From positions 1-44,167 of IMG/VR virus record IMGVR_UViG_3300037423_000772: a stretch of DNA of 44,167 nucleotides, one strand, 5' to 3'. This document shows, in pieces, positions 1 through 44,167 of the stretch. Each line of letters opens with the position of its first letter. Position 1 is the first letter of the stretch. The notes below the pieces were generated by a model that was not told where the DNA came from, searched no databases, and saw only the letters and a program-made list of their open reading frames with translations. The translations under genes were made by a program, and so were the position numbers. Origin of the DNA: a virus (taxonomy: Duplodnaviria > Caudoviricetes).

Positions 1-69
1 CATACTCGCCGAGGCGGTGAGGGTGCTAGACGTTGACGAGACCGTCAACGGCAAATATCCCCCGCTAAA
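1..69. repeat. Terminal direct repeat (circularisation overlap), left copy
   Basis: 1-69 is identical to 44099-44167, and the cI reading frame continues across the junction. Confidence 0.97.
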
Positions 70-202
70 ACACGCCGAATTGCTACTTGAGGTCTGTGAC
101 CGCCTGGCAGCCGGCGAGGACGCAATCGAGCTGATTGCGCAGATCACCAAGCAACGCACGGGGGAGACAAATGGAACAAGCAAGACCGGAGCAAGACGCT
201 AG
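2..202 (+). CDS. cI: CI-like repressor, 3' part (helical C-terminus, no visible S24 peptidase)
   Basis: Position 2 equals 44100, which is in frame with the ATG at 43800; stop at 200-202. Confidence 0.8.
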   Translation: MLAEAVRVLDVDETVNGKYPPLKHAELLLEVCDRLAAGEDAIELIAQITKQRTGETNGTSKTGARR

Positions 203-353
203 CAACGTCGTCCCGCTTCAGTTGGCACCGCGCTCGAAAGGGGTGCCCCCGCTGACCGACAAGGAGGTCATGCAACTGCGTGAGCTGTTGAAGAAGGTCG
301 ATGCGATCGTGTCCACCTGCCCTGTTGCCCAGCGCGCACTCTCCACCCGATAG
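171..353 (+). CDS. Small hypothetical protein co-transcribed with cI
   Basis: GGGGAG RBS before ATG 171; overlaps the cI end and is followed by a terminator. Confidence 0.6.
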   Translation: MEQARPEQDASNVVPLQLAPRSKGVPPLTDKEVMQLRELLKKVDAIVSTCPVAQRALSTR

Positions 354-379
354 CGACCTCTCCCGAGCTAAGGTTCCCC

Positions 380-402
380 AAGCCGCCGAAAGGCGGCTTT
401 TT
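380..402 (+). terminator. Intrinsic terminator of the cI operon
   Basis: AAGCCGCC-GAAA-GGCGGCTT hairpin with T tract. Confidence 0.85.
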
Positions 403-432
403 CGTGCCCATGTGAAAGCGGCCGATCTGACT

Positions 433-487
433 TGCCGACGAACGGTCATACTTAAGGCTTGACTTTGGTCTGACCGTTTGTAAGACT
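433..487 (+). promoter_or_regulatory. PL/OL-like early promoter with two 19-bp operators (433-451, 468-486)
   Basis: TTGACT at 459-464, 17-bp spacer, AAGACT. Operators resemble GTCTTAC-N5-GTAAGAC, as in the cI-cro intergenic region. Confidence 0.7.
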
Positions 488-527
488 AACCCATCGCCAG
501 CAACCCTGCTGGCAGGGAGCCAAGTCG

Positions 528-716
528 ATGCCCGCCATCGCCTACCACTCGCCGGTCCAGCTCGTCGCGCAGCTCATCACGCGCGCCCACCACGCCGAGC
601 GCATCCCGACCAAGCCGCTGGACCGCAAGGACTACGACGCGCGCATCCGCGAGAGCGAGGACGCGATCAAGCACTGCCTGTTCCCGCTGACGTATGCGGT
701 GGGGACTGAACTATGA
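528..716 (+). CDS. Hypothetical protein, first gene of the early + strand operon
   Basis: GGGAG RBS; ATGA coupling to the next gene. Confidence 0.6.
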   Translation: MPAIAYHSPVQLVAQLITRAHHAERIPTKPLDRKDYDARIRESEDAIKHCLFPLTYAVGTEL

Positions 717-949
717 GCGCGCAGCCGGTGGACGTGCTGGCGGTGCTGCGCGAGGTGGGAAACGTCGCCTATCAAAACGCCGGCGGGGATTCGCGCGATC
801 CGGCCGTGGTCGCGGTGACGGAAGCCCGCGCCGCCGTGGCCGAGCTGATCGAGGCCGCACAAGGCGTCGCCGACAACATCGTGCTGCGCGAGACGAGCCA
901 CGGTCGCGCCATCCGCGCCGCCCTCGCCCGCTGCGGAGCCACCCCATGA
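713..949 (+). CDS. Hypothetical protein
   Basis: ATGA-coupled at both ends. Confidence 0.65.
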   Translation: MSAQPVDVLAVLREVGNVAYQNAGGDSRDPAVVAVTEARAAVAELIEAAQGVADNIVLRETSHGRAIRAALARCGATP

Positions 950-1164
950 CCAACTTCCAACCCATCGGCCTGCGCGCCGAAGCGCCTGCGGACGAGCCCG
1001 AGCTGCCGTGCCAGCAGGAATGGCTGGACCGGATGAGCGACCGCGAGTTCGGCGCACTGCTGCGCGAATACGTCGGCTGGTCGGAATGCCAAGCGTTGAC
1101 GGATGCCGTGATGGAGGCCACGCGGCCGGATTTTGAACGGGCAATGCGCCGGAGGATCGCATGA
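946..1164 (+). CDS. Hypothetical protein (MTNFQPIG...)
   Basis: GGAG RBS and ATGA overlaps; 3' part of ORF 694..1164. Confidence 0.6.
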   Translation: MTNFQPIGLRAEAPADEPELPCQQEWLDRMSDREFGALLREYVGWSECQALTDAVMEATRPDFERAMRRRIA

Positions 1165-1379
1165 ATACCGAATACGTCTACGCACGGGCCGAACAGTTCC
1201 GTTGCGAGGCCCGCAGCCTGTACGCCAAGGCAGACGCCGTGCTGCACGACGACACGCTTTCGCTTCCGTGCCGCGAACGGCTGGCGGCCAGCTTCAAGAC
1301 GCAGGCCAGCCTGTCCTACGACCAGGCGACCGAAATGGACAACGAGGCCCGGCGCATCTGGCGCGGGGAGGCGGCATGA
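1161..1379 (+). CDS. Hypothetical protein
   Basis: GGAGG RBS and ATGA overlaps. Confidence 0.65.
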   Translation: MNTEYVYARAEQFRCEARSLYAKADAVLHDDTLSLPCRERLAASFKTQASLSYDQATEMDNEARRIWRGEAA

Positions 1380-1474
1380 GCATCCGCGTGCGCCTCGGCG
1401 AAGCCGCCGTCTTCGTGGTCGGCCTGCTGTTCTGGGGGCTGTTCCTCTACTGCCTGATGCGGAGCCAGCCATGA
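1376..1474 (+). CDS. Small single-TM membrane peptide (MSIRVRLGEAAVFVVGLLFWGLFLY...)
   Basis: GGAGG RBS, ATGA overlap, hydrophobic stretch. Confidence 0.5.
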   Translation: MSIRVRLGEAAVFVVGLLFWGLFLYCLMRSQP

Positions 1475-1568
1475 GCTTCGACGACTTCTTCTGGCTGGCG
1501 ATGGGGCTGCTCGGCGGCGCCACGCTCACCTTCATCGTGTTGCTGCTGACTGACAAGGAGATTCATCC

Positions 1569-1760
1569 GTGACGCATACCCTCGAATCCGTGCTTGCGAT
1601 GCTGACGACCGATCGCAAGTGGCCGATGCTCTCCGCGCCGATTGACCCACTGGAGAACTTCAATCTCGCCAAAGAGCAGTCGGCACAGACGAAAGACGGC
1701 GTGGTGCCGGACTTCCAGGATCTCGCGCGGCGCGTGTGTGCGGCGAGGGAGATTGCGTGA
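1569..1760 (+). CDS. Hypothetical protein
   Basis: AAGGAG RBS before GTG. Confidence 0.55.
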   Translation: MTHTLESVLAMLTTDRKWPMLSAPIDPLENFNLAKEQSAQTKDGVVPDFQDLARRVCAAREIA

Positions 1761-1952
1761 ACCGAATCGTTGAGGCCGGGAGCAACACGGGGCGCTGCCT
1801 GCTCCGGAATGGCGCGGAACATTCGGGAAACCGACCGCTCGGCAAACCGTGCCCGGCCTCAGCGTCCTACACCCCCGAAGAAGCCCGCTACGCCGAGCAG
1901 TACGCGAAGGATGCGTGCGCGGATGCGGCCCCTGACCTTACCGGAGAGCGAC

Positions 1953-2516
1953 GTGCTTACCAGTGAATCCATTGCGTGCTTCATGCCCGCCTTCCTGAAG
2001 GCGCAGGCGGCATTCAAGCCGGCCATCAAGGATGCGACCAACCCGCACTTCAAGTCCAAGTACGTGGCGCTGGATGGCGTGCTGGATGCGGTCGCCGAGC
2101 CGTTGCGAAAGAACGGCATTGCCATCGTGCAGCAGACCGACATCGAGGACGCGCAGACGGTCCTGATTACCCGCCTCATCCACGAGTCGGGCGAATGGAT
2201 CGCTGGCCGCTATCCCGTGCATCCGGTCAAGGCCGACCCGCAAGGCGAAGGTTCCGCGCTGACCTATGCGCGCCGCTATGCCCTGATGGCGCTGGTCGGG
2301 ATCGCGCCCGAGGACGATGACGGGAACGCGGCCACGGCGGCAGCGAACAAGCCCGTCAATGCCGACCAGGTGGCGACGCTGCGCGACTGGATTACGGAGA
2401 CAAACAGCGACGAGGCGAAGTTCTGCAAGGCGTTCGGCATCGCCAAGGTGGAGGAATTGCCCGCCGCCAAGTTCGACGCCGCCATCGCCGCGTTCAAGCG
2501 GAAGCAGGCCGCGTGA
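1953..2516 (+). CDS. erf: ERF-family single-strand annealing recombinase
   Basis: KDATNPHFKSKY and GSALTYARRYAL...GIAPEDDDG motifs; probable GTG start at 1953 after GGAGAG. Confidence 0.9.
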   Translation: MLTSESIACFMPAFLKAQAAFKPAIKDATNPHFKSKYVALDGVLDAVAEPLRKNGIAIVQQTDIEDAQTVLITRLIHESGEWIAGRYPVHPVKADPQGEGSALTYARRYALMALVGIAPEDDDGNAATAAANKPVNADQVATLRDWITETNSDEAKFCKAFGIAKVEELPAAKFDAAIAAFKRKQAA

Positions 2517-3112
2517 TCCAAGGATCGCCCGAATGGCTGGCGGTCAAGGCCGGGAAGATCAGCGGCAGCCGGTTTGCGGACGTGATGGCGCTGAACAAGC
2601 GCACCGGCCTTCCGAACAAGCCGCGCCGCGACCTGACCGCCAACCTGCGCCGCGAGCGGGAAACCGGCGTGCTGACGCCCGTGGAGGTCAACGAGTTCAT
2701 GGCCCACGGAACGCGCTGCGAACCGATTGCCTGCGCGCTTTTTGAGTTCCTGCATGGCGTGGAGGTCGCGCACGCCGCCTGGATTCCGCATCCCGCGCTG
2801 GAGTACGTCGGGTTTTCGCCGGACGGGCTGATCGGCGAGGAGGGGCTGCTAGAGATCAAGTCGCCCTATCTGGAGGCGCGGCACGCGCGGACGGTCGAGT
2901 CGCAGCGATGCCCGGACGACTACTACCCGCAATGCCAAGGCGGGTTGTGGGTGACGGGCCGGCAGTGGGTCAAGTTCGCCAGCTTCTACGAGCCGACACA
3001 TGACCTCGCGGTGGTTCACGTCCCCCGCGACGAGCAATTCATCAACCGACTGGCGGCCGAGTGCGCGGCTGTTTGGGCGGAAGTCCTTACCGCACAGGAG
3101 ATCGCAGCATGA
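2513..3112 (+). CDS. YqaJ/lambda-exonuclease family recombination nuclease
   Basis: QGSPEW, HGTRCE, SPDG, LEIKSP and YYPQCQ motifs; adjacent to ERF. Confidence 0.9.
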   Translation: MIQGSPEWLAVKAGKISGSRFADVMALNKRTGLPNKPRRDLTANLRRERETGVLTPVEVNEFMAHGTRCEPIACALFEFLHGVEVAHAAWIPHPALEYVGFSPDGLIGEEGLLEIKSPYLEARHARTVESQRCPDDYYPQCQGGLWVTGRQWVKFASFYEPTHDLAVVHVPRDEQFINRLAAECAAVWAEVLTAQEIAA

Positions 3113-3360
3113 GCAACGACGACAAGATCCGCACCGGCCTGTGGAAGAACGAGGAAGGCAAGCCGGCCGGCTACAGCGGCAATGTGGAGATCGGCGGCCA
3201 GGAATACTTCGTCAACCTCTACAAGAACGAGCGCAAGGAAACCGACCGCCACCCGGACCTGAACTTGGTGCTGAAGCCCAAGACGGGCGGGCGGAGTGCG
3301 ACTCCTGCGAAAGCGGCGGCGTCGTTTGCGGATGACGACCCGGACTCAATTCCGTTCTAA
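3109..3360 (+). CDS. Probable ssDNA-binding protein
   Basis: Short beta-rich domain with an acidic SSB-type tail DDDPDSIPF; follows ERF and the exonuclease. Confidence 0.65.
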   Translation: MSNDDKIRTGLWKNEEGKPAGYSGNVEIGGQEYFVNLYKNERKETDRHPDLNLVLKPKTGGRSATPAKAAASFADDDPDSIPF

Positions 3361-3370
3361 CCCAAGCCGC

Positions 3371-3387
3371 CTAAAGGAACGCACATG
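3371..3387 (+). repeat. 17-bp direct repeat CTAAAGGAACGCACATG (RBS plus start), copy 1
   Basis: Exact copy at 3873-3889. Confidence 0.9.
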
Positions 3388-3627
3388 TCCAGTAGTGGAC
3401 TGGAGATTTTCGCCGCGGCGCTTCTGCTGACCGGCTGCCGTGCGCCAGAACAGCCAACGCCCTCAGCCGTGCTGGTCTGCACGGCCAATGGGCAGCAGAC
3501 CTATCGCAGCCAGCCGGCGAAGTATTGGACCACAACCGATGGCGGCGCTTGGTACGACTGGAACAGCCAAATGTACCGGCAGAGCGCGTGGGAAAGCTGC
3601 CACACCGAACCCGCCACAACCTTATAG
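3385..3627 (+). CDS. Small lipoprotein
   Basis: Hydrophobic signal, lipobox LLTGC, two further Cys. Confidence 0.7.
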   Translation: MSSSGLEIFAAALLLTGCRAPEQPTPSAVLVCTANGQQTYRSQPAKYWTTTDGGAWYDWNSQMYRQSAWESCHTEPATTL

Positions 3628-3635
3628 AGGCCCGC

Positions 3636-3872
3636 ATGTACAGCAACGAATGGAAAAGCACTTCCGAGCAACTTCCCGAAATTGGCCGTCCCGTGTGGTT
3701 GGCAAACGAAACCCAGGCATGGATCGGCTGGCGGGTTGCAGTTCCCGATGGAGACGACCAACAGTCGGATTGGGCGTGGAGCGAAGCGGCATACCCGCAG
3801 GACTTCGACGCTTCTGAGTGTCGCGTTATCCGCTGGTGTCCGATCAACCAACCGCCCGCCCTCGCGCCCTAA
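3636..3872 (+). CDS. DUF551-like phage protein
   Basis: W-x-S-x-SEQLP at the N-terminus and VIRWCPINQPP at the C-terminus. Confidence 0.6.
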   Translation: MYSNEWKSTSEQLPEIGRPVWLANETQAWIGWRVAVPDGDDQQSDWAWSEAAYPQDFDASECRVIRWCPINQPPALAP

Positions 3873-3889
3873 CTAAAGGAACGCACATG
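3873..3889 (+). repeat. 17-bp direct repeat CTAAAGGAACGCACATG, copy 2
   Basis: Exact copy of 3371-3387. Confidence 0.9.
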
Positions 3890-4162
3890 GAGCGCAATGA
3901 GACGAAGCACACGCCGGGGCCTTGGTGCCTGCAACGGACGCCTAACGACCTTGATTGCTCGCACGATGTAGCACCGGTAGGCGGCGACTCAATCTGCTCC
4001 GTCTATCGCGGGCACGAGGCAGACGCCCGCCTAATCGCCGCCGCGCCGACTCTGTTGGAGGTATTGCAGGACGCGGGCCGGGCGCTCGCTGCTGACACGT
4101 CGGAATCGAGCCTAGCGCAACGCATCCGCGCCGCCATCGCCCTCGCCACCGGAGCCCACTGA
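3887..4162 (+). CDS. Conserved phage hypothetical protein (KHTPGPW...ADARLIAAAP family)
   Basis: Recognisable motifs and a strong RBS. Confidence 0.75.
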   Translation: MERNETKHTPGPWCLQRTPNDLDCSHDVAPVGGDSICSVYRGHEADARLIAAAPTLLEVLQDAGRALAADTSESSLAQRIRAAIALATGAH

Positions 4163-4398
4163 TGGAGCGCAAGAGTGAGGACCAGGCGGCCCACGTCGCT
4201 GTATTGGAGGCGATGCTGGCATGGACCGAGCGCGAGTTGGCGAACCGCAGCGCGACAGCGGAGCAGATCACCAACACCCGCGCCGAAGTCGAAGCCCTCA
4301 CCGCCGCGATCGAGCTGATGAAGAAGCAAGGGAAGGCAGCGACGGACGACCGACAGACGCAGGAAGAAGCGGCCCGTCAGGGCTACCGATTCCCATGA
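4162..4398 (+). CDS. Hypothetical coiled-coil protein
   Basis: TGATG coupling, GGAG RBS. Confidence 0.6.
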   Translation: MERKSEDQAAHVAVLEAMLAWTERELANRSATAEQITNTRAEVEALTAAIELMKKQGKAATDDRQTQEEAARQGYRFP

Positions 4399-5327
4399 GA
4401 GGCAAGCCGATGAGCAGGGAACACGTCACGTTGCCGCGCGAGGAAGTTGAGCGCGTCATCAAGGTGCTGCGCTATGCCGCACACCCGCAGCGGTCACCGC
4501 ACGCTGACGCGCTCGAAGCCGCCCTCACCGCCAGCCCGCAGGCCGCGCCGGAGGGGGAGCCGCCGACACGCGGAGTACCCCGCTCAACGATTGGCCCGGC
4601 GCTGGATGAAGCCGATGCGGCGTTTGCCGATTGGCTTGCCCACGAAATGCCGCCGGGCACCATTGTCAGCGACGCGCGTTGGTGGGCGCCGCGCATCCTT
4701 CGCGCGATTCGGCGCCTTGCCAGCCCGCAGGTGCAGGGCGGGGAGGCGGTGCCGACTGGCTGGTATCTGCGTACTGGGCACGGAGACAGCATCCACTTCG
4801 GCCCCAAGCCGCCAGCATGCTTGATGCCGGAAGCGTGGCGACCTTTCTACGCCACCCCGCAGCGCGCGCCGGGGGTGGATAGCCCCATTGCCGACATTGC
4901 GGTGGTGAATCGCGTCGTCGCCGCGCTCGAGCGCGATGCTGCGAACAGTCGTGGCGGTCTTGCCTACCTTCAAACGGCTGCCAACATCATTCGCAATCTG
5001 TCCGCCCTCGCAAGCGGCCCGAGCGGGGTGGATGGCTACTACCTCGCTTGCTTCAATCATGGCCGGCCGAACGGCCTCATCCAGTGGTGGATGCCGAACA
5101 ACGCGGGCTACACGCCGGACTTGGCGCAAGCGGGTATCTACACCGACCTGACGCCCGGCTATCACGACAGCGAGGACACGGTGCCGGTGCCGGTCGAGTT
5201 CATCTACAGGCTTCGCGTGCGCCGCGTGGTAGACGTGGGCGACACGCTCAACGGCGCATTCCATAGCGCGAAGGCGTTGCGCGCAGCGCTCGCAGTGGCC
5301 GCCGCGCAGGACCAGGGGGAAGGCTGA
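4395..5327 (+). CDS. Mosaic multi-module early protein (Ea22/Eaa-like architecture)
   Basis: Short modules separated by ASPQ/ATPQ/GVD linkers; start at 4395 or 4410. Confidence 0.6.
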   Translation: MRGKPMSREHVTLPREEVERVIKVLRYAAHPQRSPHADALEAALTASPQAAPEGEPPTRGVPRSTIGPALDEADAAFADWLAHEMPPGTIVSDARWWAPRILRAIRRLASPQVQGGEAVPTGWYLRTGHGDSIHFGPKPPACLMPEAWRPFYATPQRAPGVDSPIADIAVVNRVVAALERDAANSRGGLAYLQTAANIIRNLSALASGPSGVDGYYLACFNHGRPNGLIQWWMPNNAGYTPDLAQAGIYTDLTPGYHDSEDTVPVPVEFIYRLRVRRVVDVGDTLNGAFHSAKALRAALAVAAAQDQGEG

Positions 5328-5596
5328 TGGCGTTCCCGACTCCGAATATGGCGCGTGTCGCGAGTGCGCTGCTTCGCCCACACCGACCTCCCCGCGAGGT
5401 CTATCAAACCGCAGGACGCAACCGGGACGGCGGCAGCGGTCGCTACTGCGTGACGTACTGCGTCGACACCGAGGCCGAAGGCGTCGAACTCACCACGCAG
5501 GAGGTCGAGTGGATGGTGGCGCATCACTGGCTGCGCCGCGACCCAGAGTGTCACCACCTGCTCTATCTCGCAAAGGGAAAAGCACGCCATGACTGA
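5327..5596 (+). CDS. Hypothetical protein
   Basis: TGATG coupling. Confidence 0.55.
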   Translation: MAFPTPNMARVASALLRPHRPPREVYQTAGRNRDGGSGRYCVTYCVDTEAEGVELTTQEVEWMVAHHWLRRDPECHHLLYLAKGKARHD

Positions 5597-6152
5597 CACC
5601 CCCGCCGAAGTGGCCGAGGCGTTGGATTGGCTCGACCGAGAGGCTGCGACGTATCGCAGCAAGGGTGCCGCCTATTCCGCGAAGATGGCCGACACCATCC
5701 GCGCCCACATCGCCGACTTGGAACGTCAGCTTGCGGAGGCGCGGGAGTGGCGCTTTTGGGTCTGCGAGAAGATTGGGCTGTCGTGCGCAGCGGGAGCCGA
5801 ATGGACGACGGATGAAGTTGTCCTACACGTTGCTGACATCGAAACCCGCGCGTGCGAAGCCGCAGAATCCCAACTCGCGGAGGCGCAGTCGGCCTTGTCG
5901 CACCGCTGGGAATGCCAGCAGTCGCTAGAGCGAACCGTGCAAGAGCTTCGCACCCAGCTCGCGGCCCAGCGGGAGCGGGATGGGCGGGATGCGGCTAGAT
6001 ACAGACTTCTGCGTGAGGAAGGACGCGACTTGTCGGAGCTGTTGCACCTAGTAGTCGGAATCAATCCGGGCGGCCGGGGCACGTTCATCAGCGCGTTGCG
6101 TCACACGTCCTACCTCGACACCGCCATCGACGCCGCCCTTAAGGACCGCTAA
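5589..6152 (+). CDS. Coiled-coil hypothetical protein (Ead/Ea22-like C-terminus)
   Basis: RDAARYRLLR...LDTAIDAAL motif, common in early phage genes. Confidence 0.65.
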   Translation: MTDTPAEVAEALDWLDREAATYRSKGAAYSAKMADTIRAHIADLERQLAEAREWRFWVCEKIGLSCAAGAEWTTDEVVLHVADIETRACEAAESQLAEAQSALSHRWECQQSLERTVQELRTQLAAQRERDGRDAARYRLLREEGRDLSELLHLVVGINPGGRGTFISALRHTSYLDTAIDAALKDR

Positions 6153-6243
6153 TGAACCGCAAGATAGACGACGCCGCGCATTTGGCGCTCCTCATCCTCT
6201 GTCTCTGCTGCATCGCCTACGCCTCTTTTCTGTGGACCCGCCC

Positions 6244-6546
6244 ATGACCGACATCGAACGCCTGCGGGCTTTGCGTGACGACCTGATGGGCGGCCAGGCG
6301 ACCGTTGCCGCCATCGACATCGTGAAGCGACTCGACGCGACCCTGCCAAACCTCCTCGCCGATTACGAGCGGTTGCGGGGGATGGAGGAACGGGTGAAGT
6401 CGAGCCCGATAGGAAAAGTGCCGATCTACGAAATGGGAGTCTGGCTAGAGCGGGCCACTGTCTTTTTTGACATGGGCAGCGAGGTAAATGCAGACGCTCT
6501 AAGCGGCCAAACCGTCGCGCTGGTTCCCGTGCCTGGTGGGGAGTGA
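6244..6546 (+). CDS. Hypothetical protein
   Basis: ATGA-coupled to a 31-aa hydrophobic ORF at 6152-6247. Confidence 0.55.
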   Translation: MTDIERLRALRDDLMGGQATVAAIDIVKRLDATLPNLLADYERLRGMEERVKSSPIGKVPIYEMGVWLERATVFFDMGSEVNADALSGQTVALVPVPGGE

Positions 6547-6549
6547 GAT

Positions 6550-6759
6550 GTGAGCACGATTGCAGAGCACTTGGTTGCGCTGGAACTGTATGAGCAGCAG
6601 AAGGCATGGGATTGCCTGCTGATCGAGCGCGACATCTTCCTCCGGACGCACCTCGCAGAGCTGATCGCCATGTGTGATCCGGCAGAAATTCTGGCAGCAC
6701 GCGCCGCGCTAGCGGAGCGCATCAACCGCGCCCGCCCCACCCCGGAGGCGAAGTCGTGA
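6550..6759 (+). CDS. Hypothetical protein
   Basis: GGAG RBS; part of the tightly packed operon. Confidence 0.55.
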   Translation: MSTIAEHLVALELYEQQKAWDCLLIERDIFLRTHLAELIAMCDPAEILAARAALAERINRARPTPEAKS

Positions 6760-6992
6760 GCCCGCTCAAGATTTCAATCTTGCTGCACTACTATTGCTCA
6801 CCGTCAGATTTTCGCGATGGCAATTTCGACGCCCCTGCGGTACGCGAAGCCATCGACGAGTTTCTAACTGACGGCTTGCTTGAGCGCAGCGAAGAACTCG
6901 GCGTCAATTACCGAGCGACTGACGCCACCCGGGTCTTTGTAGAAGCCGTCTGCGCGCTACCAGCCCCGATGCTTCGCTGGGTTATGCCATGA
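6756..6992 (+). CDS. Hypothetical protein
   Basis: GGAGG RBS; GTGA and ATGA overlaps. Confidence 0.6.
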   Translation: MSPLKISILLHYYCSPSDFRDGNFDAPAVREAIDEFLTDGLLERSEELGVNYRATDATRVFVEAVCALPAPMLRWVMP

Positions 6993-7360
6993 GCGCTGCA
7001 GAACAACTCTGGCCCGAGGTCATGGACCTCAAGACGGCCGCCTCCTACCTGCGCGTGCATCCCGTCACCTTGCGCGAGTGGAAGCGCAAAAAGGAGGGGC
7101 CGCCCGGCCGCAAAATGGGTGGTTGCTGGCGGTTCCACAAACCCGCACTCGACGCTTATCTCGCAGGCAGCCCGAAGATCCCCGAATGGCCCGCACCCCG
7201 TACCGACTTGAGCCCCGCGGCAAGAAAGGCACCCTCTGGGTCCGCTTCACCGCGCCAGGCGGACGCCCGGTATTTAGAAGCTCTAGGACTACCGATCGCG
7301 CCCTTGCGTCCGAATGGGCGTCGAAGCTCCACGCCGAACACTACCGAGTCGCCCGACTAG
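6989..7360 (+). CDS. xis: Excisionase (HTH_17/MerR-like winged helix)
   Basis: MDLKTAASYLRVHPVTLREW...GRKMGGCWRFHKPALDAYL; directly upstream of and overlapping int. Confidence 0.85.
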   Translation: MSAAEQLWPEVMDLKTAASYLRVHPVTLREWKRKKEGPPGRKMGGCWRFHKPALDAYLAGSPKIPEWPAPRTDLSPAARKAPSGSASPRQADARYLEALGLPIAPLRPNGRRSSTPNTTESPD

Positions 7361-8262
7361 GCGAGAAGCCGCGCCGGCTATGGACAGAGGCGGTCGCGCA
7401 ATGGCTGGACGAACACCAGCACAAGCGCAGCCTGAAAAAGGATCTGCACAACCTACGCTGGCTGGACCCGCACTTCCGCGGGAAGTATCTGGACGAAATC
7501 GACAGCGACGCGCTCGCCGAAGTGGCAAAGCTCCGCAAGGCCGAGCCGCGCGACAAGCGCAAGAACGCGCACAGCAAGACGACGACGTCGCAATCGACCG
7601 TGGACAAGATGCTGGCGCTGATCCGCTCGATCCTGCGCGCCGCGCATGGCTGGGGCTGGCTCGACGCCCTGCCCACTATCAAGCTCTCTGCGCCGCCGCC
7701 GGAGGACGACTACCGCTGGCTCACGCAGAAGGAAGCGAAGGCCCTGCACGACGAGCTGGCCGAGCATCTGCGGGCGCCGTACCTGTTCGCCTTGGCGACG
7801 GGCTGGCGCGAGCAGAACGTGTTGCGGCTGGAATGGGCGCGTGTGGACTTGCAGCGGAAAGTGGTGTGGGTCGGGGGAGGTCAAACGAAGGGTAAGCGGG
7901 CCATCGGCGCACCGCTCAATCGGGACGCGCTTGCGATCCTCAAGGGACAGCAAGGCAAGCATGCGCGCTGGGTATTCCCCAGCGAGGACGGGAAGCCCTA
8001 CGTGCGCGCGAATAATCGCGGGTTCAAGGCGGCACAGCGGCGGGCGGGCATTGCGCCGCTGCGCTGGCACGACCTGCGGCACACCTGGGCGAGCTGGCAC
8101 GTCATGGCCGGCACCAGCCTGCGAAGCCTCATGGAGCTGGGCGGATGGCGTGCTTACAAGTCGGTGCTGCGCTACGCCCACCTGTCGCCCGAGCACCTCG
8201 CGCAGGACGCCGCGCGGGTCGAAGGACTTGCACGGAATTTGCACAAGCGGCGGACCCGGTGA
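7186..8262 (+). CDS. int: Tyrosine recombinase/integrase
   Basis: TGWR, HDLRH, LGGW and RYAH catalytic motifs; adjacent to attP. Confidence 0.95.
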   Translation: MARTPYRLEPRGKKGTLWVRFTAPGGRPVFRSSRTTDRALASEWASKLHAEHYRVARLGEKPRRLWTEAVAQWLDEHQHKRSLKKDLHNLRWLDPHFRGKYLDEIDSDALAEVAKLRKAEPRDKRKNAHSKTTTSQSTVDKMLALIRSILRAAHGWGWLDALPTIKLSAPPPEDDYRWLTQKEAKALHDELAEHLRAPYLFALATGWREQNVLRLEWARVDLQRKVVWVGGGQTKGKRAIGAPLNRDALAILKGQQGKHARWVFPSEDGKPYVRANNRGFKAAQRRAGIAPLRWHDLRHTWASWHVMAGTSLRSLMELGGWRAYKSVLRYAHLSPEHLAQDAARVEGLARNLHKRRTR

Positions 8263-8462
8263 TCCTTGTAAATCCGCTACTTACGACTACAGGCACCAAT
8301 TAGCAGGACTGCTAAAGTGTTTGAATATAAAGGAATTTTCACCACGCCTGACGGATTGAAAATCCCCGTGTCGGGGGTTCGATTCCCTCCCCGGCCACCA
8401 CAAAACAAGCTGTTTTGTGAGAGTCAGTCCGTAGCAGTCCGTGAGTTGCACCGGATTTGCAC
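8228..8462. other. attP: attP region with putative integrase arm sites
   Basis: TTGCAC pairs with an 11-bp period at 8228/8239 and 8446/8457 flank the core. An AT-rich IHF-like tract lies near 8313-8340, and AGTCCGT is directly repeated near 8426-8442. Confidence 0.75.
8353..8400 (+). other. attP core: 3' half of tRNA-Phe(GAA), not a full tRNA
   Basis: GGATTGAAAATCCCCGTGTCGGGGGTTCGATTCCCTCCCCGGCCACCA contains the anticodon loop, T-arm and CCA; there is no D-arm or 5' acceptor strand. Confidence 0.92.
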
Positions 8463-8466
8463 CGAA

Positions 8467-8760
8467 TCACGGATTCGCCCATCCGTCGCTTTCATCGCCC
8501 ATCGCGGCTTTCGGCAGGCGGTCGTACCAGCGCTGCTTCGCGAGCAGTCCGGGCGGTCCGGTGCGCTTGCTCACCCACCGCTCGACGAAGCGCCTGCCCT
8601 GCGCCATCGACCCGCACGGCCCGACGTGGACGCGCCCGGCCCACTGGATGCGGGTCTGCCACTTCCCCTGCACCTGACGCACCGACGCCACGTTACCGGC
8701 GTAGTAGTCGAGGAAGGCCGCGCCATCGTGTTCGGTCCAGCGGTAGGCGTCGGGGAGCAT
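8467..8760 (-). CDS. Hypothetical protein beside attP (probably leaderless)
   Basis: Plausible protein; GGGACA-N17-TAGCAT ends 6 nt before the ATG. Confidence 0.65.
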   Translation of the reverse strand: MLPDAYRWTEHDGAAFLDYYAGNVASVRQVQGKWQTRIQWAGRVHVGPCGSMAQGRRFVERWVSKRTGPPGLLAKQRWYDRLPKAAMGDESDGWANP

Positions 8761-8829
8761 GCGGCCATGCTAGGCCGCTTCGCGCCGCCTGTCCCGTTTT
8801 CCTCGGGCAATGGGGAGTGAGTTCAACGG

Positions 8830-9786
8830 ATGAAATACAACCCGGCCTTGGATGGCATCCGGGCATTGGCGGTGCTGGCGGTGGTCGGCCATCACGCCTT
8901 TGTCCCCGGCTTCGAGAATGGACGCGCGGGCGTGGACGTGTTCTTCGTCCTGTCCGGCTATCTCATCACGACACTGCTCGCGCAGGAACATGCCACGGGC
9001 GGCATCCGGCTGGGCGCGTTCTACCTGCGCCGCGCCCGGCGGTTGTATCCGGCCCTGCTGGGGATGCTGGCGCTGTTCCTGAGCCTGTCGGGGCTGCTGT
9101 GGGGCTACACCGCATGGCGCGATGCCCTGATCGCCGGGCTGTACCTGTCCGACTACATCCGCCCCGAGCATCTGAGTCACACTTGGAGCCTGGCGGTGGA
9201 GGAGCAGTTCTACCTGCTCTGGCCGCTGGTGGTGATGGGCTTGATGCGGCTACCCAATCGGACCCGCGTCTGCCTGCTCGTGCTGGCGTATGCGCTCGGC
9301 ACGATCTGGCGCTGCCGGTTCATGGGCGACTTCGACCAGTCCTACTTCGGGATCGACACCCACTGCACGGGGTTGATCCTCGGCTCGCTTCTCGCGTTCG
9401 TGCCCACGTCGAAGTGGTGGGGACTGGCGGCGCTTCCGCTGACGTGGCTGGTCTATGCGTCCCGGCAGCCGGCCGAGCTGGTCATCACGCAATCGGAGTG
9501 GATGGGCGCGGCGTGGGTGCTGTGGGCCGCGTCAGGGGCGGCATGGCCGCTGACCGCCAAGCCCTTGGTGTTCTTGGGCCGCATCAGCTACGGCATCTAC
9601 CTCTACCACTGGCTGATCGCGGATTACTGCTACCGCGTGCTGGATCAGCACTGGAAGGGCATTTTGTGGCCCTCGCTGCTCGGCGGGATCGCGCTGGCGA
9701 CCCTGAGCTATTACACCGTCGAGCGGGTCTACAGGGTCCGGAAATCCCCGACATACAGCCCCGCGAACGCCGCCGCGCCGGGGTAG
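8830..9786 (+). CDS. Acyltransferase-3 (OafA/Oac-like) membrane O-acyltransferase, likely lysogenic conversion
   Basis: LDGIRALAV, GVDVFFVLSGYLIT, FYLRRARRLYP, HTWSLAVEEQFY and GRISYGIYLYH motifs; multiple TM segments; no SGNH domain. Confidence 0.92.
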   Translation: MKYNPALDGIRALAVLAVVGHHAFVPGFENGRAGVDVFFVLSGYLITTLLAQEHATGGIRLGAFYLRRARRLYPALLGMLALFLSLSGLLWGYTAWRDALIAGLYLSDYIRPEHLSHTWSLAVEEQFYLLWPLVVMGLMRLPNRTRVCLLVLAYALGTIWRCRFMGDFDQSYFGIDTHCTGLILGSLLAFVPTSKWWGLAALPLTWLVYASRQPAELVITQSEWMGAAWVLWAASGAAWPLTAKPLVFLGRISYGIYLYHWLIADYCYRVLDQHWKGILWPSLLGGIALATLSYYTVERVYRVRKSPTYSPANAAAPG

Positions 9787-10886
9787 AGCGTCGTTGTGGC
9801 GCTGGCTGTCGTCGCGGGCGTGACGTTCGTCCACGCCGGATATTCCTTTCCGCCCTTGATCTCGTACACCGCGCCGCTGCTGGTCGTCGTGATGCGCACG
9901 GTATAGACGCCACCGGGGCTATAGGTGCCGACCTGCCCGCGTGCGGTGCCGTTCTCGTAGACGTTCAACGCGCCACTGCCGCCGAAGTTCAGGCCGTGGG
10001 CCATGTTGCTGTAGCTGTGGCCCAGCCCATCCGACCAGCCGACGATGCCGGGGCCGGTGGTCGCGCTGCGTGGCGCGTGCACGTTGACGAGCATGGCCTC
10101 GCCCCGGCCGCTGGGCTGGGCACGGAACATGCCGTTGCCGCCCCAGCCGGTGCCGGTGATCTTCGTCCACTGGTAAGTCGTGTCGATTTCGGCCCCGCCC
10201 GTATGCGTCCAGACGGCCGGATCGAGCGCCGTGCAATCCATCATGTCGTCACGGAACAGATAGGCCGTGGTGTCGGGGATTGCGGACCAGTCCTTCGGAC
10301 ACAGCACAAGACAGACCCCGCCCAGCGGATTGCCGTTGGCCGTGGTGTTGGCGGCCGAGGATTCGATTTCCCCCGCCACCGCCAGACTGATCGGCACCCG
10401 CAGGGAATCGCCGTAGCGTTGCGGTGCGGAATCGCTGATCTCGTCCCACAGGTTCAGGCCGTAGCTGCCGCAGAACCGGGTGATGATCCACGCCATGTTG
10501 AAGCACGTGGCATGCGTGATGAAGCCCCCGTAGGCCCCCGGCAGCAGGGGCGCGACCTTCGATGCGCCGGTCAGCGGGATGAAGCGCGTGGGCAGCGTTC
10601 GCAGGCGATCGATGCGGGCGCGGGCCGTGGCGTCCGGATCTGCATAGGTCACGACGGACGGATCGAGCAGCATGGCCGTGGAGCCCTGCCCGGTGCCGTA
10701 GAGCGTGCAGTTGGTCAGCGGCATGGGCTGCTGCGGATTGCGCTGCTCGAAGCGCCCGGACAGGCCCAGCCGCGTCTGCCAACTGGCCACCAGCAATTTG
10801 GTGCTGGTGATCGGATAGGTAAACGCATCCACCTGCATCCGTTCCAGCGCATCGGGTTCCAGCGCGATTGCGTCAAAATGCCCCAT
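9729..10886 (-). CDS. Putative tail/receptor-binding protein with beta-sandwich C-terminus
   Basis: Last gene of the tail operon, TGATG-coupled; G/T/W-rich C-terminal half. Confidence 0.55.
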   Translation of the reverse strand: MGHFDAIALEPDALERMQVDAFTYPITSTKLLVASWQTRLGLSGRFEQRNPQQPMPLTNCTLYGTGQGSTAMLLDPSVVTYADPDATARARIDRLRTLPTRFIPLTGASKVAPLLPGAYGGFITHATCFNMAWIITRFCGSYGLNLWDEISDSAPQRYGDSLRVPISLAVAGEIESSAANTTANGNPLGGVCLVLCPKDWSAIPDTTAYLFRDDMMDCTALDPAVWTHTGGAEIDTTYQWTKITGTGWGGNGMFRAQPSGRGEAMLVNVHAPRSATTGPGIVGWSDGLGHSYSNMAHGLNFGGSGALNVYENGTARGQVGTYSPGGVYTVRITTTSSGAVYEIKGGKEYPAWTNVTPATTASATTTLYPGAAAFAGLYVGDFRTL

Positions 10887-11662
10887 CAGTGCCCCGAGTC
10901 GGTTTGCAGTTCGGCGAAGGACTTGCCCGCCCCGGCGGCGTAGAGGTAGTCCCACTCCGAATCGGTCAGGAAGTCCGGAATGACGAACGCCTCATCGATG
11001 CGGCCGTCAAAGGCGTTGAGTACCGTGCTGGTGCTACTGTTGTAGTCGGCTCCGATCGAGATGCCGAGCGGCGACGTGGGCGCGGTATTGGCGGTCAGCG
11101 CCGTGCCCGCATAGGCCCAGGTGCCGTTGTTCACGCGCACGCGGACATGCACGCCGTTCTTGCGCTCGCCTTGCAGGAAGTAGGTGGTGCCAGTCGTCAC
11201 CGTGCTGGTCGGCGTCGAGGCGTCCACGAATGAGCTGGAGTTGTCGCCTGCACGCGCAATGACGGCCCCGGTGGACAGCATGAACAACTGCAACACGCGG
11301 TCAAAGCCGTTTTGCGTGTTGGTCTCGCCGACCATCAGCGGGACGACGTTGGCGATGCTGTCGGCGTTGACCCAGCACCCGATCGAATAGCTGGTGCTGT
11401 TCGCGGGCGTCCACGGCAGCGTCGTCGCGCGGAATAGCGCATTGGGCGTCACATCGAGGCCGTTGCCTTTCTTGAACGCCACGGCCGAGGTCGCGCCCGT
11501 GCCGATCTTCGACGCGGAGGTGCTGTTCTTCGCGCCCGTGATCGGACTGGTTGCCGATTCCAGCGTGAACCACTCGCCGTTCCCAAGCTTCGTCCAGATG
11601 GACGCGGCATCGGAGTTGGTGCCCGACCCCAACGCCGCCAGGATTTGTTGGAGGACGGTCAC
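10886..11662 (-). CDS. LamG/concanavalin-A-like lectin-fold tail protein
   Basis: YSIGCWVN, ISIGA and FDGRIDEAFV...LTDSEWDYLY motifs; GTG start overlaps the upstream stop. Confidence 0.75.
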   Translation of the reverse strand: MTVLQQILAALGSGTNSDAASIWTKLGNGEWFTLESATSPITGAKNSTSASKIGTGATSAVAFKKGNGLDVTPNALFRATTLPWTPANSTSYSIGCWVNADSIANVVPLMVGETNTQNGFDRVLQLFMLSTGAVIARAGDNSSSFVDASTPTSTVTTGTTYFLQGERKNGVHVRVRVNNGTWAYAGTALTANTAPTSPLGISIGADYNSSTSTVLNAFDGRIDEAFVIPDFLTDSEWDYLYAAGAGKSFAELQTDSGH

Positions 11663-12612
11663 GTCAGCCCCGTCCCCGAGATGATCCACTCGGTGCTGGT
11701 GAGCTTGATCGCCGTGGCGATGCCGTTGGCCGCCAGCGTGCGGCTGCCGGTCGTGCCCGCGCCCGCGAGACGCAGGGTGTCCGTCGTGATCGCGATGGTG
11801 ACGGTGCCGGCGCTGGCCTGATTGACGAAGGTGATTGCCGTCCCGATCGGGAACGCCACGGAGCTGTTCGCCGGAATGGTGAACGTGCGCGCGGTGGTGT
11901 CCGCCGAGGGGTGCAGGATGTGCTTGCCTGCATCCGCAGCAACGCACGTGTAGGCCGTGGACTGGCTGTTCTGCGGGATGTTGCGGAAGCCGCAGAGCCC
12001 GCCTGTCAAGCCGTCGCCTTGCAGGATCGCGGCAGCTTGCGCGGCGGTCAGGTCCTCGGGGTCGCCCGTGCCGGCGGTCGTGCGGCCCTTGAGCGTGCTG
12101 TTGGCCATGTCGGCGAGCTTGGCGTTCGTGATCGCGTTGTCCGCGACCGTCGCGCCCACGACCGGCGTGCCGTCCGCCTTCGTGTAGGTCAGGCATTTCC
12201 AGTTGCCCGAGCCTTCCGAGACAAACCGCGCGCTATCCCCCGCTGCGGCGGTGATGTTGGCCCCGCCCGGCAGGATCAGGCTGGTGGCGTTGTGCGTCAG
12301 CGTGGGCGTGCTGTCGAAGATGACGTGCCGCTCCACACCCGCCGCCGCCGTGCCGAGCGAGGTGATCGGCCCCGTGCTGCCGGTGATGTGCACGCTGTTC
12401 CCGGTCGCCGCCCCGAGGTCGATGCTGGCCGCCGATGCGATGCTGCTGCCGCGCGTGCCCTTGTAGAGATTGGCGATGGCCTGCGTGGTGGTGCCGCCGG
12501 TCTGCCCTGTCGTGGCCCCTCCGGTGCCGCTGCCTGCGTCGGCCGCGAGGATCTCGGTGCCGGCCAGCGTCAGCGGGCGGCTGGCATTGAGTTGAGTGGC
12601 GGTCTTGGACAT
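11659..12612 (-). CDS. Tail fibre protein
   Basis: Thr/Ala/Gly-rich; ITNAKLA segment; C-terminal TFTIPAN..VAFPIGT...WIISG fibre domain. Confidence 0.8.
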   Translation of the reverse strand: MSKTATQLNASRPLTLAGTEILAADAGSGTGGATTGQTGGTTTQAIANLYKGTRGSSIASAASIDLGAATGNSVHITGSTGPITSLGTAAAGVERHVIFDSTPTLTHNATSLILPGGANITAAAGDSARFVSEGSGNWKCLTYTKADGTPVVGATVADNAITNAKLADMANSTLKGRTTAGTGDPEDLTAAQAAAILQGDGLTGGLCGFRNIPQNSQSTAYTCVAADAGKHILHPSADTTARTFTIPANSSVAFPIGTAITFVNQASAGTVTIAITTDTLRLAGAGTTGSRTLAANGIATAIKLTSTEWIISGTGLT

Positions 12613-15600
12613 TTAGCTCAGTGCCTGCAAGTAGTCGCCGGCATCGGTCACGATGTTTTCGGCGAGATCGGTCACAAGGAAATCGGCCACCGGCACGCTG
12701 GTGAACTGCGGCCGGTACACGAAGGTCTGCGTCGGGTTTTTCGCGGGGACGGTCCCTCGGGACACGGCGCGGAAGGTCAGCGTCTGCCCCGCGAGCTGCA
12801 CGTCGAGCGGAAGGAACACCACCGCCTGGTCCAGCAGGCACCACGCATCGCCCGCGCTGTGCGACGCGACGGTGGACCCCAGCACGCCACGCGAGAGGTC
12901 CGACAAGTCGTAGGTCTTGACGCCCGTGTCGGTCGGCGTGGCGAACTGACAGACTTCGGACGTGTCGTCGGCGGTGATGGCAAACCGGTTGACGCCCGCC
13001 GCGACCTGCGTCGCGCTCGCACTGTCCAGTTCGTCGTCGTTATGCAACTGGATCGAGAGCGGCTCGCCCGACGTGCCGATGGCATCCGTGAGGACACCCA
13101 TTGCGGCGGGCTGGTACAGCGTCGCAACGACGACTTCTTGCCCGTCGATTTGCAGATAGATGTCCGCGCCCGCCCAACCGGCCAACACGCCGCAGGCCGC
13201 GAGATAGACGCCCGGCACCGTGTCGGTGGGCCGCAGGGACGGCAGATTGAGGACCTGAAGGATCGTCGGTCCGCGTAGCGAGCTGGGGGGCGGAGTCGGG
13301 GTGATGGTCTGCGAGCCGGCCGCCGTGGAGACGTAGGCGCTTGCGCGGTCACGCACCAGCTCCCACTTGCTTTCGCCATCGCCCAACTCGGAGCGCGACA
13401 ACCGCCACCGCTTCCCCAACTGCACGATGTCCGACGGCGTGTAGATCGAGTAGGCTTCGGGCACTTCGACCGTCTTGCGGCCCAAGGCTTCTTCCCACGC
13501 GACCTTGCCCATGATCTCGGCGGTCTGCGCGCATTCGTCGCGCGTCATCACCACCGCCGTCTGGAGCGATACTTCGCCCGTCGCCTTGACGTTCTCCGTG
13601 ACCCGCTCGAACGTTTGCTTGATGGGTTCGTAGTTCGCGTCCGGGTCGGGCGCGATCAGGTGCAGCTTGCGCGGGAACTCGACCTGCTGGGCGCGCGTTT
13701 CTTCCTCGTCGTCGCTCTGCAACAGGTCGTCATCGCTGAGAGTGACGGCCACGGCACCGCCGCGCGGGACGGCATGCAGCTTCGTGCCCACATCGCCGTT
13801 GTCGCCCCACTCCGGCAGGTCAAAGAACTTGACCTTCTGCAATTCGCGCAACGCATCGGCGGCGGCCATGACGTTAGCCAGCGCCAGCCCGCGCAGCTCG
13901 CGTCCCGCCAGCGCGGTGACGTCCAGCTCGGTGACCGTGCCCCGGTCGCAGATGTCCGCGACCACTTCATCCAGCGGCGCGAAGTTCGGCGAGACCGTAC
14001 CCAGGACCGTGGCGCATTGACAGGCTTGCGACGTGCCGCGCGGATAGGTGTTGACGCTGCCCAGCCCCGTGGCCGAGTACGTCATCCCCGCCGGCATCAA
14101 GCCAGCCTCGACCGCCGTCGTGTAGGCGTCGTCCCAATAGGCTTGCACGTCGTAATTCGGATCGCCGGATTCCAGCACCGGCCCGAGCGGGAACGCATTG
14201 ATCTTGGCCGTGCCCAGCGTCCCGCCGTCCAGACTGTGGTCCAGCGGCGCAAGCTGCTTGAATGTGCTGGTGACCGTCGTGCAGGTCTGGCTGTAGTCGC
14301 GGACTTCGCCGTTGACGATGTAGAAGCCCGGCGCATCCGGCACCGGCAACGCATCGGCTGGCGGGTTGTGGTAGCAGCCCGTGGACGGACGGCAGGCGAT
14401 GATGAAGCCCGAGTAGCCGTTCAGACCGCTCGCGTTGTACGTTGCGCCGTCGTAGCAGTTGAAGGTGACATCCGAGCCGCTCGGCCCGAGCGTGCCCTGT
14501 TGCAACGTGACATTGCGATGCAGGACGGTGCTACCCGTGCCGTTGCCGCGCACCACGGCGGCCCACACGGGCGTGGGGTAATAGCTGCACGCGCCCGAGC
14601 CGGCGCTGGTGCCGCCGGCCTCGTAGATGTACGCCGTGCCTTCGGCGGTGCTGCTGTAGCGGGAATAGACCAGCCCCAGCACGTAGCGGTCGTGCCAGTC
14701 GTGGCTGCCGGTGGTGATGTCCTCCCACGGCGCGATCGGCTGGGCCGGGTTGAACCCGCCCACGGAGGTGGTCCAGCCCATGAGCGTGGCGTCGTCCACG
14801 ACCGACACGGAGAACTTGGTCTCCGCATCGGCAATCGCCGTGGCCACGTCATCGCGCCAGGGAATCGCCGGGTTCGTGTAATCGTCGTTGAACCCCAGCG
14901 CGGCGTACTGATAGGTCACGCCGTTCTTGCGGGGATCGCGCGAGGTGGGCGCGTCCTGCTGCCACGGCGAGTAGCCGTCGAAGTCCAGCGGCTCGTATTC
15001 GGCGCTGGCGTTCGTCGTATCGGCGTCGCTGCACACTTCCCAGCGGAAGTTCGGGATCGAGCCCTGCCGATCCGTCACGTCCAGATTGGTCAGCACCGCG
15101 TAACAGGTGCCGCGATAGGCCGGCACATTGCCGACGCCGCCGCCGTACTCGGCCGGCAACGCCTCCAGCGACGGGTCGGGCAGTTGCGTTTCGCTGCCCG
15201 GATAGAACGTGAGGATGGACGCGAACTTGGTGTTGTTCGCGTGCATGGTGGCCATCCACCGCTGCCACGCTGTCAGGTCGGTGTCCGGCGGCGGCGCGCT
15301 GACGTCATAGACGAGCTTGTCGTCCATCCACACGCGGCGCAGTTGCATTTCGCCGCCCAGCGGTGCGGCTTCGCAGATGCGGATCGCGACCGTGCGCGAA
15401 TACGTATAGGTCTGCTGGACCGGGCCGCCCTTGCCGGAGCGTTCGCGGTGCTTGCTTTCGACCAGCGGGCCAACTTGGATCAGGTTGCCGGCGATGCAGG
15501 CCGTGCCGTAGACGATGGGGCGCGGCACGCCTTCCATTGAGGTCTGCGTTTGCGCGTCGGTGAGACGCGGGCCTTTGACGACATCGGGATCGACGTAGCC

Positions 15601-15702
15601 GCCAATGGCCGAGCCAATCATCCAGCCAATGGACGTGCCAACGCCGGGGATGAAGCTGCCAATGACCGCACCAATGACGCCGCCGATGGTTGAGCCGGAC
15701 AC
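12613..15702 (-). CDS. Central tail tip/host-specificity protein (gpJ/GTA megatron-like)
   Basis: Gly-rich hydrophobic N-terminus, PIVYG, VPAYRGTCY, IPNFRWEV and RGVLGS motifs; follows NlpC/P60. Confidence 0.85.
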   Translation of the reverse strand: MSGSTIGGVIGAVIGSFIPGVGTSIGWMIGSAIGGYVDPDVVKGPRLTDAQTQTSMEGVPRPIVYGTACIAGNLIQVGPLVESKHRERSGKGGPVQQTYTYSRTVAIRICEAAPLGGEMQLRRVWMDDKLVYDVSAPPPDTDLTAWQRWMATMHANNTKFASILTFYPGSETQLPDPSLEALPAEYGGGVGNVPAYRGTCYAVLTNLDVTDRQGSIPNFRWEVCSDADTTNASAEYEPLDFDGYSPWQQDAPTSRDPRKNGVTYQYAALGFNDDYTNPAIPWRDDVATAIADAETKFSVSVVDDATLMGWTTSVGGFNPAQPIAPWEDITTGSHDWHDRYVLGLVYSRYSSTAEGTAYIYEAGGTSAGSGACSYYPTPVWAAVVRGNGTGSTVLHRNVTLQQGTLGPSGSDVTFNCYDGATYNASGLNGYSGFIIACRPSTGCYHNPPADALPVPDAPGFYIVNGEVRDYSQTCTTVTSTFKQLAPLDHSLDGGTLGTAKINAFPLGPVLESGDPNYDVQAYWDDAYTTAVEAGLMPAGMTYSATGLGSVNTYPRGTSQACQCATVLGTVSPNFAPLDEVVADICDRGTVTELDVTALAGRELRGLALANVMAAADALRELQKVKFFDLPEWGDNGDVGTKLHAVPRGGAVAVTLSDDDLLQSDDEEETRAQQVEFPRKLHLIAPDPDANYEPIKQTFERVTENVKATGEVSLQTAVVMTRDECAQTAEIMGKVAWEEALGRKTVEVPEAYSIYTPSDIVQLGKRWRLSRSELGDGESKWELVRDRASAYVSTAAGSQTITPTPPPSSLRGPTILQVLNLPSLRPTDTVPGVYLAACGVLAGWAGADIYLQIDGQEVVVATLYQPAAMGVLTDAIGTSGEPLSIQLHNDDELDSASATQVAAGVNRFAITADDTSEVCQFATPTDTGVKTYDLSDLSRGVLGSTVASHSAGDAWCLLDQAVVFLPLDVQLAGQTLTFRAVSRGTVPAKNPTQTFVYRPQFTSVPVADFLVTDLAENIVTDAGDYLQALS

Positions 15703-16152
15703 TCAGGGCCTCCAGGCTTCGACGATGCGGCGCGGCCACGGGCCGGCGAGGCGGGTTTCGATGACGCGGTTGGCCTCCTTCAATGCGTGGATCAGCGCAA
15801 AGCCGCCGAGGTAGTAGTCCGCCAGAATCGCGACGTGGTTGAACAGATCGGTGCCGTTGTCCTGATGCCAGCGCATCAGCACGACATCGCCCGCCTGCCA
15901 GTCGGTGACCGGATCGCCGAAATGCGCGACCAGCACATCGCGCAAGCCATCGGCCACCGGATCGCGACCGTAGTGCGGGCGGTCGGCAATCTCCCGGCCC
16001 ACCGACTGCAAGCACACGCCCACCAGTCCGACGCAATCCAGCCCGCGCTCCGAGCGGCCGCGATGGCGGAACGGCGTGCCGAGCTTGGAACGCGCGCACT
16101 CGAGGAACCCCGTCCGCTCCGCAGCGGACAGTGGCGTCACCAGTCGGGTCAT
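15703..16152 (-). CDS. NlpC/P60 tail-associated peptidase (gpK/GTA-like)
   Basis: GTPFRHRGR..GLDCVGL, GDVVLM, HVAI and IHA motifs. Confidence 0.9.
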   Translation of the reverse strand: MTRLVTPLSAAERTGFLECARSKLGTPFRHRGRSERGLDCVGLVGVCLQSVGREIADRPHYGRDPVADGLRDVLVAHFGDPVTDWQAGDVVLMRWHQDNGTDLFNHVAILADYYLGGFALIHALKEANRVIETRLAGPWPRRIVEAWRP

Positions 16153-18236
16153 TAGGCGTAGGTGTTCGTGCCGACGCCCGCAGAGGACGTGCCGTTTTTG
16201 AGGATGATGTCGCGATCGGACACGCCGCTCATGCCGGTGATGTCCGTACTCGTCCGGGTTTGCACGCCGTTGCGGTAGTAGTTCTGCGAGAACGTGTTGC
16301 CGGTGATCGTGGGCGTGCCGCCGTTGTTTCCGACGATGCCGGTCGCGCTGTTGTGCTTGATCGTGTTGGCGGTGATCGCCACGCCCGACGCCGGGCCTTC
16401 GATGACCAGGCCGTTGGAGTAGTTGTCACGCAACGTGTTGGTCTTGATCGTGACGCCCGAGATCGTGCCCGCGCCGCCGCGCTGTTCGATGTTCACCGCG
16501 TACCGGTTGCAGTGGTGGATGTCGTTGTCGCGGATGACCGTCCCGTTGGCGACGTTCCCGGCCTCCGGCTCGATGTCGATGCCGCACATCGGCGAGGTGC
16601 CGTGGATCGTGCCGATATAGGAAATCTCGTTATTGAAGATTTCGACGCCGGAGGTCGCCCACACCAGCGAAATGCCCTGCCGGCGGGAATAGCTCAGGTT
16701 GCAGTTCCAGATCTTCACGTCCGAGCTGCCGGAACCGGAGTAGCCGCCGATCGAGATGCAATCGCCCACGCACTTGGTGATCGTGATGTCGTGGATGGAC
16801 ACCGCCGAGGAGCCGTAGCAGGCGATGCCGTGGCCCCATTCGGAGGTCGTGCCCGTCTGCGGGACGAAGGTGTCGAGATCGCCCAGCAGCGTGCCGCCGG
16901 TCACTTCCACGTTCGACTTGCCGCGAATCCGCAGGATGTAGTCGTGGTCCTGGGTGTTCGTCTTGGCCTTGAGCGTCGCGCCCGACGCCAGCGACAGCAG
17001 CATGTTGGAGCGCAGCTCCAGCCCGCCGCCGTCCGTGAGCGTGGTGGTATCGATCAGATAGGTGCCGGCCGGGACGATGACCGTGCCGCCATCGCCCGGC
17101 AGCGCGTCGATCTTCGACTGGATATGCGCCGTGGCATCGGTGATGCCGTCGCCATACGTGCTGGAGACCGTGAGAACGGTCGTACCGCGCGTGCGCGGGG
17201 GCGGCGTGGTGTCGGTGCCGCCCACGGGCGGCGGCGTGGAGGACGTGCCGCCATCGGGCACATAGGGCGGCGGATCGGTCGGCGTTTCCCCGGTGCCGGC
17301 AAAGGACGCGCCAATCGCCGCGCCGGGCGTCTGCAACTGCCCGCCTGCGCCTACCGGGATCCACGGCTCGCCCCGGAAGTGCAGCGTGCGCTGCGCGCCC
17401 CAGAACGTCTCGCAGGAATTGTGCCCGGTGTAGTGCTTCCCGCACTGCCGGCGGATGCGGTAGGTATCGCCGTCCGCGATGTCCGAGACGGTTGGAAACT
17501 TGAGCGAAACCACACCCGCCGCGAACGTATCGACTTCGATCTGCTGGCCGACGTTGTCGCCCGTCAGCCATTCCAGGAGACCAGGCGCGAAGTAGTCGTC
17601 GTCCTGCGTCAGCGAGGTGTCGGTAAAGACGCGGTCGGATTCGGACACCGACACGACGACGCCATCGACCCACTCGTCCGTCAGGTCGAACCCACAGGGA
17701 TAGCGCTCATCCCCGACCTGGGAGCCGAACTTGGCGCGGCAGGTCAGCGAGTCCAGCTCGACGATGGACTGCTTGAGGAGCTGGGCCAGCGAGCGCAGCT
17801 CCATCACCGTCAGGCCGCCGACCTTCTGGCGGACTTCGCCAATCCGCCCCCCGGCGATGACTTCGGCCCCTTGGGAATGGTCGGCGTAGTTGATCCGCAG
17901 CACGCAGAACTTCACGCCGTCCAGCGCACCAGAATCGATCTGCTGCTGGGTGATGCCCTCCAGCGGGAAGCCGGCCACGGGGAGCAGCGTGTTGGCTTCC
18001 GAGTTGTCCACGGACAGGTCCGAGGATGACTGATAGGCCATCATCTCCATGCCCGTGCGGGCCTTGAAGGTGATGCTGCCGATCGCCACGGACGGCGTGT
18101 AGGTCACGTCCGCATCCAGCAGGGTGAAGCCGCGATAGGTGGCATCCGCCAACGGCCCGACCAGCAGCAGGTCGGTCATCGTCGTGCTGGATTGCGCCTT
18201 GTGGGCCTGGAGCGCAATCGAGATGCTCTTACTCAC
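16152..18236 (-). CDS. Baseplate hub (DUF2163/BR0599-like) fused to a C-terminal right-handed beta-helix domain
   Basis: CRAKFG...C and C-x8-C...HFRGEPWIP hub motifs, then a P/T linker, then pectin-lyase-like repeats; probable GTG start at 18236. Confidence 0.85.
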   Translation of the reverse strand: MSKSISIALQAHKAQSSTTMTDLLLVGPLADATYRGFTLLDADVTYTPSVAIGSITFKARTGMEMMAYQSSSDLSVDNSEANTLLPVAGFPLEGITQQQIDSGALDGVKFCVLRINYADHSQGAEVIAGGRIGEVRQKVGGLTVMELRSLAQLLKQSIVELDSLTCRAKFGSQVGDERYPCGFDLTDEWVDGVVVSVSESDRVFTDTSLTQDDDYFAPGLLEWLTGDNVGQQIEVDTFAAGVVSLKFPTVSDIADGDTYRIRRQCGKHYTGHNSCETFWGAQRTLHFRGEPWIPVGAGGQLQTPGAAIGASFAGTGETPTDPPPYVPDGGTSSTPPPVGGTDTTPPPRTRGTTVLTVSSTYGDGITDATAHIQSKIDALPGDGGTVIVPAGTYLIDTTTLTDGGGLELRSNMLLSLASGATLKAKTNTQDHDYILRIRGKSNVEVTGGTLLGDLDTFVPQTGTTSEWGHGIACYGSSAVSIHDITITKCVGDCISIGGYSGSGSSDVKIWNCNLSYSRRQGISLVWATSGVEIFNNEISYIGTIHGTSPMCGIDIEPEAGNVANGTVIRDNDIHHCNRYAVNIEQRGGAGTISGVTIKTNTLRDNYSNGLVIEGPASGVAITANTIKHNSATGIVGNNGGTPTITGNTFSQNYYRNGVQTRTSTDITGMSGVSDRDIILKNGTSSAGVGTNTYA

Positions 18237-18819
18237 CGAACACCTCGACCAGCTCGCACACCACTTCGGCGATGTCGCGATGGGGAAGTACGAACTCGAT
18301 GTCGTCCGAGGCGAAGCGCACGGGGACGTTGAACTCACCCGTCCACGTCAGCGCACCGCCGGCCCATGCCGTGGATGGGGTAAACAGCCCCGTAGCCTCA
18401 TCCAGCGTGCCGGCTTTGGCCACGCCGTCCTCGTAGACGGTGACGGTCGAAGCCACCGGCTTGGTGATCGTGCGGGTGTAGGTCTCCGACCCATACGTGT
18501 AGGTCTTGACCAACTGCACGGCGGTGGAGCCCGACGGGGCCGTGCCGAGCGTTTGCGCGGTGACGCTGTAGTCGTTCCAGTCCTTGAACAGCCACGAATA
18601 GAGCGAACCACGGGCCGCATGCGCGAGGTTCAGCAGCTCCGCGCGCATGGCCGGCGTCCAGCCCGCGGTGCGAGCGGTATAGCGGCGCTTGGGATTGAGC
18701 CAGTTGGCGTTGCGGCGCTCGTAGCCGGTTTTCAGCTCACGTACGCGCGTCGAAAACGACACGACAGCCGAGAACCCCACCTCTGCCTTCGCGGAGAGGC
18801 GGGTCGCAATGATCGTCAT
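18229..18819 (-). CDS. Distal tail protein (DUF2460/GTA-like)
   Basis: GYERRNANW, ARG...FKDWNDY and GEFNVPVRFASD motifs; directly after the tape measure gene. Confidence 0.85.
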   Translation of the reverse strand: MTIIATRLSAKAEVGFSAVVSFSTRVRELKTGYERRNANWLNPKRRYTARTAGWTPAMRAELLNLAHAARGSLYSWLFKDWNDYSVTAQTLGTAPSGSTAVQLVKTYTYGSETYTRTITKPVASTVTVYEDGVAKAGTLDEATGLFTPSTAWAGGALTWTGEFNVPVRFASDDIEFVLPHRDIAEVVCELVEVFGE

Positions 18820-18822
18820 GGG

Positions 18823-21360
18823 TTATCGGTTCCGAGCGGACGCGCGGTTCTGCGCGCGAGCCGTGGACTGCGCGAATTGGTCAGCGGTGCGGGAGTCGAT
18901 GCGGCCCTGCACGACCACGGTCTGGTTCACGACGGTCGGGCCAGTGCGGACAGGCTCGTTCGCCGCTTCCATGCGCACGCCGAGCTTCCCGTCCGGGCCG
19001 CGATGCAGCGGGATGATCGCTTCGGGGCCGGCTTCGCCCATCAGGCCCAAGCGACCGCCGGACATGCCAAAGTTGGTCGGCGAGGAAACAACGCCGCCAT
19101 AGGCGAACTTCTGCAAGCCGCCTTCAAATGCGCCGCCGTTGGCGTACCACTGTTCCCCGCCGCCTCCACCCGTGATCAGGCCAACAAGACCAGAGATCAA
19201 GCCGCCGCCCGAGGTGCCCGCGCCATTCGTGCCCTGCTGGCCGAACAGCTTTTGAATCCACTGATCGGCGATAGCCCTGGTGATCTGTCGGGCCAGCTCG
19301 TCGAAGAAGTCCTTAAGCGCATCCTTTGCGCTCTTGGCCCCGGTGACGAAATCGTAGAGCGCGTCCGACGCGCTGGAGCGGAAGTCGTCCATGATCTGGA
19401 CGCCCCTGCGCTCGTCTTCGTATGCCTGGTTGAGCGCCAGCAGGGCGTCGTGATTGCCCTTGATGCCCTGGCGCTCCAGCTCGCGCAGTTGGATGGCGGT
19501 CTCGCGTTCGGCATTGCTCTTGCCGAGCAAGTCCAGCTCGAAGCGCATGTCGTCCAGCAATGCGCCCATCGGGTCTTCCGCCCGCTTGGCTGCCTGCATG
19601 TCCGCGTCATAGGCGCGCGCCTCGGCTTGCAGCATCTTGGCGTGCTGTTCGGCGGAGGCTCCGGACTCCTTGGTCAACTCGTCAATCCGGCGCAGGGCGT
19701 CTTCATGGGCTGCCTGCGCGGCGGCGACGGGGCCGGAGAGCTGCCCAACCTCGACCGCGTAGCGCGCCTTGATGTCGTCCGTGGTCTTGTTGTATGCCTC
19801 GCCTTCGAGCTTCAGCGCGCCCGCCAAGTCCTCGTGGCTGCGCTTGCCCTTTTCCGCCGCCTGCTGGATCTCGCGCATGGTGCGCAGATGCTCGGACTCG
19901 GCCTTCTGAAGTGGTCCCTGCAACTCGGCGCGGAGGCTGCCCACCATGTCGTCGAAGCGATCCGAGGCGTTCTGGATCGCGCTGTCACTTTCTGCGCGCG
20001 GCTTGCGCGCCTTTGGTCCCTTCGGCAGGCTTTCGGCATAACGCGCGCGGGCATCCGCGATGGCCTTGTCGACCTCCGCCTCGGACTTGCCGGCCGCGAC
20101 GCCCTTCTCGCGGATCTTCTTGATCTCGTCTTCCAGGCGCTCTCGCTTGCTGAGGTTGCTCAGGGCGAGGGCGGCAAACTCCTTCTCCGCATCCATGCGC
20201 GCCCGCTCGGCGCTGCTGTCCACGATGCGGCCACCGGAGGCGGTGGCGAAGTTGAACGTGGAGGACGCCGCCGGCTGCGCGGCCGGGTTGCCCGCCGCGT
20301 TGCGCGTGGCCGAGCCCAGCATGACACCCACGTCCGCAATGCCCGGCAGGTGGGTGGCGGCCATGATGTCGGCGATCTTCTCGGCGGTCTGCTGGTGCCG
20401 TTGCAGGAAGCCCTGCACGGCCGTGTCCGCCTTGACGAAAAACTGCACCACCGCATCGCCGGCTTCAAGGATGCCGGACTTCATGTCGCGCCAAATCGCC
20501 GCGCCCGAGGCCAGGTTGTGTTCCAGCTCCGGTTCGCGGGTATTGATCGCGTCCGCGTACGCCTTGTAGGCAACGGCCGCCGCCTCGGCCGTCTTGCCCT
20601 GCGCCTCCAGTTTCTCGATGGTCCGAATCGTGGACTCGGTGAGAAAGTTGTTGACCGCGCCCGCTTCGTTAAGCTTGAGGATGTAGTCGGTCGGTGCTTC
20701 CTTGAGGCGCGCGAAGTCCTTGACCGTGTCCTCGGTGGCCTGCCCCGTGGCTTCCCGCATGTTGATAGCGGCACGCGCCACCAGCTCGATCTGGTCCGCC
20801 GTGAAACGCCCGGTGGACGCCACTTGTGCGAGGACTTCCGACGCCTGCCCGGTCGTGGCGCGCGTCGTGTTGTCCAGCTCCTCCGCCATGCTCCGCAACT
20901 GGCGGACGGTGAGGTTGGCTTGGTTGCCCGACAGGATCAGCGCGCGGCCGAGGCTGGCGGCCTGGTCTTCTGCTTGAACCATCGCCGCACTCAAGCCGAC
21001 GAAAGCGCCCGCCGCGAGCGTGAACGGGTTGATCCAGCCCGCGACGGACGAACCCACGGCACGCAAAGCGGGGCCAATACCGCCGAACATGTCCTTGATC
21101 TGGCCGCCCTGCTGGAGCAGGACTTGCAGCGGACGCTGCCCAGAGCCGAGCGCGGTCGCGATGTCGGTGAACTGCGCCGGCAGGTTGCGGGTGGCAAACT
21201 GCAATTCCTTCGCCGATTTGGCCGCCGTGTTCGCGCTCTTGCCGAACTTCTGCGTGGCCTGCTCAGCACGACCGCCCGACTGTTGCAGCTTGTCGAGGTC
21301 GTTGGCGGCTTCCTTGGCTCCCTGCGTGGTGACGCGGATGCCAAGCGATGCAATGTCCAC
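18823..21360 (-). CDS. Tail tape measure protein
   Basis: 845 aa, Ala-rich; QFTDIATAL.SGQ.PLQVLLQQGGQIKD and GEAGPEAIIPL motifs. Confidence 0.93.
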   Translation of the reverse strand: MDIASLGIRVTTQGAKEAANDLDKLQQSGGRAEQATQKFGKSANTAAKSAKELQFATRNLPAQFTDIATALGSGQRPLQVLLQQGGQIKDMFGGIGPALRAVGSSVAGWINPFTLAAGAFVGLSAAMVQAEDQAASLGRALILSGNQANLTVRQLRSMAEELDNTTRATTGQASEVLAQVASTGRFTADQIELVARAAINMREATGQATEDTVKDFARLKEAPTDYILKLNEAGAVNNFLTESTIRTIEKLEAQGKTAEAAAVAYKAYADAINTREPELEHNLASGAAIWRDMKSGILEAGDAVVQFFVKADTAVQGFLQRHQQTAEKIADIMAATHLPGIADVGVMLGSATRNAAGNPAAQPAASSTFNFATASGGRIVDSSAERARMDAEKEFAALALSNLSKRERLEDEIKKIREKGVAAGKSEAEVDKAIADARARYAESLPKGPKARKPRAESDSAIQNASDRFDDMVGSLRAELQGPLQKAESEHLRTMREIQQAAEKGKRSHEDLAGALKLEGEAYNKTTDDIKARYAVEVGQLSGPVAAAQAAHEDALRRIDELTKESGASAEQHAKMLQAEARAYDADMQAAKRAEDPMGALLDDMRFELDLLGKSNAERETAIQLRELERQGIKGNHDALLALNQAYEDERRGVQIMDDFRSSASDALYDFVTGAKSAKDALKDFFDELARQITRAIADQWIQKLFGQQGTNGAGTSGGGLISGLVGLITGGGGGEQWYANGGAFEGGLQKFAYGGVVSSPTNFGMSGGRLGLMGEAGPEAIIPLHRGPDGKLGVRMEAANEPVRTGPTVVNQTVVVQGRIDSRTADQFAQSTARAQNRASARNR

Positions 21361-21361
21361 C

Positions 21362-21682
21362 TTAGGTCGTCTCCTGCATCACGGTCAGTCCAGCGGCTTC
21401 CATCACGCGCACGTCCTCGAACACCGCACTCCATTCCTTGCGGGGGAGTCCGGTCATGCGGAACACGACGGGGAGGGATGTGTAGTCGAGTCCGGTTCTG
21501 CCGCTAAATCCCGTGCGCCATTGGGTCCACATGGCGATAAACACGTTCGCGGCAGATGCGTTCTCTGGCCAGATTTCGACTTCGCCATCGTCGAGGTCGT
21601 CAAGCGTCATGCCCAATGGAGCCAATTGCTCCGATGTCGGCATTGGCTTGCAGATCGCCTCGGCGATGGCCTTCAGTTTTTT
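21362..21682 (-). CDS. Tail assembly chaperone extension (gpT-like, reached by -1 frameshift)
   Basis: EIWPEN, TQWR...GLDY and VRVMEAAGL motifs; the frame is open across the slippery site. Confidence 0.8.
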   Translation of the reverse strand, partial: KKLKAIAEAICKPMPTSEQLAPLGMTLDDLDDGEVEIWPENASAANVFIAMWTQWRTGFSGRTGLDYTSLPVVFRMTGLPRKEWSAVFEDVRVMEAAGLTVMQETT

Positions 21683-21984
21683 GCGCGCGCTCCGCGCAGT
21701 TCGTCCAGATACGTCTTGAAGATCGCGTCCGCCGCGCCGAGGTAGACGCTGCACAGTCGCGCGATGTTCTCGTCGTTGAACTCGTCGTCCAGCTCCCACG
21801 CGGTTGCCATCGTGGGAATCAGCTCGACAAGCGGCCGTTCCTTGACCTCCTCCCACCACGTCTCCACTTCCGTGGCAGTGCGCCAGCGGAACGTGAACTC
21901 AACGGGCGTGACGGGTTTGCCGGGAACGGGAATCCCCACCTTCGCCTTGAAGGTGGGGTCCGGGGTCAGCCTAAGCTTCGCCAT
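21673..21984 (-). CDS. Tail assembly chaperone (gpG-like)
   Basis: PTFKAKVGIPVPG motif; ends at GCA AAA AAC TGA; lies between tail tube and tape measure genes. Confidence 0.88.
   Translation of the reverse strand: MAKLRLTPDPTFKAKVGIPVPGKPVTPVEFTFRWRTATEVETWWEEVKERPLVELIPTMATAWELDDEFNDENIARLCSVYLGAADAIFKTYLDELRGARAKN
21676..21682 (-). other. -1 ribosomal frameshift slippery site A AAA AAC
   Basis: X XXY YYZ heptamer immediately before the gpG stop. Confidence 0.85.
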
Positions 21985-21994
21985 GCGCTAGTCC

Positions 21995-22648
21995 TTACGA
22001 GGCGTAGCGGGTCGGATCGCCGACGAGCGAGAGCGAGATGCCCACGGTCATGGGCTGGTCGCGCGTCAGCGACGGCACGACGCTCATGCCGACGTAGCAG
22101 TAGTAGTAGAGCTTCGCGCCGTTGGAGAGGGTCAGCAGCACCGCACGCGGCACGCGATCATCGGCCGCCGCCTCGACGTAATCCCACCACGTGGCAGACG
22201 GATCGTAGGACGCCTGGAAGTTGATGCCCGCCGCCGAGATCGTGGTCGGGATGCGCGTATTGCGGTTGGCCTCCAGCGGAGCGCCTTCCCAGAACTGCTG
22301 CTCACCGCCCGAACCGTTCGGTTCGAGGATGCCGGTGATCTGCACCCAGCCGGTGACTTCCTTCACCGTGGACGCGCCCGCGCCTGCGGGGTACTTGGTG
22401 GTGGAGGTGGTGTTGATGCCTTCCAGGTCGAAGGTGTTGGTCGCAGCGTTGTCCACGCGGACCATGCGGCCTTCGAGATTGGCCCAACCCGACGCGGCCA
22501 CGGCGAGGATGTCGCCGTCCGTGTAGCCGTGCGCGGTGGCGGTCGCGACGCCAGGGTTGGCGTTGGTGATGCCGGAGACGGCCACGTCCGAGCCGAAACC
22601 GGTGGAGATCGAAATGGTGGAGCCGTTCGGCAGCGTGAAAGTTGCCAT
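21995..22648 (-). CDS. Major tail tube protein
   Basis: LPNGS, ITNANPGVAT and SGGEQQF motifs; position upstream of the chaperones. Confidence 0.88.
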   Translation of the reverse strand: MATFTLPNGSTISISTGFGSDVAVSGITNANPGVATATAHGYTDGDILAVAASGWANLEGRMVRVDNAATNTFDLEGINTTSTTKYPAGAGASTVKEVTGWVQITGILEPNGSGGEQQFWEGAPLEANRNTRIPTTISAAGINFQASYDPSATWWDYVEAAADDRVPRAVLLTLSNGAKLYYYCYVGMSVVPSLTRDQPMTVGISLSLVGDPTRYAS

Positions 22649-22669
22649 CTATGCGTTTCCTCTAGGCAT

Positions 22670-22690
22670 AAAAAAACCGCCCGGAGGCGG
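22670..22690 (-). terminator. Intrinsic terminator upstream of the tail tube gene
   Basis: CCGCC-TCCG-GGCGG followed by T7 on the - strand. Confidence 0.75.
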
Positions 22691-22719
22691 CGGATCACCA
22701 GCACGATGCTGGAATGGGG

Positions 22720-23127
22720 TCAGGCGTCGGCGCGGTACTGGAAACTGACCGGCAGGACGTAGCGGGTGTCACTCGCAAGTGCGGGGGCGATGCGGCAGGG
22801 CGTGGTCTGCTGCACCGTGATGGTGTTGGTGAGTTGCGTGTCCACGACGAACAGCGCGGCCAATTCGTCGGCCACGCCCATCGCCTCACCCGCGCCCTTG
22901 TTGAGCGGGGCAACGACGTTGACCTGGAACACGCCGACGTAGACGCGGGTAGCGCCCGCAAGGTCCGGCGCGTCCGTGTCCGCAGGCAGCAGGTACGCCC
23001 GCAGGTACAGCCCGGCCGGCTCGGTGAACGGAAGGTTCTCCCACGCGATCGACAGCGCAGGCGTGCGCGCATCCGCCCACGTCTTCAGCCGGCTTTCGTA
23101 GGCCGCGCGGATCAGCTTGTGGCTCAC
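22720..23127 (-). CDS. Tail terminator-like protein (DUF4128-like)
   Basis: IAWENLPF, GVFQVNV and PVSFQYRAD motifs; synteny. Confidence 0.8.
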   Translation of the reverse strand: MSHKLIRAAYESRLKTWADARTPALSIAWENLPFTEPAGLYLRAYLLPADTDAPDLAGATRVYVGVFQVNVVAPLNKGAGEAMGVADELAALFVVDTQLTNTITVQQTTPCRIAPALASDTRYVLPVSFQYRADA

Positions 23128-23567
23128 TTGACCTCCGCGACGGCACGCTCGATGAAGCCCTGGAACTCGGCAACCGTGATGCGCACCATGCCGGCCGGAG
23201 CCTGGCTGCTATGTCCTTCGTATTCGATCGTGCGCACGTAGGGGAGGCTGTTCATCACGTAGATGTCCGCCTGACCGTTCCATCCGGTGAGGATGTTGAT
23301 GCCGCGCTGGATGGTCGGGCCACCGGACTGGTCTCGCACGGGCGTGGTGGTGAGATCGGGTCCGCCGAAGGAGACGTTCCAGTTGCCGCGCAGCCGTCCG
23401 CCGACATAGCCCTTCGGTGGCTTGCTCTTCCACAGCGACGGATTGCCCACGGGCGTGCGCGAGACGACGGACGCGAGGATGTCCGCGCCAACCTTCTGCA
23501 CGACCTTCTCGACGTTGCCGCCGGCCTTGGCCACGAACTTGGCGATGTCCAGCGCGAACTCAGCCAC
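23124..23567 (-). CDS. HK97 gp10-like neck/tail completion protein
   Basis: TPV, GRLRGNW and NSLPY..IEYEGHSSQAPAGMVR motifs. Confidence 0.85.
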   Translation of the reverse strand: MAEFALDIAKFVAKAGGNVEKVVQKVGADILASVVSRTPVGNPSLWKSKPPKGYVGGRLRGNWNVSFGGPDLTTTPVRDQSGGPTIQRGINILTGWNGQADIYVMNSLPYVRTIEYEGHSSQAPAGMVRITVAEFQGFIERAVAEVK

Positions 23568-23913
23568 GAAGCTGCGCCTCGTACAACACGACGGTCCCCG
23601 CAGGACTTAGCGGCTTGACGGCCACCACCCGGTAATCCGCACCCTGCCACGCCAACAGGTCTCCCTGCTGAGGCTCTTGTTCGTTCGACAGATAGGCGAG
23701 CTGGTCGCCTTGCAGGATCAGCGTGCCGTCGATGTAGCTCTGGTCATACGCGAACACCGCCGCCGTGGTGGTCAGCGAGGTTTCGGTGACCGTATCGCTG
23801 CCGGTGCTGGGGTCGTAGCTGCCCGCACTTTGACGCTTGAGCGTGGCGGATGCCCCGAAGCGTTGCAGCAGGCGCAAGGCCGTGGCCGCGCTGTGGGCGT
23901 AATCGAAACTCAT
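23560..23913 (-). CDS. Head closure/head-tail joining protein
   Basis: YDPSTG and GTLILQGD motifs; synteny. Confidence 0.7.
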   Translation of the reverse strand: MSFDYAHSAATALRLLQRFGASATLKRQSAGSYDPSTGSDTVTETSLTTTAAVFAYDQSYIDGTLILQGDQLAYLSNEQEPQQGDLLAWQGADYRVVAVKPLSPAGTVVLYEAQLRG

Positions 23914-24431
23914 GCGCGGATCACTGCAACTGCGCCGTTCATCTTGAACAGAGGGGCCAGCATCCGTTCGACCAGCTCATAGCGGGTCGTCTGCCGCGCG
24001 CCGTCCGCGTAGGTCACGGAGAGCGGCCCCACGGTTTCCTGCTTCACCTGTGCGCCCGCATCGGCCAGCAGATCGGCTGACGACGCCCGCACGGCCAGTT
24101 CGGCACAGGCATTGGCCACGACGACCGGCACGGCGTTGTCCACGTAGTAGGCAGGCAGCGAGCTGTAGCCCGCCGTCGCTTGCTTGATTTCGACATAGGC
24201 GCGCGGCCAGTCCAGGGCCTGCGTGGTGCTGACGCGAATGCCGTCCCACCGCAGCGTGTAGGACGCCTGCATGTAGTCGGTCGCCCTGCGCAGCGCCTGT
24301 TCCTTCTGCGACGTGTTCAATGCGGCCCACGTCGCGTTGCCACGATTGGAAAAATAGGTGTCGGCGTCCGCGACGGAGATGTAGGACTCGGCGTCGGTCT
24401 TGCCCGTGCCGTCCTCGACAATCAGCGCCAT
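23910..24431 (-). CDS. Head-tail adaptor (DnaT-like annotation family)
   Basis: LIVEDGTG...ESYISVADADTY, QALDWPR and ETVGPLSVTY motifs. Confidence 0.8.
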   Translation of the reverse strand: MALIVEDGTGKTDAESYISVADADTYFSNRGNATWAALNTSQKEQALRRATDYMQASYTLRWDGIRVSTTQALDWPRAYVEIKQATAGYSSLPAYYVDNAVPVVVANACAELAVRASSADLLADAGAQVKQETVGPLSVTYADGARQTTRYELVERMLAPLFKMNGAVAVIRA

Positions 24432-24434
24432 GCG

Positions 24435-24581
24435 TCAGCCCTTCTTCGTGCGCCGGGGCTTTTGCTCCGGCTGTTTGGGCGCATAGATCGCATCCACGAT
24501 GCGGTAGCCCTGCGCCAGCAATTCGGCTTTCCGCTCCGGCGATACCGGATGCGGTTCGTAGATCACGGGACGATCTTTCAT
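24435..24581 (-). CDS. Small conserved post-capsid protein
   Basis: YEPHPVSPERKAEL..QGYRIVDA motif, directly after the major capsid gene. Confidence 0.65.
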   Translation of the reverse strand: MKDRPVIYEPHPVSPERKAELLAQGYRIVDAIYAPKQPEQKPRRTKKG

Positions 24582-24584
24582 CGC

Positions 24585-24620
24585 AAAAGAGAGGGGGCCG
24601 AGTTGCCCCGGCCCCTCCTT
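24585..24620 (-). terminator. Hairpin/terminator after the major capsid gene
   Basis: GGAGGGGCCG...CGGCCCCCTC stem followed by TCTTTT. Confidence 0.6.
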
Positions 24621-24625
24621 TACGA

Positions 24626-25606
24626 TCAGTCGGTGACGATGGCGACGCCGGCCCAGTCCTTGAGGGACGTGAACGCGGTATCCCAGTTCGAGCCCGTGCC
24701 CACCGTGGCGTCGGCCGGGTTCGCGCCGCCGTTGGCGGTGTCCCACTTGAAGCCCTTGACGCCGAGGTTGTAGGCGTATTCGCCCTGCAACCGGACGACC
24801 AGGTTCTCCAGGCCGGTGACGATCTGCGCCTCCATCATCTCTTCCTCGGAGTTCTCCACCACCAGCGCATCGGCGGTCAGGCCGAGCGTGTAGTAGGCGT
24901 CCGGGGTGCCAGTGACGATGAGGTCCGCGCAGTCGGTCACGATCACCGGACGGTTAAGCGTCTGCGGAGACGCCGCCGCCAGCACCGCGCCCGCCACGAC
25001 ATCACCCTGATTGGTCGGGTTGATCTGCGACTGCACCAGGTCGAAGTAGACCTTGGAGTGCATGACCCACGCCGAGATGCGGTTGGCCGCATCACCGAAC
25101 TTGGCGAGACCCGACACCAGCGCAGCGGTCGCCATCGTGCCGGTGGCCGAGTAGTCGTAGGTCACGCTCGACTGGTTGGCCAGCGCCGCACGACCCGCGC
25201 GGATAGCCGAGTTGAGCATGTCCACTTCCATCGCCTTGGCGATCTGCGTGCCGATGAGGAACGACAGCGAGTCCTCGCCGGCCGCCATCTGCACCTTGCG
25301 GAACGCATCGAGCGTCTGCGCCACCGGACCGACCTTGCGGTTCAGCTTGACGCTGATGATCTCGTCCATCGTCGCGGCCAGGTCGGTCGCGGCCGACACC
25401 GACGTGGTGTCACGGCGGCTCACCAGCGAGGAGATGTTCTTGAAGAACGACTCCTTCGCGTAGTCGCCACGACGCGAGGCGGTCGTGAGGCGGATCGCGC
25501 CGCCCGCCTTGTTGAAGTGGTCCGACGCCTGCGTCAGGCGCTCGACGATGCCGCCGCGCAGCTCGTCCTGATAAATCTTGAAATCCGATGCCTTACCGGT
25601 TGCCAT
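24626..25606 (-). CDS. Major capsid protein
   Basis: 326 aa after the scaffold gene; WVMHS, QGEY.YNLGVKGFKWD and NP...NW motifs of HK97-fold capsids. Confidence 0.88.
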   Translation of the reverse strand: MATGKASDFKIYQDELRGGIVERLTQASDHFNKAGGAIRLTTASRRGDYAKESFFKNISSLVSRRDTTSVSAATDLAATMDEIISVKLNRKVGPVAQTLDAFRKVQMAAGEDSLSFLIGTQIAKAMEVDMLNSAIRAGRAALANQSSVTYDYSATGTMATAALVSGLAKFGDAANRISAWVMHSKVYFDLVQSQINPTNQGDVVAGAVLAAASPQTLNRPVIVTDCADLIVTGTPDAYYTLGLTADALVVENSEEEMMEAQIVTGLENLVVRLQGEYAYNLGVKGFKWDTANGGANPADATVGTGSNWDTAFTSLKDWAGVAIVTD

Positions 25607-25632
25607 GGTGGTTCCTTAGGGGTTGGGCGGCT

Positions 25633-26274
25633 TTACTGCGCCGCGAGCTGTTTCTTCCAGGCGTCCAGGCCGTTCTCGCGGATGAAGCCCGCCTTCTCGG
25701 CGTCGCTCCATTCCTTGATCGGCTTGCTGCCGGGGGTCACGCGGGAGCCGCCTTGCGCCCCACCGCCATTCGTGTCGGGGGCCGTGACGAAGTGCTTGCC
25801 CTCGTCGCTGCCAGCCCATTCCGTGATGTAGTCCGCCAGAGCCTTGTCGCCGGCCTTGACGATCCGTGCGCCGTTTTCCTCGACCACGTTGGCCTGCGCC
25901 GCCAGCACCGCCTTGGCCGCCTTGATGTAGGCCGGGTTAGTGACGTTGGCCTTGGTCAGCGCCTCGGTCAGCGCCGCTTCCTTGAGGCTGTTGTTGAACG
26001 CCGAATCCAGATCGGCTGCCCGCTTGGCCGCCGCCTCCGCGTCCTTCAGTGCCTTCGTGGCCGACTTGTTGGCGTCGGTCAGCTTGGCCTTGAGGTCGTC
26101 GCGTTCGGCTTCCAGTGCGGCGTAGTCGGCAGGGTCGATCTGCTGCCCCTGCTGCGCCTTCTTGAGCTTGCCGAGCAGTTCGGTGTTCTTGTCCTTCAGC
26201 CCTCGCGTCGCGTCCTCGACGGCGGCGGCGATGGCGTCTTTGATTTCCTGACTGTTGAGGTCGATGTCACTCAC
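25633..26274 (-). CDS. Capsid scaffolding protein
   Basis: GLKDKNTELL coiled coil, GGGAQGG linker, short C-terminal helix. Confidence 0.8.
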   Translation of the reverse strand: MSDIDLNSQEIKDAIAAAVEDATRGLKDKNTELLGKLKKAQQGQQIDPADYAALEAERDDLKAKLTDANKSATKALKDAEAAAKRAADLDSAFNNSLKEAALTEALTKANVTNPAYIKAAKAVLAAQANVVEENGARIVKAGDKALADYITEWAGSDEGKHFVTAPDTNGGGAQGGSRVTPGSKPIKEWSDAEKAGFIRENGLDAWKKQLAAQ

Positions 26275-26313
26275 GGAGTTGGCCCCTCGGGCTGGTTGGC
26301 GGGGCCTGGCCCC

Positions 26314-26377
26314 AAAACAAAAGGGCCACCCATGGGGCAGCCCTAGAAATGCAAAAGGCCCGCCGAAGCGAGCCTTG
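26314..26377 (-). terminator. Two tandem terminator-like hairpins upstream of the scaffold gene
   Basis: AAGGCTCGC-TTCG-GCGGGCCTTTT and AGGGC...GCCCTTTTGTTTT on the - strand. Confidence 0.7.
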
Positions 26378-26394
26378 TGGGTTTGGTGATTCGC

Positions 26395-26649
26395 CTACAG
26401 TGCGTGGGACGGCACGCCCCATTTCGCCCGGTAGTCGTTTTCCATCTGCTGACAGGCTTCGCGCATGAAGCGGCGCGTCGCCAGATCACTCAGCGCATCG
26501 TCGCGCGCTTTCACGCACTGCGCGATCCGTTCGCGGGCGTCCGCCTTGGCTCGTCCTTCCGGCGTGTGCGCCTTGGTCGCGCCATACGCCATGATCACCA
26601 GCGCGGCTAGCGCCAGCGCCACGACCACCCATTTTCCGATTGCGCCCAT
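26395..26649 (-). CDS. Moron-like small membrane-anchored protein
   Basis: N-terminal TM segment and two Cys; candidate promoter TAGACA-N17-CAATGT upstream and a terminator downstream. Confidence 0.65.
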   Translation of the reverse strand: MGAIGKWVVVALALAALVIMAYGATKAHTPEGRAKADARERIAQCVKARDDALSDLATRRFMREACQQMENDYRAKWGVPSHAL

Positions 26650-26697
26650 GCCTACCCCCTTGTCAGGCGGCACATTGCACCCGGCCGGGCGGCGTGT

Positions 26698-26892
26698 CTA
26701 CTGCTGGAGCTTTCCGCAGTTGACGCAGTGGCGCGTCGCCGTGCCCCTGTGGACGACCTTGCCGTCCTTGTCGATCAGGATGCCGGTGCGCGCCTCCACG
26801 AAGGTGCGGCAGCCACACGCGCATTCAAGGATGGACGCCTCGGCCAATCGCTTGGCCTTCTTGCCCCCATCAATGACGCGCAGCCCGGTCAT
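26698..26892 (-). CDS. Small Zn-ribbon protein
   Basis: CACGC...CVNCG and LRVIDGGK motifs. Confidence 0.6.
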   Translation of the reverse strand: MTGLRVIDGGKKAKRLAEASILECACGCRTFVEARTGILIDKDGKVVHRGTATRHCVNCGKLQQ

Positions 26893-26899
26893 GGCCGGA

Positions 26900-27988
26900 T
26901 TATGCGCTCCGTTCCAGCAATTGCGGGAGCGTCAACCACACGCCCTGGTCGTTGTAAAACCGCTCCATCGGCATCCCCGAGCGGAACAGCTTGCCCCGCG
27001 TCGGGCCAAGGATTTCGTCCTGCCTGGCCGCCGATTGCTTCTTCAGCCACTCGGCGTAGGTCAGGTCCGCAGGGACTTGCCCGTCCATGCTGGCCCGGGT
27101 GCCCGGTGGCAATTCATCAATGTCGATGCCAAGTTCCCGCCACGACTTGGTGACCGGCGTGGACACCGAACGGCAATTGAAATGCAGCCGCCCCGGACCG
27201 CCCAGCCACGGGATATTGTGGCCCAGCGGCTTGTGGGTCTCCGGGTCGTACAGATGCCCATCCCGCAGCCGGCACATGGGACTCGTGCGGCTGTCCAGCG
27301 TGGCCGTCCACTTCAGCGCCTTAATGACCGTGGCGTTGGCGTCGTAGAACGCCTGCCGGGCCGTCTGTGCGGTATGCGAGAGGGCCGTCTGCACCACGGC
27401 CGCCAACTCCCGGCGGGAGCGGTCCAGCAGGCCATCGGCATAGTTCAGGGCGCGTGAACCCCGGATGCTGGCGATGATCTCGCTCGTGGTCTTGCCTTCC
27501 ACGAACCCCTGCCGAATGGCATTGCGCAGCAGCACCAGCCGCGACGCTTCCACCGTCTTGGCCCAGTCCATCAGCAGCCGGCCCTGGAACGGGCGGGATA
27601 CGACAGCGGCATAGACCTGCTCGATGCTCACCCCCGCCACGGGGAAGCGCAGTTGCACGATGCTGGGCAGCGTGCGCTTGAACAGGCTGACCTGATACTG
27701 GCTTTCCGCCTCGGCCAATGACCGCAGGTCCGGCCCCAACTCGCGGAACACTTCGGCATAGGCTTGGGCGTTCAGCGCCCGCACCGATTGCAGCAGCGCA
27801 TCCAGCCGCTCGACCGTGAAGCTCTCGCGATCCAGTTGCAGCAAGGCTTCCGTGAGCTGCGCCGTCAGCCGCGCGTCCGTGCGGTTAAGGATCGCCACCA
27901 TGCGGCGGACGATGCCGTTGGAAAAGCGATGCAGGTCCACGGCCCGATCCACGGCCTGGTCCTGTAGAGCCTCGTTAACCGGCAGCAT
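26900..27988 (-). CDS. Minor head morphogenesis protein (SPP1 gp7/Mu gpF family)
   Basis: WTATLDSRT...C..RDG and HFNCRS motifs; follows the portal gene. Confidence 0.9.
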   Translation of the reverse strand: MLPVNEALQDQAVDRAVDLHRFSNGIVRRMVAILNRTDARLTAQLTEALLQLDRESFTVERLDALLQSVRALNAQAYAEVFRELGPDLRSLAEAESQYQVSLFKRTLPSIVQLRFPVAGVSIEQVYAAVVSRPFQGRLLMDWAKTVEASRLVLLRNAIRQGFVEGKTTSEIIASIRGSRALNYADGLLDRSRRELAAVVQTALSHTAQTARQAFYDANATVIKALKWTATLDSRTSPMCRLRDGHLYDPETHKPLGHNIPWLGGPGRLHFNCRSVSTPVTKSWRELGIDIDELPPGTRASMDGQVPADLTYAEWLKKQSAARQDEILGPTRGKLFRSGMPMERFYNDQGVWLTLPQLLERSA

Positions 27989-29378
27989 TCGGGTCGGCGT
28001 TCGGATCAGGTGTCATCGCCAGCGCGAGTGACGGACCTTCCGCCTTGGCCGCCGCCGTTTCTTCTGCCGGATCGAGGTCCGGCGACAGCACGCCACGGCG
28101 CTGCAATTCCCGCAGGGCCGTTTCGTGGGTCAGCATGCCGGACATCGCCAGATCCTTGATCAGCGCCGCCGAGGCATCCGACAGGTTTGCCGCGCCGTAG
28201 TCATCGAACAGCGACACATTGCCGCCCGTGGGCAGGCGTGCCCATTGCGCCATGTAGGCCAGCGCCATGTCCAACGCATCGGCGAACCCTTCCGCCATGC
28301 GCTGCAAGTCGCACTTGTTGCCCTCGTCATCGCCAGCCGCTTCCGTCGCGGTGCGGTTGCCGGGCTTCTGCACCAGCAACTCGGCCCCGGTCTGCACCAT
28401 CTGCTCTTCGAGACGCAGCAGGGATTCCGCGCCCGCCTTGATGGCGTTTCCGGAATGCTCGACATACTTCAGGTCGGCATCCGGCGGCAGCTTGACCGCC
28501 GAGGCCGCGCCGACGGTGAGCGACGCGTCATCAGCGCCAATCAGCGCCAAGATGGGCACCCGCGCCACATGCTCGATCGTGTCCTGGTCGCTCTGCGACT
28601 GCCAATGCTTGACGTTGAGATAGGCCAGATCGAGCAGCGGCGGCCGGCCGCACATCAGCCCCTCGCGCACGCCATACAGCGGCACGAACGGGATGTCCGC
28701 CAGCGTCGTGACGCCCTCGTCCACCTTGATCCAGTCACCCGACGAGCTGGGCGGCTGCCACAACTCCCAGCGCCCCGGCTCCAACACGCGCACCTGCGGC
28801 ACGCACACCGTGCCATACGGACCATCGGGCTGCTCGCTGGATTCAAGGATGCGAAGCTGTGCCAGGCGCACACGACCCGCGATGACTTCGGTGCGCCAGC
28901 CGAGGATCTGCTGGTGCATCACCCGCACGAAATACGGACGGGCACCCGAGGCTTCCACTTGCGCCACCGTGCGGCCGGTGCGCACGGGCGTGACACGTGG
29001 GTAGTCCACAAGGATGCCGGCAAGGCCGTTGAACGACTCTTCGAACATCTCGGCCGCGAAGGCGTGCAGGTTCACGCCCTGCCGGTCGATGTCCTCCGCC
29101 CATGCCTTGATCTGCGCAGGCGTGTCGTCCGAGAGCGTCAGCGGTTTGGCGAACGGCTTGCCCGCCATCACCCGCACGGTGCGCCGGTAGGCCGGGAACA
29201 GCGTGGCCGTGGCGAGACGGGCGCGATAGCTCTCCGCCTCCTCGTTCGGCCATTGCGGCAGGTACTTGGTCGATGCCTTGCGCATTGCAGGCGTGCCGCC
29301 CGTCAGGGCCTCCAGCACGGCCCACTGCTCCGCCAGCGCCTTCACCTCGGCGCTTTGATCGTTGACGGCTAGGGGCAT
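27975..29378 (-). CDS. Portal protein (DUF4055-like)
   Basis: YLPQWPNE...Y.ARL and PPLLDLAYLNVKHWQSQSD motifs; follows terL. Confidence 0.88.
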   Translation of the reverse strand: MPLAVNDQSAEVKALAEQWAVLEALTGGTPAMRKASTKYLPQWPNEEAESYRARLATATLFPAYRRTVRVMAGKPFAKPLTLSDDTPAQIKAWAEDIDRQGVNLHAFAAEMFEESFNGLAGILVDYPRVTPVRTGRTVAQVEASGARPYFVRVMHQQILGWRTEVIAGRVRLAQLRILESSEQPDGPYGTVCVPQVRVLEPGRWELWQPPSSSGDWIKVDEGVTTLADIPFVPLYGVREGLMCGRPPLLDLAYLNVKHWQSQSDQDTIEHVARVPILALIGADDASLTVGAASAVKLPPDADLKYVEHSGNAIKAGAESLLRLEEQMVQTGAELLVQKPGNRTATEAAGDDEGNKCDLQRMAEGFADALDMALAYMAQWARLPTGGNVSLFDDYGAANLSDASAALIKDLAMSGMLTHETALRELQRRGVLSPDLDPAEETAAAKAEGPSLALAMTPDPNADPNAAG

Positions 29379-29379
29379 C

Positions 29380-30702
29380 TCAGAGTCTCAGAGGCTCGAC
29401 CAGCGCAATGCGCTTGATGACCGGCCATTCCCGGTCAACGCAATAGCCAATCGCAGTGGTGATGTGTTGATACTGGTTCGACTGATCCTCTTGGAACGTC
29501 GAGCCTTCTTTGACCTGCACCGTGCTTAGGCCCTTGTGGCACCAAGGCGCAGTCGCCGGGTTGACGAACAGGCTGGTGTCGCCCGAGGCCGTCAGGATTT
29601 TGGCGCGCACCGCGTTCTGTCGGTCCTTGATGGCTGGAGCCGCAGGCTTCACCCGTCGCTCATACGTCCATCCGTGCGCCTTCAGCACGCCCTCGATGTC
29701 GGTGTAGTCCGAGGCGTGGCCGTGCTTCTCGCCCTGCCGACCGGCCGGGTCGCCGTAGATCAGGACGTGCTTGTTCTTGTGATCCTTGAACCTCTCGACA
29801 AACTCCAGCGCCGACTGCTTTGACACCGCACTGGTCAGCACGATCTCGTCCAGCAGGAACAGGCTATTGCCATTCCGCCGCACCCCGATGGCCGAGGACA
29901 GCGGCGTGAAGTTCTGGTCGTGCATCCACATGAGCTGCTCGTGCGGCTCGATATGGGCGTCCGTGATGTTGTGCTTGCCGTAGTCCTCGTAGATCCGGCC
30001 CGAAGCCGTCTCGAATGAGGCCTCGAACTCCTGCTTGAACTGCTTGGCGGACATCGCCCGCTTCATGGCCTCGATCACGTCGAGCGGCAGGATCTCTGCC
30101 GACTTCCAGTGAAAGACCTTGAAGTTTGGGTCTGCCCCCGTCTCGGCCTGCATGCACAGGTCGTAGTAGTGGTTCAGGCCATCGGGCACGCCCAGCAGCC
30201 AGCACCACGCCCGGTAGTCGGGGTCCAACGGATTGACCGTGTTCAGCGCCGGCAGGATGTTGGCTTCCCACGCATCCGCCTTGATGTCGGCGAACTCATC
30301 GATGCCGCCCCCCTTCCACGGGATGCCCTCGATGCGCTGCGGCTTGTCGAGTCCCACCACATGGATCTCGCTGCCGTTGGGCAGGTAGATGATCCGCTCC
30401 GATTCGGACGGACGCTTGGGATGCAGACTGGAGAGCGAGAACGCCTTCAGGTCATCCCAAAAGATTTTCTTGGCCTGATCGTGCGTTGGGGCTGCCGCGA
30501 AGTACGGCCCCGGAACCTTGTTGGCCTGCTTGACCAGGAACCGCTTGAACCGCTCCGTCTTGCCGCTGCGCCGCCCCGCCGGCACCAATGGGAAGCGCAC
30601 ACCGCTCGGCACCGCATCCACCAGCGCCAACTGCACCGGGTGATCCCGCAGCGCGTACCACCGCGCAAGCTGCCGATCCAGCAGCAGGTTGCCAGTTGTC
30701 AT
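29380..30702 (-). CDS. terL: Terminase large subunit
   Basis: Walker A AGRRSGKT, Walker B GGIDE, FKQEFEASF and a nuclease domain (HDQN, YGDPAG). Confidence 0.93.
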   Translation of the reverse strand: MTTGNLLLDRQLARWYALRDHPVQLALVDAVPSGVRFPLVPAGRRSGKTERFKRFLVKQANKVPGPYFAAAPTHDQAKKIFWDDLKAFSLSSLHPKRPSESERIIYLPNGSEIHVVGLDKPQRIEGIPWKGGGIDEFADIKADAWEANILPALNTVNPLDPDYRAWCWLLGVPDGLNHYYDLCMQAETGADPNFKVFHWKSAEILPLDVIEAMKRAMSAKQFKQEFEASFETASGRIYEDYGKHNITDAHIEPHEQLMWMHDQNFTPLSSAIGVRRNGNSLFLLDEIVLTSAVSKQSALEFVERFKDHKNKHVLIYGDPAGRQGEKHGHASDYTDIEGVLKAHGWTYERRVKPAAPAIKDRQNAVRAKILTASGDTSLFVNPATAPWCHKGLSTVQVKEGSTFQEDQSNQYQHITTAIGYCVDREWPVIKRIALVEPLRL

Positions 30703-31094
30703 CCGGGCAGCTTGGCGATCAGGTCCGACAGCACCTTGGGCAGTTCGCTGCCAGCACCACTACCCTCGCCATCCAGCCCGGCTAGCTTCGCCTTTCCCAT
30801 GGTGGCCGACACCATTGCAGCCCCTTGCTCGCGCTGCTTGGCCACCTGCCGGGCTTCCTCCAGTTCTGCAATCAGGCTGTTCACCGTCACCGCGTGGCGC
30901 TCTAGGACGCTATGGCGCAGTTCTGCGACCCTACCCGCGACCTCCCCGCTGGCAAGAAGCTCGGAGGCGCGCTTGGCGACCGTCTCGGGCTTCATGCCAT
31001 CGGCGTCATACGCCTGGCGGTATGCCTCGCTCGCGTTCCCCGTCTCGATATATTTCTGGCAGAACGCCTCTTGTTTGATCGTTAGGGCGGCCAT
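30699..31094 (-). CDS. terS: Terminase small subunit
   Basis: LTIKQEAFCQKYIETGNASEAYRQAY HTH motif. Confidence 0.92.
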   Translation of the reverse strand: MAALTIKQEAFCQKYIETGNASEAYRQAYDADGMKPETVAKRASELLASGEVAGRVAELRHSVLERHAVTVNSLIAELEEARQVAKQREQGAAMVSATMGKAKLAGLDGEGSGAGSELPKVLSDLIAKLPG

Positions 31095-31196
31095 CAGCCA
31101 CCTCCTCAGTGGCCCTCGGCCGAAATATCCTGTCCCACTCGCTCGTGAACTGCTCCTCGCTCACCTGCTTGGGGCGATGCGAGTAGAACTCCCGGC

Positions 31197-32228
31197 TCAT
31201 ACGTAGCTATTCGTCCCCACATCCAGCCCGCTCACGGACGTGGTGGTGGTGATCAGCAGATCGGCCTGAAACGTGGAGCTGTACCCCGTGCGGGTCACAT
31301 CGGGGTTGCGATCGCGGATGCTGTTGCGGGTGTAGTTCGGCCCGAAGCGGTTTCCGCTCACATGCAGGCCCTTACCCGACAACAGGCGCAAGCCGGTCGC
31401 CGAGTTCCAGCCAATCTGGTTGTTCAGGAACGACACGTTGCTGGCCCCGTTCACCACCGCGCCGTTGCTCTTGTTGATGCTGGCCAGATCCGTGCCGCCG
31501 ATCTGGCAGTTCTGCACCGTCACGCCGTCGATGATCCCGCCATCACTGCGTTGCAGGATGTTCACCCCGTACTTCGCATTGCCGGGGAATCGGCAGTTGT
31601 CGATCAGGACGTTCTTGCAGACCTGGCCCGGCTCCGGCTCGATGTCCACGCCACACTGCGGGCTCGTGCCGTTGGTGTAACTGAACTCTGAGTTCAGGAG
31701 CTTGACCGCCGCACCGTCCACGATGGAGCAGCCCTGGCGGCGGTTGTTCGTGGAGATGCAGTTCTCGATCACGACGTCGTCGGACGAGATGCAGATGCCG
31801 TCCCCGGTGCAGTTGGAGACCTTCAGGCCCGTCACCGTGCCGCGTCCGCCGCCATGCACCGCAAAGCCGTGGCCCCACTCGTGGGTCTGCTGACTCGTGG
31901 TCAGACCTGCGGTGACATAGCTGTGTGCGTAGCGGTCGCCGACAATCTCGCCGCCCACCACTTCCCAATCCCACGCCGCATTGCTGTCCAGCACGGCATA
32001 ACGGATCGCGCTGTTGGGGATGACCTTCAACGTCACGCCGGTCAGCACCAGGCGCACGCCATTGCGCAGCTTGATCGAGGCGTTGACGGCGTCGATCAGA
32101 TACTCGCCCGGCGCCACCACCACCGTCCCGCCATCGCTGGGCAGGCTGTTGATGGCTTTCTGGATGCTCGCCACGTTGGGCGAGAGGTCCACGGTCGTGC
32201 TGCCGATCTTCCGGCTGTAGTCGGTCAC
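31197..32228 (-). CDS. Free-standing right-handed parallel beta-helix protein (pectin-lyase-like, putative depolymerase)
   Basis: IQKAINSL..GGTVVVAPGEY cap and PbH1-like repeats; paralogous to the hub C-terminal domain; no signal peptide visible. Confidence 0.85.
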   Translation of the reverse strand: MTDYSRKIGSTTVDLSPNVASIQKAINSLPSDGGTVVVAPGEYLIDAVNASIKLRNGVRLVLTGVTLKVIPNSAIRYAVLDSNAAWDWEVVGGEIVGDRYAHSYVTAGLTTSQQTHEWGHGFAVHGGGRGTVTGLKVSNCTGDGICISSDDVVIENCISTNNRRQGCSIVDGAAVKLLNSEFSYTNGTSPQCGVDIEPEPGQVCKNVLIDNCRFPGNAKYGVNILQRSDGGIIDGVTVQNCQIGGTDLASINKSNGAVVNGASNVSFLNNQIGWNSATGLRLLSGKGLHVSGNRFGPNYTRNSIRDRNPDVTRTGYSSTFQADLLITTTTSVSGLDVGTNSYV

Positions 32229-32237
32229 TGCCTACTC

Positions 32238-32420
32238 CTACACCAGCGCGTCGCGCTCGTCCCAGCCGGCGGGGCATTCGGCCTCACGGGGCCATGCGCC
32301 GGGGCCGCGAAGGTATTCCCACACCCCGAACTCGTATCCGACTGACTGCACGCCGAAACGGGTGCGATCAGGGTTGTCCAAGTTCACAGGCTTCCCGTGC
32401 CAGTCGTAGTCTTTGTTCAC
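32238..32420 (-). CDS. Hypothetical protein
   Basis: GTGA-coupled to Rz. Confidence 0.5.
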   Translation of the reverse strand: MNKDYDWHGKPVNLDNPDRTRFGVQSVGYEFGVWEYLRGPGAWPREAECPAGWDERDALV

Positions 32421-32887
32421 TTGCGCTCGTCCTGCAACAGCTTTTGCAGCGCCCTTATTTTCTCGGCGTCGTCGTGGGCGGCTCCAATAACTCGTCCCGC
32501 GCTGTCTGCTCGCCGACTGGCGGCGTCATCAGCCGAGGATCCACCGGAGGCAGCATCGGACACGCGGCCGGCTTCGCAGCCTTGCCATAGCTTGCGCAGC
32601 TTGAGAGTCCCAGCACGGAGGCCATCAGCCACATGCTTAGCATCAGCTTCCGCATCGCGCTTTCCTTTCGCATACGCCTCGCCGGCTGCCACGTTGGCCG
32701 CAAGCAACTGGCGTTCTTTCTCTTGGACTGTTCGCAACGCCGCGGCTTCAGCCGTCTTATCTGCCAGCAGATGCTTGTCGAACTTAGCCTGCACTTTGGC
32801 CGCACCATGGCGATCGCCATGCGTCCACACGGCCAACAGCAGCGCCACGATGGCCGCCAGCTTGATCCACGGCCAATACGGGTTCAT
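32417..32887 (-). CDS. Rz: i-spanin (Rz-like)
   Basis: N-terminal TM, coiled coil, LRAGTLKLR and IRALQ motifs; contains a nested lipoprotein gene. Confidence 0.85.
   Translation of the reverse strand: MNPYWPWIKLAAIVALLLAVWTHGDRHGAAKVQAKFDKHLLADKTAEAAALRTVQEKERQLLAANVAAGEAYAKGKRDAEADAKHVADGLRAGTLKLRKLWQGCEAGRVSDAASGGSSADDAASRRADSAGRVIGAAHDDAEKIRALQKLLQDERK
32455..32655 (-). CDS. Rz1: o-spanin lipoprotein (Rz1-like), embedded in Rz
   Basis: AAGGA RBS, lipobox LSSC, Pro-rich CPMLPPVDPRLMTPP. Confidence 0.85.
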   Translation of the reverse strand: MRKLMLSMWLMASVLGLSSCASYGKAAKPAACPMLPPVDPRLMTPPVGEQTARDELLEPPTTTPRK

Positions 32888-33489
32888 TCGGTTGCGGCCC
32901 ATTGCTGCGCGGTGAAGGCCAGCGGGATTGAAAACGCCATACCCGACATCCCAATCGACACGGAGCCGGTATGCACTGCCACCAGCTCGCCGCTGTCGTT
33001 GAAGTAGCCCGACCCGCTATCCCCGCCGCCGGTGACCAGCTCAAACAGCATCAACGTGCATTTCTTGATGGTCAGCCCCGGGATGTCGGGACAGTCATCG
33101 AGGTTGTTGATGGCGGACAGCACGCCAACGCGGTACACGCTGCGCCAGTCGCCAGGGTTGCCCATCAGGCGCACGCGGTCGCCGATCAGCACCTTGCCCG
33201 GGGCCGCCCAATTCCTGAACGTCCGATTCACCCGCACCAGCGCGTGGTCGTGACCATCAAAGATCACATCCAGCGTCTTTGCCGGCTTGCCATCCACCCC
33301 GACAATGGGGCCGCCTTCGTAGATGCAATGGCCTGCCGTCACCAGCCAGTGGGCACTGACTGCTGTCGCCGAACAGGTGCCCAGCGGCATCTCGATGAAG
33401 TGAGCCACTTGCTGCACAGCAGAGAACCGCGGGGCTGAAACACACCCGCACCCCGTCAGCACCAGCGCCAGGAGTGCGGCCAGCTTCAT
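32884..33489 (-). CDS. Trypsin-like (S1) serine protease lipoprotein
   Basis: Lipobox LTGC; triad motifs VTAGHC, HDHALV and GGDSGSG; ATGA-coupled to Rz. Confidence 0.85.
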   Translation of the reverse strand: MKLAALLALVLTGCGCVSAPRFSAVQQVAHFIEMPLGTCSATAVSAHWLVTAGHCIYEGGPIVGVDGKPAKTLDVIFDGHDHALVRVNRTFRNWAAPGKVLIGDRVRLMGNPGDWRSVYRVGVLSAINNLDDCPDIPGLTIKKCTLMLFELVTGGGDSGSGYFNDSGELVAVHTGSVSIGMSGMAFSIPLAFTAQQWAATE

Positions 33490-33503
33490 TTGTCGTGCCC
33501 TCG

Positions 33504-33542
33504 AAAAAGATGCCAGCCCCTACGCGCGCACGTATGGCTGGC
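33504..33542 (-). terminator. Terminator-like hairpin just upstream of the protease gene
   Basis: GCCAGCC...GGCTGGC stem followed by ATCTTTTT. Confidence 0.6.
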
Positions 33543-33623
33543 GGCGGAGCCGACCCGCGAGGCAAAGGATGTGCCGAAGCACGGCCCGCGCCGTGACCCT
33601 GCGGCTAACTCAGGGCCAACTCT

Positions 33624-33740
33624 TTAACTTGCGATTGTCATCAACCACTGCGCGGCTGTGATGACGCCGCCGAGAAGCAACGCCGTGGCGATACTCCACT
33701 TGAATACCGTGAGCAGCGCGGCGCGCTTCTCGGGCGTCAT
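33624..33740 (-). CDS. 38-aa membrane peptide (MTPEKRAALLTVFKWSIATALLLGG...)
   Basis: Manual translation; ATGA-coupled; single TM segment. Confidence 0.5.
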   Translation of the reverse strand: MTPEKRAALLTVFKWSIATALLLGGVITAAQWLMTIAS

Positions 33741-33838
33741 GCGAACCACCCGTACAACGCGCCGCAGATGGCCACGGTCAGCGGATGGCGGGCGAACGGA
33801 GACACACGCGGCGCAACCAGCGGGCGAATCTCACTCAT
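33737..33838 (-). CDS. 33-aa peptide (MSEIRPLVAPR...AICGALYGWFA)
   Basis: Manual translation; fills the gap with overlapping start and stop codons. Confidence 0.4.
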   Translation of the reverse strand: MSEIRPLVAPRVSPFARHPLTVAICGALYGWFA

Positions 33839-34097
33839 CCGGCGTCCCACCCGGCTTGAGGTCGGCGGGGTCGATGTAGTCACCCACCGCCTTGCCGGTC
33901 ATCCAGCCGCCCGGCGCATCTTGCTTCGCGTATCCGGCGAGCATCCAAATGCCGTCGGGCAGCGTGGACCACTCGCCGATTCCCGCCCAATCCTCAGCCG
34001 CATAGGCGAGATCGAGCAGCCAGCGAGCGGCGCGGAACACCAGCATGCCGAGCTTGCGAAGCAGCCATGACACCACAGTCGCCGTCAGAACTTTCAT
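33831..34097 (-). CDS. Hypothetical protein after the endolysin
   Basis: ATGA-coupled to the endolysin; amphipathic N-terminus. Confidence 0.55.
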   Translation of the reverse strand: MKVLTATVVSWLLRKLGMLVFRAARWLLDLAYAAEDWAGIGEWSTLPDGIWMLAGYAKQDAPGGWMTGKAVGDYIDPADLKPGGTPDE

Positions 34098-34576
34098 GTT
34101 TCCCCCAAGCACAGCGCCCGCTCGGCCGCGCGGCGTCGCGTCAGGCCCAGCACTTCCCGGCCACCGGCACGATTCCAGCGCATGAGCTGTTCGCAATACG
34201 CTTCGGGCGGGTCGCCACGATTCACCATGCGGACCAGCGTCGAACCACAGGCCGCGCCCTTGCCCACGTTGTATTCCCACGAACCCAGCGCAATCCACAC
34301 GTTCTCGGGCAGGGGCCGGTGCACACAGGAGGCCAGCTCCGCCAGGTGCTTGGCCGCCTCGTTACGGTTCAGCGCATCGCACTCAGCCCGCGTGTAGTGA
34401 TCCTTGTGCGGCCCTTCCGTGATGCCTTGGCACCACGTCCAGACGCCCACGATGTCGCGGTAGGCGTCGAGACTGTTGCCCTCTATGGGGCGCAGGTAGT
34501 GCGTCAGTGCGCCCGCCAGCAGCGTTACCGCTGCGGCCGGGGCGATGAGGCGCTTACCCGCGCTTTGCAGCTTCAC
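34094..34576 (-). CDS. GH24 lysozyme, probable SAR endolysin
   Basis: E-x8-D-x5-T (EGNSLDAYRDIVGVWT), YNVG and GLTRRR motifs; Ala/Gly-rich N-terminal anchor. Confidence 0.92.
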   Translation of the reverse strand: MKLQSAGKRLIAPAAAVTLLAGALTHYLRPIEGNSLDAYRDIVGVWTWCQGITEGPHKDHYTRAECDALNRNEAAKHLAELASCVHRPLPENVWIALGSWEYNVGKGAACGSTLVRMVNRGDPPEAYCEQLMRWNRAGGREVLGLTRRRAAERALCLGET

Positions 34577-34748
34577 GCCGCCACTTCCAGATCAGGTAGC
34601 CGAGCTGGGCGATGACGTAGATGCACGTCGGGATTGCCACCAGCCACTGCGGGTCAATCGCTCCCAGCACCATGCCGGCCGTGATGCCCGCTGGCGGCGC
34701 AGCCTTCAGCGTCGCCGCGCCAATGTCGGCAGCCAGATCGTTGCTCAC
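34554..34748 (-). CDS. Holin (class II, pinholin candidate)
   Basis: Small hydrophobic protein with a basic C-tail; overlaps the endolysin start. Confidence 0.8.
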   Translation of the reverse strand: MSNDLAADIGAATLKAAPPAGITAGMVLGAIDPQWLVAIPTCIYVIAQLGYLIWKWRREAAKRG

Positions 34749-34777
34749 ACTCGCGCTTCCCCTGTTGGCGCAAGCGC

Positions 34778-34987
34778 CTAATTCACTGTCTTGTTGTCAG
34801 CCAGTTGTGCTTCGCACTCCCGCGCCATCTGACGCAGGATGGCCGGCAGCAACGGAAAGTTCTGGCCGGAGATGGCCCATTTCTCGCCGTCCCGGAAGAT
34901 CACGTTCGCGGGCACGTCGTTGTCGTGCAGCCATTCCGTGACCAGCTCAACGCGCTCAGCGGCGCTTACGTCGCGGCGCTTTGGCAC
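34778..34987 (-). CDS. Hypothetical protein
   Basis: GGAGG RBS; lies between the Ntn gene and the holin. Confidence 0.55.
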   Translation of the reverse strand: MPKRRDVSAAERVELVTEWLHDNDVPANVIFRDGEKWAISGQNFPLLPAILRQMARECEAQLADNKTVN

Positions 34988-35492
34988 TCTGAGCCTCCAC
35001 GGACCGCCTGGAATGCGTCACCGCCTCGGGATATTCATGGGGCTGCTGGACTTCCATGCTCTGCACGGGATCGCCGCACAGCACGTCCTGCTTCGTTACC
35101 TTCGCCACCGCTTCTATGGCCGACAGGCCCAAGCCCATCGCCATCATGGCGGCCTCTGAACCGCAGCCCACGGCGGCCACCTTGTCCCGCAACGGAAAGG
35201 CCGGGAACTCATCCTCCAGCAGCCAAAGCGAGCCATCTGGCTTCGCGATCAGAATGCTGGCCTCGCGGATACACGGCGGCCCCTGCATCCCGTCGGGCGC
35301 AGGGCGGTCGTCGCAATCACCACCTTCGGCCAAGTACCGCAGGCCCGAATAGGCGCGTGCCCACAAACCACAGCCCCCGGCCACGCCTCCATCCGGCAGA
35401 CGGATGATCTTCTGCGCGCGGCTCTGGCTGTTGTAGGACGAGAGCATCGTGTCCGCCGCCATCACCCCATCCTTGAAGGCGATGATCGTCAT
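34956..35492 (-). CDS. Proteasome-beta/HslV-like Ntn hydrolase
   Basis: M-T-IIA...MAADT, QKI, AVGCGS..AM.AM and D..CG motifs; AGGAG RBS before ATG 35492. Confidence 0.75.
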   Translation of the reverse strand: MTIIAFKDGVMAADTMLSSYNSQSRAQKIIRLPDGGVAGGCGLWARAYSGLRYLAEGGDCDDRPAPDGMQGPPCIREASILIAKPDGSLWLLEDEFPAFPLRDKVAAVGCGSEAAMMAMGLGLSAIEAVAKVTKQDVLCGDPVQSMEVQQPHEYPEAVTHSRRSVEAQSAKAPRRKRR

Positions 35493-35502
35493 GGCGGCTC
35501 CT

Positions 35503-35533
35503 GAAAGTAGCCCCACGCGCTTGCGCGGCTACT
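35503..35533 (-). terminator. tR'-like hairpin at the head of the late operon
   Basis: AGTAGCC...GGCTACT stem followed by TTC, downstream of the Q-like gene. Confidence 0.5.
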
Positions 35534-35644
35534 GCGGCGGTCGCTGTTGCGCGTCCGCTAACGGCGCGTGAGACATTCCGCAGGTGGGGCGGGATGCAAT
35601 GCACCCCAAGTCTCTATTGTCGCAGGACCGCCCGATTTCCCGGC

Positions 35645-36229
35645 CTAGATAGCAGCGCGGTTGAAGTCCGCGCCCGTCGCCAGCTCCCAGCGGTCGATCA
35701 TGTCGCGCGTCCAGCGGCCTTCCACGATGCACTTCAGGTCGAACATGTAGGCGATGAACCCGTCGAGCGTGCGGCTTTGAATCTCGTCACGCACGCGCAG
35801 GTACGCCTGATGCCCCGCGTTGGTCTGCTGGCAGCGTACATTGCGTCCAGGCATCTCTTGCTCTAGCCACGGCCACAACGCACGCGCCATGCCGTCCCGC
35901 GCCGCCTGGTGGCCCCACTTCGGGCTGTAGCTCTCGATCACCGTCCGCTTGCGGATGCCGGAACCTTTCGTCGTGGCGAACTCGGCCGCCTCGCGATAGG
36001 CCCAATCCTTGAGCTGGCGGAACTTGCTGGAGTCGTCGGCAATCCTGGCGAGGTAGATGGCCTCGTGGATCGGGTCGCGCGCGATCAGCTTGGCCGTGGA
36101 CAGGTAGCCGCCGATGTCCTCGTCCGAGCCGCCCCACCACCACGACCCCACACGGGCGGCGATGATGTCGTGGAGGTCGCGTTCCTCATGGCCCTGGACC
36201 CGTACCTCGATGGCGGCTTCGGCGCTCAA
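35645..36229 (-). CDS. Putative Q-like late regulator/antiterminator
   Basis: Last early gene before a non-coding gap and the lysis region; size and helical character fit. Positional call. Confidence 0.5.
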   Translation of the reverse strand: MSAEAAIEVRVQGHEERDLHDIIAARVGSWWWGGSDEDIGGYLSTAKLIARDPIHEAIYLARIADDSSKFRQLKDWAYREAAEFATTKGSGIRKRTVIESYSPKWGHQAARDGMARALWPWLEQEMPGRNVRCQQTNAGHQAYLRVRDEIQSRTLDGFIAYMFDLKCIVEGRWTRDMIDRWELATGADFNRAAI

Positions 36230-36519
36230 GCGTCACCCGCCAGCGTCGGCCGGCAGAGGGCGACGGTATTGCGCTTTAGCCCGCTTTCCGCGACAGGCTG
36301 ATCGCCTGCCCGCATGGCGGCCAGGGCTTCGTAGCAGCTCGCTTTGTCCGGGTAGACCTCGCGGCCAAAAACTCCACAGCCCCAACTGCTAACACCTCCA
36401 CACCACTGAAGCGTCCACGCTCCCTTTGCCTGAGGCGGTGGCGGTGTAGGCGGGGCCGAACACGCTGCGAGCAGCAACGCGGCGATAGGCGCCAGCCATG
36501 CTTTCTTAAGCCGGCTCAT
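36226..36519 (-). CDS. Cys-rich lipoprotein
   Basis: Lipobox LAAC, Pro linker, four further Cys. Confidence 0.7.
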   Translation of the reverse strand: MSRLKKAWLAPIAALLLAACSAPPTPPPPQAKGAWTLQWCGGVSSWGCGVFGREVYPDKASCYEALAAMRAGDQPVAESGLKRNTVALCRPTLAGDA

Positions 36520-37262
36520 CAGGCCACCGCCTTGATCTTGGCCGCGCCCGGATCGGCATGGACGGCCTGGCTCCAGCCACCGCACGTCTTGCACTGGAAC
36601 CGCTGATAGCGCCGGGTTTTCGTGTGCTGCCAGCCGCGTGACTGCAACTTCTCCCCGCCGCAGTACGGACACACATGGCCGCCTTCGATCGCGTGGTTGG
36701 GCAGCCCTTTGATCCAGCCCTTGTCGCGGAGCTTGTCGAACACCGCCTCCGCGAGCTTGGTGTCCGCGATGTTGTAGCGGCGCATCAACCCCTGCGCCCG
36801 CTCATCCCCGGCCAGCACGTCGGCCCACAGGTCGAACCCGCCCGTGCGGATCTTCCGCCCAACCCCGAGATAGCCAGCCACGTAATCCAGTTTGTAGCTC
36901 GGCAGGTACAGGTAGTGCTTCACCGACTTCATCAAGTCCACCTTGACGAAGGGCGACGGCCGCGCCATCCCATGCTTCACGAACATGGCATTGAGCCAGC
37001 GGATGTCGAAGCGGTCGCTGTTCCACCCCAGTACCGCATCGGCCTCGTCCAGCAGCGCGTGCATCTTGCGCACCATCTCGCGCTCGCCGTTCTCCCACTC
37101 GGCGGCGAAGTGCACCTTGCGTTCCCCATGGAACTTGGCCGCCCACGACAGCAGGCCGCCGCCGTCGATGATCTGGTTGATGCCGATGCGCTGGTCCCAG
37201 AGCCCCCAGGCGTAGGCGGTGATCGGCTTGGTTTCGATGTCGAGCGTCAGGAGGCGAGTCAC
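36519..37262 (-). CDS. RNase H-like (DnaQ/PolB-type) 3'-5' exonuclease with C-terminal Zn ribbon
   Basis: LDIET, WNSDRFD and YNIAD motifs; CPYCG...CKTCG. Confidence 0.85.
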   Translation of the reverse strand: MTRLLTLDIETKPITAYAWGLWDQRIGINQIIDGGGLLSWAAKFHGERKVHFAAEWENGEREMVRKMHALLDEADAVLGWNSDRFDIRWLNAMFVKHGMARPSPFVKVDLMKSVKHYLYLPSYKLDYVAGYLGVGRKIRTGGFDLWADVLAGDERAQGLMRRYNIADTKLAEAVFDKLRDKGWIKGLPNHAIEGGHVCPYCGGEKLQSRGWQHTKTRRYQRFQCKTCGGWSQAVHADPGAAKIKAVA

Positions 37263-37444
37263 GCGCGCACTCCAGGCTTCGGCAAGCGGCGCAGCCCGCG
37301 CACCGCTTCCACTGCCAGCGCGAGGAAGAAGCCAGCAAACAGCACGAACACGCCGCTAGGCCGCAGCGAGTAGGCGTAAATCGCGATCCCGATGTCGATC
37401 GTGCAGACGATCAGCGAGAACCAGTAGAGGGCGCGCGGGCTCAT
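37259..37444 (-). CDS. Two-TM membrane protein
   Basis: Hydrophobic; ATGA and GTGA overlaps. Confidence 0.55.
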   Translation of the reverse strand: MSPRALYWFSLIVCTIDIGIAIYAYSLRPSGVFVLFAGFFLALAVEAVRGLRRLPKPGVRA

Positions 37445-37779
37445 CCGTGCTCTCTCCCACTGTCGGCGCCTTGCTCCGGCACGCCGGCCCAGCCATCCGT
37501 TTCGATGGGTTCCCAGGCGTAGGTGCGAAGTGGGATGCCGTCGCCAACACAGGTAGATCGGCCTGCAATCGACATTGACACACTGCCTATTTGCTCGGGG
37601 TCGTATTCCTCGCCCCACCGCTTGGCCCACCGTGTCAGGCCGATGCCGAAGCCAGCAATCGTGATTGCCGCCGCAACCTGAAAGGCGTTCGCATGGAACG
37701 ACACGCGCAGCAGGTCAACGCCCGCGCCATCCTTCAGGCTGCGCCATTGGTTCTCGGTGCGCAGGGTCAGGCGCTTCAT
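37441..37779 (-). CDS. Hypothetical protein (MKRLTLR...)
   Basis: GGAGGG RBS, ATGA overlap. Confidence 0.55.
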   Translation of the reverse strand: MKRLTLRTENQWRSLKDGAGVDLLRVSFHANAFQVAAAITIAGFGIGLTRWAKRWGEEYDPEQIGSVSMSIAGRSTCVGDGIPLRTYAWEPIETDGWAGVPEQGADSGREHG

Positions 37780-37949
37780 CCGAAGAACCCTCCCTGCCAA
37801 AGCAGGAACGCGTTCAAGCCAAGGCTTGCCGTGGCAATGCCGATGTCCTCGCGCGCACCGAGGCCAGTCTTCGGCTCGCCGTGATGAAGCAGGGTGTGCA
37901 GCCAGCCCAGTCCGACGAGCGCAATCCACGTCCACTGCGGCCAGCTCAC
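37776..37949 (-). CDS. Small two-TM phage protein (WPQ...HGEP...LLWQGGFF)
   Basis: Manual translation, 57 aa; overlapping start and stop codons on both sides. Confidence 0.65.
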   Translation of the reverse strand: MSWPQWTWIALVGLGWLHTLLHHGEPKTGLGAREDIGIATASLGLNAFLLWQGGFFG

Positions 37950-38221
37950 GCATCACCCCGGTACGCTTCGCCCGCCTTGAGTGCGCATGGTTCGTCGTTC
38001 TGCCTATCCAGCAACTCAGTCAGCGCGGGCGGCATCGGCGCTTCAACCGGATGCGGCACTTCGACGGGGTCGAAGGCTTCCGGATTGATGACCAGTAGCG
38101 TCTGATTGATCCGCGCCAGCGCCCCGAAGTTGACCTCGCCATTGCGGCGGGCCGGCAACGTGACCGTCAGCGTGGTGCTGTTGTCCTCGTTGCGTGAGGA
38201 AATGATCGTGAGGCTTGCCAT
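37946..38221 (-). CDS. Hypothetical protein
   Basis: AAGGAGG RBS. Confidence 0.6.
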   Translation of the reverse strand: MASLTIISSRNEDNSTTLTVTLPARRNGEVNFGALARINQTLLVINPEAFDPVEVPHPVEAPMPPALTELLDRQNDEPCALKAGEAYRGDA

Positions 38222-38263
38222 CCGAGCGGCCTCCTTTGGCCCTCTGCTCGGATGCGCATATTT

Positions 38264-38524
38264 TCAGGCTTTTGTCGCGTCCGGTTTCAGTCGCGCGACT
38301 TTCATAGCGCGCGACACGCGTCGGTAAACAGTCGAGCGGTGACAGTGCTGGCGGATGGCTGCAATGCCAGCCCCAAGCGGCAAAAGGCGAGCGGCCTCCA
38401 TGTCGCGAATCGCTTGATCTTGCCGGCGTCGGAACTTGCCGACGAGTACGCCAAGGTCTAGCTGAAACTCCTCGTCCCCGTCCAGCGCGGTCACCAGCGC
38501 CTCAATCTCGCGATCCCCTTTCAT
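38264..38524 (-). CDS. Small HTH protein
   Basis: C-terminal IAAIRQHCHRSTVYRR helix-turn-helix. Confidence 0.6.
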   Translation of the reverse strand: MKGDREIEALVTALDGDEEFQLDLGVLVGKFRRRQDQAIRDMEAARLLPLGAGIAAIRQHCHRSTVYRRVSRAMKVARLKPDATKA

Positions 38525-38533
38525 GCGCCCCCC

Positions 38534-38935
38534 CTATTGACCGTGTTCGCGCACCAGAAGAAAGAATCCGTCAGGTGACAGATCCATCGTGTACGTCAGT
38601 TCCCTGCCCCACTGCTGCCCGCTCGCCCACGCCTCGCGCAGCGGGACCCGGAAGCGCCAGCCCTTGCGCGGCACTTTGTAGGCCAGACAGGGAATGGCAT
38701 CGCGCTTCGTGGCCGACGTGACCGCCTGCTGCCACCAGGATTTGATTGGCGACAGGCTGGCGCAGTTCTTCACTTCCAGCAGATACGGCCCGACCAACTG
38801 CTCGATGTCGCCGTGCTGAGCCTGCGCGACCTGCTTGTAGTTCCGGTTGACCGCGACGCCGAGGTGGGCGCGGATGAGGTGGACGATTTCCAACTCGCCC
38901 CGCTTACCTTTGTTGCGGGAGTGCGCGCCGGTCAT
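38534..38935 (-). CDS. PD-(D/E)XK Holliday-junction-resolvase-like nuclease
   Basis: SRNKGKRGELE, GDI, LEVKN and WWQQA motifs. Confidence 0.8.
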   Translation of the reverse strand: MTGAHSRNKGKRGELEIVHLIRAHLGVAVNRNYKQVAQAQHGDIEQLVGPYLLEVKNCASLSPIKSWWQQAVTSATKRDAIPCLAYKVPRKGWRFRVPLREAWASGQQWGRELTYTMDLSPDGFFLLVREHGQ

Positions 38936-39144
38936 GCCGCCACCCCCGTTGCCGACTTCCACGCCGCCAGCCATCGATACGCGGTCGAGCGATGCACGCT
39001 GAACCGCTCCATGATGCGTTCCGGCTTCGGCTCCTCCTGAAGCGAGCCGATCCAGATGGCGACGCGGAAGTACGCTTCCGCCGCTGACGTGGCGTGCTGT
39101 TCGTCCATCACCCTCGCAAACGCTGGCCCCGGACCACGCTTCAT
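38932..39144 (-). CDS. Small HTH protein
   Basis: IMERFSVHRSTAYRW. Confidence 0.7.
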   Translation of the reverse strand: MKRGPGPAFARVMDEQHATSAAEAYFRVAIWIGSLQEEPKPERIMERFSVHRSTAYRWLAAWKSATGVAA

Positions 39145-39443
39145 GCAGCCCTCCGGCCGAGACTCGGCACCAGCGGCCCGGCGTTGATCGGGCCACGCCA
39201 CTTCCGCAGGCGGACGCATTCCAGCTGCTCTGTCAGGCTCGTCGCTGGCAGGCCCACGAAGTTATCGACCACGCGCGGGTCGCTATCCGGACGGTCCTCG
39301 CTCAACCCCAGCGCAATCGCCTTCATCTGGATCGAACGCAGCGTGCGATGCCGCATCCGGCGACGAATCCCTTTTGCCCCTTCGATGGCGTAGTGCTGGA
39401 GCATCAGCGCCACCTCCTCTTTCGGCCACTTCTTCACCCGCAC
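39141..39443 (-). CDS. Myb/SANT-like small DNA-binding protein
   Basis: WPKEEVALMLQHY...RTLRSIQMKAIALGL. Confidence 0.55.
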   Translation of the reverse strand: MRVKKWPKEEVALMLQHYAIEGAKGIRRRMRHRTLRSIQMKAIALGLSEDRPDSDPRVVDNFVGLPATSLTEQLECVRLRKWRGPINAGPLVPSLGRRAA

Positions 39444-39700
39444 ACCCTCCGCAGCGTTTCGTTCAATGCCTCCAGCTCATCCATCTTGTGGATGCGCCAG
39501 AGCGTCTTGTCCCCATGAATCCCGAGCGGCCCACGGTGGCAGTCGGGGCACAGCCCCACCGTCGTGTAGTGGCAGCCCTGCTTGATGTGGTGCGCCTCCA
39601 CGAAGCCGCCAGCGCCGCACACGGCACAGCCGGATTTCTTGACCTTCGCCATGTGGGCGGACTCGCCCTTGCTGATGGCCTTGGCGTTCTTCGTTCTCAT
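39434..39700 (-). CDS. Ref/DUF968-like Zn-binding HNH nuclease
   Basis: CAVC, EAHH and LCPDCH...GIH motifs. Confidence 0.75.
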   Translation of the reverse strand: MRTKNAKAISKGESAHMAKVKKSGCAVCGAGGFVEAHHIKQGCHYTTVGLCPDCHRGPLGIHGDKTLWRIHKMDELEALNETLRRVCG

Positions 39701-40110
39701 GCGGCAGCCCTCGGCACAAACACGCCGGCTTTCGCCGCGATCCGGTCCACCATGTCCACAAACTTGGTGAACGTCGCTTTGTCGATCACGTCGCGCTTGC
39801 CGTTTTCATCGCGCGTAGTCGTCCGGCGCGGGAAGCTGGCGACGCCCTCGGGATTGCGCGGAGACTTCGGCACGGGCTTGTCTACCCAGCCGAAGAACGT
39901 CCCGCACATGAAGGCGTGGATGCCGTTGTCCCCATCCACTTCGTAGCCCATCGCCTCGGCAATTGGCGGGTAGATGACACCGAACAGCAGGTTGTTCTGC
40001 TCGTTGCTCCGGGTCGGCTTCCACGGCTTGCTGGACACGTCCAGCGGTAGAGCCTGAGCCTGGAGGAAGGCGACGAAGCGAGCGCGGTCGGATTCGGTGG
40101 CGAGTTTCAT
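39697..40110 (-). CDS. NinB-like recombination accessory protein
   Basis: RSNEQN...Y..IA and TT...FTKFVD..IAA..GV motifs. Confidence 0.75.
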   Translation of the reverse strand: MKLATESDRARFVAFLQAQALPLDVSSKPWKPTRSNEQNNLLFGVIYPPIAEAMGYEVDGDNGIHAFMCGTFFGWVDKPVPKSPRNPEGVASFPRRTTTRDENGKRDVIDKATFTKFVDMVDRIAAKAGVFVPRAAA

Positions 40111-40349
40111 TTCACCGCCGCCAGACGGCGAACCTGCGTCTGCTGCGCCTCCACCGAGGCCGGCATCATCCCGATCTCGTCTGCTAGCCGGATCGCGTCG
40201 ATCTCGACCTTGACCGCGCCGATGAAGGAATTGGCGACCATGCTCATGGTCTTTGCGCGCTCGATAACCTCCGCGCCCACGTCCGGGTCGCCGAGAGATT
40301 CCATCATTGCGACCAAGTGGTCGCGCACGTCACTGAGCTTGTTTTTCAC
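40107..40349 (-). CDS. Conserved hypothetical partner of the upstream HNH-like gene
   Basis: KNKLSDVRDHL..MESL...ERAK motif. Confidence 0.7.
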   Translation of the reverse strand: MKNKLSDVRDHLVAMMESLGDPDVGAEVIERAKTMSMVANSFIGAVKVEIDAIRLADEIGMMPASVEAQQTQVRRLAAVK

Positions 40350-41019
40350 CTTTCGCCCTCCGGTTGATCTTTCGGTTGAGCGCGCCCCGCAGGCGAATCA
40401 GGTCCGCCACCTCTTTGGGGTATCGCGTCAAGTAGCTGTTACGGCGCATGTTTTCGGCGCGTGTGACGACCTCGATCCGGTCGAGGGTGATTTCGTCCTC
40501 GCGGGTCGTGTGCCTGCCCGGCTTGAACACGGCGAGATGCCCGCGCGGCACGGGGCCATTCGCGGCTTCCCACACGATGCGGTGCACGGGTTGCCATCGC
40601 GCGGCCGGATAAGGGCCGCCTGCCGTCACCTTGCGTTCCAGATTTCCGTAGACAATCCGGGTTGCGCCCACCGGTTTAAGCAACGCTTGCGCGCGGCCCG
40701 ACAGTTGCCCCTTTTTGAATTGCGTTGCTCGGCACTCCGGTTGCACGCCCACCACGCCACGCACGCCCTTGTTCCATGCCGTCTGCCCCTTGCGGAACTG
40801 CGTCTTGACCATGCGGGGGTCGGTGCGCCCACGCTGGATGCGTCCCGCGTTATCGCTGGCGAGATAGGCCGCCGACTTCTTCAAACCGAAGAATTGCGCC
40901 CGCTGATATACGGCGCCCTCCGAACGGCTCAGGATGTGCGCGATCAGGTACGTGGGGAAATTGGCGTAGTTGATCCGCAACGTCTCGTCCTCGTCGGCTG
41001 TCCACGGGCGGCGATTCAT
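40330..41019 (-). CDS. HNH_3-like protein with Myb-like N-terminus and NUMOD-like repeats
   Basis: WTADEDETLR; FRKGQTAWNKG and TQFKKG; HRIVWEAANGPVP...VTRAENMRRN. Confidence 0.75.
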   Translation of the reverse strand: MNRRPWTADEDETLRINYANFPTYLIAHILSRSEGAVYQRAQFFGLKKSAAYLASDNAGRIQRGRTDPRMVKTQFRKGQTAWNKGVRGVVGVQPECRATQFKKGQLSGRAQALLKPVGATRIVYGNLERKVTAGGPYPAARWQPVHRIVWEAANGPVPRGHLAVFKPGRHTTREDEITLDRIEVVTRAENMRRNSYLTRYPKEVADLIRLRGALNRKINRRAKGEKQAQ

Positions 41020-41201
41020 GCCGCCTCCTTCGCAAGTTCGTCAGCCTTCGCCTTGCAATCTGCAAGCGATCCAACCGCTGCGATCTCGCCCCGGTCCACC
41101 AGCATGTAGACGAACTTGCCCCAGACCTTTGCGCCATTGATGAGGAACCGGCCGCACTCGCTGGCGATGTAGTTCGGCGGCTTGCGCTCGGACCACTTCA
41201 T
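41016..41201 (-). CDS. Hypothetical protein
   Basis: ATGA overlaps. Confidence 0.55.
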   Translation of the reverse strand: MKWSERKPPNYIASECGRFLINGAKVWGKFVYMLVDRGEIAAVGSLADCKAKADELAKEAA

Positions 41202-41374
41202 GCGGCCCTCGCTTGCCATGCGCGGTGGTAATCGCGCGCGTAGCGGTAGGCGGTCGCGCGGTCGAGTTCAGGGAACGCCGCGTGGATCTGCTTGCCGGTC
41301 GGCGCGTGGTTCGGAAAGCGCAGGGCGATGCGGAAGGCCAGCTCGCGACGGGAGGTTTCGGGCTTGGGTTTCAT
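41198..41374 (-). CDS. 58-aa HTH protein
   Basis: Manual translation MKPKPETSRRELAFRIALRFPNHAPTGKQIHAAFPELDRATAYRYARDY; ATGA overlaps. Confidence 0.65.
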   Translation of the reverse strand: MKPKPETSRRELAFRIALRFPNHAPTGKQIHAAFPELDRATAYRYARDYHRAWQARAA

Positions 41375-41817
41375 GACTCACTCGCCTTGTTGTAGTGCTG
41401 GCTCAGTTCGGCTTCGGTTGCCGCGCGATCGGTGGTGGTTTGCAGGCGACGCGGCACCGGCTTGCTGGCGAACGGCTGCGCCTCGTCCAGCATTTGGCGT
41501 ATTGCGGCCACGCGCGCATCGGCTTCCGCAGGCGACAACGGCTTGACCTCGTAGCCCATCGCGCGCTGCTCGACGTGTGGCAACTCGGCGAGGAACTGCC
41601 GCGGCGATGGCCATTTGTCGCTCGTGGCCTGCAAGGTCGCGAACGCTGACCGGATGCGGCGCGTGTCCCGCTGCTGGTCCCAGTCGCGGCCCACGGTCGT
41701 GGCGTTAATCCAGGTCGCGGCCGTGATCTGTACCGAGTCGGCGGGGGGCGTCCGATCCAACGACAGCGACATGAGCTGTGTCAGCCCGTCGATCATTTCC
41801 CGAGTGAACCAGTCCAT
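41371..41817 (-). CDS. Replication accessory protein (P/helicase-loader position)
   Basis: Follows the initiator; AFATL...WPSPRQFL motif. Confidence 0.55.
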   Translation of the reverse strand: MDWFTREMIDGLTQLMSLSLDRTPPADSVQITAATWINATTVGRDWDQQRDTRRIRSAFATLQATSDKWPSPRQFLAELPHVEQRAMGYEVKPLSPAEADARVAAIRQMLDEAQPFASKPVPRRLQTTTDRAATEAELSQHYNKASES

Positions 41818-42517
41818 CTTTCATCCCTTGCAGTGCTTTCATGCCCGTGAGCGTTCGACTCTCCCCACCGGCAGGCGCAGGCGGCCCCTGGCCCTTGACC
41901 GGGAACAGCCCGGTCCAGCCTCGCTCGATGGATTGGTGGATGACGGCGCGCGGGTCGTGCCCCGTGGCCCAAAGCTCGGTCAGCGTGCGCAGCGACAACT
42001 CCCGCGCCTTCGGCGTCCAGCCCTTGCGGGCGTTGCGGTAGGCGTGCCAATCGCTCCATGCCTCCGATGACAACCAGTCAGGCAGCGCGAGCTGCCCGCC
42101 CTTTGCTTTTGCTCTTTCTTGGTTATTGGTTATTGGTTCTTGGTTAGCATTGCGTTCGCTATGCGTCGGCAATGCGCCCGCATTGCGTTCGCATTCCTTC
42201 TTCACATTGGCCCAGCGTGACTTGGCGTTATTGCTGGCTTTCCCGGCCTTCTCGCGGTACTTGGCGATGGCCTCATCGCAGCGGGTCTTGTGCCAGCCGT
42301 CGTCTGCGAGCGTGAAGAACTCCAGCAGGATGGCCTTCACCACGTCGATCTGATCGGTGGATCGGATGAGGCGGGCAACCACTTCGGGCGACACCGGGAG
42401 CGGCGCTTCCTGGCGGTAGTAGAGCCGCAGCATCCGGGAGTAGATGGCGTCCTCCACGTGCGACAGGTGCGCCGTGGCTGCCTCGTAGTCCCCAATGTGC
42501 AGATCGAAATAGTTCAC
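41705..42517 (-). CDS. Replication initiator (YdaU/DUF1376, O-like)
   Basis: NYFDLHIGDY...T.HLS..E..Y..L..YY N-terminus and WL....W..W...R...SI..GW.GLF C-terminus; internal repeats. Confidence 0.85.
   Translation of the reverse strand: MNYFDLHIGDYEAATAHLSHVEDAIYSRMLRLYYRQEAPLPVSPEVVARLIRSTDQIDVVKAILLEFFTLADDGWHKTRCDEAIAKYREKAGKASNNAKSRWANVKKECERNAGALPTHSERNANQEPITNNQERAKAKGGQLALPDWLSSEAWSDWHAYRNARKGWTPKARELSLRTLTELWATGHDPRAVIHQSIERGWTGLFPVKGQGPPAPAGGESRTLTGMKALQGMKDGLVHSGNDRRADTAHVAVVGSDAPRRLGTDHGRDLD
42104..42197. other. Putative replication origin (iterons plus AT-rich tract) inside the initiator gene
   Basis: GCATTGCGTTCGC at 42147 and 42180, with an inverted GCAATGC between them, beside (TTGGTTA/C)x4 and a T-rich tract. 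Confidence 0.65.
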
Positions 42518-42543
42518 CGCCGCGCCCCCGGTAGCCCCTGCCC

Positions 42544-42762
42544 CTACGGTTTGATCCCCGCCACCACCCACTGGTCCCGCACCCGCCGCATCGCTTTCGC
42601 CGTTGGATTGCAGTGCGGGCAGATCAGGCGATGCCGTCGCTGGTCGCTGTCGCGCTCCTCGGCGGCCGTGGTCTTGTGTCTGCGGATGCGCCAGATGGCG
42701 CGGGCCGTCTGGAATCGCGCGAACGCGATCTCGGCTGCGGTCGGTGTCTCGATCTCACGCAT
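42544..42762 (-). CDS. Hypothetical protein with CPHC motif
   Basis: GGAGG RBS. Confidence 0.5.
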   Translation of the reverse strand: MREIETPTAAEIAFARFQTARAIWRIRRHKTTAAEERDSDQRRHRLICPHCNPTAKAMRRVRDQWVVAGIKP

Positions 42763-42898
42763 GACTGGCCTCCCCAATGCGGGCGAGTTCGGCTTGCAGT
42801 GACGGGGTGATGCCGAGATAGGCGAGCGCGACTTCGGCGGCGTCTGCGTCGAAGAACCAGCGCCAGAAGGCATCGCGAAAGCGTTGCTGGTAGCTCAT
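42755..42898 (-). CDS. Hypothetical protein
   Basis: GGAG RBS, ATGA overlap. Confidence 0.5.
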   Translation of the reverse strand: MSYQQRFRDAFWRWFFDADAAEVALAYLGITPSLQAELARIGEASHA

Positions 42899-43047
42899 TG
42901 CCGCGTCTCCCATGCCTGCGTCAGTTCGCGGATCTCGTGCGCCTCGGCTTCCTTCTCGTGCCGGTGGGCGTTCTGTTCCCACCCGGCTTGCTTGAGCTGC
43001 GCCGCGACGCCGCGCTCCAGTTCGGCGATATGTTCCATCTCGGTCAT
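42895..43047 (-). CDS. 50-aa hypothetical protein (MTEMEHIAEL...)
   Basis: Manual translation; ATGA overlaps at both ends. Confidence 0.55.
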   Translation of the reverse strand: MTEMEHIAELERGVAAQLKQAGWEQNAHRHEKEAEAHEIRELTQAWETRQ

Positions 43048-43445
43048 GCCACGGCCCTCACGGCGAGCTGGTCAGCCAACCGGCGCTGGACGACGCGCTC
43101 GCATTCCTCGTCCCGCTCGTTCTGCTGTCGTTCCATCCACTGTTCCAGCAGGCGCGTCCCCGTAGCCCAGCAGAAGGCCGACACGAACCATTCCGGAAGC
43201 TCGCCGGATTCGCTGTGCTTGAGGTTGATGAGACGCGACAGGTAGCTCTCGCTAATGCGCAGCTTGGTCGCGCACGCCAGGAGCTTCAGGCCGGAGGCTT
43301 GCAACGAGACCTGCATCGCCATCGTCGCGGTCTCGCACTGACGCACGATTTTGGCGGGTGCATCCAATGGGGGATTGACAGCCTGCAAGTCCCTGAAAAA
43401 CCGTAGGGATCGCTGGAACTTGCATTCGCTTTCATTCGCTTTCAT
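43044..43445 (-). CDS. CII-like HTH regulator
   Basis: CATKLRISESYLSRL HTH; located after cro and its terminator; start uncertain. Confidence 0.7.
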   Translation of the reverse strand: MKANESECKFQRSLRFFRDLQAVNPPLDAPAKIVRQCETATMAMQVSLQASGLKLLACATKLRISESYLSRLINLKHSESGELPEWFVSAFCWATGTRLLEQWMERQQNERDEECERVVQRRLADQLAVRAVA

Positions 43446-43468
43446 GGCCTTGCACTCACCATTCAGGC

Positions 43469-43499
43469 AAAAAAAGAGCCGACCCAAACAGGCCGGCTT
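43469..43499 (-). terminator. tR1-like terminator after cro
   Basis: AGCCGGCC...GGTCGGCT stem followed by CTTTTTTT. Confidence 0.7.
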
Positions 43500-43714
43500 C
43501 AGTGACTAGAGTCGTTTCCCCACACATCAGGACGCAGCGATTCCAGCGTGACCGCGCCGAGCGTTTCTTCATGGATGCGCTTGGCGAGCGTGACGCTGGG
43601 TTGCCGGCCGTTATTGCGGACGGCGATCTGCCAGAGGTAGTTGGGGGTGATGCCCAGGCGGCTCGCCAACGCCTGACGGCTGCCGCCCGTCTTGAAGAAG
43701 GTCTGTAGGTCCAT
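43499..43714 (-). CDS. cro: Cro/YdaS-like repressor
   Basis: RQALASRLGITPNYLWQI...IHEET.GAVT..SLRPDVW; divergent from cI. Confidence 0.9.
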   Translation of the reverse strand: MDLQTFFKTGGSRQALASRLGITPNYLWQIAVRNNGRQPSVTLAKRIHEETLGAVTLESLRPDVWGNDSSH

Positions 43715-43801
43715 GCTTCAGACCATACCGAATGTAAGACTTGAGGTCAAGCCAAATGCTTGCCGCTTGTCGGAGGATCAGCGTCTTACATTTCGTGATA
43801 T
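43715..43801. promoter_or_regulatory. OR region: PR, candidate PRM and three 19-bp operators (43722-43740, 43757-43775, 43783-43801)
   Basis: On the - strand, TTGACC-N17-TATGGT ends 7 nt before the cro ATG. On the + strand, TACATT ends 7 nt before the cI ATG. Operators share the GTAAGAC/GTCTTAC half-site. Confidence 0.8.
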
Positions 43802-44167
43802 GAAACCCATCACCCAGATACGCCGCGAACGGCTGCGCGAGCTAGTCACCGAGGCCGGAACGCAGGCCGCTGTGGCTTTACGCATAGGGAAGGACAAGAA
43901 CCAGATTTATCAATGGCTCCTGTCTCCCGGCGTGGAGGGCGCACGCAATATCGGGTCGCGCTCGGCCACGCTTTTAGAGATGGCGTTCTCAAAACCACAA
44001 GGCTGGATGGACTCCGATCCTGAAGCCTTCGGGTCCGTGAATGAATCGCCGGCAAACTATGACTATCGGCAGTCTCGCGCCGCGCGACCCACCGCCTCCA
44101 TACTCGCCGAGGCGGTGAGGGTGCTAGACGTTGACGAGACCGTCAACGGCAAATATCCCCCGCTAAA
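43800..44167 (+). CDS. cI: CI-like immunity repressor, 5' part (continues through the origin to 202; about 166 aa)
   Basis: Manual translation MKPITQIRRERLRELVTEAGTQAAVALRIGKDKNQIYQWLL...RNIGSRSATLLEMAFSKPQGWMD is a typical phage-repressor HTH. It is divergent from cro and in frame with ORF 17..202. Confidence 0.85.
   Translation, partial: MKPITQIRRERLRELVTEAGTQAAVALRIGKDKNQIYQWLLSPGVEGARNIGSRSATLLEMAFSKPQGWMDSDPEAFGSVNESPANYDYRQSRAARPTASILAEAVRVLDVDETVNGKYPPL
44099..44167. repeat. Terminal direct repeat (circularisation overlap), right copy
   Basis: Identical to 1-69. Confidence 0.97.

Follow-up and report, generated by a model that had tools for sequence, protein, structure and literature searches.

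A free-standing beta-helix gene between the lysis and packaging genes of a temperate-type phage, and its relation to the beta-helix domain of a GTA-type tail hub

Why should a phage that carries a beta-helix domain on its tail hub encode a second, free-standing relative of that domain among its lysis genes? The question is raised by P0001, a 343-aa protein encoded at 31197..32228 on the minus strand of the window, by which we mean the whole 44,167-nucleotide stretch of record IMGVR_UViG_3300037423_000772. The initial annotation proposed that the two copies are entry (tethered) and exit (soluble) versions of one enzyme or, alternatively, that the free gene serves as a silent donor from which the tail domain is swapped by recombination.

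The gene begins with GTG, has GGAG 6 nt upstream and is packed inside the late operon, with an Rz-like (i-)spanin gene (32417..32902) on one side and the small terminase subunit gene terS (30699..31094) on the other, both on the minus strand. This agrees with the initial annotation. Two short minus-strand ORFs intervene. The spanin stop codon overlaps the GTG of a 60-aa ORF (32238..32420) in the sequence GTGA, and the stop codon of P0001 overlaps the ATG of a 64-aa ORF (31006..31200) in ATGA. The 60-aa ORF has a 41% identical relative at the corresponding place in G006/G007; the ORF at the position of the 64-aa ORF is not the same across related phages. The endolysin (Phage_lysozyme; 34094..34576, minus strand) and holin (34554-34748) genes are also nearby, and P0001 thus belongs by position to the lysis genes, with 13 kb separating it from the tail module. 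It is probably co-transcribed with the late operon.

P0001 is predicted to be a single right-handed beta-helix. The AF2 model has a pLDDT of 94.4 and a pTM of 0.93, in line with the fold first annotated, and the Pfam profile PF13229 (Beta_helix) scores 61 bits with P0001 and 54 bits with the hub ORF against a gathering cut-off of 25.9. In a wide structure comparison with this model, carried out with VIA-align, 50 beta-helix entries matched residues 10-343 with Z scores of 24-37. The top entries are carbohydrate-active beta-helices. Closest overall are AlgE-type A-modules (PDB entries 2pyg and 8ja4; Z 35.6-37.0, rmsd 1.8 Å, 288-289 residues), the best being the alginate epimerase/lyase 8ja4_A (Z 37.0, rmsd 1.8 Å, 289 residues aligned), followed by AlgE4 (2pyg_A, Z 35.6) and gp12 of phi29 (Z 32.7); GH28 enzymes, PL6 lyases and many phage tailspikes appear further down. 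The AlgE-type module is similar in size to P0001 and represents a single-domain secreted enzyme of acidic polysaccharides, but the sequence identity is only 17-18% and P0001 lacks the Ca-binding R-modules. A profile search of the PDB placed the crAss001 tail fibre gp22 first (E 1.8e-43), with the motifs EWG.G, NRRQG.S and GTSP..G.D.EP common to gp22 and the P0001 family. A single-sequence search of the PDB with P0001 gave no match at E up to 1, and the ESM Atlas returned generic beta-helix clusters only.

The chemistry was considered next to that of known families. AlgE-type mannuronan C5-epimerases carry the catalytic motif YG[FI]DPH[DE]. This is absent from the P0001 translation, in which no DPH follows any YG and the one YG site reads KYGVNIL. 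GH28 polygalacturonases are marked by the ordered motifs NTD, DD, GHG and RIK, of which P0001 has GHG only (in EWGHG, residues 117-121), and the order is different. The label 'polygalacturonase' attached to relatives by JGI is an automatic name. All 12 residues that are invariant across 68 family members are present in P0001 and include Glu117, Asp143, Arg163, Arg164, Asp195 and Glu197. We predict a polysaccharide-degrading enzyme acting on a glycan, of either a hydrolase or a lyase/epimerase-like class, although the chemistry need not be depolymerisation since the top structural matches are epimerases/lyases.

The hub gene, also on the minus strand, encodes a GTA-type baseplate hub core (PF09931 + PF09356; 17346..18179, with a likely start at the ATG at 18179, reading MTDLLL), a Pro/Thr/Gly-rich linker (17196..17345), recognized from the translation and by alignment to the G002 hub, and a C-terminal beta-helix domain of about 345 residues (16152..17195) homologous to P0001. 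The 675-aa form of the protein (P0124) is the database version. The domain boundary, first placed at about 17190, is well matched by the RTRGTT cap strand starting at 17195. All five motif pairs on which the kinship was originally based are found in the translations of the two proteins, and pairwise alignment upholds it, with 38-41% identity over about 330 residues. BLASTP of P0001 against the hub ORF (P0002) gave 128 identities in 340 positions (38%, E 3e-48), aligning residues 20-342 with 404-727, and a six-frame search of the record recovered the same pair at 41% identity (E 1e-45), with two matches in total. The 15-nucleotide DNA match that had been noted, CTCCGGCTCGATGTC, is exact at 31632-31646 in the free gene and 16563-16577 in the hub gene (plus-strand coordinates), with no match expected from 100 shuffles. 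It encodes a conserved Asp-Ile-Glu-Pro-Glu motif, read as DIEPE on the minus strand, and no longer exact run is shared by the two genes.

Beyond that run the genes are far apart. Nucleotide identity is 52.9% over 984 codon-aligned positions and 50.9% at third positions, which are saturated; together with the 15-nucleotide limit on exact matches, these values give no support to recent duplication or gene conversion. Judged by their sequences, the free and hub beta-helices are homologues that diverged long ago. P0001 is 42% identical to the hub domain of its own genome and 42-43% identical to the hub domains of three other phages. A quick IQ-TREE analysis placed the free type A group (100*) outside the starred hub clade (22 rows, 98*). 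A tree in which the window's own hub domain groups with the four type A rows was not rejected by an AU test (delta lnL 34.2, p 0.185), the tested grouping having been named after inspection of the tree. The history of the free and hub copies is not settled by the tree alone.

Relatives in bacteria offer a second line of comparison. Proteins of Lysobacteraceae and Rhodanobacteraceae are 40-48% identical to P0001 over its full length and have the same invariant residues. At the N terminus they are longer by about 30-60 residues, which include an RR-x-F-L hydrophobic leader of the twin-arginine type, and their genes are chromosomal, multi-copy and often in tandem. The Lysobacteraceae proteins are sister to the phage-type clade, and the joint clade has an SH-aLRT of 92 that is not starred. 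When neighbours of EPS type (Wzc, Wza, Wzx, GT4, GT2, EpsG and AsnB-like) were counted, 25 of 44 bacterial loci had at least one and 22 at least two; 19 had none. The first two counts favour an EPS-type target for the free enzyme, and the last weighs against it. Signal-bearing beta-helix proteins, often inside Wzx/Wzc EPS clusters, are a family found in the present analysis, and the tie to them suggests a source from which phages take such enzymes and the substrates on which these act. Alignment with these leader-bearing proteins leaves P0001 only about 19 residues ahead of its cap helix. Both a signal peptide and an anchor are absent, as was correctly annotated at the outset, and so is any extra domain. 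Neither an N-terminal adaptor domain nor fusion to a structural protein, the marks of a tailspike, is present in the free copy, whereas the hub copy has the latter through PF09931/PF09356.

We were able to place the gene in context by comparison with related phages. In all five long records (G000, G002, G006, G008 and G018) a member of the family occupies the interval from the lysis genes to terS/terL, and the same location, between lysis and packaging genes, is seen in all four relatives with annotated flanks. A spanin gene was identified directly upstream of this slot in four of the five, G002 being the exception. DNA identity of 84-92% starts and stops at the ends of the slot gene or no more than about 50 nt away from them. 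In the phages that share it the terS, terL, portal and MCP of the window are undetectable and the endolysin is mostly 34-41% identical. The long records with a slot gene all have GTA-type baseplates, and the tail context is therefore less unrelated than that of the head and packaging genes. Six slot alleles are all intact, with dN/dS of 0.05-0.23 in 15 of 15 pairs (dS 0.32-0.63). The slot gene is a gene-exact exchangeable cassette under purifying selection.

The hub domain follows a different course. Between G002 and G008 the hub domains are 99% identical and the slot alleles only 35%; for G000 and G002 the slot alleles are 93% and the hub domains 44% identical. The slot gene and the hub-fused domain, on these comparisons, assort independently. 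Added to some 40% protein identity, saturated synonymous sites and the lack of any closer likeness of P0001 to its own hub, this gives no support to two versions of one enzyme. Since two anciently diverged genes assort independently, the free and hub enzymes probably differ in substrate.

The best reading of these data, in our analysis, would be that P0001 is a soluble exit enzyme. The protein would be made late, alongside the lysis and packaging proteins, and cell lysis would free it in soluble form. It may then clear the surroundings of the burst cell, and of the cells next to it, of an exopolysaccharide or matrix glycan, with the hub-tethered domain acting at adsorption on another substrate. 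We give an even chance to this proposal as a whole, that of a late-made, anchor-less, polysaccharide-degrading enzyme freed at lysis with a target other than that of the hub enzyme.

The two copies can be compared with well characterized systems. The hub-fused copy is virion-borne, as are crAss001 gp22 (PDB entry 7qoj), which has the same fold and sequence motifs as P0001, and the phi29 pre-neck appendage gp12 (PDB entry 3gq7), which has the same fold. P0001 differs from both in having no N-terminal attachment domain, C-terminal domain or intramolecular chaperone, and in its location with lysis and packaging genes. A closer parallel to our working model is provided by PghP and LevP of the Bacillus phage phiNIT1, described in a review as soluble enzymes released at burst and thought to be host-derived (PMC6966330). 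Like P0001 in that model they are non-structural, late-made, host-gene-like and directed against extracellular polymers of the host, and P0001 shares their combination of a late gene, no export signal and relatives among host genes. The folds and substrates (a gamma-PGA hydrolase and a levanase) are different, solubility is shown for PghP and LevP (PMC6966330) and inferred for P0001, and phiNIT1, unlike the present phage, is not known to carry a tethered relative from that family. The depolymerase TP84_26 of phage TP-84 is reported to occur in soluble and virion-bound forms, the former pre-digesting capsules and the latter acting at entry (PMC10131341). The idea is shared, but TP-84 derives both forms from one gene (PMC10131341) and the phage described here would use two anciently diverged ones.

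The main alternative, which we consider less probable than the soluble exit enzyme, is that the slot protein is a non-covalent, perhaps loose, baseplate spike on Dit, the tail tube or the megatron, partly shed in soluble form, and a counterpart of TspA from RcGTA. As described in a preprint, TspA is a 763-aa four-domain trimer with an N-terminal beta-sandwich, a beta-helix bearing an insertion domain, plus a C-terminal barrel; it is encoded apart from the GTA structural cluster, binds weakly to the tail tube, Dit and megatron, and is partly soluble and degrades matrix (bioRxiv 10.64898/2026.07.19.739414). Docking is by the beta-helix body and C-terminal domain, a precedent for virion binding without an anchor domain (bioRxiv 10.64898/2026.07.19.739414). 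P0001 resembles TspA as a separately encoded, predicted beta-helix enzyme of a particle with a homologous baseplate. In the window this baseplate comprises, all on the minus strand, the distal tail protein Dit (DUF2460; 18229..18819; homologous to Rcc01695 of RcGTA, E 4.5e-17), the hub (match to the RcGTA hub, 6tba_7A, E 4.6e-9) and a megatron-like host-specificity protein (Phage-tail_3 + Rcc01698_C; 12613..15702), accompanied by an NlpC/P60 tail peptidase (15703..16152). In further support, the slot alleles of G008 and G018 carry an N-terminal coiled coil of 45-65 residues, typical of trimeric fibres and spikes, and in G018, where the hub has no beta-helix, the slot gene is the sole family member. 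Against a spike stand the location of the gene with the lysis genes, away from the tail module, and the bare one-domain form of P0001, which has none of the N-terminal beta-sandwich, insertion domain and C-terminal domain of TspA. There is no detectable sequence relationship between the two proteins.

Dit could be a common socket, since G002, G006 and G008 have Dits of 90-92% identity, against 32-62% for their hub core, megatron, TMP body and tail tube. However, the Dit of G018 is only 64% identical. We also asked whether co-conservation of Dit with the free gene might signal docking. This fits G002 and G006 and is contradicted by G008, where a Dit 91% identical to that of the window is paired with a 35% identical allele, so that Dit conservation does not track the slot allele.

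Elements of both readings may be combined. The slot would then supply interchangeable plug-in beta-helix enzymes that dock weakly on the conserved Dit of GTA-type baseplates and are later shed as soluble matrix-degraders, as a counterpart in phages to the detachable TspA, with the hub enzyme fixed and of different specificity. We regard this combination as doubtful, more so than the spike itself.

It is improbable that P0001 is a moron or lysogenic-conversion gene acting on the polysaccharide of the lysogen itself, whether to prevent superinfection, to remodel EPS or in some other role. The phage is evidently temperate, with genes for an integrase (7078-8262), an excisionase-like protein (6989-7360) and a repressor-like protein (43692-44165), and it has a second candidate surface modifier, an Acyl_transf_3 O-acetyltransferase (8830-9786) encoded on the opposite strand to P0001. 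Accessory genes, moreover, classically occupy the slot between lysis and packaging genes. Nevertheless, P0001 lacks the signal peptide of its bacterial relatives and could not, for that reason, get to the envelope while the cell is intact. It is coupled to late genes at both its start and its stop, and a scan of 30500-35200, by consensus only, found no promoter-like and no terminator-like sites and hence not the promoter and terminator of its own that mark a moron.

The notion of a silent or reserve copy donating sequence to the hub domain draws on two homologous genes on one strand of one genome, on the Erf-like and RecE-like recombination proteins that the phage encodes and on hub C-domains that vary far more between related phages (41-54% identity) than the hub cores, but it is very unlikely given the 52.9% DNA identity, the longest run of 15 nt, the ribosome-binding site, an ORF intact in six of six alleles, the retention of all 12 invariant residues and dN/dS values which show that the protein itself is under selection. 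The chimeric alleles that such a donor might leave were not seen, as identity with the type A free protein does not exceed 43% in any of the four hub domains compared.

Phage depolymerases have mostly been studied as tail-anchored spikes, and dedicated soluble ones are, to our knowledge, rare. The phage group, known from metagenomes only and apparently of Lysobacteraceae-type hosts, offers a natural two-locus system in which one beta-helix is fixed covalently to a GTA-type hub and the other is anchor-less, lysis-encoded and exchangeable. Should the free protein be soluble, it would be a plain example of an enzyme for 'release' or matrix clearing; should it dock, the detachable-spike idea would extend from GTAs to phages. 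The TspA preprint, from 2026, reports no TspA homologues in phages and, on soluble biofilm depolymerases, states that none is known to be encoded by a phage (bioRxiv 10.64898/2026.07.19.739414).

The distribution of the family is uneven. The fragmentary records G009-G017 and G019 have the hub-type copy only and, being incomplete, are uninformative on the slot. At E 1e-5 the family is not represented in seven phages that are more remote and have GTA-type hubs (G020-G026; 25-71% complete), and the slot gene is therefore not universal among GTA-type tails. A viral scan with P0007 gave no matches. A scan of metagenome contigs yielded three loci at 33-36% identity, with no context for the 85% or 48% identical relatives. 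The window also shares several other blocks of 84-96% nucleotide identity with related phages, and mosaicism is therefore general.

The homology that the initial annotation proposed between the free beta-helix gene (31197-32228, minus strand), encoding the 343-residue protein P0001, and the C-terminal beta-helix domain of the tail hub (16152-17195, minus strand) is borne out by pairwise alignment (BLASTP, 38% of 340 columns identical, E 3e-48), and the quoted motif pairs are present in both translations. A six-frame search of the record placed the family at exactly these two positions. P0001 and the hub ORF both score above threshold for Pfam Beta_helix, the hub ORF additionally for PF09931 and PF09356. 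The 15-nt exact DNA match claimed between the two exists and is not expected from composition; since it encodes an invariant D-I-E-P-E and the genes are only 52.9% identical over 984 codon-aligned bases (50.9% at third positions), it reflects protein conservation and not recent exchange. Nor is any duplication recent, since P0001 is no closer to its own hub domain (42% identity) than to those of three related phages (42-43%; G002, G006 and G008).

The record (44,167 bp, direct terminal repeats, G+C about 65%) is a whole IMG/VR virus record, that of a temperate siphophage. The integrase gene (7078-8262) and excisionase-like, Erf-like, RecE-like recombination and repressor-like genes lie on the plus strand or at the genome ends. 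The late operon, on the minus strand, includes genes for a holin (34554-34748), an endolysin (34094-34576), a trypsin-like serine protease (32884-33489; PF13365, phrog_9683) and an Rz-like spanin (32417-32902), followed by a 60-residue ORF, the free beta-helix gene, a 64-residue ORF, terS and terL. Downstream of terL are portal, MuF-like, scaffold and capsid genes, connectors, tail tube, chaperone and tape measure. The tail-tip genes, also on the minus strand, encode the DUF2460 distal tail protein (Dit; 18229-18819), the hub (16152-18179), an NlpC/P60 peptidase and a megatron-like protein (12613-15702). This tail tip is, from its sequence, of the gene-transfer-agent type, since the Dit matches Rcc01695 of the gene transfer agent RcGTA (E 4.5e-17) and the hub core its 296-residue hub (E 4.6e-9), which, unlike the hub here, has no beta-helix domain. 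The host is probably of Lysobacteraceae type, given that the closest cellular homologues come from that family and that terL shares 78% DNA identity with Stenotrophomonas phages.

The Dit and the last 126 tape-measure residues form a block (18106-19164, minus strand) of 83% nucleotide identity with G006. Compared with G006 and G008, protein identity is 90-92% for the Dit and 83-84% for the tape-measure C-terminus, against 32-37% for the rest of the tape measure, 34-41% for the tail tube and 45-62% for the hub core. Excerpts of a preprint locate the RcGTA tape-measure C-terminus in the baseplate centre (bioRxiv 10.64898/2026.07.19.739414).

The free gene seems to belong to the late operon and not to be an autonomous moron, since the spanin stop overlaps the start of the next ORF (GTGA), the GTG start of the beta-helix gene is preceded at six bases by GGAG, the stop of this gene shares an ATGA with the following start codon, and a consensus scan of 30500-35200 returned no promoter-like or terminator-like site. 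It recurs at eight viral loci with 91-97% protein identity and at three more with 85%. In relatives with annotated flanks it always follows the lysis genes (endolysin, trypsin-like protease, usually also a spanin) and precedes HNH, terS and terL, even where the terminase belongs to another family (phrog_9 in place of the window's phrog_2). The window's terS, terL, portal and capsid proteins have no match in those records (E 1e-5), and the endolysins are 34-41% identical, with one exception at 94%, against 85-97% for the beta-helix gene. DNA similarity of 84-92% is bounded by the gene ends, exactly or within about 50 nt; in one record it extends 80 nt further downstream. A small ORF on the terminal ATGA is always there in the window (31006-31200, minus strand) and at six loci (L018-L022 and L100), in at least four unrelated versions that vary by phage, one a predicted membrane peptide.

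Two further complete records, G008 (P0214, L118:10775-11899) and G018 (P0365, L154:5182-6411), carry in this slot a second type of allele, type B, with an N-terminal coiled coil of 45-65 residues (TKDLLAQ...ALDAER...). These are 48% identical to each other and 35-45% identical to the alleles like P0001 (type A). In total, all five long records of the group have a family member placed after the lysis genes and before terS/terL, with a spanin identified directly upstream in four.

AlphaFold2, given a 68-row alignment, predicts P0001 to be a single right-handed beta-helix (pLDDT 94.4). An all-against-representatives structure search returned the alginate epimerase/lyase 8ja4_A first (Z 37.0, rmsd 1.8 Å, 289 residues) and the AlgE4 A-module second (Z 35.6), followed by phi29 gp12 (Z 32.7), GH28 enzymes, PL6 lyases and many phage tailspikes. 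Among solved proteins, the crAss001 tail fibre gp22 comes closest by sequence profile (E 1.8e-43) and carries the family motifs. Twelve columns are invariant among the 68 members (G97, E117, G142, D143, R163, R164, G187, P190, G193, D195, E197 and P198, numbered as in P0001), and the spacing of the acidic residues and the arginine pair, about one turn of the helix, would suit an active-site groove. P0001 contains neither the catalytic motif of AlgE nor the set of GH28 motifs; it may be a hydrolase, a lyase or an epimerase-like enzyme.

A database search with P0001 gave 178 matches, the nearest with 97, 85, 85 and 91% identity (the last a fragment), then two signal-less proteins of 334 residues (47-48%) and a large set of 354-398 residues (40-46%), many named Lysobacter, Luteimonas or Xanthomonadaceae. 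The bacterial relatives have an N-terminal RR-x-F-L hydrophobic leader, which we read as twin-arginine type, ending in A-x-A before a PPTR.RGT cap strand; P0001 begins with a remnant of that strand and lacks the leader. The family occurs at 64 bacterial loci (contigs, one genome per species), 63 of them in Lysobacteraceae, Rhodanobacteraceae and unassigned Lysobacterales/Gammaproteobacteria. Neighbours were analysed at 44 of the 64, and 43 of these 44 contained 73 members. Wzx/Wzy-type polysaccharide-cluster genes (Wzc, Wza, Wzx, GT4, GT2, EpsG-like polymerase, AsnB-like amidotransferase) numbered at least one at 25 loci and at least two at 22, with none at 19; these neighbours are the main reason to think that the family acts on exopolysaccharide.

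Multiple copies and tandem arrays are common in these genomes, with at least five family genes in tandem at about 1234-8169 of a Vulcaniibacterium thermophilum contig (L044) and two or three per locus at many other Lysobacteraceae and Rhodanobacteraceae loci. They are reminiscent of the AlgE epimerases of Azotobacter, which are themselves secreted and multi-copy.

Our preferred reading, about as likely as not, is that P0001 is a soluble enzyme, made late and released by lysis, that acts on matrix or capsular polysaccharide while the hub domain acts on another glycan. Having no leader, the protein would stay in the cytoplasm until holin, endolysin and spanin set it loose to degrade the polysaccharide round the lysed cell, freeing progeny and exposing neighbours. 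For the tethered domain, whose flexible linker (17196-17345) is rich in Pro and Thr, the target would be another glycan, more specific to the strain and met during adsorption. Excerpts of the sources offer precedents in PghP and LevP of phiNIT1 for burst-released enzymes (PMC6966330) and in the TP-84 depolymerase for dual forms (PMC10131341).

That P0001 is a bare single-domain protein argues against its being a baseplate spike, loosely docked by analogy with the detachable TspA of RcGTA (bioRxiv 10.64898/2026.07.19.739414, in excerpt), the main rival reading, which we regard as rather unlikely. The baseplate homology to RcGTA would suit such a spike, as would the coiled coil of type B alleles and the combination in G018 of a slot beta-helix with a 337-residue hub lacking one. 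The strong conservation of the Dit in three relatives (90-92% against 32-62% for its neighbours) speaks for it too, but does not follow the slot allele, as seen in G008.

One suggestion of the initial annotation was a single enzyme in two versions, one for entry and one for exit. Such a matched pair is argued against by the separate exchange of the two loci, seen in their discordant identities: G002 and G008 share 99% in the hub C-domain and 35% in the slot allele, G000 and G002 44 and 93%, and G000 and G006 48 and 85%. This suggests two specificities, a variable one borne by the hub and a more widely shared one borne by the slot. The other suggestion, a silent donor for swapping the tail domain, is ruled out by six intact alleles with dN/dS of 0.05-0.23 in all 15 pairs (dS 0.32-0.63), which show purifying selection and also exclude a recent pseudogene.

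Fusion of hub and beta-helix is a recurrent architecture: PF09931, PF09356 and Beta_helix are combined in 17 protein clusters, the window's own included (621-720 residues, beta-helix parts 38-52% identical to the window's), with full-length fusions at 15 viral loci. A quick maximum-likelihood tree built from 110 domains groups the 17 hub domains without exception in a starred 22-row clade (SH-aLRT 98), whose remaining rows are three long non-hub proteins and two short proteins; the free type A proteins form a separate group (100, starred). These two groups are nested in a 36-row clade of phage type whose proteins lack a signal peptide (91, not starred). The rest of that clade consists of short proteins, likewise signal-less, and of proteins that combine a coiled coil at the N-terminus with a Pro/Thr linker; a Lysobacteraceae clade is sister to it. 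The tree is compatible with an old duplication in this phage lineage, since the AU test did not reject a grouping of type A with the hub domain of the window itself (p 0.185).

There are known examples of the fold, of depolymerases carried on tails and of soluble enzymes from phages. A non-exhaustive literature search found no published description of the two-locus arrangement on a gene-transfer-agent-type tail, of a lysis-packaging slot in which an anchor-less beta-helix gene can be exchanged, of the independence of the slot gene from the hub-fused domain or of the sister-group link to the leader-bearing enzymes encoded in bacterial exopolysaccharide clusters.

The protease gene, with the endolysin on one side and the spanin on the other, has relatives (36-43% identity) at the same position in G004, G005, G006, G007 and G008. 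Directly upstream of the holin is an HslV-family peptidase-like gene (34956-35516, minus strand; phrog_1040) with relatives (31-36%) in G001, G002, G003, G005, G006, G007 and G008. Downstream of the megatron-like gene, three partly overlapping ORFs (9729-12612, minus strand; 317, 436 and 408 residues) without Pfam or PHROG match are candidate tail fibres, the first being 64-66% identical in G002, G006 and G008. An Acyl_transf_3 gene (8830-9786, plus strand; O-antigen acetylase-like, phrog_6705) separates the integrase from the tail genes, which lie on the opposite strand. With relatives (37-42%) at the same position in G002, G006 and G008, it is a candidate lysogenic-conversion gene for surface polysaccharide.
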